Program-made: the position numbers and the translations under genes
Shown here: piece after piece, positions 1 through 64,000 of the stretch
Position numbering within the stretch: the first letter of the stretch is position 1
Layout: every line of letters begins with the position of its first letter
The notes under the pieces: generated by a model
What the model saw: only the letters and a program-made list of their open reading frames with translations
The model's database searches: none
What the model was told of the DNA's origin: nothing
Assembly: GCA_022616245.1 (NCBI GenBank)
Contig: JAKEFD010000169.1
Location: 8,384-72,383, forward strand
Direction of reading: 5' to 3'
DNA: 64,000 nt
Source of the DNA: Gemmataceae bacterium
Lineage (GTDB): Bacteria > Planctomycetota > Planctomycetia > Gemmatales > Gemmataceae

Positions 1-284
1 CCGAGCCAGGAAAAGTGACGACTCCATTTTTGGCGGCGTGGGTTGAACAAGCGAACGACTTTGCCCGTCAACGGATCTACACCGGACAGGTTCGGTCCTT
101 CATGCAGATTGCAGCGAAAACAGGCGAACGCAAGATTGGCCGGCTTGTTCCCGCCGCCGTGTTTTTTCGGACAGACATGTTCAATGTGGAATCCAAAAAA
201 GGGCGCGAATCGCTTGGGGAGGTGGCAGTACTCACACCGAAGGCCGGCTCTTTTCCGAACAAGGCGTTTAAGGGCGGCCTTCAT
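1..284 (-). CDS. HNH endonuclease, N-terminal part (gene runs off the left window edge)
   Basis: Absent from the ORF track because no stop lies in the window. My minus-strand translation from ATG 284: MKAALKRLVRKRAGLRCEYCHLPKRFAPFFGFHIEHVCPKKHGGGNKPANLAFACFRCNLHEGPNLSGVDPLTGKVVRLFNPRRQKWSRHFSWL. It has CxxC...HxEH...N...CxxCN, the HNH/His-Me finger pattern. The ATG overlaps the upstream stop (ATGA, 281-284). Confidence 0.8.
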   Translation of the reverse strand, partial: MKAALKRLVRKRAGLRCEYCHLPKRFAPFFGFHIEHVCPKKHGGGNKPANLAFACFRCNLHEGPNLSGVDPLTGKVVRLFNPRRQKWSRHFSWL

Positions 285-556
285 TTAGAAAGTGCTTTGC
301 GACGTTGGGCGACTCGGGCCCGCGCTTTCGCCTGCAGGAGCGCTACAAAGTCACCAAACCAAACATACGCTTCGTAGCGACGTTTTTCTTCGGGGGTAAG
401 TTCACCTTCTGTGTTCCTGTTCGCTAAATCCTCGACATGAGCGCGCGTTGCCTTGTCTGCTCGAAAAGCGAGAATCTTGCGCGCCGATTGCTCGTTCAAG
501 CAGTCTCCAAGTGAATCCAACAATCGATCCAGTATGTCGTCGCGTTCGGCTATCAT
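281..556 (-). CDS. 91-aa conserved-looking small protein (antitoxin-like), coupled to the HNH gene
   Basis: ATG at 556-554 inside ORF 281..1003. Product is MIAERDDILDRLLDSLGDC...GELTPEEKRRYEAYVWFGDFVALLQAKARARVAQRRKALSK. The longer upstream ORF part is antisense to the DinB gene. The stop overlaps the HNH start. Confidence 0.6.
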   Translation of the reverse strand: MIAERDDILDRLLDSLGDCLNEQSARKILAFRADKATRAHVEDLANRNTEGELTPEEKRRYEAYVWFGDFVALLQAKARARVAQRRKALSK

Positions 557-638
557 GGCGAAATTATAGCAGATTGGCGCTAGCGATTGATAGATTGACA
601 CAGTGTGTGTTTTTTCGTCCCGTACGTAGGACTCGGCC

Positions 639-1160
639 ATGCCGAAACTCCTCGCCGACATCACCCACGAATTCCGCCGCCACAAGGACCAGGCCGATCG
701 CGCCATTGCCGCCCTGTCCGACGAGCAGTTCTTCGCACGGCCCGGGGCAGAAGTTAACCCGGTCGCCCTCATTGTCAGGCACATGGCCGGCAACCTGCGC
801 TCGCGCTTTCGCGACTTTCTCACTAGCGACGGCGAAAAACCCGATCGCGATCGCGACAACGAATTCGTGCTCGCCGAAACGGACACGCGCGACCAACTCT
901 TGGCCGCGTGGGAGGCCGGCTGGCGCATTTTGTTCGAAACGCTGGCATCTCTGAAACCGGACGACTTCGACAAGACCATTACGATTCGCGGCGAATCGCA
1001 CACCGTCCGCCAGGCGCTGTTGCGCGGCGCGACCCACGTCGCCTACCACACGGGACAAATCCTCTATCTGGCGCGCCTGCTTCGCCCGGACAGTCCGTGG
1101 CTCACCGTCGCGCCCGGCAAGAGTAAGGGACTCAAGGGTGGGTATTTTCGAAAGGCGTAA
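639..1160 (+). CDS. DinB-family (DUF1572-like) protein
   Basis: 173 aa with the typical DinB helical-bundle pattern (HMAGNL..., ...HVAYHTGQILYLARL). Confidence 0.75.
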   Translation: MPKLLADITHEFRRHKDQADRAIAALSDEQFFARPGAEVNPVALIVRHMAGNLRSRFRDFLTSDGEKPDRDRDNEFVLAETDTRDQLLAAWEAGWRILFETLASLKPDDFDKTITIRGESHTVRQALLRGATHVAYHTGQILYLARLLRPDSPWLTVAPGKSKGLKGGYFRKA

Positions 1161-1198
1161 CGTAGCGATAGAGTCCGTGATGTAATTGGTCCGCACTG

Positions 1199-1385
1199 GC
1201 TAGGCGGCTGACTCATCGTGTTGCTTGGGATCTTTGGACTTGTCGATCATCCGATCTTTGTATTGCTCCTGCAGCTTCTAATAGTGGGCCACCGGCCTGT
1301 CCGGATCGTGAGCGCAGCTTGCCGAAATGCGCCGCCTTACTTCGCGGATTTCATCGATCACCGGGTCATTCTGAATCACTTTCAT
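1199..1385 (-). pseudogene. small ORF interrupted by one in-frame TAG
   Basis: Minus-strand reading: MKVIQNDPVIDEIREVRRRISASCAHDPDRPVAHY, then TAG (1280-1278), then KLQEQYKDRMIDKSKDPKQHDESAA and a stop. It is either a 35-aa peptide or a nonsense-disrupted ~61-aa gene. Confidence 0.3.
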
Positions 1386-1842
1386 CGCTGCCTCCGAGTA
1401 ATTCTAAGGGCGTTGCCAATGTGGGCACGAACAATCCTAACAGTGTATTTACACGCCGTATGTGACCAAACTTGTTCGCGTTCGCCAAGTGCCGACAACT
1501 CATCCAGCACGGCAGGGCTCGTGACCAACTCATACTTCTGCGGCGCCAAAGCCCACCATTGACGCGTCCAGTCGCGACGCGCTACGATATCGGGAGCCGT
1601 GCGCGTTTCTTGGTGAAAACTCCGATCGTTGTCTCAACGTAAGCACGTGGTTTGGACATGTTGCCAAGCTATCGAATTCAAGGCGAGAACTAAAGAGAAA
1701 CGCTGTCATTTGGCATACTTGCTGCTCAGTCCAGCCTACAATTTGTTTGGCATTTCGTTTGCTCCGATATGCCGAAACCATCGATGGCCGGCGAATCTGA
1801 TCTCGCGCCGGCGCCCTCCAAATTGGGGAGGTTGACTCGCGT

Positions 1843-4443
1843 ATGGACCAAAACCGCTTCACCGAAAAATCGCTCGAGGCCTTGTCGGCCGCCCAGCGCC
1901 TGGCCGCCAAGTTCGGCCACCAACAGATGGACGTCGAGCATCTCCTGCTCGCCATGCTCGATCAAGAGCGCGGCCTGGCCGGCTCCATCCTGAACAAGGC
2001 GGAAGTGCCGGTCGACGGCCTCAAGCTCAAGCTGCATCGCGAGCTGGAGAAACTGCCACGCGAGAGCGGCGGCTCGGGCGAAGTCGGCATCACCAGCCGG
2101 CTCAACCGCCTACTCGGGCAGGCCGAGGTCGAAGCCCGCAAGCTCAAAGACGAGTATGTTTCCGTCGAGCACTTCCTCTTGGCGATGTGCGACGATGCCG
2201 GCACGGCGGGCAAAATCCTCAAGGAATTCGGCGTCAACCGCACGCGCCTGGCCTCCGCGCTCCAGCAAGTGCGCGGCCATCAACGCGTCACCACGCCCAA
2301 CCCGGAAGCGACTTACGAATCGCTGGAAAAGTATGGCCGCGACCTCACGCAATACGCCGCCCAAGGGAAGCTCGACCCGGTCATCGGCCGCGACGAAGAG
2401 ATTCGCCGTGTCATTCAAGTGCTGTCGCGCCGCACCAAGAACAACCCGGTGCTCATCGGCGAACCCGGCGTCGGCAAGACCGCCATCGTCGAAGGTTTGG
2501 CCCAGCGCATCATCCGCGGCGACGTGCCGGAAGGGCTCAAGAACAAGAAGATCGTCGCCCTGGACATGGGCGCGCTCATCGCCGGCGCGAAATACCGCGG
2601 CGAATTTGAGGAACGCTTGAAGGCAGTATTGAAGGAAGTGCAGGAATCGCAAGGCACGATCGTTCTGTTTATCGATGAATTGCACACCGTCGTCGGCGCG
2701 GGCAAGGCCGAAGGCGCGATGGACGCCGGCAATCTCTTGAAGCCCATGCTGGCCCGCGGCGAATTGCACTGCATCGGCGCGACCACGCTTGACGAATATC
2801 GCAAGCACATCGAAAAAGATGCCGCCCTGGAACGCCGCTTCCAACCGGTGATGGTCGATCAGCCTTCAGTTGAGGACACAATCTCCATCCTGCGCGGGTT
2901 GCGTGAGCGCTACGAGGTGCACCATGGCGTGCGCATCAAGGATGCCGCCCTCGTTGCCGCCGCGATTATGTCCAACCGCTACATCTCCGACCGCTTCCTG
3001 CCCGACAAGGCCATCGACCTCATCGACGAGGCGGCCGCCAAGCTGCGCACTGAGATCGACTCGCTGCCCGCCGAATTGGATGAGGTCAATCGCCGGGTCC
3101 TGCAACTGGAAATCGAGCGCGAGGCCCTGAAGAAGGAGAAGGACGCCGCCTCGCGCGAGCGGCTGGCCAAGCTGGAGAAAGAGCTGGCCGACCTCAAAGA
3201 GCAAGCGACGACTCTGCGCGCCCAATGGGACGCCGAGAAAAACGCGGTGCAGCAGCTCTCGACAATCCGCGAACAGATCGAGCAGACCAAAATCGAGATC
3301 GAGAAAGCCGAGCGGGCCTACGACTATGGCAAAGCCGCCGAGCTGAAATTCGGCAAGCTCAACGAATTGGAACGCAAGCTGAAGACGGAAGAGGAACTCC
3401 TGGGCTCGAAGCAGCAAGCGAACAAGCTCATCAAAGAGGAAGTCGACGAAGAGGACATCGCCGAGGTCATCAGCCGCTGGACCGGCATCCCTGTCGTCAA
3501 GCTGCTCGAAGGCGAAGTGCAGAAGCTCTTGCACCTGGGCGACGAATTGCACAAGCGCGTCATCGGCCAGGATGAAGCTGTGAGCGCGGTGGCCGAGGCT
3601 GTGCTCCGTGCCCGCAGCGGCCTCAAGGACCCCAATCGCCCGGTCGGCTCGTTCATCTTCCTCGGGCCCACCGGCGTCGGCAAAACCGAATTGGCCCGCG
3701 CCTTGGCCGAGTTTCTGTTTGATAATGAGCGGGCTATGATCCGCATCGACATGTCCGAGTATCAGGAAAAGCACACCGTGTCGCGCCTGGTCGGCGCCCC
3801 GCCCGGCTACATCGGCTTTGAGGAAGGCGGCCAGCTCACCGAAGCGGCCCGCCGCCGGCCGTATTCCGTCGTCCTCTTCGACGAAATCGAAAAGGCGCAT
3901 CACGACGTATTCAACGTGCTCTTGCAGATCCTTGACGACGGCCGGCTGACCGACGGGAAAGGCCGCACCGTCGATTTCAAGAACACGATCATCATCATGA
4001 CCTCGAACATCGGCAGCCAGCGCATCCTGGGCTACCAGGGAGCGTTCGACGGCGAAGGCTTCGAGCGCATGAAGGAAGCGGTGCTCGACGAGGTGCGCCG
4101 ACACTTCCGGCCGGAGTTTCTGAACCGTGTCGATGAAATGATTGTCTTCCACACCTTGGACGAAGATCACTTGAAACAGATCGTTGTCATCCAGCTCAAG
4201 CGGCTGGGCGAACGGCTCGCGGAACGGCACATCACCTTGGAACTGACCGACGCCGCCAAGACGCACCTGGTGCGCGTCGGCTACGACCCGTCCTACGGCG
4301 CCCGTCCGCTCAAACGCGCCCTGCAGAAAGAAGTCGAAAACCCGCTGGGCCGGCTGCTTCTGGAAGGCAAGGTCAAGGACGGGCAGACCGTGGTCGCGGA
4401 TTACGACGTGAAGAAGGGGCAGATGACGTTCACCGCGAAGTAG
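1843..4443 (+). CDS. clpB: ATP-dependent chaperone ClpB
   Basis: 866 aa with two AAA+ modules ([16 protein letters not shown]), a long coiled-coil middle domain and a Clp N-domain. Confidence 0.97.
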
Positions 4444-4583
4444 CGGCTACTTCGCGCGTGTAATAATTACCCGACAAGTTAGCGAGGGCGGCGGCGTACT
4501 GTCAAAAGAGATCCAACTTGCTCGATGCCCGATGTCCATGAATAATAGATGGCGGTGAAGCCCGCATCAGACAGGAAATTGAC

Positions 4584-4808
4584 ATGAAACAGCTAGAACA
4601 ACGGGTCGCGGCCCTCGAAAGTCAGGTCGCTGCTTTGCAGGCGGCACAAGCCAACGGTGTCCAACCCACGGGCTGGCGCACTACCGTGGGCATGTTTACT
4701 GGCGACGAGGTGATGAAGCAGATTGACCGGGCGGCACGCAAGATTCGCGAGGCCGATCGTCGCCGCACGCGAGCAGGAGTCACTTCGAACGCCCGGGCGA
4801 AAAAATGA
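4584..4808 (+). CDS. type II antitoxin (VapB-like partner of the PIN toxin)
   Basis: 74 aa with an N-terminal coiled coil. Its stop overlaps the PIN start (ATGA at 4805-4808). Confidence 0.6.
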   Translation: MKQLEQRVAALESQVAALQAAQANGVQPTGWRTTVGMFTGDEVMKQIDRAARKIREADRRRTRAGVTSNARAKK

Positions 4809-5230
4809 TCCTCCTCGATAGCGATCATCTTACTGTACTTGGCTATTTGGATGACCCCAAGTGCGCTATACTGACAGAACGACTAGATCAAGCGAACGAT
4901 CCGTCGATTGCCACCACCATTATCACCTTTGAGGAACAAATGCGCGGCTGGATGGCGGAGATTCACCGCCAACGGCAAATCGTTCGACAGGTTGTCTTCT
5001 ACGCGCGTTTGGCGAAAATGGTGGAGTTTTTCAAGAGTTGGACTATTGCCCGGTTTGAGGCTTCCGCCGCGGAAGAATTCATGCGGCTGAGAGGGCAGCG
5101 GATTCGCATCGGCGCGCAGGATCTTAAGATCGCTTCCATCGCATTGGTGAAAGATGCCCTCTTGCTTTCGGCCAATCTGCGGGATTTTCGGCAGGTTCCG
5201 GGACTGCGAGTGGAGAACTGGTTGCAATAA
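4805..5230 (+). CDS. vapC: PIN-domain toxin VapC
   Basis: 141 aa. MILLDSDHL... N-terminus and acidic residues spaced as in PIN (D5/D7, E43, ...SANLRDF). Confidence 0.85.
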   Translation: MILLDSDHLTVLGYLDDPKCAILTERLDQANDPSIATTIITFEEQMRGWMAEIHRQRQIVRQVVFYARLAKMVEFFKSWTIARFEASAAEEFMRLRGQRIRIGAQDLKIASIALVKDALLLSANLRDFRQVPGLRVENWLQ

Positions 5231-5235
5231 CTGGG

Positions 5236-5318
5236 AGGGGGGGGTGTGGGTGTGTCGCGCAACCAATCCCACAACTGTCTTGCCCTGAAATAAGTTACGG
5301 CAACGGAAAGGTTGCGCG
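5236..5318. repeat. non-coding repeat, copy 1 (inverted relative to copy 2 at 22021-22105)
   Basis: The reverse complement of 5241-5301 aligns without gaps to 22038-22098. A 7-nt match (gccgtaa) and a 20-nt perfect match (gcgcgacacacccacacccc) flank 34 nt with 19 matches. Confidence 0.6.
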
Positions 5319-5472
5319 TGTCTGTCATGAATCTGGTCGCTCGGGCTTGGGCCAGTTGCAAAGCACTAGAGTGCCGATGCGTCTGAGGATTGAATCTCAA
5401 ATGGCCGAAAATGGTTTGCACCCCTCGCCCGGGGGAGGTTGCAATGCAAACCATCTGTGTGATTCGGATGAG

Positions 5473-7389
5473 TCACTTGACGCGGATCCGGACCAAGGCC
5501 GTTGTCGCATTGTTGCGCAGCGTTTGATTCGGGTCCTGTGCTGCCCGTTCCAGGGCAGGGATGGCGGCTTTGGCGTCCGGGCCGATGCTGCCCAGAGCCT
5601 GGGCCGCCGACCAGCGCAGCTGTAATTGCACCTTGCTGTCGAGGGCCTCAATGAGGTCGGGAACCGCGTCTTTCGCCTTAGGGCCGAAGTTGCCCAAGGT
5701 TTGAATCAACGCCATACCAAGGGTTGCAGTCTTGCCAGTCTTGGGAATGCCCTTAAGCATGCCGATGAGCTGCGGCAAATAGTCGTCGCCGAATGTGCCG
5801 AGCGTTTGCAAGGCATTGCGGCGCACCAAGATTCCCGAATCGTTTTCGGCGAGCGCCAATAGCTCCTTGCCGAGCTTCTTCGCGCTCGGCCCCAAGCTGC
5901 CCAGCGCGAGGGCGGCGGCGGCGCGCACATTGGCCGTCGGGTCCGCCAGCGCGGTCTTGAGATGCGGCAGCGCTTCCTCGCCGCCGCGGCCCAGCGCAGC
6001 GACGGCGGCCGCACGCACGACGGGATCTGCGTCCTGGACCAGCTCTCCCAGCTTGGGGACTGCCTTCGACAGGTCGCCGCTCACGCGCCCAAGCGCGAAG
6101 GCCGCCTGCATGCGCACCCGCGGCTCGGCGTCGCGCAACGAGTCGAGTACAAGCGGCAAGGCGTCTTTGCCGTAGGTGGGCAGCATTTGCAACACAGTGG
6201 TGCGGATTTGCACGTCGGGATCCTTGGCAAGTTTGGTCAACGCGGGGAGCACCGCCTCGGCCTCGCCGCCAATGCGGGCCAACGTGTAAAGCGCGGTGCG
6301 GCGTACGTTGTCGTTCGCATCGCCCAGTGCGGCTACCACCTTGGGGGCGGCAAGCTTGGCGCCGGGTCCCAACCGCTGGAGAGCGCTCAGCGCTTGCATC
6401 CTGACTTGCAAGTCGGAATCAGCCGTCGCGTATGCCAGGCCCAGGACGACCATCTTATCCGCGATGTTCATGGCCCCCAGATGCTGGGCCGCTTCCCGGC
6501 GCACCTCGACGCTCGTGTGCGCCAGGGCATCGACAAGATCGGGCACCGCATCGGCGCCGACTTTGGCGAGACCGCGGACGGCGCTTTGTCGAATGTCGTC
6601 GCGCTCGGCTTTCAAGCCTTCCTTGAGCGCGGCGATAGCGTCCTTGCCGATCGCTGCGAGCGCGGTCGACGCGGGAAACGAAATGTTGTTTTGAGCCGTC
6701 AGGAAGATGGTCTTCAGATCGTCCAAGGCCGGCTTGGCGTCGTGCTTGAGGCTGGCCAGCGTATGGATCGCCTGGATGCGCACCGATTCCACATCGTCCT
6801 TCAGGACGCGGCGAAGCGCGGGCACGGCGGCAGCGCCAAAGTGGGCGACCGCCTCCCCCGCCGCAGCCCGAACTTCCGGGCTTTTGTCGCCAAACGCTTT
6901 GATCAATTCCTTGATCGCGGTGTCCGGGACGGGCGCGATCCGGCCCAAGGTGTACGCGGCCTTGCGGCGCACGTTGTCGTTGTCATCCGCCAGCAGGCGA
7001 ATCACTTGCGGCGCAGTTGCCGAAGCGTCCGGTCCGATCCAGGCCAGCGCCCAAACGGCATAGAAGCGCGCGTTGGCGTCCTTGTGCGACAGGGTCTCTT
7101 GCAACGGCTTGATCGCGCCTTTGCCGATCTTGCCCAAGGCCAGCGCGGCGTTGAGGCGTACGTCCTCGTTGGCGACCGCGAGTCCGTCCACCAGTGTCGG
7201 CGCGGCGGCTGACGCGCCTTGGCCCAGGTCGGCGAGCTTCGTGGCGATTCGTACCTTGGCCGCGTTGTCACCCGACTGAAACTCCTTGCACAACGCGAGG
7301 ACCTGGTCGATCTTATCCTGGATTTCTTTTGTTTGGCCCAAAGCAGGCCCGGTCAGCAATAAGCCGCAAAGGAGGGAAGCAGTGCGCAT
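5473..7389 (-). CDS. secreted HEAT-repeat (PBS-lyase type) protein
   Basis: 638 aa. Signal peptide MRTASLLCGLLLTGPALG, then about 18 repeats of the V/IRxxAAxALGxIG type. Confidence 0.85.
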   Translation of the reverse strand: MRTASLLCGLLLTGPALGQTKEIQDKIDQVLALCKEFQSGDNAAKVRIATKLADLGQGASAAAPTLVDGLAVANEDVRLNAALALGKIGKGAIKPLQETLSHKDANARFYAVWALAWIGPDASATAPQVIRLLADDNDNVRRKAAYTLGRIAPVPDTAIKELIKAFGDKSPEVRAAAGEAVAHFGAAAVPALRRVLKDDVESVRIQAIHTLASLKHDAKPALDDLKTIFLTAQNNISFPASTALAAIGKDAIAALKEGLKAERDDIRQSAVRGLAKVGADAVPDLVDALAHTSVEVRREAAQHLGAMNIADKMVVLGLAYATADSDLQVRMQALSALQRLGPGAKLAAPKVVAALGDANDNVRRTALYTLARIGGEAEAVLPALTKLAKDPDVQIRTTVLQMLPTYGKDALPLVLDSLRDAEPRVRMQAAFALGRVSGDLSKAVPKLGELVQDADPVVRAAAVAALGRGGEEALPHLKTALADPTANVRAAAALALGSLGPSAKKLGKELLALAENDSGILVRRNALQTLGTFGDDYLPQLIGMLKGIPKTGKTATLGMALIQTLGNFGPKAKDAVPDLIEALDSKVQLQLRWSAAQALGSIGPDAKAAIPALERAAQDPNQTLRNNATTALVRIRVK

Positions 7390-7400
7390 GGCAATTACTC

Positions 7401-7469
7401 TTGTAGGACGGGTCTCCAGGCCCGTCCGCCTTGAATCGCACAGGACGGGCCTGGAGACCCGTCCTACAA
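7401..7469 (-). terminator. 27-bp perfect inverted repeat (terminator-like hairpin) after the DUF2330-like gene
   Basis: 7401-7427 ttgtaggacgggtctccaggcccgtcc pairs with 7443-7469. Each arm is itself a hairpin (ggacggg...cccgtcc). It lies between the stop at 7477 and the next start at 7389. Confidence 0.6.
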
Positions 7470-7476
7470 AAGGAGT

Positions 7477-8844
7477 CTAGGGAGGCGACGTCGGCAGTAT
7501 CTCTTCGTACTCGGAAATATCGTCCTGGCCGTTGTGCCGGGCGGGCACCAGCAGCAAGTCGTCGTTCATCTCATCGCGGGCAAAAATCTTGCGGAACTTG
7601 GTGATGAACAGTCCCGCCTGCAAATGGCCCGCCAAGAAGCGCAGGTCACGCACGTCGTCGGCCGGGGCTTCGCGCACCAGGTAGCCGAAGGGGCGTTCCA
7701 TGCGCGCTTTCTCCAAACGGGCGCGGATGACCTTGTAAATCGCTTCGGCGCGGGCCGGGTCCTTGAGGTCGGCCTTGGAAAAGCCCTCGTCCACGTTCGG
7801 CACTTTTTCGCCGTACGGCCCCTCGCCTTTCAAAACCTTGATGTCGTCTGCGGTCAACTTGCGGGCCCATTCCATCGTTGTTGGGATGTGGCCCTTCTGA
7901 TTTGGCTGCGGGCGCTGGCCGCTGACGAAGTTGAAGCCCAATTCTTTCGCCCGCGCGAGCAACACGGGTATGTTGCCGTCGATGGCCTTGAGCCAGTGCA
8001 CGCCTTTGCCGGGCAAGCCGTCCGGCGTGCAGCCCATGGCCGATTGCAGCATCGGCACCCAGGTGTACTGATAGGTCATGTCGCCGGGCAGATCGACTTT
8101 GTGAGGTGCTTGCACGTAGAAAAGCGCCTCGGTTTTGTCCTTCACCAAGATTTGTGTGATCTTCAAAGGGTATACGAGCTTGTCCGATGGGAAGGCGAAA
8201 CGCGTCGGCGTGACCTCGCCGGCGTAGGAGCCGTCCTTGTTGCGCTTCATCTGCGCGGTGTCGATCTTCATTACCGTGAAGAACCACTTCTTTTGGATGT
8301 AGTGGTTGAGCGTGGCTTCATCGCCGGAATAGTTGTACTTGTGGTCTTTGAGCCACTGGTAAAGATCGTCGGCCCAATCCGCGACGATGGTTTTGTAGTC
8401 GAGGGAGCCGACGACGCCGGATTGGAGGACGACGACTGTGGACTTCTTTTCAATTCCAGCTCCTGTTCGACGGACAACTGTGCTTGATTGCAGTGCATAC
8501 GTGACTTCCAATCTCGGTGACGGCAAAAGCTGCGATTGCGGATGCTCGCGTTTCTTCAGAATGGAGTAGACCGCCAAATGCTTGAAGAACTCGCGCGGCA
8601 TTTCGTGCAGTTTGGGCACGGCCGGTGTGGGGATGACCATGCCGAAGTCGAGCGCGTTGCCTTCGAACTTGGGCTGCACGGTGAAGGTTTCCTGTTTCTC
8701 TGCCGGGTCCCAGGTGATGAACACCTTTTGCGCGGGCTGCAGGATGTCCGTGTTTTTGGCGGAGAAGTAGCAGCACGCGGCGTGTGCCGTGTGGGCGAAA
8801 GCAAACCATACCAAAGCTGCGACGCAAAGCTTGGCATTCGACAT
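7477..8844 (-). CDS. secreted DUF2330-like protein
   Basis: 455 aa. Signal peptide, then AACCYF...QPAQKVFITWD...FGMVIPTPAVP, resembling the DUF2330 N-terminal pattern as I recall it. Confidence 0.6.
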   Translation of the reverse strand: MSNAKLCVAALVWFAFAHTAHAACCYFSAKNTDILQPAQKVFITWDPAEKQETFTVQPKFEGNALDFGMVIPTPAVPKLHEMPREFFKHLAVYSILKKREHPQSQLLPSPRLEVTYALQSSTVVRRTGAGIEKKSTVVVLQSGVVGSLDYKTIVADWADDLYQWLKDHKYNYSGDEATLNHYIQKKWFFTVMKIDTAQMKRNKDGSYAGEVTPTRFAFPSDKLVYPLKITQILVKDKTEALFYVQAPHKVDLPGDMTYQYTWVPMLQSAMGCTPDGLPGKGVHWLKAIDGNIPVLLARAKELGFNFVSGQRPQPNQKGHIPTTMEWARKLTADDIKVLKGEGPYGEKVPNVDEGFSKADLKDPARAEAIYKVIRARLEKARMERPFGYLVREAPADDVRDLRFLAGHLQAGLFITKFRKIFARDEMNDDLLLVPARHNGQDDISEYEEILPTSPP

Positions 8845-8988
8845 TGCGGACTCCCTTCTAGCGATTTTCGGCCTCCTGTAGTACGACGAAGCAGACCGCG
8901 TTTGTCAAGCGACATTTTGCTAGGATTCGTTGAATCGCGTGTGGAGCCGCATTATGCTGGAGCCGCTCACACAGTTCGTAGGGCAAAC

Positions 8989-10032
8989 ATGAAAAGGAAA
9001 AACGCTCCGGCCCGCATGTTCAATCAGGCGTACAGTCGCATTCGTGACATTCTCGCCGAAGCGCGCAGCCGGGCCTACCAGGCGATCAATAGCGCGATGG
9101 TCCAAGCGTATTGGGAGGTCGGCCGCGTGATTGTAGAGGAGGAGCAGCGTGGCTCGAATAAAGCCGGATACGGCAAGCGCCTGCTAGCGGAATTGTCGTC
9201 CCGTTTGAAGTCTGATTTCGGGCGAGGTTTTGACCCGTCTAATCTATCGATGATGCGTGCGTTCTACCTGACCTATCCAATTTTTGACGCACTGCGTCAA
9301 GAATTGTCCTGGACGCATTACCGCATTCTGCTCCGCGTCGAAAAGCCAGAAGCCAGAAGCTTTTACGAAAACGAATCGATTAACGCGCGCTGGTCCACAC
9401 GTGAACTCGAAAGACAGGTCGGCTCTCTGTTGTTTGAGCGCTTGGCTTTGAGTCGCGACAAGAAAGGCGTCCGTGCTTTGGCCGACAAAGGCCACGAAAT
9501 TCAAGAGCCAGCCGACCTTGTCAAAGACCCGTACGTATTGGAATTCGCCGGCCTGCCGATGAATGAACGCTACCTGGAGGCCGATTTGGAAAAAGCGCTC
9601 TTGGATAAGCTCCAGAGTTTCTTGCTCGAACTCGGCAAAGGCTTCGCGTTCATGGCCCGGCAACAACGCATCACCCTCGACGGCAAGCACTATTTCATCG
9701 ACCTCGTCTTCTACAATCGGCTGACCCGTTCGTTCGTGCTCATCGATCTGAAAGTGGGAGAATTGACGCACCAGGACATCGGTCAAATGCAAATGTACGT
9801 GAACTTCTACCAGCGCGAACTGACGTCCGCCGAAGAAAATCCGCCGATCGGCATTATCTTGTGTACCGACAAGAATGAAGCAGTCGTGCGCTTTACGCTG
9901 CCTGAGGGAAACAAGCAGATCTTCGCGTCCCGCTACAAGCTCTATTTACCCACGGAAAAGGAGTTGGCCGCCGAGGTTCAGCGCGAACGCCGGGCCATTG
10001 AATTGGTCTATCGAATGCGAGACACGCCATGA
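8989..10032 (+). CDS. YhcG/DUF1016 family protein (PDDEXK nuclease fold)
   Basis: ATG at 8989 within ORF 8536..10032. It has ELGKGFAFMARQQRITLDGKHYFIDLVFYNRLTRSFVLIDLKVGELTHQDIGQMQMYVNFY, typical of the family. Confidence 0.85.
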   Translation: MKRKNAPARMFNQAYSRIRDILAEARSRAYQAINSAMVQAYWEVGRVIVEEEQRGSNKAGYGKRLLAELSSRLKSDFGRGFDPSNLSMMRAFYLTYPIFDALRQELSWTHYRILLRVEKPEARSFYENESINARWSTRELERQVGSLLFERLALSRDKKGVRALADKGHEIQEPADLVKDPYVLEFAGLPMNERYLEADLEKALLDKLQSFLLELGKGFAFMARQQRITLDGKHYFIDLVFYNRLTRSFVLIDLKVGELTHQDIGQMQMYVNFYQRELTSAEENPPIGIILCTDKNEAVVRFTLPEGNKQIFASRYKLYLPTEKELAAEVQRERRAIELVYRMRDTP

Positions 10033-10051
10033 CCGTGTCAGGGGCGCGAGG

Positions 10052-10072
10052 GGACAGGTTGAAAACCTGTCC
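10052..10072. terminator. hairpin between convergent genes
   Basis: ggacaggtt gaa aacctgtcc. In reverse it is preceded by gtag, like the 7401 and 12228 elements. Confidence 0.5.
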
Positions 10073-12201
10073 TACGAAGCGCTCAGCTTCTTCGCGGCGG
10101 CGGCGAGCTCCAGGAAATACTCTTCCGAATCGCGCTGCTGCTGCTTGCGTGCCTCGGCCAGGCCCGCTTCCGCATAGCCAAGCGCTTGCGGTCCGTTCTT
10201 GGCGGACAGCATCGCCTCGGCGGCGCTGCCGCGAACCTTGAGCTCATTCGGCACGCGCGCAATCAGTCGGTCGAAGACTTCCTGCGCCTGGCCCAAATCG
10301 CCGGATTTGGCCAGCAGTTGGCCGCGCCGCAATTCGTAGTCATTGCGCCGGCGGCCATCGTTGTGCTCACAGTCGTCCTTCTCCCCGGCGTTGACTTGAT
10401 CCAGCGCGGCCGTGAAATCGCGATTGGCCAATGCCGTTTGCGTCAAATGATTGAAGAACGCATAACGGTCCGGCTTGTCGGCGCGCGGCGGCCGCGCTAC
10501 CGCCGTCTGGGCGAACTTGGCCGCCAGGTCGCGGGCATCGATCTTGAGCGCGGTCTGGAAGGCGGTTTCGAGCTCTTCGTCTTGAAGCGCATCCGGTGAC
10601 AAGCCGGCCAGTTCCGCCGCGCCCATCGCGGCGATGTCCAAGGTCGGTAGCCGGGCGGTCCTTTCCTGGACAGGGGTTTCCGGCGCGCCGGCAGACACGA
10701 ATGTCTGCCCAACGGCGTCCAGACCAAGCTTGCGGCGCAGCCGATCGAAGTCATACGGATATTTCGTCATCGCCGAGCATTCTTGCAGGAACTGAATGAC
10801 GCCGCGCAGTTTCTTCTTGAGGACCGCGTGGCCGGCCGCGTCAATGGGCGGCACGCCGCCCAGCGACTTGAGCGGCCGGTGCAGCCAGGTTTCCTCGTAG
10901 AACTTTTCCAGGTGCTCTCGGAATCGGCTCTCGATCTCGGTTTCACTGAGCGCCGCTTTCGGGAAGATCAGACACTCGGTCACGATGTCGAAGAACTTGG
11001 CCGGCCCGCGCGCGTGGTACGGCTGACCGAGCGCCGCGCCGGCCCGCTGCTGCACGATGGCGAAGGCGCGGTCGAGGCGCTCCTTGAGCACGCTCCACAG
11101 CCGCATGATATTGCCGACTATCGTGAAGAACGCGGCCAGGTGCGGACTCTGCTTGGCTTCCAGCTCCGGCGTCAGGGCCGGAGCGGGCTTCTCGAGCATC
11201 ATGCCGGTGATCATGCCCTCTTGCTCGGCCACGCGCACGCCGGCGAGTATTCCCTCTTGCCCCATGCGCTGCAACGCTTCGAGAAACGCTTGCGGATCGG
11301 TCATCGGCGCCAGGACGGCGTATTCAACATAGTCCGCCTGGTCCTCCATGCCCTGGCCGACGCGCAGCACTTCGCCCAGAGCCCAGGCCGCGGCGGCCCT
11401 GGCTTCATCCTTTTCAAGAGCGACATAGCGGTCCAGCGCTTCGAGGGCTGCGGCGTTGTTCGCTTGCCAGGCGTGCGTCAGTGCGAGGTTGAACCAGGCC
11501 GCGGCGTCATCAGGATCGACCTGCGTGAGCTTGTCGAAGGCCTTGGCGGCGTCGGCGAGCTTTCCCGTCCCCGACAGGGCTAATGCTTGATCCCAGGCAG
11601 TCCGGTTTTGCTCCTTGGGATGCAAATACTGGTGTTCTTTCTTGGCGGACGCCGGCAGATTCGGGTTCTCCTGGCCGAAAACTTTCTCGAGCGCGTCGCG
11701 CAGATCGGTCGTGCCGACGTTGTAACGCGCGGCCAGTTGCAACGCGGCCCGCCCCGCCACCGGACGGTTGAGCTGCATCTCGCAATCGAAAATCATGCTC
11801 CAAAGCTGCGCCAGAATGCCTTTTGCCTCGGGGTCGTAGTATTCGGTGGCCTTGCGAAAGCACAAAAGCGCCCCGGCCAACTCGCCCTCTGCCCGGCGAA
11901 AGCTGCCCCGTAAAAGATGCCCGAACGGGTAATGCGGATTGATGGCGAACGCTTTTTCGAGGGCCGCCTCGGCTTCCTCCGCCCGCTCGGAGTTGTACAA
12001 GAGCTCCGCTTTGCGACCCCACACTTCGGGGTTCCCCGAGTGCTCCTGGGTGAGCTGATCCATGAGACGCAGGGCCGCCTCTTTTTGCCCTTGCTCGTAT
12101 TGCTGAAATGCCTGGTCAATATGTACGTGGATGGGCTGGCAGCACCATTTGAACTTCTTGCCGCTGCCGCACGGACACGCCGCGTAGGGATCCAAAGCCA
12201 T
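10072..12201 (-). CDS. SEC-C motif plus TPR-repeat protein
   Basis: 709 aa. N-terminal CPCGSGKKFKWCC (SEC-C metal-binding motif), with TPR-like repeats at both ends. Confidence 0.85.
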   Translation of the reverse strand: MALDPYAACPCGSGKKFKWCCQPIHVHIDQAFQQYEQGQKEAALRLMDQLTQEHSGNPEVWGRKAELLYNSERAEEAEAALEKAFAINPHYPFGHLLRGSFRRAEGELAGALLCFRKATEYYDPEAKGILAQLWSMIFDCEMQLNRPVAGRAALQLAARYNVGTTDLRDALEKVFGQENPNLPASAKKEHQYLHPKEQNRTAWDQALALSGTGKLADAAKAFDKLTQVDPDDAAAWFNLALTHAWQANNAAALEALDRYVALEKDEARAAAAWALGEVLRVGQGMEDQADYVEYAVLAPMTDPQAFLEALQRMGQEGILAGVRVAEQEGMITGMMLEKPAPALTPELEAKQSPHLAAFFTIVGNIMRLWSVLKERLDRAFAIVQQRAGAALGQPYHARGPAKFFDIVTECLIFPKAALSETEIESRFREHLEKFYEETWLHRPLKSLGGVPPIDAAGHAVLKKKLRGVIQFLQECSAMTKYPYDFDRLRRKLGLDAVGQTFVSAGAPETPVQERTARLPTLDIAAMGAAELAGLSPDALQDEELETAFQTALKIDARDLAAKFAQTAVARPPRADKPDRYAFFNHLTQTALANRDFTAALDQVNAGEKDDCEHNDGRRRNDYELRRGQLLAKSGDLGQAQEVFDRLIARVPNELKVRGSAAEAMLSAKNGPQALGYAEAGLAEARKQQQRDSEEYFLELAAAAKKLSAS

Positions 12202-12227
12202 GCCTTGCTTCTTTCGAAAACTACTCC

Positions 12228-12300
12228 GTAGCCGCAGGCTTCAGCCTGCGGGCATCCGCAGCCTGTAGGCTGCGGCTACAGATAATTGCTACAGATAATT
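12228..12300. repeat. nested palindromes plus a 2 x 13-nt tandem duplication
   Basis: Two adjacent 8-bp hairpins at 12232-12251 (ccgcaggc/gcctgcgg) and 12256-12275 (ccgcagcc/ggctgcgg). An alternative outer pairing joins 12228-12237 with 12270-12279. The tandem unit gctacagataatt sits at 12275-12287 and 12288-12300. Confidence 0.7.
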
Positions 12301-12399
12301 ACTAAGCTCAGGATAGCGGAACGCGGAAAGCTTGGCGATACCGTAGACGTCCGAGCCGCGCCCGCGCCATGCAGAGGCGACAGGTTCCGTGGCGCTGCC

Positions 12400-12461
12400 G
12401 CATGCTTTCGCCGTGCTGGTCCAGGGTTCGCGCTCGTTGCAAAGGATCGGCGAAAGCATGC
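12400..12461. repeat. 14-bp perfect inverted repeat with a 34-nt loop
   Basis: gcatgctttcgccg (12400-12413) and cggcgaaagcatgc (12448-12461), in a ~400-nt gene-free stretch. Confidence 0.6.
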
Positions 12462-12599
12462 CACCGATTCAATCCAGCGGGCATGTGGACTCAGCGTCAT
12501 TATTGTCATCGCCGAGGGCCACGGTCGCCTCACTTTTGACGAAAAACAGCATTGCCGGTTTCGCTTCCTCCAAGGAACCATCGCAGCAAAACGATGGCG

Positions 12600-13217
12600 C
12601 TACTTCTCGGCGACGTGCTTCCGCAAGAACTCCCGCATGAGCGTGGCGATTCGGTCGCCATCTTCCTCCAGAGCGAAGTGGCCCGTATCGAGCAGGTGGA
12701 ACTCCAGATTCTTCAAGTCCCGCTTGTAGGGATGCGCTCCCTCGGCGGGGAAAATCTTATCGTTCTTGCCCCACACAATCAGAGTCGGCGGCTGATGCTT
12801 GCGAAAGTAGGCGTGCCATTTCGGATAGAGCGGTGGATTGCTGCCGTAGCTGTAGAAGAGGGGCCTGTCGAACGAGTAGTCGAACTTATCCACGGACGGG
12901 GCCGAGCTATGGCCGAAGCCGGGGTAGTCCGGGGCAACGACGTGATATTGGTCGGCCAGAACCGGGATCAGGTTGCGGAACATATGCGAGGAAGTCGGAA
13001 ACCCGTGCAACAGCAGGAGAGTCGGGGCGTCCTTCGGTCCCGCTTCCCGATAGAAGATGTCGAGGCCGTCGATCTTCACGAATCGGTGAGCTACCTTGGC
13101 GGCTTCGGCCCGGACGACAGGTTTCTGATCACCGGCGAATCCCCGCTGACTCGTCGTTGAGGTTAAGCCGACCGTTATCGTGGCGAACAACACGGATCGA
13201 ATGATGCGATGCAACAT
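12600..13217 (-). CDS. alpha/beta-hydrolase-fold protein, apparently internally deleted (nucleophile region missing)
   Basis: Start taken at ATG 13217 (signal-like MLHRIIRSVLFATITVGL). It has HGFPTSSHMFRNLIP...PDYPGFGHS, then jumps from ...FDYSFDR straight to PLFYSYGSNPPLYPKW...TLIVWGKNDKIFP...DTGHFALEE. Full-length relatives as I recall them carry about 140 more residues here, including the nucleophile elbow. Confidence 0.55.
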   Translation of the reverse strand: MLHRIIRSVLFATITVGLTSTTSQRGFAGDQKPVVRAEAAKVAHRFVKIDGLDIFYREAGPKDAPTLLLLHGFPTSSHMFRNLIPVLADQYHVVAPDYPGFGHSSAPSVDKFDYSFDRPLFYSYGSNPPLYPKWHAYFRKHQPPTLIVWGKNDKIFPAEGAHPYKRDLKNLEFHLLDTGHFALEEDGDRIATLMREFLRKHVAEK

Positions 13218-13300
13218 GATCGTTTTCCTTGTGAGGGAGGTTCGGTGTCGATCCGGTCGTCCCTCGGCGACCAGTCGAAACAATCCGCCATCGGCGGGAT

Positions 13301-13698
13301 TCAGGAGGTTGCCTTCTTTGCGAGCGCCTGGGCCAGTTGAGACTCCAGGTCGGCGATGCGACCTTGCAGTTTTTCGATCAGCGGCGTGAACTGCCGCTGG
13401 GGAATCCGTTTGTGGATATGCTGCGGACAGTTGATGTCCCAGCCTTCGACGGTGAAGACGATGGCTCGTTCGACCTTGGCTGGATAATCCGGGTCACGGA
13501 GTTGGTCGAGCAGATCGGCGTCGTCGTCAACAACTCTGGCAGTTCCCCACACCTTGACCCGCTGGCTGTTGGCGTAGTCCATCAAGAAGATGAACGCCTT
13601 GGGATTCTCCGAGAGGTTGCCATGGCTCGTGAGCCTTTCGCTGCCTGGATGCTCTTTACGGCAGGGGTGAAGGCGATGTCGCTCGGATAGTGCCGCAT
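13301..13698 (-). pseudogene. pyridoxamine 5'-phosphate oxidase-family gene with an internal out-of-frame deletion
   Basis: GGAGG (13712-13708) then ATG 13698 gives MRHYPSDIAFTPAVKSIQAAKGSRAMA, the family N-terminus. The frame then breaks. The C-terminal half (GNLSENPKAFIFLMDYANSQRVKVWGTARVVDDD...WDINCPQHI) continues in another frame to the stop at 13301. Confidence 0.6.
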
Positions 13699-13728
13699 GG
13701 TTCCTGACCTCCGTGAGACTCAGACGAT

Positions 13729-13742
13729 ACAGACAGGTCTGT
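13729..13742. promoter_or_regulatory. palindromic operator candidate (ACAGAC-AG-GTCTGT) upstream of the PNPOx remnant
   Basis: Near-identical to the 14362-14377 site. It lies 31-44 nt upstream of ATG 13698. Confidence 0.5.
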
Positions 13743-13769
13743 TTACGTGATGCCAAAAAAAAAGAGAGG

Positions 13770-14351
13770 TTACACGCCTTTGGCTTCCGTCACTAATTTC
13801 AAGGCGGCGTCACGGGCCACGTCCACGGCGTCCGGGGAACCCTGAATCACCGCCGTCACGATTGCCCCTTCCACGAGCAGTCCAACAGCCGGAGCGACTT
13901 TCGCTGCACCTTTGCCGACAGCTTCCTCCACCAGCCCCGTCAAGAACTCCTGGAACCGGCGCTTGTGGTCCCGCACAAACTGCGTCCCGGCGTGAGCAGG
14001 GTCGGCCAGTTCCACGGCGGCGTTCTGGAACGCACATCCCCGGAAGCCTGGACTCTCGAACCAGTCCTTGAGAGCGGCAAAGAACGCCCGGAGCTTATCT
14101 TTCGTCCGCTTGCCGTGCTTCTCCATCGCGGACCCGAAGAACTCCAGAATCTTCTCTTCTCGATACTTCAGGACGGCCAGGATCAGGTCGTCTTTGGAGG
14201 GGAAGTGCTTGTAAAGGCTCATCTTGGCGACTTCCGCCTCGGCGATGATTCGGTCGATGCCGACCGACCGAATGCCGCTCTGGTAGAACAGCCGGTCGGC
14301 GGTTTCCAGGATGCGCTGGCGGGCTTCAGAAGTCTCTCGTGTACGTCCCAT
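13770..14351 (-). CDS. TetR/AcrR family transcriptional regulator
   Basis: 193 aa with an N-terminal TetR HTH (ILETADRLFYQSGIRSVGIDRIIAEAEVAKMSLYKHFPSKDDL). Confidence 0.9.
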   Translation of the reverse strand: MGRTRETSEARQRILETADRLFYQSGIRSVGIDRIIAEAEVAKMSLYKHFPSKDDLILAVLKYREEKILEFFGSAMEKHGKRTKDKLRAFFAALKDWFESPGFRGCAFQNAAVELADPAHAGTQFVRDHKRRFQEFLTGLVEEAVGKGAAKVAPAVGLLVEGAIVTAVIQGSPDAVDVARDAALKLVTEAKGV

Positions 14352-14361
14352 GCCTGAAGTA

Positions 14362-14377
14362 TACAGACCTGTCTGTA
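14362..14377. promoter_or_regulatory. palindromic operator candidate (TACAGAC-CT-GTCTGTA) upstream of the TetR gene
   Basis: A 7+7 perfect palindrome 11-26 nt upstream of the TetR ATG (14351). A second copy is at 13729-13742. Confidence 0.55.
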
Positions 14378-14462
14378 CTTGTCAAGTGGTCGGGGAGTTT
14401 TTTTTCGATCCATCCGAATTTGTGGCTTGGGTACGGAAGATCGACTCATTGCCACGGCACGA

Positions 14463-17400
14463 TCACGGAACCCTGTGGACACGTCGGGTGCTCCAGATCT
14501 GCAGATGATTGTCGTTGCTCACGGAGACTAGGTCCGCGCCGTCCGGACTGAACGCCAGCGGCGATTTTTCGTGAAGTTGCGTGCGCAACGTCAGGACTTC
14601 GTGTCGCGTCTGCGTGTCCCACAATTTCGCGGTGCAGTCCGATGCGGCCGAGGCGAGCCGGCGACCATCGGGGCTCACGGCCAGCCCGTACAAGGTGCCG
14701 GTGTGCCCCCCAGTGACCGCCATGATTTCGCGGTTCGCTGTTACGTCCCAAAGGAACATCTTGCCTTCGACACCGCCCAGAGCAAGGAAGCGACCATCAG
14801 CGTTAAAGGTAATGCAAGTCATCGACGGCTGGAGCCCCAGGTCCGCGACAAGGCGACCCGTTTCCGTGTCCCACACTCGGGCGTACTTTCGGTCTTCGAC
14901 CGTCATGAAACGCCGCGCATCCGGACTCCAGACGACTTGCGTGCGGCCAGACCGCGGCAGCGTCAGCACGTCGTGCCCGGTCAAGAGGTCGCGCACGTGC
15001 AGTTCCGCATCCTTCGCATACGCTGTCAGCAAGCGCTTGCCGTCGGCGGAAAACGCCAGGCCGCGGACTTGGACTTGCCCCGCGTTGATCAACGGGATCT
15101 CTTCGGCACGGTCAAGGTCCCACAGCTTGGCAACGCCGGCGCCGTTTCGCCAGGCTACCTGTCGTCCGGCGGGACAAAATGCGAAGGAAGAGATCGGATT
15201 GCGAAGGGCCGGGTTGAACTTCTCGAGTGTGTGAGCCTTCTCCTTGACGAAATCCCAGAGACCGACCCCGCCCCAGGCATCGCCCCAGGCGAGCAGCCGT
15301 CCGTCCGGGCTGTAAGCCAGCGCATTGGCCTGCTGCGCGACTTGAACAGGAAGCGTTACGGCTTCCTGATTCCCGGCGGCATCCCACACTCGAACCAGTG
15401 AGTCGTGGCCCGCCGAGATCAGTCGTTTGCCGTCCGTCGAATAGACCAGGTCCCACACTATTCCACTATGGCCGTGTATTGTGTGCAGCCGGCGACGTTC
15501 CTTAACACTCCAGACTTGCATGTCGCCTTCCTGACCGGCCGAAGCGAGCCGTGCACCGTCGCCAGGGCTGAAACAAACGCTGGTAACGGACAGTTGATGG
15601 CCATTATGGCTGAACTCTTCTTTTTCCGTGAGCAAGCTGTGGACTCGAACCATGCTGTCGCGGCCGCAACTCGCCAGCAAGTTTCCATCGGGGCTGAACG
15701 CAAGGTCGAGCGTGCGGATGCCATGTCCCGGCCATTCGTACTCCGGTTTGCTCGCTTTGGCTTTCCAATCCCACACCCGGACGTGCCACGAGGCCGTCGC
15801 GAGGTAATGGCCGTCGGGGCTGAAGGCGACCTGGCAGATATCGCTTATGTCGGCCAGCCGGTTGTAGTACCAATTCCGGTCGCGTGTGTCCCAAACCTTG
15901 AGCCGCCTTGGACCGCCCGCCGCCAAATAGCGGCTGCTCGGGTCGAACGCAAGCGACCAGACGGCGACTTCGTCCGTGCTCTTGAAGTCCTTACCCCCGA
16001 ATTCGATGTCGGGCGGTAGCGGCGCGCCGGTTTGCGCGTCCCACAGCTTAATGATGCCGTCGTGCGAGCCGGACGAAGCCAGCAGTCGCCCGTCGGGACT
16101 GTAGGCCGCTGCCAGAGCCAAGTGCTTGTGTTTGCCGAGAGTGGTTTTGCGACCCGTGTCGAGGTCCCACAGGAGCACGCTGTAATCATGACTGACCGAT
16201 ACGACCTGATTGCGCTTGGGATGGACGGCGAGCGCCTGGACGATGTTCTCGTGTCCCGGGAAGGTACGCAGGGCCGAATGGCGCATACGGTCGAGATAGC
16301 GCCACTCCCAGGTGTCCTGTTGTTCCGGGGTGCAGGAGTCGAGCAGAGTTTCGGCACGTGCCGCGTTGTTCGCCAGCCATTCGCGGTGGGCCAAGGCGAC
16401 CTGAAAACGGTCGAGGGTCGCCACGCGCTCCGCCCGGGCCGTGCGCTCCTTCGCCAGCGCGTCTTTCGCCTGCTTCAAGCCGTCCTCGGCTCGCCACCAC
16501 AACCAACTGCCCGTGCCGACGCCCAAGGTGACAGCCAACAAAAGCAGCCCGGCCAGACTCGCCACCACGGGCTGGCGGCGCGTCCACTTCAGCACCTGGT
16601 GCAGCGGTCCAACGGGACGAGCACGAATCGGCTGGCCGTCCAGGAAGCGGCGCAAGTCTTCGGCCAGCTCCAACGCGGTGGCGTAGCGCTGGCGCGGCTG
16701 TTTGCTCAGGCACTTCAGACAGATCGTTACCAGATCGCGGGGGCACTTTGGCTGCAAGCGGCTCGGCGAGACCGGCTCGACCGTTTGCACCTGGAGCATC
16801 GTTTCCAGCGGGGTTTGGCCGCGGAACGGCGGCCGGCCCGTCAGTAGTTCGTAGAGAATCGCCCCAAGGCCGTAGACGTCGGTGGCCGCGCTGATCTCGG
16901 CGCATTCAGCTAGCTGTTCCGGCGCCATGTAACTGGGCGTGCCAAGCATGTCGCCGGTCTGGGTCGGATTCACTGCGCTCAAATGCATAAGCTTGGCGAG
17001 GCCGAAGTCGGTGATCTTGGGAATTGCAGATTGCAGATTGTCGATTGTCGATTGAAAGACGGCCAGACGGCTTCCGCTCGTCTCAATCTCCAATCCGCAA
17101 TCTGCAATCTGCAATAGTACGTTGGCCGGCTTGAGGTCGCGGTGAATGATGCCGCGCCCGTGGGCGTGGTGGATGGCGTGCGCCAGCCGTTCGACAAGCT
17201 GCGCCGCGGCATGGGGCGGCTGTGGCGTCCCAGCCAAGAACCGGTCCAGGCTGCCGCCGGCGACGTACTCCATGGTGAAATACGGCCGACCGTCCTGCTC
17301 GCCGACTTCGTAGACCTGCACGATGTGCGGATCCTGAAGCTGAGCGACCGCCTCGGCCTCGCGCTGGAAACGCTCTAGCTCCCCGGCGCCGGCGTGGGCG

Positions 17401-17732
17401 CCACCCGAGATCATCTTGAGGGCCACCAAGCGGTTGGGCCGGAGCTGCCGAGCCTTGTAGACGACGCCCATGCCGCCACGGCCCAGCTCGCCGAGCACTT
17501 CGTAGCCCGCGACGACGGGACGTTCCGGCGGCGGCGCACCTGTGCCGCGCACCAACGTGGAGGCTGCATCCGCGCGGCGCCGGTAATACGCATCCACTCG
17601 CAACAGCTCCCGGTGCAGCGCCTCGCGCAGCGGGACGGCCTCCGCGTCCAGATAATCCTCGACCCGCGGCAGTTTACCTGCCTTCCAGGCGGCCTCAAAG
17701 CGGTCGCAGACTTCGTCGATCCGCTCGATCAT
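14463..17732 (-). CDS. Ser/Thr protein kinase with TM segment and C-terminal WD40 repeats
   Basis: ATG at 17732 (MIERIDEV...). An alternative GTG at 17756 overlaps the sigma-factor stop (GTGA). Hanks motifs are GELGRGGMGVVYKA, HRDLKPANV, DFGLAK and APE, followed by many WD40 units. Confidence 0.9.
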   Translation of the reverse strand: MIERIDEVCDRFEAAWKAGKLPRVEDYLDAEAVPLREALHRELLRVDAYYRRRADAASTLVRGTGAPPPERPVVAGYEVLGELGRGGMGVVYKARQLRPNRLVALKMISGGAHAGAGELERFQREAEAVAQLQDPHIVQVYEVGEQDGRPYFTMEYVAGGSLDRFLAGTPQPPHAAAQLVERLAHAIHHAHGRGIIHRDLKPANVLLQIADCGLEIETSGSRLAVFQSTIDNLQSAIPKITDFGLAKLMHLSAVNPTQTGDMLGTPSYMAPEQLAECAEISAATDVYGLGAILYELLTGRPPFRGQTPLETMLQVQTVEPVSPSRLQPKCPRDLVTICLKCLSKQPRQRYATALELAEDLRRFLDGQPIRARPVGPLHQVLKWTRRQPVVASLAGLLLLAVTLGVGTGSWLWWRAEDGLKQAKDALAKERTARAERVATLDRFQVALAHREWLANNAARAETLLDSCTPEQQDTWEWRYLDRMRHSALRTFPGHENIVQALAVHPKRNQVVSVSHDYSVLLWDLDTGRKTTLGKHKHLALAAAYSPDGRLLASSGSHDGIIKLWDAQTGAPLPPDIEFGGKDFKSTDEVAVWSLAFDPSSRYLAAGGPRRLKVWDTRDRNWYYNRLADISDICQVAFSPDGHYLATASWHVRVWDWKAKASKPEYEWPGHGIRTLDLAFSPDGNLLASCGRDSMVRVHSLLTEKEEFSHNGHQLSVTSVCFSPGDGARLASAGQEGDMQVWSVKERRRLHTIHGHSGIVWDLVYSTDGKRLISAGHDSLVRVWDAAGNQEAVTLPVQVAQQANALAYSPDGRLLAWGDAWGGVGLWDFVKEKAHTLEKFNPALRNPISSFAFCPAGRQVAWRNGAGVAKLWDLDRAEEIPLINAGQVQVRGLAFSADGKRLLTAYAKDAELHVRDLLTGHDVLTLPRSGRTQVVWSPDARRFMTVEDRKYARVWDTETGRLVADLGLQPSMTCITFNADGRFLALGGVEGKMFLWDVTANREIMAVTGGHTGTLYGLAVSPDGRRLASAASDCTAKLWDTQTRHEVLTLRTQLHEKSPLAFSPDGADLVSVSNDNHLQIWSTRRVHRVP
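17023..17115. repeat. 93-nt imperfect palindromic element lying in frame inside the kinase catalytic domain
   Basis: Arms at 17023-17061 and 17079-17115 are built from attgcagattgcagattg-type short repeats. It encodes LQIADCGLEIETSGSRLAVFQSTIDNLQSAI between HRDLKPANVLL and PKITDFG. Confidence 0.75.
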
Positions 17733-17752
17733 GGTCGGCGTCAAGGGTGCGG

Positions 17753-18361
17753 TCACGGGGCGACCTCCTCTTCCCATTGCGTGCGGATGCGCTGGAGCTT
17801 GCGCTCGATGGTGCTCGGCGCGCAGTCGAGCTTGGCCGCGATTTCTTCGTTCGTGTAGCCTTCCATCTTCCACATTGCGATCGTGCGCAACTGATCTGTG
17901 TTCAGACGCGCGAGCAGCCGCCGGCATTCCTCAACGACCATCGCCGCCGATTCCGGCGTCGGTTCCCTGCTGACAAACCACTCGAACGGCGACTCGTCTT
18001 CCGCGCCTGCGGCCTTCAGGGCCGACTGACCGAGTACGGCGCCGCCGCCGCGTTTGAGCCGGTTCTCGTCGCGCATTTGGTCGAAGGCCTTGCGCGCGGT
18101 CAATGTGAACAGGAGCCGCCACAGATCGTCACGGTCGGCCAGCTGTGGAAAGCGGCCGGCTTCCGCGCCCCGGCAGAACGAGTCAAAGGCGCTCAGAGCC
18201 ACGTCTTCTTCATCGGCCGCCCGGCGACGGCTGTCCGGGAGTTTCGTGCGCGCCAGGCCGACCAGACGGTGGAAGTAGCGTTCCCACAACGGCTGGGCCG
18301 CGGCTTGGTCGCCGGCCTTCAGCAATTCTATCCAGCGGCTGACCGAGCCTTCGGAAGGCAT
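17753..18361 (-). CDS. ECF-type sigma factor (Sigma70_ECF / TIGR02999-like, kinase-associated type)
   Basis: ATG at 18361: MPSEGSVSRWIELLKAGDQAAAQPLWERYFHRLVGLAR...LRTIAMWKMEGYTNEEIAAKLDCAPSTIERKL. Confidence 0.85.
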   Translation of the reverse strand: MPSEGSVSRWIELLKAGDQAAAQPLWERYFHRLVGLARTKLPDSRRRAADEEDVALSAFDSFCRGAEAGRFPQLADRDDLWRLLFTLTARKAFDQMRDENRLKRGGGAVLGQSALKAAGAEDESPFEWFVSREPTPESAAMVVEECRRLLARLNTDQLRTIAMWKMEGYTNEEIAAKLDCAPSTIERKLQRIRTQWEEEVAP

Positions 18362-18476
18362 GGCAGGGCATCTCGCGCAGGCGAACGAGATCGCAACACC
18401 CGAATTGTAAGTGTGCCGGCGCGGACCTGCAACCTTCGCTTCTTGCCGGTTTCGACTTCCCGGCTTCCGGCGCGAC

Positions 18477-18540
18477 GATTTTTTTTTTGCGATCTGCTGC
18501 GGGGTTCGGCGGCGTTTTGGAGATGTCCCTTCGGACCAGG
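18477..18540 (+). promoter_or_regulatory. conserved leader/promoter block, copy A (upstream of hcp)
   Basis: A T-run, then tgcgggg...gcgg, then the perfect 17-mer gttttggagatgtccct (18514-18530). The block recurs at 20185-20244. Confidence 0.5.
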
Positions 18541-18576
18541 GCATTCTCGCCCGTTTACACACTGAGGAGGTTGAAA

Positions 18577-19065
18577 ATGGCGAACGTTGACTTCTTTCTG
18601 AAGCTCCAAGGCATTGATGGCGATGTGACCGACGACGCGCACAAAAACGCGATTGATCTCGACTCGTGGAGTTGGCGTGAGACCCAGTCCGGTACGCACG
18701 GCGGCGGCGGTGGTGGTGGCGCTGGCAAGGTGCAAATGCAAGACTTTCACTGCGTCGCGAAAATGAGCAAGGCCAGCCCCAAGCTGATGCTGGCCTGCGC
18801 CACCGGCCTGCACATCGAGGAAGCCAGCCTACTCTGCCGCAAGGCGGGCGGTAAGCAGCAAGACTATCTCACGGTGAGACTGCAGGACGTCATGATCACC
18901 AGCTACCAGACCGGCGGCAACGGGCATGGCGACATTGTACCGACCGATCAGTTCACCATGAACTTTGCCAAGATCGAATTCGTTTACAGGCAACAGAAGC
19001 CAGACGGCTCCCTGGACGGCGCCATCAAGACCGGCTACGACCTGAAGAGAAACACCCGGACCTAA
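18577..19065 (+). CDS. hcp: Hcp (type VI secretion tube protein, Hcp1 family)
   Basis: GAGGAGG then ATG 18577, 162 aa. MANVDFFLKLQGIDGDVTDDAHKNAIDLDSWSWRETQSGTHGGGGGGGAGKVQMQDFHCVAKMSKASPKLMLACATG...RKAGGKQQDYL... aligns by eye along its whole length with P. aeruginosa Hcp1 as I recall it. Confidence 0.9.
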   Translation: MANVDFFLKLQGIDGDVTDDAHKNAIDLDSWSWRETQSGTHGGGGGGGAGKVQMQDFHCVAKMSKASPKLMLACATGLHIEEASLLCRKAGGKQQDYLTVRLQDVMITSYQTGGNGHGDIVPTDQFTMNFAKIEFVYRQQKPDGSLDGAIKTGYDLKRNTRT

Positions 19066-19184
19066 GAGCGAACGGACCCAAATGTAGGGAACTCGCTGCC
19101 CGACCGATGGCTGCGCTCGCATTTGACGCCGATACGTGGAAGAGAATCCATACGACTTGCACGATTCCGCTTCGGAGAACTCTC

Positions 19185-20072
19185 ATGGTGATCGAAAAAA
19201 CGCCGGCTGACCCGCTGCCGACAAATTACAGACCGACCGGAGGAAGTCCCTACAGATTCGGCACGCGCTCGAAGGAAACCTGGCAGTCAATCGCCGACGA
19301 CCACGGGCTGGGAGTCTGGGAACTGATCGAGTTTAATTTCCCCACCGTCGCCAGGATCGCGAACTTGCAGGAGAAGTGCGCGGTCGTCAACTGGTACTTG
19401 CGGCGCAACGTCGGCTGCACGATCAGCAACGACGGCAAGAACTGGAGTTTCGAGGGAGCCACCGGTCAGATCTACCTGCCGGCCATCAAGCCGCCGGACA
19501 GCACACTCAAACGCACCGTGCTCGACATCCTCGCCGACCCGGTGCTGCCCGGGCTGACGATTTCGTTTGGCGGTCGGCAGTTCTACATGGGACGCCTGCT
19601 GGCGCGCGTGGCTGGGCGGATCATTGACGACGACATTACGGTACAGTTCGACAGCGCCTTGCAGGGCTGGGCCGAATACGACCACAACGATGACCGTATC
19701 TACACGGGCTTCGAATGCAACCCGACGCTGGAACAGCGGGGCGGCGTCGTCCATGAGGCAGTCCACGCCGGCCTTGACCTGCGCGCGGAGGGGACGATGC
19801 TTGTCGTGGAGGACGAGTCCCTGGCCTACGTGACCCAGTCGTATTTCCTGTACAACAAGTTGCCCGCCGACTGGCGGCTCACAGGTGAGTGGGCCGAGGA
19901 AGACCAGGTCTTCAAGCTCGCGTGGGACATTGCCGACGTGCTATTCAAGCGCCGCCAGCCAGAGGAGCTGCTCTGGAACGCGCTCGATAGCGCGATCCGC
20001 CGACATCCAAAGTACAGGGCGCGGGCCACCGACGAGACCGGGTACAACGGCGTCCGGCGCAAAAGCGGATAG
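19185..20072 (+). CDS. hypothetical protein with LysM-like N-terminal segment and HExxH motif (candidate effector)
   Basis: ATG at 19185 preferred. YRFGTRSKETWQSIADDHGLGVWELIEFNFP resembles LysM. GGVVHEAVHAGLD is an HExxH motif followed by acidic residues. Confidence 0.6.
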   Translation: MVIEKTPADPLPTNYRPTGGSPYRFGTRSKETWQSIADDHGLGVWELIEFNFPTVARIANLQEKCAVVNWYLRRNVGCTISNDGKNWSFEGATGQIYLPAIKPPDSTLKRTVLDILADPVLPGLTISFGGRQFYMGRLLARVAGRIIDDDITVQFDSALQGWAEYDHNDDRIYTGFECNPTLEQRGGVVHEAVHAGLDLRAEGTMLVVEDESLAYVTQSYFLYNKLPADWRLTGEWAEEDQVFKLAWDIADVLFKRRQPEELLWNALDSAIRRHPKYRARATDETGYNGVRRKSG

Positions 20073-20184
20073 CCGGCAGGTGTGCCGGAAACGGGCACGC
20101 GGCTCGCTGCAGCCTTTGCAGCCCCTGGTCGCGTCAAGCCAGATTCGTCATCGAGCCTTTCGACGGCACTGCCGACAGCGCTTT

Positions 20185-20244
20185 GATTTTTTGCCAACTC
20201 TTGCGGGGGTACGCGGAGTTTTGGAGATGTCCCTGGTGACCCAG
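20185..20244 (+). promoter_or_regulatory. conserved leader/promoter block, copy B
   Basis: Same architecture as 18477-18540, with the identical 17-mer at 20218-20234. Confidence 0.5.
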
Positions 20245-20345
20245 CGACATGCTTGGTCGTCACGCTTCGGCACTTACGGGGCGCGATGCGACTGCGCTGC
20301 ACTGGGCGACAACCAACACTAACTGTTTTCAAGGAGAAAGAGACC

Positions 20346-21044
20346 ATGTCACGCCAACAATCACCAAAAACTCGACCGGCTCTGGAAGTCCTGGAGGACC
20401 GGCTGTGTATGTCGGCCGCCGGCCTGCCGGAGGCCGTGCTGATGCTCGCGCCGCAGGTCGAGCAACAGGCCTCTGACAACAACCACGGCACCCATGTCGC
20501 CGGCACAATCGCGGCGATCGGCAATAATGGCGTGGGTGTCAGCGGCTGGGGCTCGTCAAGTTATCAGTGGGGCTTCTACGGCAGTGTCTCACCGGCCCAC
20601 GTGGACTACTTCCTGAAACTCAAAAGCATCGACGGTGATGTGTCCGACTCGGCATGGTCCAGTCACGAAGGGGCATTCATGGGCAACCTCTTTTCCGCGA
20701 CCCCGGTCGCCAGGGCCGGCACGAACTACTTCGACGGTCGCTTTCTGAGAGGCGACGACTTGACGCGCGAGCAAACCGTGGACAGCGGCGGCAAGGGCAG
20801 CGATCTACTTCTCGGTGGAGTCGGCCAGGACCGGATTGAGCTCGAGAGCTGGGGCCTTGGAGTGAGTAACACTTCGAATCACAGCGCCGCCAGTATTGGG
20901 GGCGGCAAGGTGCAGATGCAGGACGTCCACTTCGCCGCCAAGTCTAGCCCGGGCGATCTCGACCTGGTCGCCGACGAGGGCACAGCATCGCAGAGTGTGG
21001 GCGACCTGCCTGACATCCCACTCTTCCGCGCCCCGAAGAAATAG
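20346..21044 (+). CDS. patchwork ORF: LEDRxxMSA N-terminus, subtilase His-motif fragment, split Hcp N-terminal half, two RTX nonapeptides
   Basis: AAGGAG then ATG 20346. It contains RPALEVLEDRLCMSA; DNNHGTHVAGTIAAIGNNGVGVSG (S8 His box only); HVDYFLKLKSIDGDVSDSA (Hcp residues ~3-20); GGKGSDLLLGGVGQDRI (RTX); and IELESWGLGV...GGGKVQMQDVHFAAKSSP (Hcp residues ~25-65). It may be a decayed gene. Confidence 0.5.
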   Translation: MSRQQSPKTRPALEVLEDRLCMSAAGLPEAVLMLAPQVEQQASDNNHGTHVAGTIAAIGNNGVGVSGWGSSSYQWGFYGSVSPAHVDYFLKLKSIDGDVSDSAWSSHEGAFMGNLFSATPVARAGTNYFDGRFLRGDDLTREQTVDSGGKGSDLLLGGVGQDRIELESWGLGVSNTSNHSAASIGGGKVQMQDVHFAAKSSPGDLDLVADEGTASQSVGDLPDIPLFRAPKK

Positions 21045-21130
21045 TGATCGGTGAGGAGCCGGGCCGCCGGGACCAAACCGGTGGCTTCCTTTTTTGGCCG
21101 TAGACACGTTTTTCAACGAGAGGTAATCCA

Positions 21131-21634
21131 ATGGCGCACAAACGACCAAACTTTTTGTCATTGTGGGGCAAGTACCAGGACTTCCGCGCCGATCCGCATC
21201 CCATTGATGGGGTCTCGGCCCAATGTGCTGTGCGCATGAGCATGACACTGGCGGTAGTCGGCCTGTACTCAAAAAGCCGATTCAAGAGCGTCATTACCGA
21301 TGGAGCGACGGTCGAAGGCTGGGCCATCCGCGCCGAGGAACTCTATCAATACCTCCGCAACACGACAGTGATGGGACCGGCGGAGCTGGTGCCTCCTTCG
21401 GCCGTCTGGGGCAAATGGGGCCTCATCTATCTGCGCAATTGCTGGGTGCGCTCGGGCCAATCTTACGACTATCGTAGCGGTGATCATATCGACCTCGTCT
21501 TTCCCAACGGCGGCGCGGTGGGGGCCTATCCCGTCATCGCCTCCGCTCTCTTTTACCCGGGACAAGTAGACAACAGCATCATTAACTTCTGTCGTGACGG
21601 CAAAGTGCGCTTTTGGGAATGCCCGATGGCGTAA
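21131..21634 (+). CDS. Tae4-like papain-fold peptidoglycan amidase (T6SS amidase effector family 4-like)
   Basis: 167 aa. RPNFLSLWGKY, AQCAVRMSMTL (candidate Cys), IRAEELYQYL, GKWGLIYL, GDHIDLV (candidate His) and a C-terminal VRFWE match the Tae4 family pattern as I recall it. Confidence 0.65.
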   Translation: MAHKRPNFLSLWGKYQDFRADPHPIDGVSAQCAVRMSMTLAVVGLYSKSRFKSVITDGATVEGWAIRAEELYQYLRNTTVMGPAELVPPSAVWGKWGLIYLRNCWVRSGQSYDYRSGDHIDLVFPNGGAVGAYPVIASALFYPGQVDNSIINFCRDGKVRFWECPMA

Positions 21635-21675
21635 GCGGAACGGAGGAGGGCGGAACGGAGGAGGGCAACGGAGAG
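21635..21675. repeat. tandem repeat gcggaacggaggagg x2 plus a partial third unit
   Basis: Units at 21635-21649 and 21650-21664, with a partial unit at 21665-21675. It starts right after the Tae4-like stop. Confidence 0.8.
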
Positions 21676-21678
21676 CCG

Positions 21679-21710
21679 TCCCCTCGCCCTTAGGGAGAGG
21701 GGTTGGGGGA
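21679..21710. repeat. G-rich dispersed repeat (cccctcgccct + tagggagaggggttggggg)
   Basis: Related copies lie at 21947-22000, 52624-52662 and 53641-53668. Confidence 0.65.
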
Positions 21711-21754
21711 TTCCGCAGCGTCACCTTTTCCGGAGCTTCAGATTTTTCTCCCGG

Positions 21755-21828
21755 TTGACGCTCCGGAGCAGCGGCACAAGTGATTATTTTGGAGGTAGTT
21801 GCGACACAGAAATGCTCCGGAGCGTCAA
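21755..21828. promoter_or_regulatory. 15-nt perfect inverted repeat built around the palindrome GCTCCGGAGC
   Basis: ttgacgctccggagc (21755-21769) and gctccggagcgtcaa (21814-21828). A third partial tccggagc is at 21729-21736. Confidence 0.5.
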
Positions 21829-21946
21829 GCGTCACACAGGTACCCCCCAACATAATAGCAACAGCTTACTGATTCATTGGTGCTGCAAAACTATCAACCG
21901 CAGCAAAGTCAAAATCCAAGCCTCGTGCCGGGGGTGAGCCGAAAAA

Positions 21947-22000
21947 CTCCCCTCGCCCTCACCCCCAACCCCTGACCGCTGACCCCTCGCCCTCGAAGGG
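21947..22000. repeat. two more cccctcgccct units; cccccaacccct complements 21699-21710
   Basis: cccctcgccct occurs at 21949-21959 and 21983-21993. 21963-21974 is the reverse complement of aggggttggggg at 21699-21710. Confidence 0.6.
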
Positions 22001-22020
22001 CCAAGATTGGTAACAGCCTA

Positions 22021-22105
22021 GCGCTACCTATTTTCTCGCCGTAAGTCCTTTCACCTCAAGGCATTTTGAAAATAGGTCGCGCGACACACCCACACCCCAC
22101 CCTCG
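22021..22105. repeat. non-coding repeat, copy 2 (see 5236-5318)
   Basis: The core 22038-22098 aligns to the reverse complement of 5241-5301 (46 of 61 positions, no gaps). Confidence 0.6.
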
Positions 22106-22448
22106 TGTTACCAAATGTCAATCGATCAAACGGCAGTTCGCCCCGGTTGATGGCAAAGTGGCCCCGGATTCCCGACATCGGTGCCAACAAAACGAGCAAA
22201 GCATGCCGGCACTGGCGCATTCCGTGCCGTGCATTTCAGGGTAGGTCGCGTTTCAAATTTCGAGGAAGTGAAACGTGGGTGGATAATACGCAACTACATG
22301 GAAGAATGCGACTTGCGGAGAAAAATGACCAACCCTTATTCAAATTGGTGAATAGGCGGGGAAATGAAACGTTTCCGAAAAGCGCCGATCTACTAGCTGT
22401 CGGCCGCTATCTGCTTGCTCTCGTCGCCGCTCGCGGTAAACCGGCACC

Positions 22449-24150
22449 ATGCTCACCGACTCCGCCCTGCGTTGGAAGGTCGATGCCCTCTGGGACAAGC
22501 TCTGGTCCGGCGGGCTGTCAAATCCGCTCGACGCCATCGAACAGCTTTCCTTCCTCCTATTCTTCAAGCGCCTTGAGGAACGTGAGCAGGATGCCGAGCG
22601 GGCCGCGCGTCTGCGCGGGAAGAAGCATCAGCCGATTTTCACCGACCAAACGCTGCGCTGGTCGCATTGGACGCAGCTTCCCGCCGCCCAGGCCCTCAGC
22701 CATGTCAAGGAAAAAGTGTTCCCGTTCATCAAGACCCTCGGCGGCGAAGGCGGCTCGTTCGCCGAGCAGATGGCCAACGCGGAGTTCAAGATCAACAAGC
22801 CCAGCCTCTTGATCGAAGCCACGAAGGCCATCGACGAGATGCAGATTTCCAGCCAAAACCAGGACGTGCAGGGCGACCTTTACGAATATTTGCTCTCCAA
22901 GCTCAACACGGCGGGACAGAACGGCCAGTTCCGCACGCCGCGGCACATCATCCGCATGATGGTCAAGCTGGCCGATCCGCGGCCCGGCGACCGTGTGTGC
23001 GATCCCGCCGCGGGCACCTGCGGCTTCCTGGTCGGCGCCTATCAGCACACCCTCGAAACGCATACTCGGCCCGACAACCTCTCGTTTGACGAGGACGGCT
23101 ACCCGCACCACCTGATCGGCGACCAACTCTCCGCTGAGGAGCACAAGTTTCTCCAGACGAAGGGCTTGACCGGCTACGACAACGACTCCGGCATGACCAT
23201 GCTGCGCATCGGCTGCATGAACCTCATGCTGCACGGCATCGCCTCGCCCAACTTCCGACTCCTTGTCCAAGGCCTTCAATGAAGAACGCCTGTACGACGT
23301 GGTGCTGGCCAATCCGCCCTTCAAAGGCGCGATCGACTCCGCCGACGTCAATCCAACGCTCCCCACGAAGTGCAAGAAAACCGAAATCCTCTTCTTGCAC
23401 CTGTTCCTGCGCCTCTTGGAAAACGGCGGCCGGGCCGCGGTCATCGTGCCCGACGGCGTGCTATTCGGCTCGTCGCGCGCCCACGTCGAGGCGCGCAAGA
23501 AGCTGATCGAGGAGAACCGCCTGGACGCCGTCGTCTCCATGCCCTCGGGCGTGTTCCGTCCCTATGCCGGCGTCTCGACGGCCGTGCTCGTTTTCACCAA
23601 GGGGGCCGCCACGGAGCGAATTTGGTTCTACGACATGGAGCACGACGGCTTCTCGCTCGACGACAAGCGGCAAAAGCTCGCCGACAACGACATTCCCGAC
23701 CTCTTGGAGTGCTGGAAGAAGCGGAAGGACGTGAAGTTCCAGCAGAAGCGCACCCAGCGCCTCGCCGACCTACAACAGCAAATCGGCCCGCTCAAGGCCG
23801 ACCGCCTGGAGCACCACGCCACCATCCACCGGCTGCGCTTCGAGGAAGTGATCGCTGCCGACGGCTCTGCGGAGAAAGCGCGGATGGCCCGCGAGCAGGG
23901 CGAAAAGGAGTTGTCCGAGTTGCAAGCCAAGATCGCCCCGCTGCAACAAGAGATCAACCAGCTCGGCCGCCAGTTTTGGGTGAGTGAGGACCAGGTAAAG
24001 GCAAACAATTACGATCTGTCGGCGAGCCGGTATCGGCAGGTGGAGCAGGACGACGCGTTTTACGAGAGGCCGGAGGTGACGCTGGCGCGGATGCGGAGCT
24101 TGGAAGCGGTCGCAGCCGACCTTGTTACCCAGCTCGAAGAGGCGTTATGA
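22449..24150 (+). pseudogene. hsdM: type I R-M methyltransferase subunit HsdM, reading frame broken near 23256
   Basis: ORF 22449..23282 carries the N-terminal domain and DPAAGTCGF. ORF 23263..24150 carries DSLSKAF...LANPPFKG and the C-terminal half. The frames differ by +1. The join (...HGIASPNFR / DSLSKAF...) falls between the AdoMet and NPPF motifs. Confidence 0.8.
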
Positions 24151-25337
24151 AGACTGTCCATGCCTTTGCCCTGGGCGAGACTCTCAAGAGCGCCGCACCC
24201 GGCTTTGCTTGCGGCGATAATGTGGAGGTTGGGTTTGTCCAGCTTCGCATGAACAATGTCGCGGTTGACGGCTCCCTCAACTGGTCCGCCATTCGCCGCG
24301 TCCCTTCGAGCCATGGGAGAGCGCAGAAATACCGGTTAGCGCCCGGAGACGTCGTCTTCAATCACACGAACAGCCCTGAGCTTGTGGGAAAGACAGCGCT
24401 CTTCACCGGATTCAAAGAGCCGGTTTTGTACAGCAATCACTTCCTCCGTCTGCGAGTAGATGAATCGAAGCTGCATCCCCGCTACCTTGCACTGTGGCTC
24501 AACTTTCAGTGGAAGCATCGCGTTTTCGAGCGGCTTTGCACTCAATGGGTCAATCAGGCTACAGTCCGTCGCGACGATCTGCTTGACCTCAGCATCGAGC
24601 TGCCGGACCTCGCCGATCAAAAGCGCATCGCGGCGATCTTGGAGAGGGCGGACCGTTTGCGGCGGCTGCGGCGGTATGGGCTGGAGATGGCGAGGGCTTT
24701 CACCCCTGCTGTTTTCAACGAAGTCTTCGGCGACCCGATATCCAATGCTAAAAAGTACGACCGAAGTAAACTTAGCGCCATTTGCACAAACATCACAGAT
24801 GGGACACACGACACGCCCGAACGCGTGAGTGCCGGTGTGCCATTCATCACGTCGAAGAACATTCGCCCCTTTGAAATCGATCTAACGGACTTGGAGTTTG
24901 TAACTCCCGAGGTTCATCGCGAGATCATCAAACGATGTAATCCACAGTTCGGGGACGTACTCTACACCAACATCGGCGTAAACGTCGGGAATGCCGTTGC
25001 GAACTGTTTGCCTTTCGAGTTTAGCCTGAAAAACGTCGCGCTCATTCAGCCGAATAGGGGCAAACTTGAGCCGAGATTCATCGAGTCGCTACTTAACCAC
25101 ATCCGGTTCAAAGAGTCCATTTTGAACGTGTCGTCCGTTGCTGGTGCGCAAAAGTTCGTATCGTTGGATGTACTTCGAGGCGTTGAGATTATCGTTCCTC
25201 CTTTGCCACTTCAAAAACGCTTTGCACTGATCGCGGACCGTCATGAAAGGTCGGAAAAGGTCCACCGCGAAGCCCTGCGTCAAGGCGAGCACGTGTTTCA
25301 AACGCTGCTGCACCGGGCGTTCACGGAGGGGGTCTGA
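24147..25337 (+). CDS. hsdS: type I R-M specificity subunit HsdS (two target-recognition domains)
   Basis: 396 aa. The start overlaps the hsdM stop (ATGA). The central conserved region is LPDLADQKRIAAILERADRLRRLR, and the C-terminal conserved region is LPLQKRFALI...FQTLLHRAF. Confidence 0.9.
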   Translation: MKTVHAFALGETLKSAAPGFACGDNVEVGFVQLRMNNVAVDGSLNWSAIRRVPSSHGRAQKYRLAPGDVVFNHTNSPELVGKTALFTGFKEPVLYSNHFLRLRVDESKLHPRYLALWLNFQWKHRVFERLCTQWVNQATVRRDDLLDLSIELPDLADQKRIAAILERADRLRRLRRYGLEMARAFTPAVFNEVFGDPISNAKKYDRSKLSAICTNITDGTHDTPERVSAGVPFITSKNIRPFEIDLTDLEFVTPEVHREIIKRCNPQFGDVLYTNIGVNVGNAVANCLPFEFSLKNVALIQPNRGKLEPRFIESLLNHIRFKESILNVSSVAGAQKFVSLDVLRGVEIIVPPLPLQKRFALIADRHERSEKVHREALRQGEHVFQTLLHRAFTEGV

Positions 25338-25385
25338 CCCAGTTGCCGCCAAGAGAAGTGGTGTTCAGCGGTTGCGAGTGGAGGG

Positions 25386-25408
25386 GCGGGGGGACTTTCG
25401 TCCCCCGC
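25386..25408. terminator. GC hairpin after hsdS
   Basis: gcggggggac tttc gtcccccgc (one bulged g), 49 nt after the hsdS stop. Confidence 0.45.
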
Positions 25409-25808
25409 ACTTCGTCTCATGCTTTTTAGTTCGCCTCCAACATTGGCGCGGTTGTCTCTTGGCTCCGGTCGCGCCGCCCCAGAAGTGCCGCTTCCGTCGC
25501 CACAATCTTTGCGATGGCTTTAGACATAACCTTCTCCAAATCCAAGGTGATTGAGACCTTCAACATGAAGACGGCACGTACCGAAGCCAAGACACTCCAC
25601 GCCAATGCAAGACTAGAACCAAGCATTGAGCCGCTTGAAATCACGTTGTCGGATATTCCTTGTCGAGAATGCAGGGAATCATTTCCCCCCGCATCAGTGT
25701 CCCGACTTGAACACAAGTGCCGAAAGGAATTCCTCTGGCTTCCTGGAAGAGGGCCAAGATGATGTCTCGACCGTCGGCCGAACTCATCATTCCCATGAGT
25801 TCAGCCTC

Positions 25809-25829
25809 CCGCGGCACGCGGTTTTTTTT
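25809..25829 (+). terminator. intrinsic-terminator-like hairpin plus T8
   Basis: ccgcg gca cgcgg followed by tttttttt (25822-25829). It is 47 nt downstream of the stop of plus-strand ORF 25514..25762. Confidence 0.35.
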
Positions 25830-25956
25830 CGGGTCGGGCCCCGGGCCTCGATATCTTCCTTGAGGGTTCAACAAGACCGTCATTTTCCGTCTCCTTCAAA
25901 CTATGGCTGATGATAGTTTCGATATGTTACCACATTTCGGAGCGCTTGCGAAACCG

Positions 25957-26035
25957 TCAATCCTGCGTCAAGCCGAGCACCTGCTTTCAAACGCTGCTGC
26001 ACCGTGCGTTCATGGGCAGGTTGCGAGGCGAGTGA
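25957..26035 (+). pseudogene. orphan duplicate of the hsdS 3' conserved end
   Basis: 25962-26012 matches hsdS 25274-25323 at 47 of 50 positions, with one extra c that breaks the frame. The remnant ends ...LLHRAFMGRLRGE-stop. Confidence 0.7.
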
Positions 26036-26050
26036 AGCCTAATTCAATGC

Positions 26051-26815
26051 TCAGAGGGTCATACTGACGCGCGCCTTTGCACCAATCGCGTCGTACTTCT
26101 TGTCTTCTTCAGCTCGCCGCGCGGCCTTGGACTCACAAATTGCCGACACGATCATCCTGATCGCCTCCTGCCACGTAGGAGCATTTTTCAATTCCACTGC
26201 CAGCTGTTCGAGTTCCGGCTTGGTCATGCTCCTCAGCTCCACTCTTCGAGGCTTGTCAATCTCGCGGTTAAAGGCGTGGCCAAGGGATTCGAGTCGCATT
26301 ACGATCTTTTTCTCGATTATGAAGCCTCTCTCAGCCTCGTCCCTCCTTCTCCTCAGCTCATCGGTTACCGGCGGCTGCCAGCCCTCGGTGCCGACAAAAA
26401 CGACCACGTCCTTCTCGAGACCACGAGCTAGGGCACAGATGGTTTGCCACTGCGGATTCGTCCGCGTGCCCTGTTCAAGCTGGCGGATCGTCCCCACGTC
26501 CAGGGCCGATTTCTCCGCCAATTGGTCTTGCGTCAGATGCGCCCGTTCTCGAAGGTTTTTCAGCCTCGCGGCCAACGGTTCGTCGCGAACCCATCGGTTA
26601 TCAATCCACGAGCTACGCATCACCTCCATCGTGACATGATCGTGGTGTTTGTTCGATGGCATCGGCGAATCCGCCGCCAGGATACCGCTTTGGATCAGTT
26701 CGCCGTGAAGCAGCTCGTAGAAATCGACTTTGCTCATCGGCTCGTAGTTGCGTCGTCCCCACGAGCCTTGGACGAGCCACTCCTCTTTGTTGGGACGAAG
26801 AATCTGGGAGCCCAT
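26051..26815 (-). CDS. XRE-family helix-turn-helix protein with N- and C-terminal extensions
   Basis: 254 aa. The central HTH is LAARLKNLRERAHLTQDQLAEKSALDVGTIRQLEQGTRTNPQWQTICALARGL. The start codon is uncertain. Confidence 0.7.
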   Translation of the reverse strand: MGSQILRPNKEEWLVQGSWGRRNYEPMSKVDFYELLHGELIQSGILAADSPMPSNKHHDHVTMEVMRSSWIDNRWVRDEPLAARLKNLRERAHLTQDQLAEKSALDVGTIRQLEQGTRTNPQWQTICALARGLEKDVVVFVGTEGWQPPVTDELRRRRDEAERGFIIEKKIVMRLESLGHAFNREIDKPRRVELRSMTKPELEQLAVELKNAPTWQEAIRMIVSAICESKAARRAEEDKKYDAIGAKARVSMTL

Positions 26816-26860
26816 TGTGGCGCCTCCTGTTTCGAAAACACTTTATGGAGCGTTACTCGA

Positions 26861-26890
26861 AGTATATCAATTGTGGTAGTACTATGTCAA
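26861..26890 (-). promoter_or_regulatory. sigma70-like promoter candidate for the HTH gene
   Basis: On the minus strand: TTGACA (26890-26885), an 18-nt spacer, then TATACT (26866-26861), about 45 nt upstream of ATG 26815. Confidence 0.4.
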
Positions 26891-26987
26891 CTGAAGTAGC
26901 TGGAAAAAATGGAGATTTGAAAAAGACCCGTTTCAAGCGATTTTGCACTGGCCGAAGCTGGGGCGACATAGAGCTCTTGCGATTGCT

Positions 26988-27410
26988 TCAAGCATTCTTA
27001 TCCGTCAGCAAGATCGTGAATCCTTCCTGGCGGAAATGATCGTCATGGGTCAAGACTTCTTGCAAGCCATGGGAGCGCATTGTCTCCATGGAAATGCAAT
27101 CCGTCATGCTGTATTGCTTGTCGGTTCGGGACTGGTAAAGACGAAAGCCGCTCAAGAATGATTCGCGCGTTTGCGGTACGACCGACACGTTGGGATTGCT
27201 CATGATTTTCTGAACGAGTTTGCCCGCCGTATCTCGAAGAAGCGCGCCTTTGTTGGAAAAGAAGGTCAAGAATTCTACCAGTATCTCGTCCGTGGTGAGG
27301 ATATGAACGGGGCCGAGGCGCGAGGCGACGTTGCGGGCCGCTTGATGCCATTCATCGCGCGGGTTCGCGAGCGCGATCCAGTAGAAAGTGTCGGCGAATA
27401 CCGCTTTCAC
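26988..27410 (-). CDS. PIN-domain ribonuclease toxin (VapC-like)
   Basis: 140 aa with a GTG start overlapping the upstream stop (GTGA, 27410-27407). It has FADTFYWIAL, TTDEILVEF, SMTDCIS and LTHDDHF. Confidence 0.85.
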   Translation of the reverse strand: MKAVFADTFYWIALANPRDEWHQAARNVASRLGPVHILTTDEILVEFLTFFSNKGALLRDTAGKLVQKIMSNPNVSVVPQTRESFLSGFRLYQSRTDKQYSMTDCISMETMRSHGLQEVLTHDDHFRQEGFTILLTDKNA

Positions 27411-28330
27411 ACGCCCTCCCGTGAAGGTCCATGAAGGTATTCGTCATGCCGCTGGGCCGCATCCGTGGGCAGCTTGCCGAACTCTTCCGGGGGAACTGTA
27501 GCGAGTACATCGGCGAACTCTTCCCAGATCGGCTTGGCCGCGGCGTCAAATGGAATTCCTCCTTCGGGCAAAAGCACGACTCTTTCCACTTCGACGATCT
27601 TTTGCAGGCGCCCATCCTGACCGAACTGGCCACGCCCGATGACCCGGAGTTTGGCCGTGGCGTGTTGTTTCAAAGCCGTGGTGATGAGGTCCTCGTCTTG
27701 GGGGCGAAAGGCCGCTTCGACCTCTTGGCCCGCGCCGAGCTGAAGGGCCATGCGCGGCTTGCTCACCCTGGCCATGGTCACCGGCCCCGCCACGTCCACA
27801 AAGGCTTGATAGCTCGGTGAGAGCCATTCGGTCAACCGGGCCCGGACCACGGCGTCATAGCGCGACGGAGCGGCGGCCTGGGCCGGCTGTTGCTCAATCC
27901 ATTCATCTTCGCGCAGGGTGTTGCCGTAATCTTCGAACAGCGCCAAGAGGTGTTTGGGAAATTCGTCCGGAAGCGCTTGGTTGTTCGCGGCGGCATCAAT
28001 GGTCATGGCGACGAGTTCCACGGCCTCATCCAGCTCATCACCCTGGAAACCAGGAAACTGGCTTTCCTCGTGCGGGGCCAACGCGCGTACCAAAGGAATG
28101 GTGGCGCAGTTGCGCGCAACTTCGTAGAACTTCAGCCCAAGTGAATCCTCAAAGTTTTTCGGCAATCGTTCTCTTCCGGGGTGATAGCGCCGCCAAAGCT
28201 CCTTGGCGAGCTCGACCAACAAAGTCTGGTAGCGAATCAATTCCAGAAGGACATCGAGTTCGACTCCGTGGTCTTCAAAGCGGCCTCCATGGAAAGAATG
28301 GCTTACGATACGGCGATGGGCTTCGTTCAT
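27407..28330 (-). CDS. 307-aa protein of unknown function with an antitoxin-like C-terminal tail
   Basis: The last ~40 aa (KPIWEEFADVLATVPPEEFGKLPTDAAQRHDEYLHG) resemble short PIN-associated antitoxins. I do not recognise the ~260-aa N-terminal part. Confidence 0.7.
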   Translation of the reverse strand: MNEAHRRIVSHSFHGGRFEDHGVELDVLLELIRYQTLLVELAKELWRRYHPGRERLPKNFEDSLGLKFYEVARNCATIPLVRALAPHEESQFPGFQGDELDEAVELVAMTIDAAANNQALPDEFPKHLLALFEDYGNTLREDEWIEQQPAQAAAPSRYDAVVRARLTEWLSPSYQAFVDVAGPVTMARVSKPRMALQLGAGQEVEAAFRPQDEDLITTALKQHATAKLRVIGRGQFGQDGRLQKIVEVERVVLLPEGGIPFDAAAKPIWEEFADVLATVPPEEFGKLPTDAAQRHDEYLHGPSREGV

Positions 28331-28490
28331 GACATATTCCCCTGTTCAAGCTTGAATCGTCATCTTTGAGATTTTCAGCGATGATGGGGCGCGACAATTG
28401 GCCGTTGTTATTGGTGAGCGCTCAGCTTCCGTTTCATAGAAGAAGAATTATCCTACCATTTCCCTTAGGTTTCCGCGAGGGCGGTCGCAT

Positions 28491-31241
28491 TTAGGCCGCC
28501 AGCGTCTCCGTCAGCTCCAGCAGCTCGCGAATTTCCTGCGGCGTGAAGAAGCGTTCCACCGCGTTTCGCCCAAACACGGTCAGCGGCGGCTCATACAAGT
28601 CTGCCTCAACGAGCCGGCGCTTGTTCAGGAATACTTCCTGAACGGAGCGCAGAAACCGAATCTGATCGGCATTGTACTCGTGTGCGGCGATGAAGCGCTC
28701 GAAGGCCCGCCGGACGACCTGGCCGTAATCGGGCAGCGTCTCCAGGGCCAACACGTGACGGAGGAAGCCGAGGAAGCTGTCCACCTTCAAGCCATACGCT
28801 TTTTTGATGTTGGCGGGGGAGACCGCCAAGTCGCCGCCGGCCAGCTCGCGGATGTGGATGCGCTCCAGGTCGACTAATTGCTCGTCGGTTACCTCCTGGC
28901 CCTGGCGGATGGCTTCGAGGGCCGGGTGATTGGCGACGATTTCGACCACGCGGCTTTCGACGCGCTGGCGGTACTCCTCAACCAAGATTTGCTTGCCGCC
29001 TTCGCCGATTGATACGACGCCGCGGGCTTCGATGAAATCGGGCAGGTCGATCTTGAGGAAGGCGCTGGGGCGGTTGCGGCGATTCTTCATCTCGGGCGCG
29101 AGGTCTTGGATCAGCTGCGTCAGCTCTTTTGGCGAAGCTTCCGCGAGCGTCTGCGACAAAGCCAGGTTGACGCTCGGCTTCTTGCCGGGGTCGTCCAAAA
29201 TGTCGGGCGGCAACAGGCTCACGTCCTCGGCAATGGAGGTCAACAGGTCCGGACGCGGCTCGTACTTGAGCATTTGCAGATTGAGCCGTTCGCACTTATG
29301 GGTAAAGGTTTCCGCAGCCACGTCCACGTCAGCAGCGAAGCGCAAAAGTGGCGCGACCCGCAGGCGCAGGAATTCGGCCTTGGCCGGCGTCATGAGGTTC
29401 CAGAAATCATCTTTCCAAACGGACTCAACTTCGTGGAGCACCTTCTTGACGGGAAACGATTCGCGCGGAATGCGGGCGATCTGGCCGCGCAGATCGGCGA
29501 CGGCCTGCGGGAAGACTTCGCCTTGTGGTTGGTCCACGGTCGCCTCGGCCAGCTTCAAGCGCGTGTTGAACAGCGAAACCAGGACCGGCATGTCGGCGGG
29601 CGGCTTATCGTCGGCCTTCTTGTTGAAGTCGTTTTGCCAAAAGTCGATGATCTTGAATTCGGTTTTCTTGCCGTCGGGCAGCCGATCGTAGTACTTGCAG
29701 GCGGCGTGATTGCGGGTGCCGCGGCCGATCATCTGCCAGAGCTTGATGCGCGACTGCACGGGCTTCATGAACACGAGATTCACGACTTCGGGAACGTCGA
29801 TGCCGGTATCGAGCATGTCCACGGAGATGGCGATGCGCGGCAGGTTGTTTTTCTTGAACTTGGTGATGAGGCCGTCGCCATAGCTGCCGTCGCGGACGCG
29901 CTCGGTGCTTGAGGTGATGACCTGGGCCAGGCCGACATGCTGCGGGAACATGTCCTCGAAGACTTCTTGGATGCGGCGCGCGTGCTCCATGGTCATTGCG
30001 AAGACGATGGTCTTGCCCGGCAGTTGGCCCGACTGGTCCTTGAGGCAGACCTCCATCACTTCTTCCCACTGCTTGCGCAACGTGTCGCGATTGCTCACGG
30101 ATTTTTCGAGGTCGGTGCCGGAATAGTCGATGGTGTCGGGATCGATCCCTTGTTCGACGAGGGCGTTCTTGTCCTCCTCGCTGAGGTCAACGCCCTTGAT
30201 GCCTTTGCGCTGGAAGCCGGTCTGGGCCTGGTAGAGGCTGAAATCGACGAGGACCCGGTCATTGATCGCCTGCTGGTAGTCGTAAAGGAAAGTCGGCACG
30301 TTGCCGTCGCAGCCAAAGACGCGGAAAGTATCGCGTTCGATGAAGTTGGCCGGCGTGGCGGTCAGGCCGATCATGCGGGCGTCGAAGTATTCGATCACTT
30401 CCGTGAAGCGCTTGACGATCGAGCGGTGCGCTTCATCGAGGATGATGAGATCGAAAAAGCCGGGGCTGAATTGAGAGTAACACAGGCTCATCGTTTGTTC
30501 GGTGGCGACGAACAGGCGCTTGGTTTTGTCGACGTTGTAGGTATAGATGCGGTCGCGCGGCTCGGCGGCCAGGTGCCGCTTGAACCCATCCGTCAGCCCC
30601 TGATCCACGAGCGCATCGCGGTCCGCGAGAAAGAGGACCTTCTGAGCTTGGCGGGCGCGCAGAAACAGGTCGATAAGGGCCATCGTCGTCCGCGTTTTGC
30701 CGGTGCCGGTCGCCATGACCAAGAGGGCGCGGCGCTTGTTGGCGGCGAACGCTTCGGCGACTCGGCGGATGGCTTCGTGCTGATAGGAACGGTCGACAAT
30801 CGAAGTGTCGATCGGCGTCGCAGCCAGCGACAGACCGTTTTGACGAATGAAATGCAGGCGCGCTAAGTCTTGCGGAGTGAAAAAGCCGGCGACGAGGCGC
30901 GGATTGGCCAGGCCCACTTCCCAGAAATGTGTGGCGTGGCCATTAGTCATGAATCCAAACGGCGCGAATGATTGGTGTTTAGCGATCTCGGTGACGTAGT
31001 GGCGCAGTTGCTCGTCGGCGTCGCGCGCGTTGCGGCTTGTCCGTTTGGCCTCGACCACGCCAAGGACTTGGCCGTCGGGCTGATAAAGACAATAATCGGT
31101 GACTCCATTCCAGGGCTCGGCGTCGTAGCCATCGACAGGAATCTCACGGCGAACCTGCGTCTTGTCATCGAGCCGCCATTCCGCTTTGCGTAATTGCGGG
31201 TCAATGAGGCGTATGCGCGTCAGGGCTTCGTTGAGATCCAT
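28491..31241 (-). CDS. hsdR: type I restriction enzyme R subunit HsdR (EcoEI-like)
   Basis: 916 aa. N-terminal nuclease motif (DYCLY...VVEAKR), helicase motifs (ATGTGKT, DEAH), and a long C-terminal domain. Confidence 0.92.
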   Translation of the reverse strand: MDLNEALTRIRLIDPQLRKAEWRLDDKTQVRREIPVDGYDAEPWNGVTDYCLYQPDGQVLGVVEAKRTSRNARDADEQLRHYVTEIAKHQSFAPFGFMTNGHATHFWEVGLANPRLVAGFFTPQDLARLHFIRQNGLSLAATPIDTSIVDRSYQHEAIRRVAEAFAANKRRALLVMATGTGKTRTTMALIDLFLRARQAQKVLFLADRDALVDQGLTDGFKRHLAAEPRDRIYTYNVDKTKRLFVATEQTMSLCYSQFSPGFFDLIILDEAHRSIVKRFTEVIEYFDARMIGLTATPANFIERDTFRVFGCDGNVPTFLYDYQQAINDRVLVDFSLYQAQTGFQRKGIKGVDLSEEDKNALVEQGIDPDTIDYSGTDLEKSVSNRDTLRKQWEEVMEVCLKDQSGQLPGKTIVFAMTMEHARRIQEVFEDMFPQHVGLAQVITSSTERVRDGSYGDGLITKFKKNNLPRIAISVDMLDTGIDVPEVVNLVFMKPVQSRIKLWQMIGRGTRNHAACKYYDRLPDGKKTEFKIIDFWQNDFNKKADDKPPADMPVLVSLFNTRLKLAEATVDQPQGEVFPQAVADLRGQIARIPRESFPVKKVLHEVESVWKDDFWNLMTPAKAEFLRLRVAPLLRFAADVDVAAETFTHKCERLNLQMLKYEPRPDLLTSIAEDVSLLPPDILDDPGKKPSVNLALSQTLAEASPKELTQLIQDLAPEMKNRRNRPSAFLKIDLPDFIEARGVVSIGEGGKQILVEEYRQRVESRVVEIVANHPALEAIRQGQEVTDEQLVDLERIHIRELAGGDLAVSPANIKKAYGLKVDSFLGFLRHVLALETLPDYGQVVRRAFERFIAAHEYNADQIRFLRSVQEVFLNKRRLVEADLYEPPLTVFGRNAVERFFTPQEIRELLELTETLAA

Positions 31242-31252
31242 GACTAATCACT

Positions 31253-31460
31253 TTAGCACGTGCGGACCTTGAGTGCGAGGGCTAGCGCTACTGCTTGTCC
31301 GCGTGCCTCCAACAACCACACCTCCATGCGCGTGCCTTCGTTCACCTTGCTGTAGACGTGGATTTTGCCGCCGAAGCTTTCGACGATTTGCTTAACGACG
31401 GCGAGGCCCAGGCCGCTGCCGCGCTCTTTGGTGGAAGAAGGGTTCGAACATACGCGGCAG
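31253..31460 (-). pseudogene. histidine kinase HATPase_c fragment
   Basis: MFEPFF, then a frame break, then TKERGSGLGLAVVKQIVESFGGKIHVYSKVNEGTRMEVWL. No DHp or sensor part lies upstream. Confidence 0.6.
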
Positions 31461-31496
31461 GGCGTCGTCGATGCCGTGGCCGGCGTCTTGGACCGA

Positions 31497-31625
31497 AAGC
31501 GGCGGCCGCATCCTCGACCGAGAGGCCGGCGAAGTGACGCAGTTCGACCCCCGGGCAGCGACCGGGTCTTCAGCGGCAAACCGCGTGAGAGCCGCATCAA
31601 GGGCGAGCAGTTGTTCGTCTGCAAA
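31497..31625 (-). pseudogene. ECF sigma factor region-4 fragment
   Basis: My translation is DEQLLALDAALTRFAAEDPVAARGVELRHFAGLSVEDAAAAF. It is bounded upstream by a TAG and merges downstream into the kinase fragment. Confidence 0.55.
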
Positions 31626-31718
31626 CTAGGGTTCGGCCGCAACGTCGGGCAGCTCGTGATCGTGTTCCAGAAGACTGCACGACCCTGATCGCCAACCCCG
31701 ATCTCCCCCGTGGTCCCG

Positions 31719-34700
31719 TCATTGCGCCAGCCGCTCCAGTGATGCCTGTGCCTCTTGCGTCAGCCGAGCGCCGGCCGCGCCGCCGGCCAGCACGGCAAGC
31801 ACCTTTCGCGCCTCGGGATTGGCGATCATCTCCAGGACCTGCACGCCACGCAAGGCTTCGGGCGGCAAAACAGCGGGGCTCAGCTTGGCGAGTAACGCGG
31901 TCATGCGCCGGCGTGCTTCGAGCGGCGGCTCGGCGGCAAGGGCGGTACGTAATGCCGGCCCAGCAAGCTCGCCGAGGCGCTCGAGATTATCCGAGGCAAG
32001 CTGGCGCTTCTCGAAGACGTCGTTCGACAGGTCGGCGATCCACCGCGCAACCTGCTTGCTATCGGGGCTCTTGATAGGCGCCAGGCGTTCGCGCAAAAGG
32101 GGCGCCGCCTGAGCCGGATCCGCACACAGCGTTTCAACGGCGCGACGGCCCGCAACAGCGTTGCTGCTGGTCAGGTCCGTCCATGCGGATTCGAGCTGCA
32201 CCGGCGTCAGCGGCGCCTTCGGCAGCGCGCCGGTGCTGAACCGCGTCAGGTCCCAGACCAGGATGGTGTGGTCGCGGGACACCGTCGCTACCGATCGGCC
32301 GTTGCCCGACATGACCAGTAGATCCACATTGCCCCGGTGTCCGCGGCGGGAGGTCAGCTCGCCGCCGGTGGCAACCTCCCAGAGCTGGACAAGGTGGCCG
32401 ACGGCGGTGACCAGCACCCGGCCATCGGGCGTGAACACGGCCGGCGCGGTCATGCGGTCCTCGGCCTGGCCCAGCGTGCGCACCACCTCACCCGTGGCGG
32501 TGTCCATCAGGCAAATCGTGCAATCCGAACGCATGATGGCGAGCAGCCGGCTGTCGGGCGAGAACGCAAGATAGCGGTCATCGATGAACTTCCTGCCGCT
32601 GATCCTCGGCGGCAACCGTTTGCCGCTGGCGACATCCCAGAAATGGACCACGCCATTCTTGAGAGAATCGTCATCGGGGCCTTCCTCGGGCGCCTCGGCC
32701 CCGGCCAGCAGCAGTCGCCCGTCCGGCGAAAACAAGGGTGGAAAATCGCCATGGCTACCGCCCTTTTGGTTTTTGGTCTGATACTGATGTCCGATCCGGT
32801 CCTGGTAGCCAGGCAGCACATGGACTTCCATGCCCTTGGCCAGGTCGACCAGCCGCAGCACCTTGTGCTTGCGGTCGCCGACGGCGGCCACGCGCCCACC
32901 TGGGTCAAGTGTCGCGAGCCCTTTGGCGTGCCATTGGCCAAGCTGCTGGCCCGTTGCCGGGTCCCAGAGGCGGATTTCCTCGTGCCAGTACAGAACCGCC
33001 GCCAGCCGTTTGCCGTCCGCCGAGTATGCTAGCCGGCTTACTCCAGACTGCTCCATCGAGCGAATCTCCGTGACGGTATCGAGGTTCCACAGGCGGATGC
33101 GATTGTCGCCGCCCGCCGAGGCAAGCGTCTTGCCGTCGGCCGCGAACGTGAATGGAGCGACACCCCCCTTGTGTGCCGGCCAGCGCCGAATCTCCTTGCC
33201 CAGGGCGGCGTCGGCGACCACCAAAGCGTCGGCCTCGGACCAAGCAATGAGTCGGCTGTCCGGTGAATAGGCGACGCGGTGGCCGGGTCGCGGCAGCGGA
33301 CAGACATTCTTGCCGGTCGCCGTGTCGAGGACCCAGAGCGAACTGACCGTTTGCCAACCCTGCACGGCCATCGCCTTGCCGCCGCCCAGGAACGCGATCG
33401 GGCCCGTGCTGTCGAAATAGCTGTGGAGTTTCTTGCCGGTGCGCCAGTCCCAGCGCATCAGGCCGTCCGGCCCCTGCGCCAAGATAGATTGGCCATCCGG
33501 CATGGTCAGGACGTGGATCCTGCTGTATTCGACATTCTGACGTGGGTCGGGCTTCCACTCGCGAACCGCCTTGCCGGTTGCGAGTTCCCACACGCGTAGC
33601 GTGGAGTTGGTGCTGCCGGTAACCACAAACTTGTTGTCACCGACGAATGCGACATCGCGGACCCAGGGCGCCGACAGGTTCAAGCGGTACAGCTCCTTGC
33701 CGCTTGCAACCTCGTGCACACGCAGCGTTTGTTTGGTGTTGTTGAAGTGGTAGGTCTCAAGCATCGCCACGAGCATGCCGTCGGCAGACAGCCGGCCTTC
33801 GAGTGAAGCCATGCCGCCGCCCAACCCGCCAACGAACCCTGGCGGCGGTTCCTTGTGGAACTGCCACTCAGACAGCGTCTTGCCAGTTGCAAAATCCAAA
33901 CGCCGGATCGTGCCGCCCACGACGGTCAGGACCTTGCCGTCGGTCGAGAACACGCCAGCCGCTGCGCTTGCCCCGAGCTGCTTGCTGATCTGGCCGGTTT
34001 CCACGTCGAGCAGACAGAGCTTGCTCTTCTGGTTCAGAATGAGAGACTTCGCGTCAGGCGTGAACGCCAGGAAGCTAGCAGAGGGAGGACCGACGGACTT
34101 TCGATACCGCTCGCGTCCCGTCGGCATTTCCCACATGCTCAGGTCGCCATCCCCGCTTACGGACGCCAGGAGCTTGCCGTCCGGCGCAGCGGCAACGGCG
34201 TAGATCGACGAGCCATGTTGGAGCCGGGTGCTTCCGATACGAAATCGCGCGCCCGGCGGCAGGTTTTCGCGAGCATGGACGTCGCCAGCACCCTCTGGCT
34301 TGCCGGCTGCTTCATCCGGCCGGTCGTGGAATGCCGGCGGCCCGGCGCCCTCGAACGGCCCGTCGTTCACCGCTGGCCGGGACAACGCTGCTGCCCCGAG
34401 CGCCGCGAAACCGACGCCGAGCATGCACATCCATGTCAGCATTCGCCGTGGCCATGCCGAGCCTATCAGATCCATCGCGAGGCGCACCGCCTCGGCCGAA
34501 ATCCCGGTCGACGAACCGCGCGCAAACGCCAGCCCTGCCCGTACCGTGCTGTTTGCCAGGCACGGCGCGAGCGTGTTCGCAGCCAGCCCGCGCGCCGCCT
34601 CGATGGCACTCAGACCAAGCGCAAGCGTCAGCCCGCGCCGCTTCAGCCGCGCATGCAAGCGTGCCCGGCCGCGCTCCAGCCGCCCCTTGACCGAGCCGGC

Positions 34701-35237
34701 CGTCCAGCCCAAGCATCCGGCAGCTTCCTCCAGGCTGAGGCCCTGGACACAACAGAGCAGGATCGGCAGCCGATACGACTCCGGCAAGCGCTGCAGCTCC
34801 ATCTCGAAGACCAACATCAGCTCGCGGCCGGTGAGCCGGTCCAAGGTATGCGGCCGGGGGTCCGGACATTCCGCGACTGCCTCGCTACCCAGAGTTTCCC
34901 GTCGCGAGTGTTCTTGCCGTGCCTTGGCCGCGACGCGGTGGGCAACGCCATAGAGCCAGGCAGCGAGCGCGCCTGGCCGGCGGATCGACGCCGCCTGGCG
35001 CGCCAGCGCCAGAAAGGTCGCCTGAAAGCAATCCTCCGCCAGGTGGGCATCGCCGACCAATCTCCGGCAAAGGCGCAACACCATCGGCCCGTGCCTGCTC
35101 ACGAGATGAGCGAAAGCGTCCTCATCGCGATTTGCGACAAAGCGAGCCAGCCAGTCCGCGTCTGCCGGCATGAGGCGATGCAGATGGCTTAACAGCGAGG
35201 TCTTTAAGGTGGGCATGCGACGATCCTCGGCATACAC
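31719..35237 (-). CDS. ECF sigma factor domain fused to a TM segment, WD40 repeats and a helical C-terminal module
   Basis: 1172 aa. Sigma regions 2 and 4 are present (DCFQATFLALAR..., LCCVQGLSLEEAAGCLGWTAGSVKGRL). They are followed by a TM helix (MLTWMCMLGVGFAALGAAAL) and then many WD40 units. Confidence 0.85.
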   Translation of the reverse strand: MYAEDRRMPTLKTSLLSHLHRLMPADADWLARFVANRDEDAFAHLVSRHGPMVLRLCRRLVGDAHLAEDCFQATFLALARQAASIRRPGALAAWLYGVAHRVAAKARQEHSRRETLGSEAVAECPDPRPHTLDRLTGRELMLVFEMELQRLPESYRLPILLCCVQGLSLEEAAGCLGWTAGSVKGRLERGRARLHARLKRRGLTLALGLSAIEAARGLAANTLAPCLANSTVRAGLAFARGSSTGISAEAVRLAMDLIGSAWPRRMLTWMCMLGVGFAALGAAALSRPAVNDGPFEGAGPPAFHDRPDEAAGKPEGAGDVHARENLPPGARFRIGSTRLQHGSSIYAVAAAPDGKLLASVSGDGDLSMWEMPTGRERYRKSVGPPSASFLAFTPDAKSLILNQKSKLCLLDVETGQISKQLGASAAAGVFSTDGKVLTVVGGTIRRLDFATGKTLSEWQFHKEPPPGFVGGLGGGMASLEGRLSADGMLVAMLETYHFNNTKQTLRVHEVASGKELYRLNLSAPWVRDVAFVGDNKFVVTGSTNSTLRVWELATGKAVREWKPDPRQNVEYSRIHVLTMPDGQSILAQGPDGLMRWDWRTGKKLHSYFDSTGPIAFLGGGKAMAVQGWQTVSSLWVLDTATGKNVCPLPRPGHRVAYSPDSRLIAWSEADALVVADAALGKEIRRWPAHKGGVAPFTFAADGKTLASAGGDNRIRLWNLDTVTEIRSMEQSGVSRLAYSADGKRLAAVLYWHEEIRLWDPATGQQLGQWHAKGLATLDPGGRVAAVGDRKHKVLRLVDLAKGMEVHVLPGYQDRIGHQYQTKNQKGGSHGDFPPLFSPDGRLLLAGAEAPEEGPDDDSLKNGVVHFWDVASGKRLPPRISGRKFIDDRYLAFSPDSRLLAIMRSDCTICLMDTATGEVVRTLGQAEDRMTAPAVFTPDGRVLVTAVGHLVQLWEVATGGELTSRRGHRGNVDLLVMSGNGRSVATVSRDHTILVWDLTRFSTGALPKAPLTPVQLESAWTDLTSSNAVAGRRAVETLCADPAQAAPLLRERLAPIKSPDSKQVARWIADLSNDVFEKRQLASDNLERLGELAGPALRTALAAEPPLEARRRMTALLAKLSPAVLPPEALRGVQVLEMIANPEARKVLAVLAGGAAGARLTQEAQASLERLAQ

Positions 35238-35558
35238 GACGATACTCTGTTAAAGTAGTACCGCCAGGCTCGGCAACGGCACACCGAATTTGGACACTGG
35301 CTTCCAGAATTCAGGTAACTCCGACACGCCGACGCGCCAAGGTCGCGGCTGCGCTGGTCGATGGGACGTCACATCGACCTACGCACGAAAGATCAGGCAT
35401 TGGACTTGCCGAAAACAGCGATGGCGCCACGCCAGCCGAGAACTCGGCCAAATCGGAACCGCACGGGACAGCACGCCGCATAGTTGACGGCTCCGTTGCA
35501 GCCCTTGTCGCAATGTCGGGGGCTTGTGGCTACATGTGACGAGGCACGAATGTGGTCA

Positions 35559-35783
35559 TTAGCGGGCGGCGGCCTCGAGTCGCGATAGATTTCTGAATCG
35601 AATGAGTGCCGCCGTCTGAACGTCCCAGAGACACAGCAGGCCATCCATGCCGGCCGAGAGCACGCGGGTACTGTTGGGATTCCAAGAAATCGCATGCACG
35701 ATGTCCTCGTGTTTCTTCAAGAGGTGTTGCTCCTTGCCGCTCGCATCCCATACCCGCACCGTCTTGTCCTCGCCGGCTGACCG
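35559..35783 (-). pseudogene. WD40-repeat fragment
   Basis: RSAGEDKTVRVWDASGKEQHLLKKHEDIVHAISWNPNSTRVLSAGMDGLLCLWDV..., with a TAG immediately upstream. Adjacent frames hold further degenerate pieces. Confidence 0.5.
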
Positions 35784-36367
35784 CTAACGCCGCCATCGAT
35801 AGAAACAGTCCCAAAAACAGTGCGATCCTTTGACCAGTATGTGCTGGAGGAAACCTCCGCGAACGAACCATGATTTTCTCCGTTCGTCGAGTGTTTGACG
35901 CCATTGAGGAAACTGCAGGGTAGACGAGGCAAGTGGCCGGTCCGATTGCGCAACTGATTTCCGTCGCATCCTAATGTTTCCACGAGCGAAGGCACCGTCG
36001 GCCCATCATTCAACACCGCCCATCCCGTTCTCGGCTCATCAGCTCTTGGCAAGGTTGTTGGTGCCGGAACGAGAGACGGTGCCGGCCGAAAACGAGGCCG
36101 AATCGACGGCGCAAATCGCACGCTGCATAGACCGCAGTTGGTCACGCCCTGGTCGTTGGGCCAGGTTTCTTGTTGCGCTTTATTGCGCGAAATCTGGTCG
36201 CCTTGAGTAGTGGGTGAAGGGCTCGGCCGGGTCAAGTTCGCCAGATTCTCATCGAGCTAATTGCTATTAGCACTCAGGTGAACCACTTTTTCCATCAACT
36301 TGCGGGCTGCTTCTCGTCCGCTTAGACTGTACCACCGTCTGCTCCAATTGTCGAAAGCTGTAGTTCA

Positions 36368-36952
36368 GTGCACACAACCTCTCTCACGCTGCTCGAACGC
36401 TTGCGGACGCCGGGCGACCAAGAAGCTTGGCTACGTTTTGTGCGGCTGTACACTCCTCTTCTGTACTATTGGGCGCGCCGTGCGGGTTTGCCGGAGCACG
36501 ATGCGGAGGATCTGGTCCAGGACGTTTTCGAGCTTCTGCTGCGCAAGCTGCCCGAATTCCGCTACGAGCAAGGAGGCAGCTTCCGCAATTGGCTGCGCGT
36601 TGTGGCGCTAAACAAGTGGCGCGAACGAAACCGGCGCGGTCCTTGCCCCGGCTCAACTGGGAAAGGGATAAGTGTGACTGGATATGACAGCTTGGACCAA
36701 GTCGCCGCGCCTGATGAGGCCGAAGCTTTTGAAGAGGTGGAGTACTGCCAACAGCTCGTGCGCCGCGCCTTGCAGCTCATCGAGCCAGAATTCTCCCAAG
36801 TTGCTTGGAAGGCGTTTCAGTGTCATGTTGTAGCTGGCCGCAACGCGGCGGAAGTCGCCACTTCACTCGGCATTCGCATCGGCACTGTATATGCCGCCAA
36901 GTCTCGTGTGTTAACGCGCTTGCGCCGCGAGTTGCATGGGCTACTTGATTGA
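36368..36952 (+). CDS. ECF sigma factor
   Basis: 194 aa: LLERLRTPGDQEAWLRFVRLYTPLLYYWARR...DLVQDVF...NWLRVVALNKW...RIGTVYAAKSRVLTRLR. Confidence 0.85.
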   Translation: MHTTSLTLLERLRTPGDQEAWLRFVRLYTPLLYYWARRAGLPEHDAEDLVQDVFELLLRKLPEFRYEQGGSFRNWLRVVALNKWRERNRRGPCPGSTGKGISVTGYDSLDQVAAPDEAEAFEEVEYCQQLVRRALQLIEPEFSQVAWKAFQCHVVAGRNAAEVATSLGIRIGTVYAAKSRVLTRLRRELHGLLD

Positions 36953-37076
36953 TTTTGTGAGCCACCCAGGCATTCCAGGTTGAATTGCAGTCCCGCACAG
37001 GTTTTTTTCGCAAGGTCTCGATCCATCCGCGCATACTCTTAGAAGTTGCGCTCGGCAGCGCAAAGGAAGCGGAAAC

Positions 37077-39964
37077 ATGACCTGTCCCAACGACCAGATC
37101 CTGCAGCGCCTCATGCTCGGCCAACTACTGGAGGTGGAAGCGGAGGCCCTTGCGTTGCACTTGGAGGAGTGCGATCGCTGCGCTGCCACGGTCGAAGCAC
37201 AGCCGGCTGACGACACTTTGGTTGCCGCAGCGCGGACAGCGAGCGGCGTCCACGAGCCCGAAAGCCACGCTGTTCAGGCGTTGGTCGAACGGTTTTCGAG
37301 GATGATTGGCGCCGACATTCGCAAAGCTGCCGCACCCCACAACCCTCTCCATGAAGTCGAGGAGAGAACGAACAGGCCCGCCAGCGCCGACCTTCAAGCA
37401 ATCCTCACTCCGCCGCAGGAGTCGGACGAGCTTGGCCGGCTTGGCCCCTACCGCGTCCTGAAAATCCTAGGCGCGGGCGGCATGGGCGTCGTGTTCCAGG
37501 CCGACGATCCGACTCTCAAGCGCTTGGTGGCGATCAAGACCCTGCAACCAAGCATCGCTGCTAATTCGGCAGCCCGCGCGCGCTTTTTGCGCGAGGCGCG
37601 CGCGGTCGCCGCTATGGACGACGAGCGCATCGTGGCCATCCATTTCGTCGGTGAGGACCGCGGCATCCCCTATTTCGCGATGCCATTGTTGCGCGGGCAA
37701 ACGCTGGAAGATTGGTTGCAACACGTCGAGCGCACAACCGGTGCTGGAAAGTTGCCGGTCGCCGAAGCAGTTCGTATCGCCTGCGAGACGGCTCGTGGAC
37801 TGGCATTTGCCCACGGTCGGGGCTTGATCCATCGAGACGTCAAGCCAGGCAACATCTTTCTCAAAGACGAAGGCACAGCGCCGGCGAGGGTCAAACTCTT
37901 GGACTTCGGCTTGGCTCGAGCCATCGATGATGAGCTATCGTTGACGCATCCCGGCATGGTCATCGGAACACCCGCCTATATCGCCCCAGAACAACGGATC
38001 GGCAGCCCGACAGACGAACGTTGCGATTTGTTTAGCTTGGGCTGTGTGCTTTATCGCATGACCACCGGCCGAACGCCGCTGACCGCCGCGGCACTTCGGA
38101 CGCCCGGCCCAGACTCCACTGCACCCGTCCCGCCGCATCAACTCAATTCCGACGTGCCGCCGGAATTATCGACGCTGATTCAGCAGCTTCTGGCCGGCGA
38201 TCCGGCACAACGACCGTGCTCGGCGCAGGCCGTCGCCGAGCAGCTCGCAACTATCGGGCAAAAACTGACTGTCCCTGCCCTTCGGCCCGTCAGACGGCTG
38301 ATTCCGTGGCGGCGCGCTGGTGTGGCCGCGGCGCTCGTCCTGGCTGCCGTGTTGACTGTGGTCATGCTCGTGCGCACCGAGCGCGGCGAGTTCATCATCG
38401 AAACCGACGACCCCGATGTCGCCGTCATGATCGCCCAGGCCGGCGGCATCAGTTTGCACGATCGCAAGACCGACCGCACCTATGTGCTCTCCGTCGGCAA
38501 GCACAACCTGCCCACCGGTGAGTATGAGATCGACGTCCGCAATCCCGTCGGCAAGCTCGAGTTCTCCACGCGCCAGTTCACCATCAAGGGCGAGCACGAG
38601 ACGAAAGTGAAGGTCTCACTGCGCCCGCGCCAATTGGCCCCGTTCGATGCCTGGATGGCCCAGGTCGCGGCGTTGCCGGCCGATGAACAAGTAGCGAGGG
38701 TAGGCGAGAAGCTGCGCGAGCTGAACCCAGATTTCGACGGCACGGTCGGTCCGCGCGTTGAAGATGGCAAGGTCGTGGAAGCCAGGATCATCACCGACCA
38801 GGTCACCGATATCAGTCCGCTGCGGGCGCTGGCCGAGCTCGAAATGCTGACGTGTCACGGCAGCGCGTCGGGCCAAGGGCGCTTGGTCGATATCTCACCG
38901 CTCCGGAGCTTGACGAAGCTGTTCTATCTCGATTTCAGCGCCAACCGCGTCGGCGACCTGGCGCCTCTACGCGGTCTCACCAAGCTTCAGGAGCTAGGGT
39001 GCTGGGCCAACCCGATTACCGACCTGAGGCCGCTGCGCGGCCTGCCGCTGAAAACGCTGCACCTCGACCACACGTTCGTCACCGACGCCGATCTGTGGCC
39101 GCTCGCGGACCTGCCGCTGCAAAAGCTCCATCTCAAGGCGCCTTATGTGGTCGAGCTGCGTTCGCTGGCCGAGCTTCGCTTGCGGCACCTGTACTGCGAG
39201 TTCCGTCCCGAACGGCATCCGCAGACGCTGCGGGCCATGAAGACCCTGCAACGATCAACGACACGCCCGTGGAGGACTTCTGGAAAGCCTACGACGCGCG
39301 GCGTGCAAGCCTCGAGCCGTGGACGAAGCGCGTCGCCGCCCTGTCCTGGGCCGAGCAGCTCCCCGAAGTGTCGGCCAAGCTGCGCGAGCTCAATCCCGGC
39401 TTCGACGGCAAGTTGTTTCCCGAAGAGAAGGACGGCCGCTTCAAGCTCATGATTTTCAGCGACCAGATCACGGACATCGCGCCTGTGCGTGCCATGACCC
39501 GACTTCAGCATTTGACCATCAACGGCAGCGCGGCCCACAAGGGCAGCCTGTATGATCTCGACCCGATTCGCGATCTGCCCCGGCTGGAGTACCTGGAGTG
39601 CGGTGGCGCCTATGTCGCCGACTTGAGCGCGCTCGCCGGCGCCAAGCTGCGCGGGCTGTCGTGCTGGGGCACGCTGGTTCGCGACCTCAGCCCCTTGCGG
39701 AAGCTGCCGACCATCTTCTTTCTGGATTGTCAATCCACGCGCGTTCAGGATCTATCGCCCCTCAAGGACACGGGCATTACGCGCCTGATGCTGAAGGGAT
39801 GCCCGGTGACGGACCTTACGCCCTTGGCCAACATGAGCATTCATTGGCTGTACGGCGACTTCGACCCGGTTCGCGACACCAACACGCTGAAGGCGATCAA
39901 GACGCTGGTGGAGATTAACGGGAGACCGGCGGCAGAGTTTTGGAAAGAGTCACAATCGAAGTAG
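37077..39964 (+). pseudogene. Ser/Thr kinase with anti-sigma-like zinc-finger N-terminus, TM segment and two tandem LRR modules; frame broken at ~39251
   Basis: ORF 37077..39452 ends out of frame after ...LRAMKTLQ. The frame of ORF 38852..39964 continues TINDTPVEDFWKAY... through a second LRR module to 39964. ctgcaacgatc fits loss of one a from ctgcaaacgatc. It could be an assembly error. Confidence 0.8.
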
Positions 39965-39973
39965 GAGCCGGCC

Positions 39974-42727
39974 ATGGGCATCAGACAGTCCGTCGGGCAA
40001 GCGATTGGCGGAGTTATCGAGTGCAACCGGCAGCGCTATGAAGACATCATCGCCGCGCAGCTCATGCCGGGCGAGCAGCTCTTCGCCTATGAAGACGCGC
40101 AAACCAAAGCGCCCTTTCTCATTCGCATCCTCCCCTTCATTGGGGAACTATTCGGCGGATCGAAGAATTACCTCTTGGCAATCACCGATCGGCGCATCCT
40201 GATCATCCGGTTCGACGCATCGTTGATGATGAAGGGTTGGCAGTTCAAGGAACTGACCGCGTCCATCCCCTACGCGGAACTTGTCGGGCTTGAGCCTGCC
40301 ACGGGCATGCTGACATCGTCGATCACGATCCGGACCAAAGCGGGGCAGGCTTACAGTTTCGTGAACCTGCTAAAGTCTGCCGCCGAGCTGTTCGCGCAGA
40401 ATGCCGCGCTGGCAAGCCGTGCCGGAAAGCGCGACGGTGCGGATGTAATCGTTGCCGAACCGGCCCCAGCGCCGCCAGTCATGCCTGCTCCGCAACGAAC
40501 GAAGTGTCCGGGCTGCGGGGTGGCGCTCCGAACCGAGGGGGTACCGGTTGGCAAAACACTGCGCTGTCCGAAGTGCGGCCACCGTTTCAACATGCCGATC
40601 ACGGCTGCGCCACCGGCAATTCCCTTCGCCACACCGATGTCCCCGTCCCCGGTGGCAGTTTCGGCCTCCCGAGAGCGCGCGCCGAGCGCGGCTCTACCGG
40701 TCGCCCTGCCGAAGGCCACACCAGCCGCAGCCGCCGCGCCCACCCCGGTTCGGGTGGCGCCGGCGACGGCCAAGGCCGGACTGTTCGGACTCAGCCTGAA
40801 GGCTAAGCTGGGTGCGATCCTGGGCGTGGTCCTGGTCGTGGGTATTGGCGCGCGGCTTGTGCAGACGAGGGGCCCAGGTCCAGGTCCCGGACCGGGTCCA
40901 GGTCCCGGCCCGTCGCCGGAACTCAATTCGATTGTCGGCAGCTCCGACCAACTGAAATGGGAGAAGGAATTACGGCAGATTCAGGCGGAAATCGAAAATG
41001 CGAAAACCGCGCTCGTGGCTGATGATGCGCAGAAAAAACTGGAGTCCTTCCTCGCCCGGACGCTCACCGCCGGCAAAAAAATCGACGGTTGGGTCGGGAT
41101 CTTGATCGGCACGTCCAAAGACCAGACGAAATCCGGACAGCCGCGCGAGACGGCCTCGATCCTGCTCCGGGACTTTCATGAGCGACAGGTTGGCTGGCCC
41201 ACGTTGGAGGCCACCACAACCGATCCGTCGCGCCAAAGCGAGTTTCGCAACCTCTGGGATGGCCGCTTGTACCAGGTTTGGGGAACGGTCCAGCCCGTGG
41301 ACGGACCGTCGAGATCGTGGTGGGTGAAGGTAACCGTGAGCAAGATCGCGCCCTTCAATTTCGGGCCCGAGCGCGCCGAGGCCCTGAAATATATCGCGGC
41401 GGCGTCGGCCGCGCTGGCCAAGCTCGAGGCCGCCTATTGGAATATTGCCAATCATCAGTCTGCTACTGTTTCCCCCTCCAACTACGTCGACCCGGATGGA
41501 GAACTCGTCCTCGTCCAGATCGGGATGCCCGAGTATTACGCCGCCCACATCGACTTGGCGAACAAGCATCCCGAGTACCGCGAAGCGGTCTTGTCCTTCA
41601 ATCGGTTCACGCCGACGGTCCTTGACTGGCCGAAGGTGGCCAATGCTCTCTCCGTGGTGCAGGCGCGAATTCAGAATGCGCGCTTCCTGAACGAGAAAAA
41701 AGAACGGGACGAGGTACGTACGCTGGCGGCGAAGCTCGAAAAGGCCGTGGCAGACGCCAACCGGCAGCAGAAGGATCTTGACGTGATTCATCACTATTTC
41801 CTCGAACGGCCCGATCCGTGGCCTGCCTTCAAGTATTCCGAACTCCTGCCGCAGGTGCGCGCGGAAACGGACAAGGACAAGTATGCTTTCACGCCTTTCC
41901 CGGTGAAGGACCGCAAAAACCGGCCTCCGGCGACGCCGCACCCAGACGCCAACAAAGCCGCTCCAACACCGCCACAACCCAAGCCCCAACCTAAGCAGCC
42001 TCCCTCGACCAAGGGAACCACCTTTGAGGGCAAGCGCTATCACGTCTTCACCGAAGTCGTGTCCTGGCACGCCGCCAAGGAACACTGCGACAACCAGGGC
42101 GGCCGCCTGGCGATCGTGACCAACGCGAAACAAAACCAGTTCCTAACCAAGCTCGTTTTGGACGCGGGCCTCAAGGAAGCCTGGCTGGGGGCGACCGACG
42201 AAAAGAAAGAGGGCGTCTGGGTCTGGGTGGACGGCAGCCCGATGAGCTACAAGAACTGGAACAAGGGCCAGCCGAACAACGCCGGCGGCAGGGAGCATTA
42301 CCTGTTGCTGTGGGCGGCCAGCAACGGCCAGTGGGCCGACCAAGCAGACACGGCTAAAGCGAGTGTGCATCGCCCGGGCTACATCTGTGAATGGGAGTCC
42401 GGGAGCAAGGGGACCGACGACGCATTCCAAGCGGGGTCGGTCTGGGTCGGCAACACCCTGAACCACAAGCTCACCGTCCTCGAGCGCAAGGGCGACACGT
42501 TCCGGGCGCGGTTCACCTCCACCGCGTTCGACTGGGAGGTCACCGGCACCGTCACGGGCGGCAAGGTCTCCTGGCTGGGGAAGGACGTGCGGGTCGTGCG
42601 GGTCGCCAAGGGCGTCACCCTCGGCGACAACGAAGGGACCCTTCGGGAAGACACAATCGATTTCGTCTGGCGTGGTAGCCGTGGCCAATCCGGGAACTTC
42701 ACTTTGCGATTGAAGAGGGCTCCATAA
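39974..42727 (+). CDS. multidomain membrane protein: bacterial PH-like domain, zinc ribbon, TM, Gly-Pro repeat, C-type lectin domain
   Basis: 917 aa. Zinc ribbon KCPGCGV...CPKCGHRF, then (GP)7. The CTLD is GKRYHVF...SWHAAKEHCDNQGGRLAIV...WLGATDEKKEGVWVWVDGS...GQPNNAGG...GYICEWE. Confidence 0.8.
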   Translation: MGIRQSVGQAIGGVIECNRQRYEDIIAAQLMPGEQLFAYEDAQTKAPFLIRILPFIGELFGGSKNYLLAITDRRILIIRFDASLMMKGWQFKELTASIPYAELVGLEPATGMLTSSITIRTKAGQAYSFVNLLKSAAELFAQNAALASRAGKRDGADVIVAEPAPAPPVMPAPQRTKCPGCGVALRTEGVPVGKTLRCPKCGHRFNMPITAAPPAIPFATPMSPSPVAVSASRERAPSAALPVALPKATPAAAAAPTPVRVAPATAKAGLFGLSLKAKLGAILGVVLVVGIGARLVQTRGPGPGPGPGPGPGPSPELNSIVGSSDQLKWEKELRQIQAEIENAKTALVADDAQKKLESFLARTLTAGKKIDGWVGILIGTSKDQTKSGQPRETASILLRDFHERQVGWPTLEATTTDPSRQSEFRNLWDGRLYQVWGTVQPVDGPSRSWWVKVTVSKIAPFNFGPERAEALKYIAAASAALAKLEAAYWNIANHQSATVSPSNYVDPDGELVLVQIGMPEYYAAHIDLANKHPEYREAVLSFNRFTPTVLDWPKVANALSVVQARIQNARFLNEKKERDEVRTLAAKLEKAVADANRQQKDLDVIHHYFLERPDPWPAFKYSELLPQVRAETDKDKYAFTPFPVKDRKNRPPATPHPDANKAAPTPPQPKPQPKQPPSTKGTTFEGKRYHVFTEVVSWHAAKEHCDNQGGRLAIVTNAKQNQFLTKLVLDAGLKEAWLGATDEKKEGVWVWVDGSPMSYKNWNKGQPNNAGGREHYLLLWAASNGQWADQADTAKASVHRPGYICEWESGSKGTDDAFQAGSVWVGNTLNHKLTVLERKGDTFRARFTSTAFDWEVTGTVTGGKVSWLGKDVRVVRVAKGVTLGDNEGTLREDTIDFVWRGSRGQSGNFTLRLKRAP
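40871..40912 (+). repeat. coding (GGN CCN)7 microsatellite, Gly-Pro x7
   Basis: ggcccaggtccaggtcccggaccgggtccaggtcccggcccg. Confidence 0.9.
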
Positions 42728-42881
42728 GTACACGCCAGGACTTGCAACGGAAGGTTGGGCCAGTGTTGCGACCAACCCGCCACCGCCAACTTCTATCGCC
42801 AAGGATTGAACTCTCCTCTACCGAGCATTCGTCGCGGAGGTGAGGCTTCGACCTCTCGGCGAGGGACTGAAGGAGAAGTCC

Positions 42882-44054
42882 ATGCCCGACGACTTCTGGA
42901 AAGAGCCGGCGGAGGATTACCTTAAGGACAAGATTGGCAAACCCTTCCGCGCCCTGGCCACCTGGCTGGGTCGCAAATTCGGCGGTCGGACGTTTTTCGG
43001 CGCCTTGTACTTCCTGTTCGGAGGCGTTGCGTTCCTGAAGGGGGGCGACCAGATCTTTGGCGTGACGGAAAAAAGCAACAAGATGCCCCCCGTGATCGCC
43101 AGAACGGCGAACTGCGTGTTCCTGTTTGGCGGCCTGGGCATGATCGGGTTGCAGCTCGTGTTGCAATCACGGCGGAAGGCCGCGCTGGCCGTCGAGGCAA
43201 TCCCGACAGCTGTCTTGGTCGCCGAGCCAGTGCTGGATGTTGAAGAAGCGAACCCGTTGCCGTTCGGTACCTTCGCCGAGCACGGAATCTCTCTGTCGCA
43301 CCCTCCGACATGGACGGTGGAGCCTTCTCCGCACCACTCCGTGCCTGGGGCCTGGCAATTCAAATTCCGCAACTGCGGCGGCACGGTCCGCCTGCAGCTC
43401 TTTCCCGGCGATGTTCAGGCCCAGGTCGTGAACGCCGTCGTCAAGCGGTTGCGCAACGAAGTAGATAAGGATTTGGTCTGCTCTCCCTCGTCCACCCACC
43501 TGGGCGGTCAAAGAGCGCTTGGCGTGGATTTCTGCACATCGGACAAGACCCACTCCGGCCAGGTGCTGTCGGCCCTGGCGGACGGGCAAACGGCGGTCTT
43601 GTACTGGCAGGCCGCCGCCCCGGGCCTGGCATCCTTCCGTGTGGCCATCGATCAGATCCGGACCTCCTTGGAATGGGCTGTGCCAGAAGCTGAAGCAGTC
43701 CCGGTCCTGCCGGTTCTAGCCGAGGCATCTGATTCAACGGTGGTCCCAGCGGAGATGCTTGCCCCTAACACCGGCGTGTTCAATCGGACGTGGGTCACCG
43801 TCAGTGCGACTTTAGGGGTCCCGGTGCTGGGCTATGGCACTGGGCCTGATCGTTGGCCTCAGCAGGCGTTAAGGGAGGCAATTCCACGACCGCCCGATCC
43901 GCAGTTACATATTGTGCGTCTGCCGTGTTTGCCACGCGAGCGAGAACGCTGGTATGCAAGCCGACACGGCCAACGCGAGCGTGCATCGCCCAGGCTACAT
44001 CTGCGAGTGGGAGTGACGTCTGCTTACCTCTGGCTGCCGCGGTGTCTACCATGA
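42882..44054 (+). CDS. hypothetical membrane protein (3' end uncertain)
   Basis: ATG at 42882 (MPDDFWKE...) and two hydrophobic segments. The last ~60 codons read through a lectin-gene remnant in another frame, so the true stop may differ. Confidence 0.4.
   Translation: MPDDFWKEPAEDYLKDKIGKPFRALATWLGRKFGGRTFFGALYFLFGGVAFLKGGDQIFGVTEKSNKMPPVIARTANCVFLFGGLGMIGLQLVLQSRRKAALAVEAIPTAVLVAEPVLDVEEANPLPFGTFAEHGISLSHPPTWTVEPSPHHSVPGAWQFKFRNCGGTVRLQLFPGDVQAQVVNAVVKRLRNEVDKDLVCSPSSTHLGGQRALGVDFCTSDKTHSGQVLSALADGQTAVLYWQAAAPGLASFRVAIDQIRTSLEWAVPEAEAVPVLPVLAEASDSTVVPAEMLAPNTGVFNRTWVTVSATLGVPVLGYGTGPDRWPQQALREAIPRPPDPQLHIVRLPCLPRERERWYASRHGQRERASPRLHLRVGVTSAYLWLPRCLP
43873..44016 (+). pseudogene. C-type lectin domain 3' remnant
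   Basis: 43957-44013 encodes QADTANASVHRPGYICEWE then a stop. This parallels ADQADTAKASVHRPGYICEWE of the upstream gene (42340-42400), and the DNA is clearly homologous. Confidence 0.6.
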
Positions 44055-44074
44055 ATTTCCAATCGGAGCTTTCA

Positions 44075-45745
44075 ATGCAAGGGAATCGAATCCGCATGAC
44101 CATCTTGGGCATTTGCACGTTAGGTGCCTTGCTGACCGCGACTTCCCCCTGCGCGGGACAGGACCGGGAAAAGTTCCGGGCCCTGTTGCAACGACTTCCC
44201 CACAAGTCGGAAGAAGCTCATGTCCTGGTTCGCTCCGACGTGAGCGCCGAGGTTGCCGCCGACCTGGCGCGTCACGGCGAACGCGCCTGGCAGTTCTTTG
44301 CCAAGCGGTTCGCGCTTCCGCCGAACCGAATGGAGTTCTTCTACGTCCGGAGCGAGTCCTTCTACGCCGAAGTCGCCAAGCTCGAAGGTTGGACCGTCTA
44401 TCCCGGCTACCCAAACGTCGGCTTTGTCTGGGACAAGGATCACGGCAAGATGGTCCTTCAGACTCCGAACGAGCCGAACTATGGCGCCCAGCTCGGCGAG
44501 CTTTGCCGGCAAGCACTCTTCTGCAGCTATCAAAACCCGCGCGACTTCCCCTGGCTCTTCGAGGGCCTGGCGCTCTACTACCAGTCAGCCGACCGGCTCG
44601 ACGCTTCTGGCAAGCTGATTCTCCGCCATCCGCATCCCGACTACCATCGCGAGTTTCGTGCCGCGGAGCGACGCGGAGACCTCGTCAGCCTGCCTCGGCT
44701 CCTCACGATGTCAGCCAAGGAATTCGATGCCGATACCTCGCTGAAGCAGCGGGCGCAGTCGCTCATCTTCGTTCACCATTTGATGACGGACCACGGCGAG
44801 ATCATGCAGCAACTTTGCCAGCGCCTCGGCAAGGACCTCAAGAACAACGAAGAGGTGCTCAGCTTTCTCAAGGACTCCCTCAAGACGGACTTGGCCGGCC
44901 TGGAGAAGCGCCACCTCGCCCATGTGAAGAAGCTCCCGGCCCAGGAAGGCTCGGACCTGGCGAAGCTGGACCGCCTGGATGTTCTCAAAAAGCGTTTCCC
45001 CCACGCCGCCAAGGACGGCCCCGCCTACGTCTATTCCGACCTGGGAAAGGAGTTCTCCCAGGTCCATGCCAAGCACCTCAAGTTGTGCTGGAATTACTTC
45101 GCCAAGCTCTTCGGCCAGACGCCCGGCGACAAGTTCGAAATCTATTACACGCGCAACGAGGATCTCTTCAATGAGATCGTCAAGCTCACCGGCTCGCGGC
45201 AGCTTCCTGGAGTCGTCCGCAAGGTCGCCGCCTCGTTCGAAGGCGGCTACTGCCGCATGTACATCCTTCCTTACCAGAACCCGGATTATGAAACCCAGCT
45301 CCACGAAGTCAGCCATATCTTTGTGCAGAAAGTGTGTCCCGGCGCATTGCCCTGGGTAGTGGAAGGCAGCGGCATGTATTTCGAGTGCGCCCTGAAGATG
45401 GATAAGAACGGCGTCATGCGGCCCCGACCCCTGGGATACACGCACACGTCGTTCGTCGAGCTGCACCGGAAGGAAAAGCTGCTGCCCCTCAAGAAACTCG
45501 TGGAACTGGATTACACAACGTTCTACCAGGGCGAGTTTGGCAACGCCTACAACCAGAGCACGCTGTTCTTCTACTATCTCATGAGGGCGCACCCCAAGGT
45601 CATGACGGAACTTTTCGCCCAGTGGAATCAGGGCAGGATCCAGAACAACGGAGCCATCCTGCAGTACCTTACTTCGGCCCTGAAAATGGACTTGCCGACG
45701 CTGGAAAAACGGTACCTCGAATACAGCTTGAAGTTGACACCGTGA
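44075..45745 (+). CDS. secreted protein with two tandem peptidase-MA-like (DUF1570-like) domains
   Basis: GGAG then ATG 44075 (alternative 44051), with a signal peptide. Domain 2 has LHEVSHIF...PWVVEGSGMYFE. Domain 1 has LGELCRQAL...PWLFEGLALYYQ at the same place. Confidence 0.7.
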   Translation: MQGNRIRMTILGICTLGALLTATSPCAGQDREKFRALLQRLPHKSEEAHVLVRSDVSAEVAADLARHGERAWQFFAKRFALPPNRMEFFYVRSESFYAEVAKLEGWTVYPGYPNVGFVWDKDHGKMVLQTPNEPNYGAQLGELCRQALFCSYQNPRDFPWLFEGLALYYQSADRLDASGKLILRHPHPDYHREFRAAERRGDLVSLPRLLTMSAKEFDADTSLKQRAQSLIFVHHLMTDHGEIMQQLCQRLGKDLKNNEEVLSFLKDSLKTDLAGLEKRHLAHVKKLPAQEGSDLAKLDRLDVLKKRFPHAAKDGPAYVYSDLGKEFSQVHAKHLKLCWNYFAKLFGQTPGDKFEIYYTRNEDLFNEIVKLTGSRQLPGVVRKVAASFEGGYCRMYILPYQNPDYETQLHEVSHIFVQKVCPGALPWVVEGSGMYFECALKMDKNGVMRPRPLGYTHTSFVELHRKEKLLPLKKLVELDYTTFYQGEFGNAYNQSTLFFYYLMRAHPKVMTELFAQWNQGRIQNNGAILQYLTSALKMDLPTLEKRYLEYSLKLTP

Positions 45746-46573
45746 TCCAGCGCCGCAGCGCGTTAGGACCGTCAAGACTCAACGAGTCAGCATTCTTTGG
45801 CGGAGATTCAGTCCCCGTCCGAGGGTGCGCCCTCTTGACGGGGAAGGCCAATAAAGAGGTTCGGCGCGACGGCGTCTGGTTCCGCAGAGCGCCGGGTTCA
45901 GGTCAGTCCTGCGTCACGATACTTCCTGAGCCCGATTTCAGCATGGAGCGGGATCTTGGCGTCCTTTTCGTTTTCGAGGGCGGCCGTCAAGTCTTTCTCA
46001 AAGCCGGGGTCGTTCTCCGCGCAGGAGCAACCCAGGCGATGCGGTGAGCAGCGACTTGCACGCACCTCAGCGACGAGCACGAGCGGCAAACCAATCCCCC
46101 AAAGAGCGAGCACGAGAATCTGCCGGCCTACCGTATTCAACATGGCCATATCTCCGATCTCAGGTGGCCTGAGTAGTTGGACTATTTCGAGTAACTTTGT
46201 CAACGACGTACTGAGCCTGGGCTGGGTGCGTAATCGCTCGGATTTCGTTGACCAAGCTTTTCCCTTCGGCCATCTGCAGCCTTAGCGTCATTCCCGGTTT
46301 CAAATCGGCTAGCTTCGCTGCGCGGCCGTTGAGAAGCACGTTTTCTGGCCTGCACATGGTAGTTCCATGAGCGGGAAAGAAATTGTCAACTTTCTCGCAA
46401 CGCCGAATAGACTCTCGCAAATGGGCCCGTGCGCTTCGGGCCAGAAGCGGACACTTTCGTCTGACCACCAAATCGGAAAGCATCATGCCCCGGCTGTTCC
46501 TTCGCCATGGCCTTGTGGGCCTTGCAACAGGAGACTCGCCGCAAGCACCGGCCGCCGATTGCGGCGGATAAAC

Positions 46574-46810
46574 CTTTCGCAGCCGATACCCCGCCGATGG
46601 CGGACACGCCTGCACCTGCTCGTCGTCCAAGTAGAGCTGCACATCGACGGCGAAGTCCTTGGCCGTCTCGTAACGCCGGTTGCGGTCCTTCTCCAGCGTT
46701 TTCATCACGATCCAGTCCAGCTCGCCCTTGACCAGCTTGGTCAGCTTGGCCGGCTCCGTGTGGCGATTGGCCGAGATCGATGCCAGCGCCTCGCCCGAAT
46801 CGGAGAGCCG
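46574..46810 (-). pseudogene. Ser/Thr kinase C-lobe fragment
   Basis: RLSDSGEALASISANRHTEPAKLTKLVKGELDWIVMKTLEKDRNRRYETAKDFAVDVQLYLDDEQVQACPPSAGYRLRK. A TAA lies immediately upstream and no catalytic part is present. Confidence 0.6.
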
Positions 46811-46918
46811 TTACGGCACCAACGAGCAACGTATCACCCGCATGCAGCAAGCCTTCACGAACATCATGCAAAGCGGCGTGCTGGTGACGCTGATTGAATG
46901 AGTCGCGCGCGGAAAAAC

Positions 46919-46951
46919 GAAAAGCCCACGGAACTTGTCCGTGGGCTTTTC
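46919..46951 (-). terminator. intrinsic terminator of the RRM gene (usable from both strands)
   Basis: gaaaagcccacgg aacttgt ccgtgggcttttc, a 13-bp stem with T/A-rich flanks, 26 nt after the stop at 46977. Confidence 0.8.
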
Positions 46952-46976
46952 TTGTTGAGTGACATTCGACGCGCGC

Positions 46977-47300
46977 TTAGAAGCGACGGGCGAACTTCCT
47001 CTCGGGGCGGTCGCCGTAGTTGCCGCGCGAACGCTCGCCATTGGAACGGGGCCGTTCCGCACGCGGCCGCGCTTCGTTCACCGTCAACTCGCGGCCTTGA
47101 AACTCCGTCCCATTGAGGCTGGCGATGGCTTGCTCGCCACCATCCGCCATTTCGACGAAACCGAAGCCGCGCGACCGGCCGGTTTCCCGGTCGGAGACGA
47201 CTTGGGCCGCCGTCACCACGCCGAACTTCCCAAAGACCTCGCGGAGGTCGTCGGCAGTGGTTTGAAACGAAAGATTTCCCACATACACATTCTTACTCAT
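46977..47300 (-). CDS. RRM-type RNA-binding protein
   Basis: RNP-2 NVYVGNL and RNP-1 RGFGFVEM, with an Arg/Gly-rich tail. ATG at 47300 (alternative 47306). Confidence 0.9.
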   Translation of the reverse strand: MSKNVYVGNLSFQTTADDLREVFGKFGVVTAAQVVSDRETGRSRGFGFVEMADGGEQAIASLNGTEFQGRELTVNEARPRAERPRSNGERSRGNYGDRPERKFARRF

Positions 47301-47577
47301 CGTCAATCCTTTGCGGGCCTATTGGCGCCGCGAGAAAAGAAACACGCACACCAACAAGGTGCGCGATCAACACGGAAGATGCGATTGCTTTGCGACAACA
47401 CGGACTTGACGATCTCGGAGGCTGTAAGAAAGTGACTTCAGATCAGGCGGCCAAGAAGTGTCAACACGCGGAATCGACAACTACATTCCTCAACTTCCAA
47501 CAGACAGGCACGCGCCTGTCCAAACAATTGTTAGACGCCGATAGCACTCAAAAGGTTCACCGGCTTCTTTTATTAAC

Positions 47578-48534
47578 TTACGTCTGAGCTGCGCTTTGAC
47601 CAGTGGACAGGGCGAGCTTTGCCGGCACGCGCACTTTCCAGGCGAGGCCGCACAGGGCTAAAGCGCGAATCACCCAATAACTGATGTCCACCTGCCACCA
47701 ACGCAGGCCGTGACGGGCCGAAGTCGGAAAGGCGTGGTGGTTGTTGTGCCAACCTTCGCCCAGAGCCAGAACGCCGAACAGAAAGTTGTTTCTGCTATGA
47801 TCGTCGCTCTGGAAAGGTCGGCCGCCCCATAGATGGCAAATGGAATTGACGCTCCAGGTCACGTGATGGACTAAAAAGATCCGGGCCAGGCCGCCCCAGA
47901 TCAGTCCAAGTAGAGCGCCCATCCAGGTTCCCGTAACGAGTCCGCCAATTGCCGCCGGTATCAGTAAGCCGATGGCCACCCACATGGGAAACAACGCGCT
48001 TACCCAGCGCAAAAGCCGGCACTCGCGCAGGTCCTTGATGTACCGGCCCATGTCCGGCGGATCGGCTTTGAAGAACCAGCCCACGTGCGCGTGCCACATG
48101 CCGCGCAGCAAGCCGAGCAGCCCTTTTCCCTGATGGTGCGGCGAGTGCGGATCATCCGGCGTGTCGCTGTGCTGGTGGTGGCGTCGGTGCCAGGCGACCC
48201 AATTCAACAGCGACCCCTGAAGCGCCATCGAGCCAAGTCCGGCCAGGATGCACTGGACGATGCGATTGGTTTCAAACGAGCGGTGTGTGAACAGCCGATG
48301 GTAGCCGACTGTGATTCCCAGCACCGTCAATACATACATGCCGAGCAAGAGGCCCAACTCGACCCAACCCATGCCCCGGCCCCAAAGAAAAACGATGGCG
48401 GCGGCAAAGCCGAGAAACGGCACGATGATCGCGAACAGGCTGCCCAAGCGCATGGTCAGCGAGATTCGCGCGGGTGTCTCAGACTGGGATGGATTAGCTG
48501 CGACCTGATCGGGCAGATTAGTTGATACTGTCAA
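47578..48534 (-). CDS. acyl-CoA (delta-9 type) fatty acid desaturase
   Basis: Three His boxes (HRLFTH, HRRHH, HNNHH) plus TM segments. Confidence 0.9.
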   Translation of the reverse strand: MTVSTNLPDQVAANPSQSETPARISLTMRLGSLFAIIVPFLGFAAAIVFLWGRGMGWVELGLLLGMYVLTVLGITVGYHRLFTHRSFETNRIVQCILAGLGSMALQGSLLNWVAWHRRHHQHSDTPDDPHSPHHQGKGLLGLLRGMWHAHVGWFFKADPPDMGRYIKDLRECRLLRWVSALFPMWVAIGLLIPAAIGGLVTGTWMGALLGLIWGGLARIFLVHHVTWSVNSICHLWGGRPFQSDDHSRNNFLFGVLALGEGWHNNHHAFPTSARHGLRWWQVDISYWVIRALALCGLAWKVRVPAKLALSTGQSAAQT

Positions 48535-48715
48535 AGGTTCCTCGCGGCGGCGCCAAGAACGCGAAAAAGTATGGCTTTGGACGCCACCTTGTTTGAGGTC
48601 ATGACGTCAGGGAGGGATTCATAGTCCGTCTGCACTACTATAGTCTACGGACAACGACAGCGCTTGAAATCGCCGAAGAAAAAGCCATAAACCAGGAAGA
48701 GTATGCACATTGCAG

Positions 48716-51700
48716 CTACTTTTTGTCAAGCCGCTTTAGCGCATTCAGCGCCTCCTGAGTCAGACGCGCATCCGGCGCTCCGCGCGCAAGAGTTTCCAAG
48801 AGCTTGCGAGCGTTGGGGCTGGCGATGTCTTCTAGGACCGCCACAGCGCGCACAGCCCGCATCATTTCCGGCTTTGTGATAGGTCCGCGCAGTTTGTCCA
48901 GCAGCGCTTGCGCCCGCCTGCGTAGCTCCAGTGATGTGTTTGAAAGAGCATGCCGCAAAGCGCCGGAAGCCAGGTCGCCAAGCTCTTCGAGCTCTTTGTT
49001 GGTGGCTGTGCGGACAGCGAACTGCTGGCTGTCGAGGTCTTCGATCAGTTTGCGAAGCCGCTCGGGGTCTGCCGGCTGAGCGGGCTTGAGTTCCTTCTTC
49101 ATCAAGGCCAGCGCTGCTTCGGGAGCGCTCGCAAGCGTCCATCGCGCCTGGAAGGCGCGCGGCGCGTCGCTGCCGGCGAGGTCGGCCCAAGCTTTGGCGA
49201 CTGTCCCGGCTCCCAGCTTGCCTGTTTGAGCGGCCGGCGCACCCACCTCCGAAATTAAGAGCGTCGAATCACCCAAGCCGGAAACGAGTTGTCGGCCGTC
49301 GGGCGAGAACGCAAGCCAAGACACCTCGGCATCGAAACCCTTAAAGCGCCGAAACTCTCTGCAATGGGCCAAATCCCAAACAACGATGTCCTGCACGGGG
49401 GCCCTCATGGCCAGTAGCCGACCGTTGGGAGAAAATGCGACTCGGTACTGGCTGGCCAGCGGCAGGGACAGCAATTCCGCCGCCGTCGCCACTTCCCACA
49501 AAACGAGGTTGGCCCCTGTGCTGTTTGGATCGCCTTCCTTTCGGCGCTTGTAATTGGAATTATTCGACGCCAGCAAGCGACTGTCCGGAGAGAATGCCAA
49601 CGGCCAGGTTTGTCCTTCCAGGTCAGGGAAGCTCAGGAGCAAATTGCCCGTCGCCAAATCCTCGAGCCGCATGGGACCACGTCCTGGAGGGTCCTTCTCG
49701 AAACTCCTGGATCCAGGATGAGCCAAGGCGAGGAAGCGAACATCTTTGGACACGGCGTTCCAAGAATCCCTTCCCGCAAGCCTGCGCCGGAAGAGTTGCT
49801 TGCGTGTGTCTGGGTCCCAGCCGGTTATGAGCGTATCATCGTAGTTCGGTCCGGCCCCCTGTTTCTTCGGGTGATAGTAACTGAGAGCAACCAGTGACTT
49901 GCCGTCGGTGGAAAGGTGCATGGACCGCGCCGACTGATAGCTGTCCGACCGCTGGGGATCTTCCAGCCTGATGACGTGCTGTCGTTTTCCGGTGGCCGCG
50001 TCGCACACCCACAGTTCATCGCTGGTCCATGTGGAATACAGCCAACGGCCGTCACGTGAGAATTCAACGCTACGCACCCAGCGGCCCGGACCTTGAAAGC
50101 TGAACAGCGACTTACTCGTGTCCAGATCCCAGACGTGGATGGTGCCGTCTAGACCGCCGCCTGTGGCGAGGCGCCGGCCATCCGGTGAAAACGAGATGTC
50201 TCCCGGCCAGCAAGAATGGCCCGCTGGCTGGGACTTACGTTTACCCGTTGCGACGTCCCAGAGGTGGAAGGCGCCGGAGTGTCTCTGCAGTGTGGCCAGC
50301 ATCTTGCCGTCACCTGCAAAGGCAATCTTCACAGTGTTTGACCCTTCGCCCTGGCTGTGGCTCATTTCCTTGCCGGTGGCCACGTCCCAAAAGCGAATGC
50401 CGTTCCAGCCCGCGGTCGCGATCGTTTTGTTGTCCGGAGCGAAGGCGAGCGTGGACATGTTCTTGTGGCCGCTCGCCACCGTGCGCAGAGGCGTGCCGGC
50501 CATGGCGTCCCAGATTGTGACGGCATTGGAATCGCGGTTGAGAGTAGCTAACTGTTTGCCATCGGGTGACAAGGCCAAGTCACGGAAGTAGTCATTTTGT
50601 TCTGGGGGGATGGTGCAGCGCTCGGCGCCAGTGGCAGTGTCCCAAACGTGAATCACGTAGTTGTCGTCGGCGACCGCCAGAGTCCGCGCAACGGGGGCGC
50701 AGCCGCACAAGACGTAACTGCTCAAATCGGGCCGGCGCAAATTCTTGCATTCGAAGTGCCGCGCTCGTCCGGTTGCCAGCTCGCGCAGGCATACAGCGTC
50801 TTTCTCCAGGGAAACTGCCAGTGGGTCACCTTCGGCCAACCAACCCAACCAAATCAGGTTCGCGATGTCAAATTCGCGCAGTTTCTGCTCGCCGGCCAGA
50901 TCCCACACGCGCACGACACCCTTGCTTGTGCGCTTTCCCTTACCATCGTCATCGATAATGTGCCCGCTGGCAGCGAGTCGCTTGCTGTCCGGCGAGAAGG
51001 CAAGGAATCTTCCAGAGTCCGCCAAACGCTTTGTCCGATTGCCGTTGAGCGCGTCGAAGAGAAACAACCCAGCGCGCGAGGACAGTGCAGCCGTCTTGCC
51101 ATCGGGCGCGTACGCCAGCGCGTCTGCCTCATCCGGGGCGCGAAAGCGCAGCGTTCCCAAGCGGGCGATCGCCCCCGGCGGCAGCGGATCGCCGTAGAGG
51201 TCGAGGCGGACCTGCTCCTCCTTTTTCTTGGCAGCGGCTGGCGCGGCCCAGGCCGGCGGCGCTAGCTCCTCATTCCAGCGCTGCCACGCCGTCGTCAGCT
51301 CCTTCATCTTGTCCGGATACTTCTTGGACAGATCCTTCGTTTCGCCGATGTCATCCTTCAAATTGAAAAGCTGCACGCCTTCCAGTTTCAACTCGCCCTT
51401 TTTCAACCCGCCTTTGGCATTGGGATCGCGCGCTTTGACCAGTTTCCAATCGCCCATGCGAATGGCCATCTGCGCGCCAAAGCGCCAATAAAGGGCCTCG
51501 TGCGGCGCTCCGGCCTTCTTGCCCGAAAGGTACGGCAACAGGTCAACACCGTCGATCTTGTTGATGATGCCCGTCTTCCCTCCGGTAGCGGCGATGGCGG
51601 TCGGCAAGATGTCAAGCTGTATCACCGGCTCATCATAGAGCTTGCCCGCGGGGAGAGTGCCCTTCCATTGAACAAGAAACGGTACGCGCACGCCGCCTTC

Positions 51701-52606
51701 CCACGTCGAGGCCTTCCAGCCGCGCAAAGGGAGATTGCTCGAAGCGTTGACGGGCGGGCCGCCGTTATCGCTGATGAAGAAGATCAGCGTGTCGTCCTCG
51801 ATGCCGGTTTCGCGCAACTTCGCCAAGACCTGGCCGATGGCGTCGTCCATCGCCGACAGCATGGCGGCATATTTGCGGCGCGTTTCATCTTGAATCGCGC
51901 CGAAGCGCTTGAGGTATTTCTCGCTGGCCTGCATCGGCGCGTGCACGGCGTTGAACGTGAGATAAAGGAAGAACGGCTCCTTCTTGTGCTTGTCGATATA
52001 GGCCAACGCCTCGCGCGCAAAAGCGTCGGTGAGATACTCGTCCTCCTCCACCGGCTTGGCGCCGCGATAGATCGGCTGGTTGCCGCGCTTGCCGATGTAT
52101 TGGTTGGCGCCGCCCAAGAAGCCGAAATACTCTTCGAAGCCGCGCGCGGTCGGCAGAAACTCCGGCGTGTGGCCCAGGTGCCATTTGCCGACCATGCCGG
52201 TGCGGTAGCCGAGCCCCCTGAGGAATTGGGCCAGCGTCATTTCCTGGAGCGACAGGCCCTTCTCCTTATTGGCGTCCACAGGCGGGCCAGGGTTGAACTC
52301 GTGACCGAAGCGTTGCTGGTAGCGGCCGGTGAGCAAACCGGCGCGCGTCGGGCTGCAATACGGCCCGCTCACATAGCCGCTCGTGCAGCGAATGCCGTTC
52401 TTGGCGATCGAGTCGATGTGCGGCGTGGGAATGTCCTTGCAGCCGTGCACGCCGATGTCGGCGTAGCCCAAATCGTCGGCGACGATGAGGATGATGTTCG
52501 GCTTGCGTTTGGATTGCGCGTGCAGCTCGGCGTTGCCCCAAGGGGCATACGCGGCCAACAAGGACAGACAGGCGATGAGGCAAGGTGAGGGCAGCACACG
52601 AAACAT
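48716..52606 (-). CDS. arylsulfatase domain fused to WD40 repeats and a helical C-terminal module
   Basis: 1296 aa. Signal peptide, then IILIVADDLGYADIG...CSPTRAGLLTG (the CxPxR formylglycine motif), about 470 aa of sulfatase, and then WD40 units. Confidence 0.88.
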   Translation of the reverse strand: MFRVLPSPCLIACLSLLAAYAPWGNAELHAQSKRKPNIILIVADDLGYADIGVHGCKDIPTPHIDSIAKNGIRCTSGYVSGPYCSPTRAGLLTGRYQQRFGHEFNPGPPVDANKEKGLSLQEMTLAQFLRGLGYRTGMVGKWHLGHTPEFLPTARGFEEYFGFLGGANQYIGKRGNQPIYRGAKPVEEDEYLTDAFAREALAYIDKHKKEPFFLYLTFNAVHAPMQASEKYLKRFGAIQDETRRKYAAMLSAMDDAIGQVLAKLRETGIEDDTLIFFISDNGGPPVNASSNLPLRGWKASTWEGGVRVPFLVQWKGTLPAGKLYDEPVIQLDILPTAIAATGGKTGIINKIDGVDLLPYLSGKKAGAPHEALYWRFGAQMAIRMGDWKLVKARDPNAKGGLKKGELKLEGVQLFNLKDDIGETKDLSKKYPDKMKELTTAWQRWNEELAPPAWAAPAAAKKKEEQVRLDLYGDPLPPGAIARLGTLRFRAPDEADALAYAPDGKTAALSSRAGLFLFDALNGNRTKRLADSGRFLAFSPDSKRLAASGHIIDDDGKGKRTSKGVVRVWDLAGEQKLREFDIANLIWLGWLAEGDPLAVSLEKDAVCLRELATGRARHFECKNLRRPDLSSYVLCGCAPVARTLAVADDNYVIHVWDTATGAERCTIPPEQNDYFRDLALSPDGKQLATLNRDSNAVTIWDAMAGTPLRTVASGHKNMSTLAFAPDNKTIATAGWNGIRFWDVATGKEMSHSQGEGSNTVKIAFAGDGKMLATLQRHSGAFHLWDVATGKRKSQPAGHSCWPGDISFSPDGRRLATGGGLDGTIHVWDLDTSKSLFSFQGPGRWVRSVEFSRDGRWLYSTWTSDELWVCDAATGKRQHVIRLEDPQRSDSYQSARSMHLSTDGKSLVALSYYHPKKQGAGPNYDDTLITGWDPDTRKQLFRRRLAGRDSWNAVSKDVRFLALAHPGSRSFEKDPPGRGPMRLEDLATGNLLLSFPDLEGQTWPLAFSPDSRLLASNNSNYKRRKEGDPNSTGANLVLWEVATAAELLSLPLASQYRVAFSPNGRLLAMRAPVQDIVVWDLAHCREFRRFKGFDAEVSWLAFSPDGRQLVSGLGDSTLLISEVGAPAAQTGKLGAGTVAKAWADLAGSDAPRAFQARWTLASAPEAALALMKKELKPAQPADPERLRKLIEDLDSQQFAVRTATNKELEELGDLASGALRHALSNTSLELRRRAQALLDKLRGPITKPEMMRAVRAVAVLEDIASPNARKLLETLARGAPDARLTQEALNALKRLDKK

Positions 52607-52623
52607 GATGGCTCTCCTTTAGA

Positions 52624-52662
52624 CTCCCCGCGCCTTCAGGGATGGGGGTCGGGGATGGGTGG
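52624..52662. repeat. G-rich dispersed repeat copy with four G-runs
   Basis: ctccccgcgccttcaGGGatGGGGGtcGGGGatGGGtgg, between the kinase stop and the sulfatase start. Confidence 0.6.
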
Positions 52663-52746
52663 ACGAGTTGTAGTCAACGATAACGGCAGGCGTCAGTTCA
52701 GGAAAGCAAAAAAATGTGCATAGCGTGCGATGAGCGTTACTTCTGC

Positions 52747-53631
52747 CTACCACTTCTTTGGCAGCTTTTGTAGCGCTTCGCGAAACTCACCCGGGGTCTG
52801 GAAGCGGGCGGCGGGGTCGCGCTCGACGCCTTTGATGAGAAAGGCGACCGTGGCTTTGTCGAGATCGGGACGCACGTCGCGCGGGTCGCGGCCGGCGCTA
52901 TTCATGTGCGAGAGCAGCGTTTGCAGCGATTCGGTTTTTTCCCAGGGCAGCCCGCCGGTAAACGTCTCGTAGGCGGTGACGCCCAGCGCGAACATGTCGA
53001 CGCGGTGATCGGTGGTTTGCCGCTTGATGAGTTCCGGGGCGAGGTAATTGGGCGTGCCGGTGCGGTTGCCGGGCCGGCAAAACTCCGGCGTAAAGGGCAC
53101 CGCCAAGCCGAAGTCGATGATCTTGACTACATTTTCCCGGGTGATCATGACGTTGCGCGGGCAGATATCGCGGTGCAGAAAGCCCTGCCTGTGCACGTAC
53201 TCCAAGCCCTCCGAGAATTGCGACAAGAAGTCGATGCGATGCCCTTGGAGCTGCGGCGCCTTGGTTTCGATCATGAAGTTGAGGCCGACGCCGTCGATCA
53301 GCTCCATCATGATGTAGATTTCGCCCTGTTTGGTGAGGCCGGCCTCATAGGTCTGCACGATGTTCTTGTGACGCAGCAGCATGCAAACCGCCCCTTCATT
53401 GGGGCGCTTCAGGCCTGGGAAGCGGGCGTCGAACCGGGCGGTTTTGACTTTGTCGAGGATTTTGACACACATGGTGCGGCCGGTCATCTTATCGCGAGCG
53501 CGCCATACCTTAGACATGCTGCCTTGACCGGTCCGGCCCAACAGATCGAAGCGCTTGGCCACGTCGATGATCGGCACATTGCTCTTCGGCCTCGACTTGA
53601 AGATCGATTTCAGTGCGTTGAAGAAGCCCAC
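52747..53631 (-). CDS. Ser/Thr protein kinase (stand-alone catalytic domain)
   Basis: 294 aa with a GTG start. Motifs are GQGSMSKVWRA, VKIL, HRDICPRN, DFGLA and APE. Confidence 0.88.
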   Translation of the reverse strand: MGFFNALKSIFKSRPKSNVPIIDVAKRFDLLGRTGQGSMSKVWRARDKMTGRTMCVKILDKVKTARFDARFPGLKRPNEGAVCMLLRHKNIVQTYEAGLTKQGEIYIMMELIDGVGLNFMIETKAPQLQGHRIDFLSQFSEGLEYVHRQGFLHRDICPRNVMITRENVVKIIDFGLAVPFTPEFCRPGNRTGTPNYLAPELIKRQTTDHRVDMFALGVTAYETFTGGLPWEKTESLQTLLSHMNSAGRDPRDVRPDLDKATVAFLIKGVERDPAARFQTPGEFREALQKLPKKW

Positions 53632-53640
53632 AGTGTCGTC

Positions 53641-53668
53641 TCGCCCTTAGGGAAGGGGTCGGGGGTGG
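53641..53668. repeat. G-rich dispersed repeat copy filling most of the accD-kinase spacer
   Basis: tcgcccttagggaaggggtcgggggtgg. Confidence 0.6.
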
Positions 53669-54487
53669 TCAATGCTCGCAGTAATCGATAATGCGGGCCA
53701 CTTCGGTCCGCAGGTCCTTGCGGTGCACAATGCGATCGATAAAACCGTGCTTGAGGAGAAACTCGCTGGTCTGGAATCCCTCAGGCAACTCCAGGCGGAC
53801 GGTGTTCCAGATCGTGCGTTTGCCGGCGAAGCCGATGAGGGCCCCCGGCTCGGCAAGTGTGAGGTCGCCTTGCAAGGCAAAGCTGGCTGCCACGCCGCCC
53901 ATGGTCGGATTGGTCAGGATGGAAATGTACAAGCCGCCCGCTTGATCATAGCGGGCCAGGGCGGCCGAGATTTTCGCCATCTGCATAAGCGACAGGATGC
54001 CCTCTTGCATCCGCGCCCCGCCGCCGGAGCCGCTGACGATGATGAGCGGCAGCATCAACCGGGTCGCTTCTTCGGCCGCCCGCGTCAGTTTCTCGCCGAC
54101 CACCGAGCCCATGCTGCCGGCCATGAAGGCGAAGTCCGTGACGCTAAAGACCACGGGCCGGCCCCGGATATAGCCCCGACCGACGACGGCCGCGTCCGGC
54201 ATGCCCGTCTTGGCCTGTTCCGCCTTGAGCCGTTCGCTGTAGAGAACGCGGTCATTGAATTGGAGCGGATCTTTGGGGCGCAGGTCCGCGAACCATTCTT
54301 CGAAGCTCTCCTCGTCGAGCAATTGCTTGATGCGTTCGCGAGCCGGCAAATAGAAGTGGTGGTTGCACTCCGGGCAGACGTTGAACCGCGCCGCCGCTTC
54401 CTTGCGAAATACGGTCGCCTTGCACTGCGGACAGCGAATCCACAGCCCTTCTGGAACGCCACGCTTGGCCATGCGCGCACCCGCCAT
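53669..54487 (-). CDS. accD: acetyl-CoA carboxylase carboxyltransferase beta subunit
   Basis: Zinc ribbon CPQC...CPEC, then the carboxyltransferase domain ([24 protein letters not shown]). The start may be ATG 54472. Confidence 0.95.
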
Positions 54488-54701
54488 GCGGGATATCCTA
54501 GCGAATTCGGGGAAGAATCACAGACCGGATTGCCGCTGTGCTGAACGGAGCTCGCCCTTTCACTAAGCAGCAGGTGGTCGCGCTTGCCAAGCTCTACAAA
54601 GTCTCGGCGACTGTGTTTTTGCCACGCTAGCCGAAACTTGTGCCAATCCCTTTGATATACTAACGCCAGTGAGTTGAATGCGAGTTGTTGGAAGGCTTTG
54701 C

Positions 54702-54986
54702 ATGGAAGTCCGTTTCCACAATGACGCCGATACGGGCCAGCCCCACATTTACGGTCACGGAGTGACGGAACAGGAAGTCTTGGAGGTCTTGAACGGACGT
54801 GGAGAAGACTTGGCGGCGGCCCGAGATTCGCGAAGGAAAATTGGCCAAACGTCTAGCGGTCGCTTTCTTCAAGTTTTCTACGTACCAGATGAAGATCCGA
54901 AGAGTGTTTTTGTGATTACCGCGTTTGAATTGCGTGGCAAGGCCAAGAAAGCCTTTCGCCGCCGGCTACGAAGGAAACGAAAATGA
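54702..54986 (+). CDS. small toxin-like protein (BrnT/DUF497- or DUF4258-like)
   Basis: MEVRFHNDADTGQPHIYGHGVTEQEVLEVL...GRFLQVFYVP...VITAFEL. The stop overlaps the next start (ATGA at 54983). Confidence 0.5.
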   Translation: MEVRFHNDADTGQPHIYGHGVTEQEVLEVLNGRGEDLAAARDSRRKIGQTSSGRFLQVFYVPDEDPKSVFVITAFELRGKAKKAFRRRLRRKRK

Positions 54987-55183
54987 GCAACCAGAAATAC
55001 CCGCCCGGTTGGGACGAGCACCGCGTGCAAGAGGTCATTGCGCATTACGAGAACCAAACCGAAGACGAGGAGTTTGCCGAGATCGAAGCGGCATTGCAGG
55101 CGGAAAACACTACGCTGATGGCCGTCCCGACGGAACTGGTTCCAGAAGTGCGTGCGCTGTTGGCCCGCAAGCTAAGTGCGTGA
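54983..55183 (+). CDS. small antitoxin-like partner
   Basis: 66 aa: PPGWDEHRVQEVIAHYENQTEDEEFAEIEAAL...TLMAVPTELVPEVRALLA. Confidence 0.5.
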   Translation: MSNQKYPPGWDEHRVQEVIAHYENQTEDEEFAEIEAALQAENTTLMAVPTELVPEVRALLARKLSA

Positions 55184-55220
55184 CCATGAATTACGCAAAC
55201 ACGCCGAGGAGTATGCAGGA

Positions 55221-55390
55221 ATGGGAAAGGTTGTTGCTTTCGTTCTGTTTCCATTTACCGCACTCCTGTTCTTCATCGCAGCTGTGACAGAACCACAATT
55301 GGCGGCGAGATTGCGTGGATCTGGTGGATCGTCGGTGCGCTCGGCGGTTTTTCCGTGTTCGGATGGGCGCTGGGCAAAGCTCGCAAATAA
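55221..55390 (+). pseudogene. possible small two-TM protein gene with a 1-nt frame break
   Basis: MGKVVAFVLFPFTALLFFIAAVTEPQLAA from ATG 55221, then from 55307 in the next frame EIAWIWWIVGALGGFSVFGWALGKARK and a stop. Confidence 0.3.
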
Positions 55391-55454
55391 TCTCGAGTTT
55401 TGGCGTAATTTGAAGTTTGCCCCGATTGGGATTACTCCGTGTTGACCATTCTTG

Positions 55455-57638
55455 TCACACTCTCAAGTGCTCCACAACCAGCCGTATCTGATCGTATGGC
55501 ACCTTTTCCTCGAGCGTCACGAAGATGGGCTTGAGCTGGCCGGAACCAACTTCGCGAATAGCGGCGGCGATCTTGTCGTAAATATCCTTGGGCACGTAAA
55601 GCGAGATGTCGTCTGGCCGTTCGCGGCGGATATAGTCGCACAGGTATTGGATGATTGTGCCGTGCGATCGGTTGAGCTGATGTTGCACGTCTTCCAAGTC
55701 CGCCTTCTCGCGGAACAGGTCGAACGCACGAGCCTTGGCGCCGGTAACGTGCTGTTTTACTTTCGCGGGCCGCGCGGCCTTACTTGTCCAGGCTACGTCC
55801 ATCGGGATCTGGTTTTCCTTGCAGTACAGCACAATGATTTTGAGGATGGCTTCGCCCATTTCGCGCAGCTTGGCTTCGCCAATGCCGCGAATGAATTTGA
55901 GCCGCGCCACGTTGGACGGGCGCTGCTGGGCTAACTCACGCAGTGTAGCGTCGCTCATGATAACGTAAGGCGGAAAGCCGCGCGCGTCGGCCAGCTTCTT
56001 GCGGAACTGCCGCAACTCTTCGAACAGGCCGCGGTCCACGCCTTCCCAGGCGGCCAGGTCGGCCCGGGATTGCCTGAGCGCTGCCCGCAACGGCCGCACC
56101 AGCCGCACGGCGCGCAGTTTCCGCATCACCTCCCAGGCAACCTCCGTCAGCTTCAGGATCGGGTACTCGTCGCCTTCCTTACGCAGCGCGTCCTGGCCAA
56201 TAAGTTGATAGATCCAGTCACGCAGATCTTTCTTGTCGTGCTCCTTGAGCAGGCCGTAGGTTGTGAGCTTGTCGTGGTTAAGTGTTTGAATTCGCTCGGA
56301 GTTTTCACCTCTCAGCACGCTGATGACGTGGTTGATGCCGAAGCGCTCCTGCACGCGGGCTACGCAGGAAAGGATTTTCTGGGCGATGACGACCGCGTCC
56401 GGCACGGGCTCGGTATCGCCCAGGCACAGATCACACGCGGCGCAATTGTCGGCCTCATACTTTTGTCCGAAGTAATTGACCAAGGCGCGATGGCGGCAGA
56501 CCGAGCCGCGCGCGTAGGCATCCATATCGTTCAGGTGCCGCATCATGTTGGCGAGAAAATCCGGCGGAACTTTGTTTTCCTCTACTGATTTCTGGCAGAT
56601 CCATTTCCACATTTGAATGTCTTCGCCGGAATGCAGGAGCACGCACTCCGCTTCCAAGCCGTCGCGGCCCGCTCGGCCTGTCTCCTGCTGGTAGTGCTCG
56701 ACCGACTTCGGCATGTTTGCATGTAGGATGAAGCGGATGTTGGAGCGGTCGATGCCCATGCCGAAGGCAATCGTGGCCACGATGATGTTGCATTGTTCTT
56801 GGCTGAAGGCATCCTGGGCAGACTTGCGGTCCTCTTGCGAAAGTCCGGCGTGATACGGCTTGCAGTTGACGCCTTTGGCCTGAAGATCGGCGCTCACTTC
56901 GTCGACGTCTTTGCGCCGTAGGCAATAAATGATACCCGCTTCATTCTTGTGCCGTTCGAGCATTTCCAGGACTTGTGCTTCCTTATCGACGCGCGGCACG
57001 ACGCGGTAGCTCAGATTGGGCCGGTCGAAGCTGCCGACCAGGATCACGGGATTGCGCAGCCCGAGCTGCTTGACGATGTCTTCGCGCACGCGCTCGGTTG
57101 CCGTTGCAGTGTAGGCGTGGATGGCGGCCTGCGGAAAAATGTCCTTGAGCTTGCCGAGTTGGCGATACTCAGGGCGGAAATCGTGCCCCCAGTGGCTGAT
57201 GCAATGGGCTTCGTCGATCGCGAAGGTATGCACGCCGACGCGCTTGAGAAACTGGCAGAATTCTTCGGAAACCAGCCGTTCCGGAGAAACGTAAAGCAAG
57301 CGGATCGCGCCTTGCAAGAGGTCCTGGGCATAGGAGCGCTTTTCTTCCGGTAACAAACTGCTGTCGAGCTGCACGGCAGGGATGCCGCAAGCGCGCAAGC
57401 CGTCCACCTGGTCTTTCATGAGGGCGATGAGCGGCGACACGACAACCGTGGTGCCGCCGCGTTCCATGGCCGGCGCTTGAAAGCACAAGGATTTGCCTGC
57501 GCCGGTCGGCACGACGAGAAAGGAATCGCGGCCCTGGAGCACCGCAGTCATCGCTTCTGCCTGGAGCGGCCGCAGCGCGCTGTATCCCCAGTGCTTTTGG
57601 ATGAGCGCGAGCACGGGGGCTAGATTGTCGTGTGCCAT
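55455..57638 (-). CDS. recQ: ATP-dependent DNA helicase RecQ
   Basis: 727 aa: TGAGKS, DEAHCISHWGHDFRPEY, a zinc-binding Cys cluster, HRDC, and a C-terminal extension. Confidence 0.95.
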   Translation of the reverse strand: MAHDNLAPVLALIQKHWGYSALRPLQAEAMTAVLQGRDSFLVVPTGAGKSLCFQAPAMERGGTTVVVSPLIALMKDQVDGLRACGIPAVQLDSSLLPEEKRSYAQDLLQGAIRLLYVSPERLVSEEFCQFLKRVGVHTFAIDEAHCISHWGHDFRPEYRQLGKLKDIFPQAAIHAYTATATERVREDIVKQLGLRNPVILVGSFDRPNLSYRVVPRVDKEAQVLEMLERHKNEAGIIYCLRRKDVDEVSADLQAKGVNCKPYHAGLSQEDRKSAQDAFSQEQCNIIVATIAFGMGIDRSNIRFILHANMPKSVEHYQQETGRAGRDGLEAECVLLHSGEDIQMWKWICQKSVEENKVPPDFLANMMRHLNDMDAYARGSVCRHRALVNYFGQKYEADNCAACDLCLGDTEPVPDAVVIAQKILSCVARVQERFGINHVISVLRGENSERIQTLNHDKLTTYGLLKEHDKKDLRDWIYQLIGQDALRKEGDEYPILKLTEVAWEVMRKLRAVRLVRPLRAALRQSRADLAAWEGVDRGLFEELRQFRKKLADARGFPPYVIMSDATLRELAQQRPSNVARLKFIRGIGEAKLREMGEAILKIIVLYCKENQIPMDVAWTSKAARPAKVKQHVTGAKARAFDLFREKADLEDVQHQLNRSHGTIIQYLCDYIRRERPDDISLYVPKDIYDKIAAAIREVGSGQLKPIFVTLEEKVPYDQIRLVVEHLRV

Positions 57639-57645
57639 ATACTGA

Positions 57646-59058
57646 CTAATGCGGCAGACCGAAGACGTAGTATAGCAGGCAAAGCGCGCCCAGGAGAATA
57701 GTTCCCGGATGCAGCTCTTTGCCGCGCAGGCTGGCTAGCTTGAGCAAAGGATAAAGCGCGAGGCCGGCAGCGAGGCCGTTGGCAATGTTGTAAGTGAAGA
57801 CCATGAGCACGATGCCGACCACGGCAGGGGCCAATTCCGTCAGGTCGTCCATTTCCAGTTGCCGCACCGCGCCGAACATCAACAGGCCGACAATCATGAG
57901 CGAGGGGCCGTAAGCGAACGTCAGCTTCTGAAACGGCTCGACCAACGGAATGAAAAAGAGCGCCGCGGCAAACAATAGGCCTGTGGTCACCGCCGCGAGT
58001 CCAGTACGCGCTCCTTCGCGAATGCCGGTCGCCGATTCGATATAGGCGCCGCTCGTCGAAGTGCCGGCGAGTGCGGCGAACATGCAAGACAACGAATCGA
58101 CAAGCATTGGCTTTTCAATGTCAGGTAGGTTGCCTTTGTCGTCGAGCATTTTGCCGGCCGAACCGAGTGCGAACAACGTGCCCAGCGTGTCCAGGAAGCT
58201 AATCAGAAACAGCGTGAAGAGAATTGGCAGGAAAGAAAGCCGCAGAACGCCGACTATGTCCAGCTGTAACACGATTTCGTCGAGGCGGTAGGCGGGGTCC
58301 CAGGGCACGGCAAAGACTCGCGTCGGCGGCTCCGCCATACCCAAGACAAAACCTGCGCCGGCTATCGTCGCGATGCCGAGCAATATCGCGCCCCGGACGC
58401 GCCAGTGCATTAGCAGCGCTGTCAGCACGAAGCCGGCGAGTGCAAGCTGTACCTTGGGATCAGTCCAGTCGCCCAAGCGTACGGGTACAGCCGGCTTGGT
58501 GATTTTCTCGTTCTGCACTAGCGGCGGTGTCGCGGGCCGGCCTTCCACTGCGCTCGTGATGATCCCGGTCTCGTAAAGGCCGATGAAGAACAAGAACAAC
58601 CCGATGCCGACTGCGAAACTGTGCTTGAGAGTCTTCGGGATGGCCGTCGCGAGCCAAGAGCGCAAATGTACTAATGTCAGTAGTAGAAAGAGCAAGCCGG
58701 CGAGGAATACGGAGCCCAGGCGCTCTTGCCATGTGATGTGATATGCCGCCAACCCAAAGGCGATGAACGCGTTTTCGCCCATGTACGGCGCAACAGCGAT
58801 CGGACGGTTGGCGTAAAGCCCCATTAGCAGGCAGCCGAACGCGGCGGCCAGGAGGGTTGCAACTGTGAGCCCTCCTAACGGCAGAAGCGGATTGCCCGCC
58901 TCATCGACCTGTGCGAATTGCAGGATGGCCGGGTTGGCGACGATGATATACGCCATGGCGGCGAACGTCGTGATCCCACCGAGGATTTCGACGCGCGCCG
59001 AGGAATCGCGCGCTCGAATCGCAAAGAAACGGTCGAGGAAGGCAATCACTTGCGGCAT
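57646..59058 (-). CDS. NCS2/AzgA-family purine permease
   Basis: MPQVIAFLDRFFAIRARDSSARVEILGGITTFAAMAYIIVANP..., with multiple TM segments. The ORF extends to 59082. Confidence 0.85.
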   Translation of the reverse strand: MPQVIAFLDRFFAIRARDSSARVEILGGITTFAAMAYIIVANPAILQFAQVDEAGNPLLPLGGLTVATLLAAAFGCLLMGLYANRPIAVAPYMGENAFIAFGLAAYHITWQERLGSVFLAGLLFLLLTLVHLRSWLATAIPKTLKHSFAVGIGLFLFFIGLYETGIITSAVEGRPATPPLVQNEKITKPAVPVRLGDWTDPKVQLALAGFVLTALLMHWRVRGAILLGIATIAGAGFVLGMAEPPTRVFAVPWDPAYRLDEIVLQLDIVGVLRLSFLPILFTLFLISFLDTLGTLFALGSAGKMLDDKGNLPDIEKPMLVDSLSCMFAALAGTSTSGAYIESATGIREGARTGLAAVTTGLLFAAALFFIPLVEPFQKLTFAYGPSLMIVGLLMFGAVRQLEMDDLTELAPAVVGIVLMVFTYNIANGLAAGLALYPLLKLASLRGKELHPGTILLGALCLLYYVFGLPH

Positions 59059-59366
59059 TTCCCATCGGAACCAAGCCCGCACAGGAGCGGGCTAGTGCGT
59101 TGGCCCTGCTTTCTTATGGGCGCGGCTCCGAATCTGCTCTGGTAAGAATCTGGCCAAACGGTACGATGAAAGAGTAGCGAACAGACATCCATGAGCCAAT
59201 TCCAAGCGGTCGGCGGGGTCCTACGAGTTCGAAAAACGATGATTCTTTCCGAACCTTACGGACGGAATCGCCATCTTACATGCTGCCAACCTGACAAGGG
59301 GACACGAAAGGAATCGTGCCGCGGAAAGTGATCGACCAAGCCAGGGCGGCCTGGCTGGAAGGCGTT

Positions 59367-60773
59367 ATGGACCAAACGCGCGGAGCACCAGTTGAGCCAC
59401 GTCTTGGCCTGTGGGATGCGGTGAGCATCCTCGTGGGCATTATCATCGGCGTTGGCATCTTCGAAACGCCGGCGGACATCTTCAGCAAGCTGCCAGGACC
59501 GTGGGCGGCCCTGGGCGTATGGCTCCTGGGCGGCATTCTCGCCTTGGTCGGCGCCTTGTGCTTCGCGGAGCTGGCCAGCGCCTATCCACGCTCGGGCGGC
59601 GAATACGTTTATCTCACCCGCGCTTTTGGCCGCACCATGGGCTATCTTTTCGCCTGGGCCCAGCTGGTCATCATTCGTCCCGGCAGCATCGGCGGCGTGG
59701 CCTACATCTTCGCGCTTTACGCGAATAGACTTTTCCACTTCGGTGAGGCCGTCACTTTGCTCCTGGCCCTTCTGTCCATTCTGCTGTTGACCGGCATCAA
59801 CATCCTTGGCGTCACGCTCGGCAAGCACACCCAGAACCTCTTGACCTTGTTGAAGGTGATTGGCTTGGGCTCGGTCATTCTGGTTGGACTCCTCTGGGGC
59901 AGCCCGGTCGCGCCGCTCGAGGAATCACCCTGGTCCGTGGAGCCCGGTTGGTTCGCAGTCGCGATGATCCTCGTGCTCTGGACGTATTCGGGCTGGCACG
60001 AAGCGGCGTATGTCGTGGCCGAAGTGAAAGATCCACGCCGCAACGTGCCGCGCGCCCTCATCCTTGGCACGCTCGTCGTGACGGTCGTGTACCTGGCGTT
60101 CAATGCCGGCGTCCTTTTGGTGCTCGGCTGGGAAGGGGCCAAGGCAAAAGGTTCGCCGCTGCTCGTGCTGGCCCAGGCGCTGGGCGCGCACGGCGCGGTC
60201 ATCATGAGCGTGCTTATCATGGTTTCCGCGCTCGGCGCCATCAACGGCATGATCTTTACGACGGCGCGCATTTATTCCGAGTTTGGCGCGGACCATCGGC
60301 TATTTCACGCCCTCAGCCGCTGGAGCGGACGCTGGGGTACGCCGGTGCGCTCGCTGGTGACGCAAGGAGCAATCAGCAGCGTCTTTCTTGTCGGCGTCAC
60401 CTTCCTCGTCAATCTGCTGGCTGGTGAAGACAAACTGCTCACTGTTCGCGCCGGCTTCGACAAGATGATCGAAGTCACGGCCGCCGTCTTTTGGCTGTTC
60501 TTCCTGCTCACCGGCGTTTCACTGATGGTTCTTCGCAAAAAGGACCCGGACACCTATCGGCCGTTCCGCGTGCCCTTGTATCCCGTGTTGCCGATTCTGT
60601 TTTGTGCGTGGTGCGGCTACATGGTATATGGGGCAGTCACTTTCCGAATGCTGGAATCCGCCATCGGGTTTGGATTGCTTGTGCTCGGGTTGGCATTCTA
60701 TTTTCTGCCGCAGAAGTTGAGTCCAAAGCCTGCGCCCGTGCCGCGTGAACCCGAGCCCGCCGGAGTCGGCTAA
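59367..60773 (+). CDS. APC-family amino acid permease
   Basis: LGLWDAVSILVGIIIGVGIFETP... and 12 TM-like segments. The ORF opens at 59316. Confidence 0.85.
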   Translation: MDQTRGAPVEPRLGLWDAVSILVGIIIGVGIFETPADIFSKLPGPWAALGVWLLGGILALVGALCFAELASAYPRSGGEYVYLTRAFGRTMGYLFAWAQLVIIRPGSIGGVAYIFALYANRLFHFGEAVTLLLALLSILLLTGINILGVTLGKHTQNLLTLLKVIGLGSVILVGLLWGSPVAPLEESPWSVEPGWFAVAMILVLWTYSGWHEAAYVVAEVKDPRRNVPRALILGTLVVTVVYLAFNAGVLLVLGWEGAKAKGSPLLVLAQALGAHGAVIMSVLIMVSALGAINGMIFTTARIYSEFGADHRLFHALSRWSGRWGTPVRSLVTQGAISSVFLVGVTFLVNLLAGEDKLLTVRAGFDKMIEVTAAVFWLFFLLTGVSLMVLRKKDPDTYRPFRVPLYPVLPILFCAWCGYMVYGAVTFRMLESAIGFGLLVLGLAFYFLPQKLSPKPAPVPREPEPAGVG

Positions 60774-61187
60774 CTACTTGCGCCGGTCGCGTAGCAAGCC
60801 CGCGCTGGATTCGAAATAGCGGCGCCGGCGTTTTTGCGTTTGCTGCGCGGCTTCTTGCTGCTGCGTTTTCAAATCTGCCAAATTGGCCGCGCAGAACGCG
60901 CAGCCGATCGTCTTTAAGTGAAAATCCACGTAGTGCTTGGCATCGCTTTCCAAGACGCCGAGCAAGTAACTGCCGAGTTGCTCGCGCGAAATGCAGGTCA
61001 GGCGTTGCCGCCGCCAGATGGCGCCGACGGAATGTTCGCCGCGGTCGCGCTCTTGCAGGAGTTGGCGCAGTTGCCTGCGCAACGGCTCCGACTGACGCAG
61101 CGCTTGCTCGACCTGGGCGATTTCCGGCTCGTCCAAAGCGTCGTCGAGATAAGAGGACAGCTGTTCGCGCGTAACGGTTGTCGGCAT
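60774..61187 (-). CDS. anti-sigma-factor-like protein (cytoplasmic, Cys-containing)
   Basis: Located downstream of the ECF sigma gene. LSSYLDDALDEPEIAQVEQAL, a second LGSYLLGVLES...HLKTIGCAFCAANL, and no TM segment. ATG at 61187 (alternative GTG 61208). Confidence 0.6.
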   Translation of the reverse strand: MPTTVTREQLSSYLDDALDEPEIAQVEQALRQSEPLRRQLRQLLQERDRGEHSVGAIWRRQRLTCISREQLGSYLLGVLESDAKHYVDFHLKTIGCAFCAANLADLKTQQQEAAQQTQKRRRRYFESSAGLLRDRRK

Positions 61188-61203
61188 TTGTTTTTTGATT
61201 CTA

Positions 61204-61281
61204 ACCACGGATTACACGGATAGAGTAACTATCAACCATTTTCTTCCTATCTTATCCGTGATTTGCCGTGTAATCCGTGGT
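61204..61281 (-). promoter_or_regulatory. structured spacer between the sigma and anti-sigma genes
   Basis: A 16-bp perfect inverted repeat: accacggattacacgg (61204-61219) and ccgtgtaatccgtggt (61266-61281). Four CACGGAT/ATCCGTG half sites lie at 61207, 61216, 61254 and 61274, and an A7 run is adjacent. Confidence 0.6.
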
Positions 61282-61288
61282 AAAAAAA

Positions 61289-61909
61289 TTACCCCTGCAA
61301 TTCAGGAAACACATCCGCCGGCAAACCGGCGTCGCGAATCTGCTCGCTGATTTTCTTCACTGCCGCAAAGCGGATATTGGCCACTTGTTGTTCGCTGATC
61401 TTCAAGATGGAGGCCACGTCCCGATTGGCCCAGCCTTTGACAAAAAGCAGCTCGAGCACTTTGATGCGCTCGTAATCGCATTGCTGACGCCACGTCTCCA
61501 GAAGCGCACCCAAGCATTGGGAAACTGCGAGACTTTCCAGCTCGCGGCGTTCCTGACTGCGGGCCAAGCTTGACGCGGCGGGATTGTCATCCAGCTTCAG
61601 ATTGAGCGCTTCTTCCGTGGCGTTCTGCAGAGGATGCCGCCCCGTGCGCCGCAAATGGTCCGTCAGCTTGTGCGACGCGATCGTGAACAGGTATGTTTGC
61701 AGCTCGCGGCGGTCGTCGAAGTTGGGCAAGCTCGTCAAGAAACCGATGAAGCTTTCCTGCACCACGTCCTCGCTGGAAGCGCGATCGTGCAGCCGCCGCT
61801 GCACAAAGGCAAGCAGCCGGCCTTCATAGCGCGAGATCAAATGCTCCCACGCCCGGGCGTCTCCCTGCCGGATTTGCTGGATGAGGAGGCGGTCGCTTTC
61901 GGAGGACAT
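61289..61909 (-). CDS. ECF sigma factor
   Basis: 206 aa: LIQQIRQGDARAWEHLISRYEGRLLAFVQRRL...DVVQESF...WANRDVASILKISEQQVANIRFAAVKKI. Confidence 0.88.
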   Translation of the reverse strand: MSSESDRLLIQQIRQGDARAWEHLISRYEGRLLAFVQRRLHDRASSEDVVQESFIGFLTSLPNFDDRRELQTYLFTIASHKLTDHLRRTGRHPLQNATEEALNLKLDDNPAASSLARSQERRELESLAVSQCLGALLETWRQQCDYERIKVLELLFVKGWANRDVASILKISEQQVANIRFAAVKKISEQIRDAGLPADVFPELQG

Positions 61910-62095
61910 ATGGTTTTATCCTACCGAAACGGGTCCTGAATAAGAAGTCGAACAGCGACTCTGATTTCGCGGGAGAAGAAAGTGTGTGTGACGATAGCCC
62001 GCCGCAAGAACTACTTGCCTTACCGAACTCAGGATGCAATAATGGACGCTTGAACGCGAATATCGCTGAATAGGCATTGATCGTGAGTATCCGGA

Positions 62096-62542
62096 ATGCA
62101 AACGGCTTGGCAAGTGATCGTCGATGGACTTGCCTTTTTGTCGAATTTGGTCACCGTGCTTTTGGGTGCTATCGCTCTAATCGGCGTGTTTTGGCATCGG
62201 AAAAAGATCAGTGCATTCTTCACGTTGCTGGCAACATCACACTTGCAAGAACGAATCAACCGAATTAAGGAAACGTTGGGGAAGTTGGAGTCTTTGAATT
62301 ACGACGTGAAAGAAGATCGCCCAAAGATATTGGCCATCATCGGACAATTGAGCGGCCAAGTTAGGCCGCTTAGTTCCCAAAACCAAGAGATCGATGCAGT
62401 CTATAAGGAGATAAACTCTATCCTGAATAAGGATATAAGACTGTCAGAAGCAGTAAAGATGCGTATACTGCATGAGGTACATGGTGCATTGGACAAGCAG
62501 GCGCTCGCTGCCTCATCATCGTTAATGGGACACCAAAAATGA
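62096..62542 (+). CDS. hypothetical protein, N-terminal TM helix plus coiled-coil-like region (AT-richer cassette, gene 1)
   Basis: 148 aa with TM VIVDGLAFLSNLVTVLLGAIALIGVFW. The stop overlaps the next start (ATGA at 62539). No family recognised. Confidence 0.6.
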   Translation: MQTAWQVIVDGLAFLSNLVTVLLGAIALIGVFWHRKKISAFFTLLATSHLQERINRIKETLGKLESLNYDVKEDRPKILAIIGQLSGQVRPLSSQNQEIDAVYKEINSILNKDIRLSEAVKMRILHEVHGALDKQALAASSSLMGHQK

Positions 62543-62940
62543 GCAATGTCACTGATCGACCGCCTAAGATGGATACCAAGGCCTTGGCAGTTCTGAAGCA
62601 CTTGGCAGAGAACAAGGACCGCATTACGGATATTCATAGCGCCGGTAACGAGTATTATTTCCGATATGGCAATCATTTTTTTTCAATACTCTTTGGCCCA
62701 AGCCGCGAGGCGACTTACGGGCCATACAGTTTTTATGTTTACCCAACATGGACTGCTGACGTAAAGACTTTGGCTCGCATTTCGGCAGAAGATCCCGCAT
62801 CGGAAATCCCAATGGTCGCATTTCATTCAGGCCACTTTGGCGAGGAGAATCTTGCGGCTTTTCGAGATTTGTACCTTGCACTTGAGGGCACGCAGCTTGC
62901 AGTGGACGAGATTTTCGACAGTATTCTAAAATCGGACTGA
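62539..62940 (+). CDS. hypothetical soluble protein (AT-richer cassette, gene 2)
   Basis: 133 aa. No family recognised. Confidence 0.6.
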   Translation: MSNVTDRPPKMDTKALAVLKHLAENKDRITDIHSAGNEYYFRYGNHFFSILFGPSREATYGPYSFYVYPTWTADVKTLARISAEDPASEIPMVAFHSGHFGEENLAAFRDLYLALEGTQLAVDEIFDSILKSD

Positions 62941-63068
62941 CCTAACCCAATGTTCGTTAATGACCATTTTCCGACGGGGTCGGGATTGAACAGTCGGCTT
63001 CGTGCGATCACTCGAAACAGCATCGTTCGAAGAGGACTCGGCAAGGTGCCACGATTGACGAATCTCCT

Positions 63069-63668
63069 TTAACCCGTCACCCACAACCACCAGCCTGTTC
63101 CTGCGGCTACGAGCAAGGCGGCGACACCCATCTGCAAAAGGCGGCGGTAACGGCCATTTGTCCAATCGTCGAGGCGCAGGTATGCGAAAAAAACGCTCAA
63201 CACCACGGCCAGGCCGCCCGTCACGTAGGCGAACAAGAGCGTCCGGTGCTCCGAGCGTTGTTGCCGGGCGGCTTGTTGATCGAGCAAGCGAATCGCCGCA
63301 AGGTCGAGCGGCTTGACCGTGAAGATCCAGGTCTTGCGGACGATTTTCTCGTACTCAAAATCCGGACCTTGCTTGCTGTTGGGTTCAAACAGATTCTGTT
63401 CCACATACTCGGGCGTCGGCTGCCAGGCGGTGATCGGCGGGGTTTGCGCACGCAGATGTTCCGCCGCTTTCTTGGCGAGAAAGCGAGCGGCCTCCTTCCG
63501 AGCTTCGTCGTAGTTTTGGCCAAAGCCGGCCTCTTCACGCGGCCAGCCCTTGTCGGCTTGCGCGGACGGTGGATTCTCCACGCTTTGCTCCGCCGGCAGT
63601 TCGCGCGCGACCAGCCAGAACAAAGCGAGGCTCCACCAGAAGGCCATTACCAGCCGCATGGGATACAT
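63069..63668 (-). CDS. hypothetical membrane protein
   Basis: 199 aa with an N-terminal TM/signal segment and two C-terminal TM helices. Confidence 0.6.
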   Translation of the reverse strand: MYPMRLVMAFWWSLALFWLVARELPAEQSVENPPSAQADKGWPREEAGFGQNYDEARKEAARFLAKKAAEHLRAQTPPITAWQPTPEYVEQNLFEPNSKQGPDFEYEKIVRKTWIFTVKPLDLAAIRLLDQQAARQQRSEHRTLLFAYVTGGLAVVLSVFFAYLRLDDWTNGRYRRLLQMGVAALLVAAGTGWWLWVTG

Positions 63669-63698
63669 GCAACACCTGCCGCCGCTCTCCAGTAGGCT

Positions 63699-64000
63699 TT
63701 ACGCATAACGCAATCGGAACTTCTTGTTCCGCTCCAGCGTCTTGGGCGTCCAGGGGCTGACCAGTTGCACAATGGCCGAAGTCAAGAGCAGCGCCAAAAA
63801 CGCCTCTTGCCGCTGTGCCGCCGCCGGCAAGAGAAACAGCAACACGTACGCCCAAAACGCAGTGGCCCCAACCGCCTGAACACTGAAGCGCTGCGCTCGA
63901 GTCTCTTCGCCCATCTTCCACCAGCGCAGCGCCAAAAACATCAAGCCAAAATAGCTGAGATAGCCGAAAAACACCGGCAGCGTCCTGTTGTCGGGATACA
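63699..64000 (-). CDS. hypothetical membrane protein, C-terminal part (gene continues beyond the window)
   Basis: The frame stays open to the window edge (...YPDNRTLPVFFGYLSYFGLMFLALRWW...). Confidence 0.5.
   Translation of the reverse strand, partial: YPDNRTLPVFFGYLSYFGLMFLALRWWKMGEETRAQRFSVQAVGATAFWAYVLLFLLPAAAQRQEAFLALLLTSAIVQLVSPWTPKTLERNKKFRLRYA

Follow-up and report, generated by a model that had tools for sequence, protein, structure and literature searches.

How can we explain a gene for an Hcp protein that has no other T6SS gene around it? The question is raised by an islet of four genes on the + strand (18577-21634), encoding in order Hcp, ORF2, ORF3 and a Tae4-family amidase (Table 1). 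All four lie at the positions given in the preliminary description. The contig comes from a Gemmataceae MAG, which bears out the planctomycete host suspected in the preliminary description. The window, that is, the whole stretch of DNA analysed, covers 64 kb, and a further 49.8 kb of the 113.8-kb contig lies beyond it. Our answer, held with a little more confidence than doubt, is that these genes form an auxiliary ('orphan') hcp-effector module whose T6SS core is encoded elsewhere in the same Gemmataceae genome.

Table 1. Features of the hcp islet, with positions in the 64-kb window
Feature	Position	Strand	Basis or remark
ECF sigma factor gene	17753..18361	-	PF07638 Sigma70_ECF, E 8.8e-44; 202 aa by gene calls; divergent from hcp
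55-nt upstream element, copy 1 (TTTTTTGCGATCTGCTGCGGGGTTCGGCGGCGTTTTGGAGATGTCCCT...)	18483..18537	+	40 nt before hcp start codon
hcp (TssD), Hcp1 type, 162 aa	18577..19065	+	PF05638 and 1Y12 matches
ORF2, 295 aa	19185..20072	+	LysM-like N-terminus and HExxH (H190/E191/H194, E211)
55-nt upstream element, copy 2	20187..20241	+	105 nt before ORF3 start codon
ORF3, 'motif-collage' protein, 232 aa	20346..21044	+	module map, Pfam fragments, family members
ORF3 module 1, putative planctomycete cell-surface leader			RPALEVLEDRLCMSAAG
ORF3 module 2, S8 His box	20484-20507
ORF3 module 3, DJ-1/PfpI-like	20544-20567		GWGSSSYQ
ORF3 module 4, Hcp beta1	20601-20621		VDYFLKL
ORF3 module 5, HEGAF module
ORF3 module 6, NYFDGRFLR module	20724-20750
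ORF3 module 7, RTX-like	20796-20831		GSDLLLGGVGQD
ORF3 module 8, Hcp beta2-3	20904-20930		GGGKVQMQDVHF
ORF3 module 9, GDLDLVAD tail
Terminator-like GC hairpin and T-run	21061..21087	+	10 pairs, 7 GC; tail CCTTTTTTGG; between ORF3 and amidase gene
Tae4-family (NlpC/P60-like) peptidoglycan amidase, 167 aa	21131..21634	+	PF14113; C32 and H119

The first gene had been assigned to the Hcp1 family, and the assignment holds over the whole protein. It covers PF05638 completely (profile positions 1-129 of 129) with 129.8 bits against a cut-off of 23.5 (E 9.5e-38); among solved structures it matches P. aeruginosa Hcp1 best (1Y12, PA0085; E 5.9e-39), with residues 4-161 collinear with 1Y12 residues 6-164. 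It is a single domain with no leader, and falls under the cut-off of the stricter NCBIfam subfamily TIGR03344 (43.3 vs 58.9 bits). Compared with the sister MAG, hcp has zero synonymous differences, while dS in neighbouring genes is about 0.22.

Where do the relatives of this Hcp occur? The nearest ones outside Gemmatales are members of complete T6SS clusters (L028 and L029), and identity to Hcps within such clusters is 55% and 51%. In the L028 cluster Pfam identifies TssB, C, E, F, G, M, VgrG and PAAR; in L029 the gene order is the same, as judged from ORF size and N-terminal sequence only, without a Pfam scan. Within Gemmatales, the MAG L027 has a 57%-identical hcp, after which come a 160-aa ORF, ImpE/TagJ (E 5.5e-40) and another hcp. 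Limnoglobus roseus, also of Gemmataceae, is listed as having a T6SS sheath (PMC9230969), and T6SS genes have been reported from other Planctomycetes (PMC5394234, PMC6461901).

The window itself offers nothing of this kind. Pfam scans of its 30 largest other ORFs found no T6SS gene besides hcp, and tblastn of the 64 kb with queries taken from real clusters (TssB, C, E, F, G, M, VgrG, PAAR and ImpE) matched hcp and ClpB alone and no core T6SS gene. Both results agree with the initial statement that TssB/C, VgrG, PAAR and baseplate genes are missing nearby. ClpB (1843-4443) was considered as ClpV and rejected: it scores over the ClpB equivalog cut-off and under the ClpV one, and is a true chaperone. 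Near the islet, hsdM is split into two ORFs, and synteny around the islet varies among close relatives.

The product of the last gene scores 35.1 bits against PF14113 (gathering score 27; profile positions 3-101 of 125). Its C32 (AQCAVRMS) aligns with NACPIRMS of 4HFK Tae4 and NTCAVRMS of 4BI3 Ssp1, and H119 (GDHIDL) with GGHIDL of 4BI3, giving the motifs CA[VI]RMS and G[DG]HIDL; overall sequence similarity to these solved proteins is marginal (E 0.045-0.32). The profile score together with the aligned catalytic Cys and His confirms the Tae4-like call, and profile searches support both enzyme and carrier (PF14113 and PF05638). The catalytic Cys is present in seven of the eight homologues that cover the site; one has Gly there. 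No signal peptide was seen by eye. Across Gemmataceae and Pirellulales, members of the Tae4-like subfamily share 66-81% identity; dN/dS ranges from 0.13 to 0.33, and at 0.13 the gene is under purifying selection. The sister MAG has a copy cut short after codon 92. As had been remarked, no immunity gene is nearby: 21635-22448 holds no plausible candidate ORF on either strand. Homologues in L014 (a Pirellulales genome) and L018 (an unclassified metagenome contig) have no adjoining hcp, and beside them we found no immunity gene and no conserved neighbour. A small 'MAKDRFY' ORF follows the amidase copy in the related islet L019 and has no counterpart in the window.

ORF2 (33 kDa) had been called a LysM-like/HExxH protein. 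The motif part stood firm, since HEAVH (H190-H194) and E211 are invariant across all nine aligned homologues. The N-terminus resembles LysM; no Pfam or NCBIfam match backs the call, however, and a nine-sequence profile matched no PDB sequence. The family is rare, with only 12 homologous clusters among 5.8e9 proteins. For the AF2 model (pLDDT 78.8) the best Foldseek match is selecase (E 0.23, prob 0.47-0.54, not significant); behind it come the metalloproteases ArdC, BlaR1 and Wss1 as well as LysM domains, likewise not significant (prob at most 0.41). No signal peptide was seen by eye. We regard ORF2 as a putative minimal zinc metallopeptidase and a candidate cell-wall-directed effector. Two likely cell-wall-degrading enzymes, ORF2 and the amidase, lie downstream of hcp. 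The homologues of ORF2 detected outside Gemmataceae all lack an adjoining hcp. Thus, of the Hcp-linked cargo theme first proposed, the islet is real, but the links of ORF2 and the Tae4-like protein to Hcp are weaker, both having homologues away from hcp.

The comparison of related islets gives an idea of how the locus is built. The sister MAG L022 retains the order hcp, collage gene, Tae4-like gene, while ORF2 behaves as a clean 1.06-kb presence/absence cassette and is missing there between hcp and the ORF3 homologue. The L019 islet holds a collage gene, a Tae4-like gene and an ORF2-like copy (34% identical). The islet is composed of swappable cassettes, as the ORF2 indel illustrates. Copies of a 55-nt element, 80% identical to each other, stand before hcp and ORF3; exactly two copies of its 15-mer core are present in the window (0.07 expected), and in L022 and L019 the element also precedes the hcp and collage genes. 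The distance from element to ATG is variable, with a 114-nt insertion there in L022. We infer that the element is a promoter or operator. Its presence before both genes suggests co-regulation, for which the divergent ECF sigma/kinase pair may be responsible: the sigma gene is the first of an ECF-sigma / Ser-Thr-kinase-WD40 operon (kinase 14463-17756, 1097 aa), it is also found upstream of the L022 hcp, and its product is a possible regulator of the islet.

What, then, is ORF3? Its nine modules all lie in one frame, with a good RBS (AAGGAGA) ahead of the ATG, and two in-frame segments are Hcp-like (20595-20654 and 20826-20948). Pfam finds a 28-residue S8 His-box match (E 1.1e-5) and a weak Hcp match. 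The NCBI name 'S8 family serine peptidase' is rejected, as nothing but the His box is there (profile positions 49-76 of 288); the Asp-His-Ser triad of a full domain (about 290 aa) was found neither in ORF3 nor in any member of its family. Among 1.84 billion representatives, about 16 members of this family are recognised. Each carries 3-12 modules in one frame behind a leader, the modules being 10-25 aa copies, in shuffled order, of conserved motifs of Hcp, S8, DJ-1/PfpI, metzincin, RTX and DUF1559 proteins. ORF3 belongs to this leader-bearing family and is not a decayed or broken second hcp copy. The preliminary description of a patchwork ORF with a second split Hcp N-terminus was accurate but missed the small conserved family of collage proteins. 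AF2 found no fold for ORF3 (pLDDT 40.8). Against the member P0023, ORF3 has dN/dS 0.53 (Fisher p 0.018) and differs by whole-module indels; another member, P0025, was recovered with identical sequence from four separate metagenomes. The family is previously undescribed and consists of small proteins that are probably unfolded.

Planctomycete cell-surface proteins with an N-terminal RRLxxExLExRxLLA motif (Pfam PF07595) were reportedly described by Studholme in 2004. The ORF3 leader RPALEVLEDRLCMSAAG fits this published consensus by eye, with no PF07595 match at E <= 1; an LE.LE.R-type leader occurs in 13 of 16 family members, and in L023 the neighbour of a member (307 aa) does match PF07595 (E 4.8e-4). 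Unlike the PF07595 proteins, which are normal multi-domain enzymes or adhesins, the ORF3 family consists of 10-25 aa fragments in variable order with a foldless prediction.

How would the islet work as the outlying part of a distant T6SS? If P. aeruginosa Hcp1-Tse1 and Serratia Ssp (Tae4) are taken as models, Hcp hexamers may bind the small amidase inside their lumen, and perhaps ORF2 too. Hcp would stabilise this cargo and export it when the distant sheath/baseplate machine fires, and the exported enzymes would then cleave the peptidoglycan of neighbouring bacteria. As a tentative guess, ORF3 would be an exported accessory protein co-expressed with hcp. Several facts count against this reading: the 64 kb are free of T6SS core genes; the amidase has no adjoining immunity gene, which is atypical for Tae-Tai pairs; the L014/L018 Tae4-like proteins and the non-Gemmataceae ORF2 homologues occur without hcp; 66-81% identity across orders is unusually high for an antibacterial toxin; ORF2, at its mass, is big for the Hcp lumen; ORF3 and the amidase gene have a terminator-like hairpin between them; and the amidase gene is truncated in the sister MAG.

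Known systems resemble the islet in part. With the P. aeruginosa H1-T6SS, where Hcp1 carries lumen-bound Tse1/Tae1, Tse2 and Tse3, it has in common an Hcp alignable end-to-end with PA0085 and a small amidase without signal peptide, as expected for Hcp-chaperoned cargo. It differs in having no sheath, baseplate, VgrG, PAAR or ClpV gene in 64 kb, no immunity gene and a planctomycete host. The Tae4-Tai4 pairs (Salmonella/Enterobacter Tae4; Serratia Ssp1/Ssp2-Rap) agree with it in PF14113, catalytic Cys/His and similar size (167 aa here). In contrast to them, no immunity gene lies downstream at the islet or beside the homologues, similarity to solved members is marginal, and the planctomycete subfamily is highly conserved and often away from hcp. 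In the auxiliary or orphan hcp or vgrG clusters of Proteobacteria (V. cholerae, Agrobacterium vgrG loci) a carrier gene is likewise followed by variable cargo cassettes, but these normally hold vgrG, adaptor and immunity genes, whereas the islet is hcp and cargo only and its collage gene has no counterpart in described clusters.

Two alternatives were put forward at the outset, a satellite islet for a distant T6SS and some other, undescribed use of these proteins. The relatives in full clusters, L027 and Limnoglobus favour the satellite islet over the other use. The latter would be specific to planctomycetes and independent of T6SS: hcp and the collage protein would form a functional pair, co-regulated via the 55-nt element, with rings or strands acting in the envelope or at the surface while the amidase remodels the cell wall. 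The hcp-collage pair is indeed the conserved core of the window and L022, with ORF2 variable, the element stands upstream of both genes in three lineages, and the ORF3 leader looks by eye like the RRLxxExLExRxLLA type described for Planctomycetes in a Tuwongella proteome study (PMC8567305). Three proteins of about 1,100 aa carry both a leader of this type and tandem Hcp domains (P0033 and P0034 have exactly six by Pfam), which suggests that Hcp rings may be exported by another route. The missing immunity gene and the Tae4-like homologues without hcp also fit. However, the Hcp of the islet is an ordinary leaderless single-domain Hcp1, most closely related to tube proteins of complete T6SSs, and T6SS is present in Gemmataceae/Gemmatales; we give this explanation little credence. 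It also appears quite unlikely that the islet is a decaying remnant, leftover T6SS cargo, horizontally acquired, in a variable defence-island-like region, now useless, with ORF3 as in-frame debris that microhomology-mediated deletions left of several genes for secreted proteins. Such decay would agree with the foldless prediction and weak constraint of ORF3, with the 4-nt repeats (GGCA, CTTG) that flank whole-module deletions between two ORF3 versions, with the truncated amidase gene of the sister MAG and the homologue having Gly for the catalytic Cys, and with the split hsdM and dissimilar flanks. Yet hcp is intact and without synonymous change, the amidase gene of the window is intact and constrained, and P0025 persists unchanged in four metagenomes; the in-frame modules behind a leader in ORF3 and its roughly 15 relatives, with the good RBS of ORF3, make random debris an unlikely source.

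Could ORF3 be the missing immunity protein, exported and neutralising the amidase in the periplasm? In each of the three islets (window, L022, L019) a collage gene stands directly before the Tae4-like gene, ORF3 alone among the islet products has an export-type leader, and the three Tae4-adjacent collage proteins have the NYFDGRFLR, GGGKV..QD.HF and GDLDL.AD modules in common. We nevertheless consider this highly improbable. No fold is predicted for ORF3; known Tai4 proteins are compact, helical and encoded downstream; identity is 34-54% for the collage proteins against 81-93% for the amidases, which is unlike co-evolving effector-immunity pairs; and loci of other family members (L023, L033, L034) have no amidase.

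Beside the preferred reading of an auxiliary module, a wider view of the collage proteins can be formulated, which we hold to be rather unlikely: they could be a functional new class of exported, intrinsically disordered proteins, made of shuffled motifs of Hcp and secreted enzymes, co-regulated with hcp and acting by mimicry. A collage protein might dock on Hcp rings by strand complementation, as cargo or as a modulator of assembly, or it might serve as a decoy that disturbs the folding or assembly of homologous proteins of competitors. If this were true, the collage class, together with the leader-bearing chains of six Hcp domains, would extend planctomycete Hcp biology beyond the classical fired tube.

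The four genes of the islet lie on the forward strand in the order hcp, ORF2, ORF3 and Tae4-like amidase gene, and here the gene calls of the source contig and our ORF list concur with the preliminary description. The assignments of Hcp and Tae4 were also upheld by Pfam profile searches. P. aeruginosa Hcp1 (1Y12) aligns with the islet Hcp from end to end (E 5.9e-39), while the islet protein scores below the stricter NCBIfam TIGR03344 cut-off. The catalytic Cys and His of the solved Tae4 (4HFK) and Ssp1 (4BI3) correspond in the alignment to C32 and H119 of the amidase.

Table. Genes of the islet and of its right flank, with positions in the window.
Feature	Position	Strand	Description
hcp	18577-19065	+	162 aa; Pfam T6SS_HCP, full profile, E 9.5e-38
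ORF2 (LysM-like/HExxH)	19185-20072	+	295 aa; no family match in Pfam/NCBIfam
ORF3	20346-21044	+	232 aa
Tae4-like amidase gene	21131-21634	+	167 aa; Pfam Tae4, 35.1 bits vs gathering score of 27 bits
hsdM, split, overlapping ORFs	22449-23282 and 23263-24150	+	HsdM_N and first third of N6_Mtase; remainder in the second ORF
hsdS	24147-25337		
PDC-M32A candidate	27407-28330	-	307 aa; no Pfam domain; PADLOC candidate defence family, E 6.6e-46
hsdR	28491-31241	-	

Identical sequences of Hcp and amidase are present on contig CCZJPD010000147.1 (113,810 bp) of the MAG GCA_973786865.1, where the window corresponds, from the locus coordinates, to approximately positions 78,325 down to 14,326. A 23-kb contig of GCA_022616695.1 and two Logan assemblies (SRR16971108/9) contain them as well. 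The islet products carry the NCBI label 'Gemmataceae bacterium', and the gene content of the window fits a planctomycete: ECF sigma factors of the PF07638 type, a sulfatase, HEAT-repeat proteins, and several Ser/Thr kinases and sigma factors fused to WD40 propellers. Searches of IMG/VR gave no relative for either Hcp or the amidase, and a phage origin of the islet was rejected. PADLOC matched none of the islet's four products to a known anti-phage defence family, Rfam returned no RNA element over 17500-22600, and the sigma-70 promoter consensus was not found in 18200-22500.

That the 64 kb hold no other T6SS gene had been noticed from the sequence alone, and both Pfam and tblastn of the window agree. 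Among the 30 largest other ORFs, Pfam detected no sheath, baseplate, membrane-complex, VgrG or PAAR domain. The tblastn queries comprised all genes of two genuine T6SS clusters (L028 and L029) and of a Gemmatales hcp-ImpE locus (L027). They matched only hcp, the Hcp-like pieces of ORF3 and an AAA+ protein (1843-4443), which speaks against hidden T6SS genes among the small or odd ORFs. The AAA+ protein is ClpB rather than ClpV, as it exceeds the cut-off of TIGR03346 (1411 bits) and stays below that of TIGR03345 (ClpV1).

The Hcp query over the genome collection gave six loci. In the sister MAG GCA_022614915.1 (L022/L026) hcp is 98% identical and lies behind the same ECF sigma gene. The Gemmatales MAG (L027) has two hcp genes: behind the first, which is 57% identical, come a 160-aa ORF and ImpE/TagJ (Pfam E 5.5e-40), and then the second. 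The next relatives, 55% and 51% identical, belong to Pyrinomonadaceae and Lacunisphaera MAGs. By Pfam, the Pyrinomonadaceae locus (L028) is a complete T6SS cluster (TssB, TssC, TssE, TssF, TssG, VgrG, PAAR, TssM), with ClpV recognised through ORF inspection, and the Lacunisphaera locus (L029) has the same gene order, judged from ORF inspection only. The 160-aa ORF right after the Gemmatales hcp (L027 1299-1781) has no Pfam match; it shows by eye a peptidoglycan-binding-like motif (VDGLYGPTTQRWILEYQR) and may be another small wall-directed Hcp cargo.

Three other proteins (P0033, P0034 and P0035, about 1,050-1,125 aa), encoded outside the window and met among the matches of the HMMER search with ORF3 described below, begin with an N-terminal leader of planctomycete type (e.g. 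RLEDRRLLA), to which full Hcp domains are joined in tandem. P0033 and P0034 contain exactly six of them by Pfam, which is sufficient for a single-chain Hcp hexamer. One of the three is annotated merely 'Hcp family effector', and a literature search on tandem Hcp domains returned only unrelated uses of 'hcp'.

ORF3 had been described as containing a second, split Hcp N-terminus. Hcp-like pieces are indeed present, as two segments sharing the ORF3 reading frame, but they are not a decayed hcp: ORF3 is a member of a family of small proteins assembled as collages. Hcp residues 65-162 match nothing around ORF3 in any frame, and the idea that a second hcp or an S8 gene, once full-length, has decayed there was rejected. 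A word-indexed search with ORF3 gave eight relatives. The exhaustive HMMER search over 1.84 billion representatives gave 58 matches at E <= 1e-3, most of them large S8 proteases matched by the His box alone, and the family amounts to about 16 recognisable small proteins in this set. Each is a different in-frame assortment of conserved motifs of 10-25 aa from unrelated families, and its modules copy the best-conserved segments of those families. Thirteen of the 16 start with the planctomycete cell-surface motif RPxLExLExRLCxSAA, for which the consensus RRLxxExLExRxLLA has been published (PMC8567305).

The Hcp modules of the family are beta1 (AQVDYFLKLKGIDGExTDD), beta2-3 (IELESW...GGGAGKVQMQDFHF) and the C-terminal strand (PTDQFxLNFxKIEF). 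Other modules are the S8 His box (HGTHVAGTIAAIGNNGVGV), the metzincin motif HELGHxLGLRHE, RTX nonapeptides and the C-terminal DGSVRF motif of DUF1559. Three DJ-1/PfpI motifs (VFVGGWGSSMYQYA, CHGVTVLAWARVDGV and VVVDGRIITGQ) match the full DJ-1 gene next to the member P0026 in locus L023. GTNYFDGRFLRxDDLxxEQ, NEYKYVxVRR, GEMALKGKxILQN, HEGAFxGNLFSA and GYIRVKKL also recur, with no family named. The order of modules varies between proteins, and the Hcp pieces can stand in non-native order. In the member P0024, Pfam recognised S8 (twice), RTX, four metzincin families and DUF1559 (profile positions 241-266 of 268), with just 15-35 residues spanned by any one match. NCBI names the products of ORF3 and of its full-length relative P0023 'S8 family serine peptidase'; this is a misannotation, since only the 28-residue His box is present. 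A full-text literature search on the leader motif (PF07595) gave nothing on collage-type proteins, and we know of no description of this family.

We consider the collage members real proteins because they were recovered in NCBI, JGI, ENA and Logan assemblies that are independent of one another (four samples share the same P0025 sequence), their modules all lie in one frame, a strong ribosome-binding site precedes ORF3, and dN is lower than dS between ORF3 and P0023 (dN/dS 0.53; Fisher p = 0.018). P0023 is the version encoded in L022. The blocks common to both versions are 80-90% identical in DNA, and each version has one private module, Hcp beta1 plus HEGAF (46 aa) in the window and DGSVRF plus GEMALKGK (41 aa) in L022. 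The 4-nt repeats flanking these indels suggest microhomology-mediated deletion from a longer ancestor. A short-BLAST test weighed the adjacent hcp against the six-domain Hcp chains as origin of the ORF3 Hcp modules, which pointed different ways: beta1 is closest to the local Hcp type, beta2-3 to other Hcps. AF2 predicted neither fold nor secondary structure for ORF3 (pLDDT 40.8; a shallow 7-sequence alignment, suggestive only). It is speculation that ORF3 might act by mimicry, docking to Hcp or serving as a decoy.

The gene order in L022 is hcp, collage gene and Tae4-like gene; ORF2 is absent as a clean 1.06-kb difference from the window. On the related 5.7-kb contig L019, a collage gene and a Tae4-like gene are followed by a 78-aa ORF, and then by a second collage gene and a gene resembling ORF2 (34% identical). 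A metagenome scan with the amidase alignment gave no further islet, returning this contig (= L032) only. A collage gene follows hcp at two loci. Without hcp, collage genes occur in L023, beside a leader-bearing DJ-1 gene and an RTX gene, and in L033, beside an HExxH protein. The islet is a set of linked cassettes.

Upstream of both hcp and ORF3 lies a 55-nt element, in copies 80% identical, whose core occurs exactly twice in the window vs 0.07 expected. In L022 it likewise precedes hcp and the collage gene, and in L019 the second collage gene. The spacing between element and start codon is variable, so that a promoter or operator would fit better than a leader RNA. Compared with L022 (432-920), hcp has six differences, all non-synonymous and at the two ends, and no synonymous one, amid neighbours (ORF3 and the amidase gene) with dS of about 0.22 and an upstream region 93% identical. 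This pattern suggests that the core of hcp was recently transferred or underwent gene conversion. The 5' region of the L022 hcp has a 114-nt insertion (L022 284-403 vs window 18542-18549) between the 55-nt element and the ribosome-binding site.

Homologues of ORF2 form only 12 clusters among 5.8 billion proteins, and its profile found nothing among PDB sequences. Their alignment shows no variation in HEAVH (190-194) or at E211, and the N-terminus is LysM-like (V.TGDSW..LA...GR.DPWDLIEFNF). Foldseek matches of its AF2 model (pLDDT 78.8) were all non-significant and mutually consistent: minimal metallopeptidases (selecase, ArdC, BlaR1, Wss1) and LysM domains. Elsewhere, ORF2 homologues stand alone among housekeeping genes.

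Members of the Tae4-like subfamily share 66-81% identity with dN/dS of 0.13-0.33, an unusual conservation. The homologues in a Pirellulales genome and on another contig have no hcp within 10 kb. The amidase of L019 is 81% identical to that of the window. In this closest homologue (P0013; L019 528-1031) the catalytic Cys is replaced by Gly (AQGAVRMS), whereas the Cys is kept in the other seven homologues covering the catalytic site; P0013 is perhaps an inactive copy, unless the Gly reflects an error of sequencing. The absence of an immunity gene nearby, claimed earlier, was confirmed: no credible ORF lies downstream of the amidase gene, and hence no immunity candidate is visible. Immediately after its stop codon, the amidase gene is followed by GCGGAACGGAGGAGG in perfect tandem duplication (21635-21664), and about 100 nt beyond this by a 19-nt inverted repeat (21752-21831; 95% complementary, 42-nt loop), both inside an 800-bp stretch without a convincing gene. 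In L019 a small protein starting with MAKDRFY(P/R)xKPHVN adjoins the Tae4-like gene 3' (1138-1374); a homologue was sought in the window and none was found. A longer version with an internal repeat (L033 1192-1710) follows the HExxH protein next to the gene of P0024. The MAKDRFY protein may serve such islets as a partner or as an immunity protein.

The right flank of the islet holds a type I restriction-modification locus. Its split hsdM probably reflects a frameshift, or else the gene is phase-variable or dead. The PDC-M32A-like protein is encoded inside this locus beside an HTH gene, and a PIN-domain gene is called there on the source contig. With the restriction-modification locus and this protein, the right flank looks like a defence island.

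We read the islet as a variant of a known theme: an orphan hcp-effector module, here in Gemmataceae and lacking an immunity gene. To our knowledge, T6SS biology in this family is essentially unstudied. A T6SS sheath has been tabulated in Limnoglobus roseus (Gemmataceae) (PMC9230969), and T6SS genes have been noted in Rhodopirellula and freshwater Planctomycetacia (PMC5394234, PMC6461901). Given a tube-type Hcp in a lineage able to carry T6SS, a satellite islet is the most economical reading: Hcp would serve a T6SS encoded elsewhere as carrier of the Tae4-like amidase and perhaps of ORF2, and the hcp module would be co-regulated with the collage gene. We lean towards this explanation, although the immunity gene is missing, a terminator-like hairpin separates ORF3 from the amidase gene, neither cargo family is generally hcp-linked, and the Tae4-like subfamily is so well conserved.

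The leader-bearing collage partner, together with P0033-P0035, where the same leader is joined to tandem Hcp domains, would speak for a planctomycete-specific use of Hcp independent of T6SS, which we nevertheless hold to be unlikely. In L022 the Tae4-like gene is truncated after codon 92, which would fit a decaying remnant; that the islet is one seems doubtful to us. Although the amidase gene is directly preceded by a collage gene at three loci, it is very improbable that the collage protein is the immunity factor of the amidase.

If the islet is read as an orphan hcp-effector module, a familiar T6SS theme reaches Gemmataceae, and two testable cell-wall effector candidates are obtained with no obvious immunity partner. 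ORF3 is a more interesting lead than this module. If the collage proteins are functional, they would represent an unrecognised way of protein building, possibly with a mimicry-based activity; if they are in-frame debris, they would reveal an unusual mode of gene decay and recombination in large planctomycete genomes.
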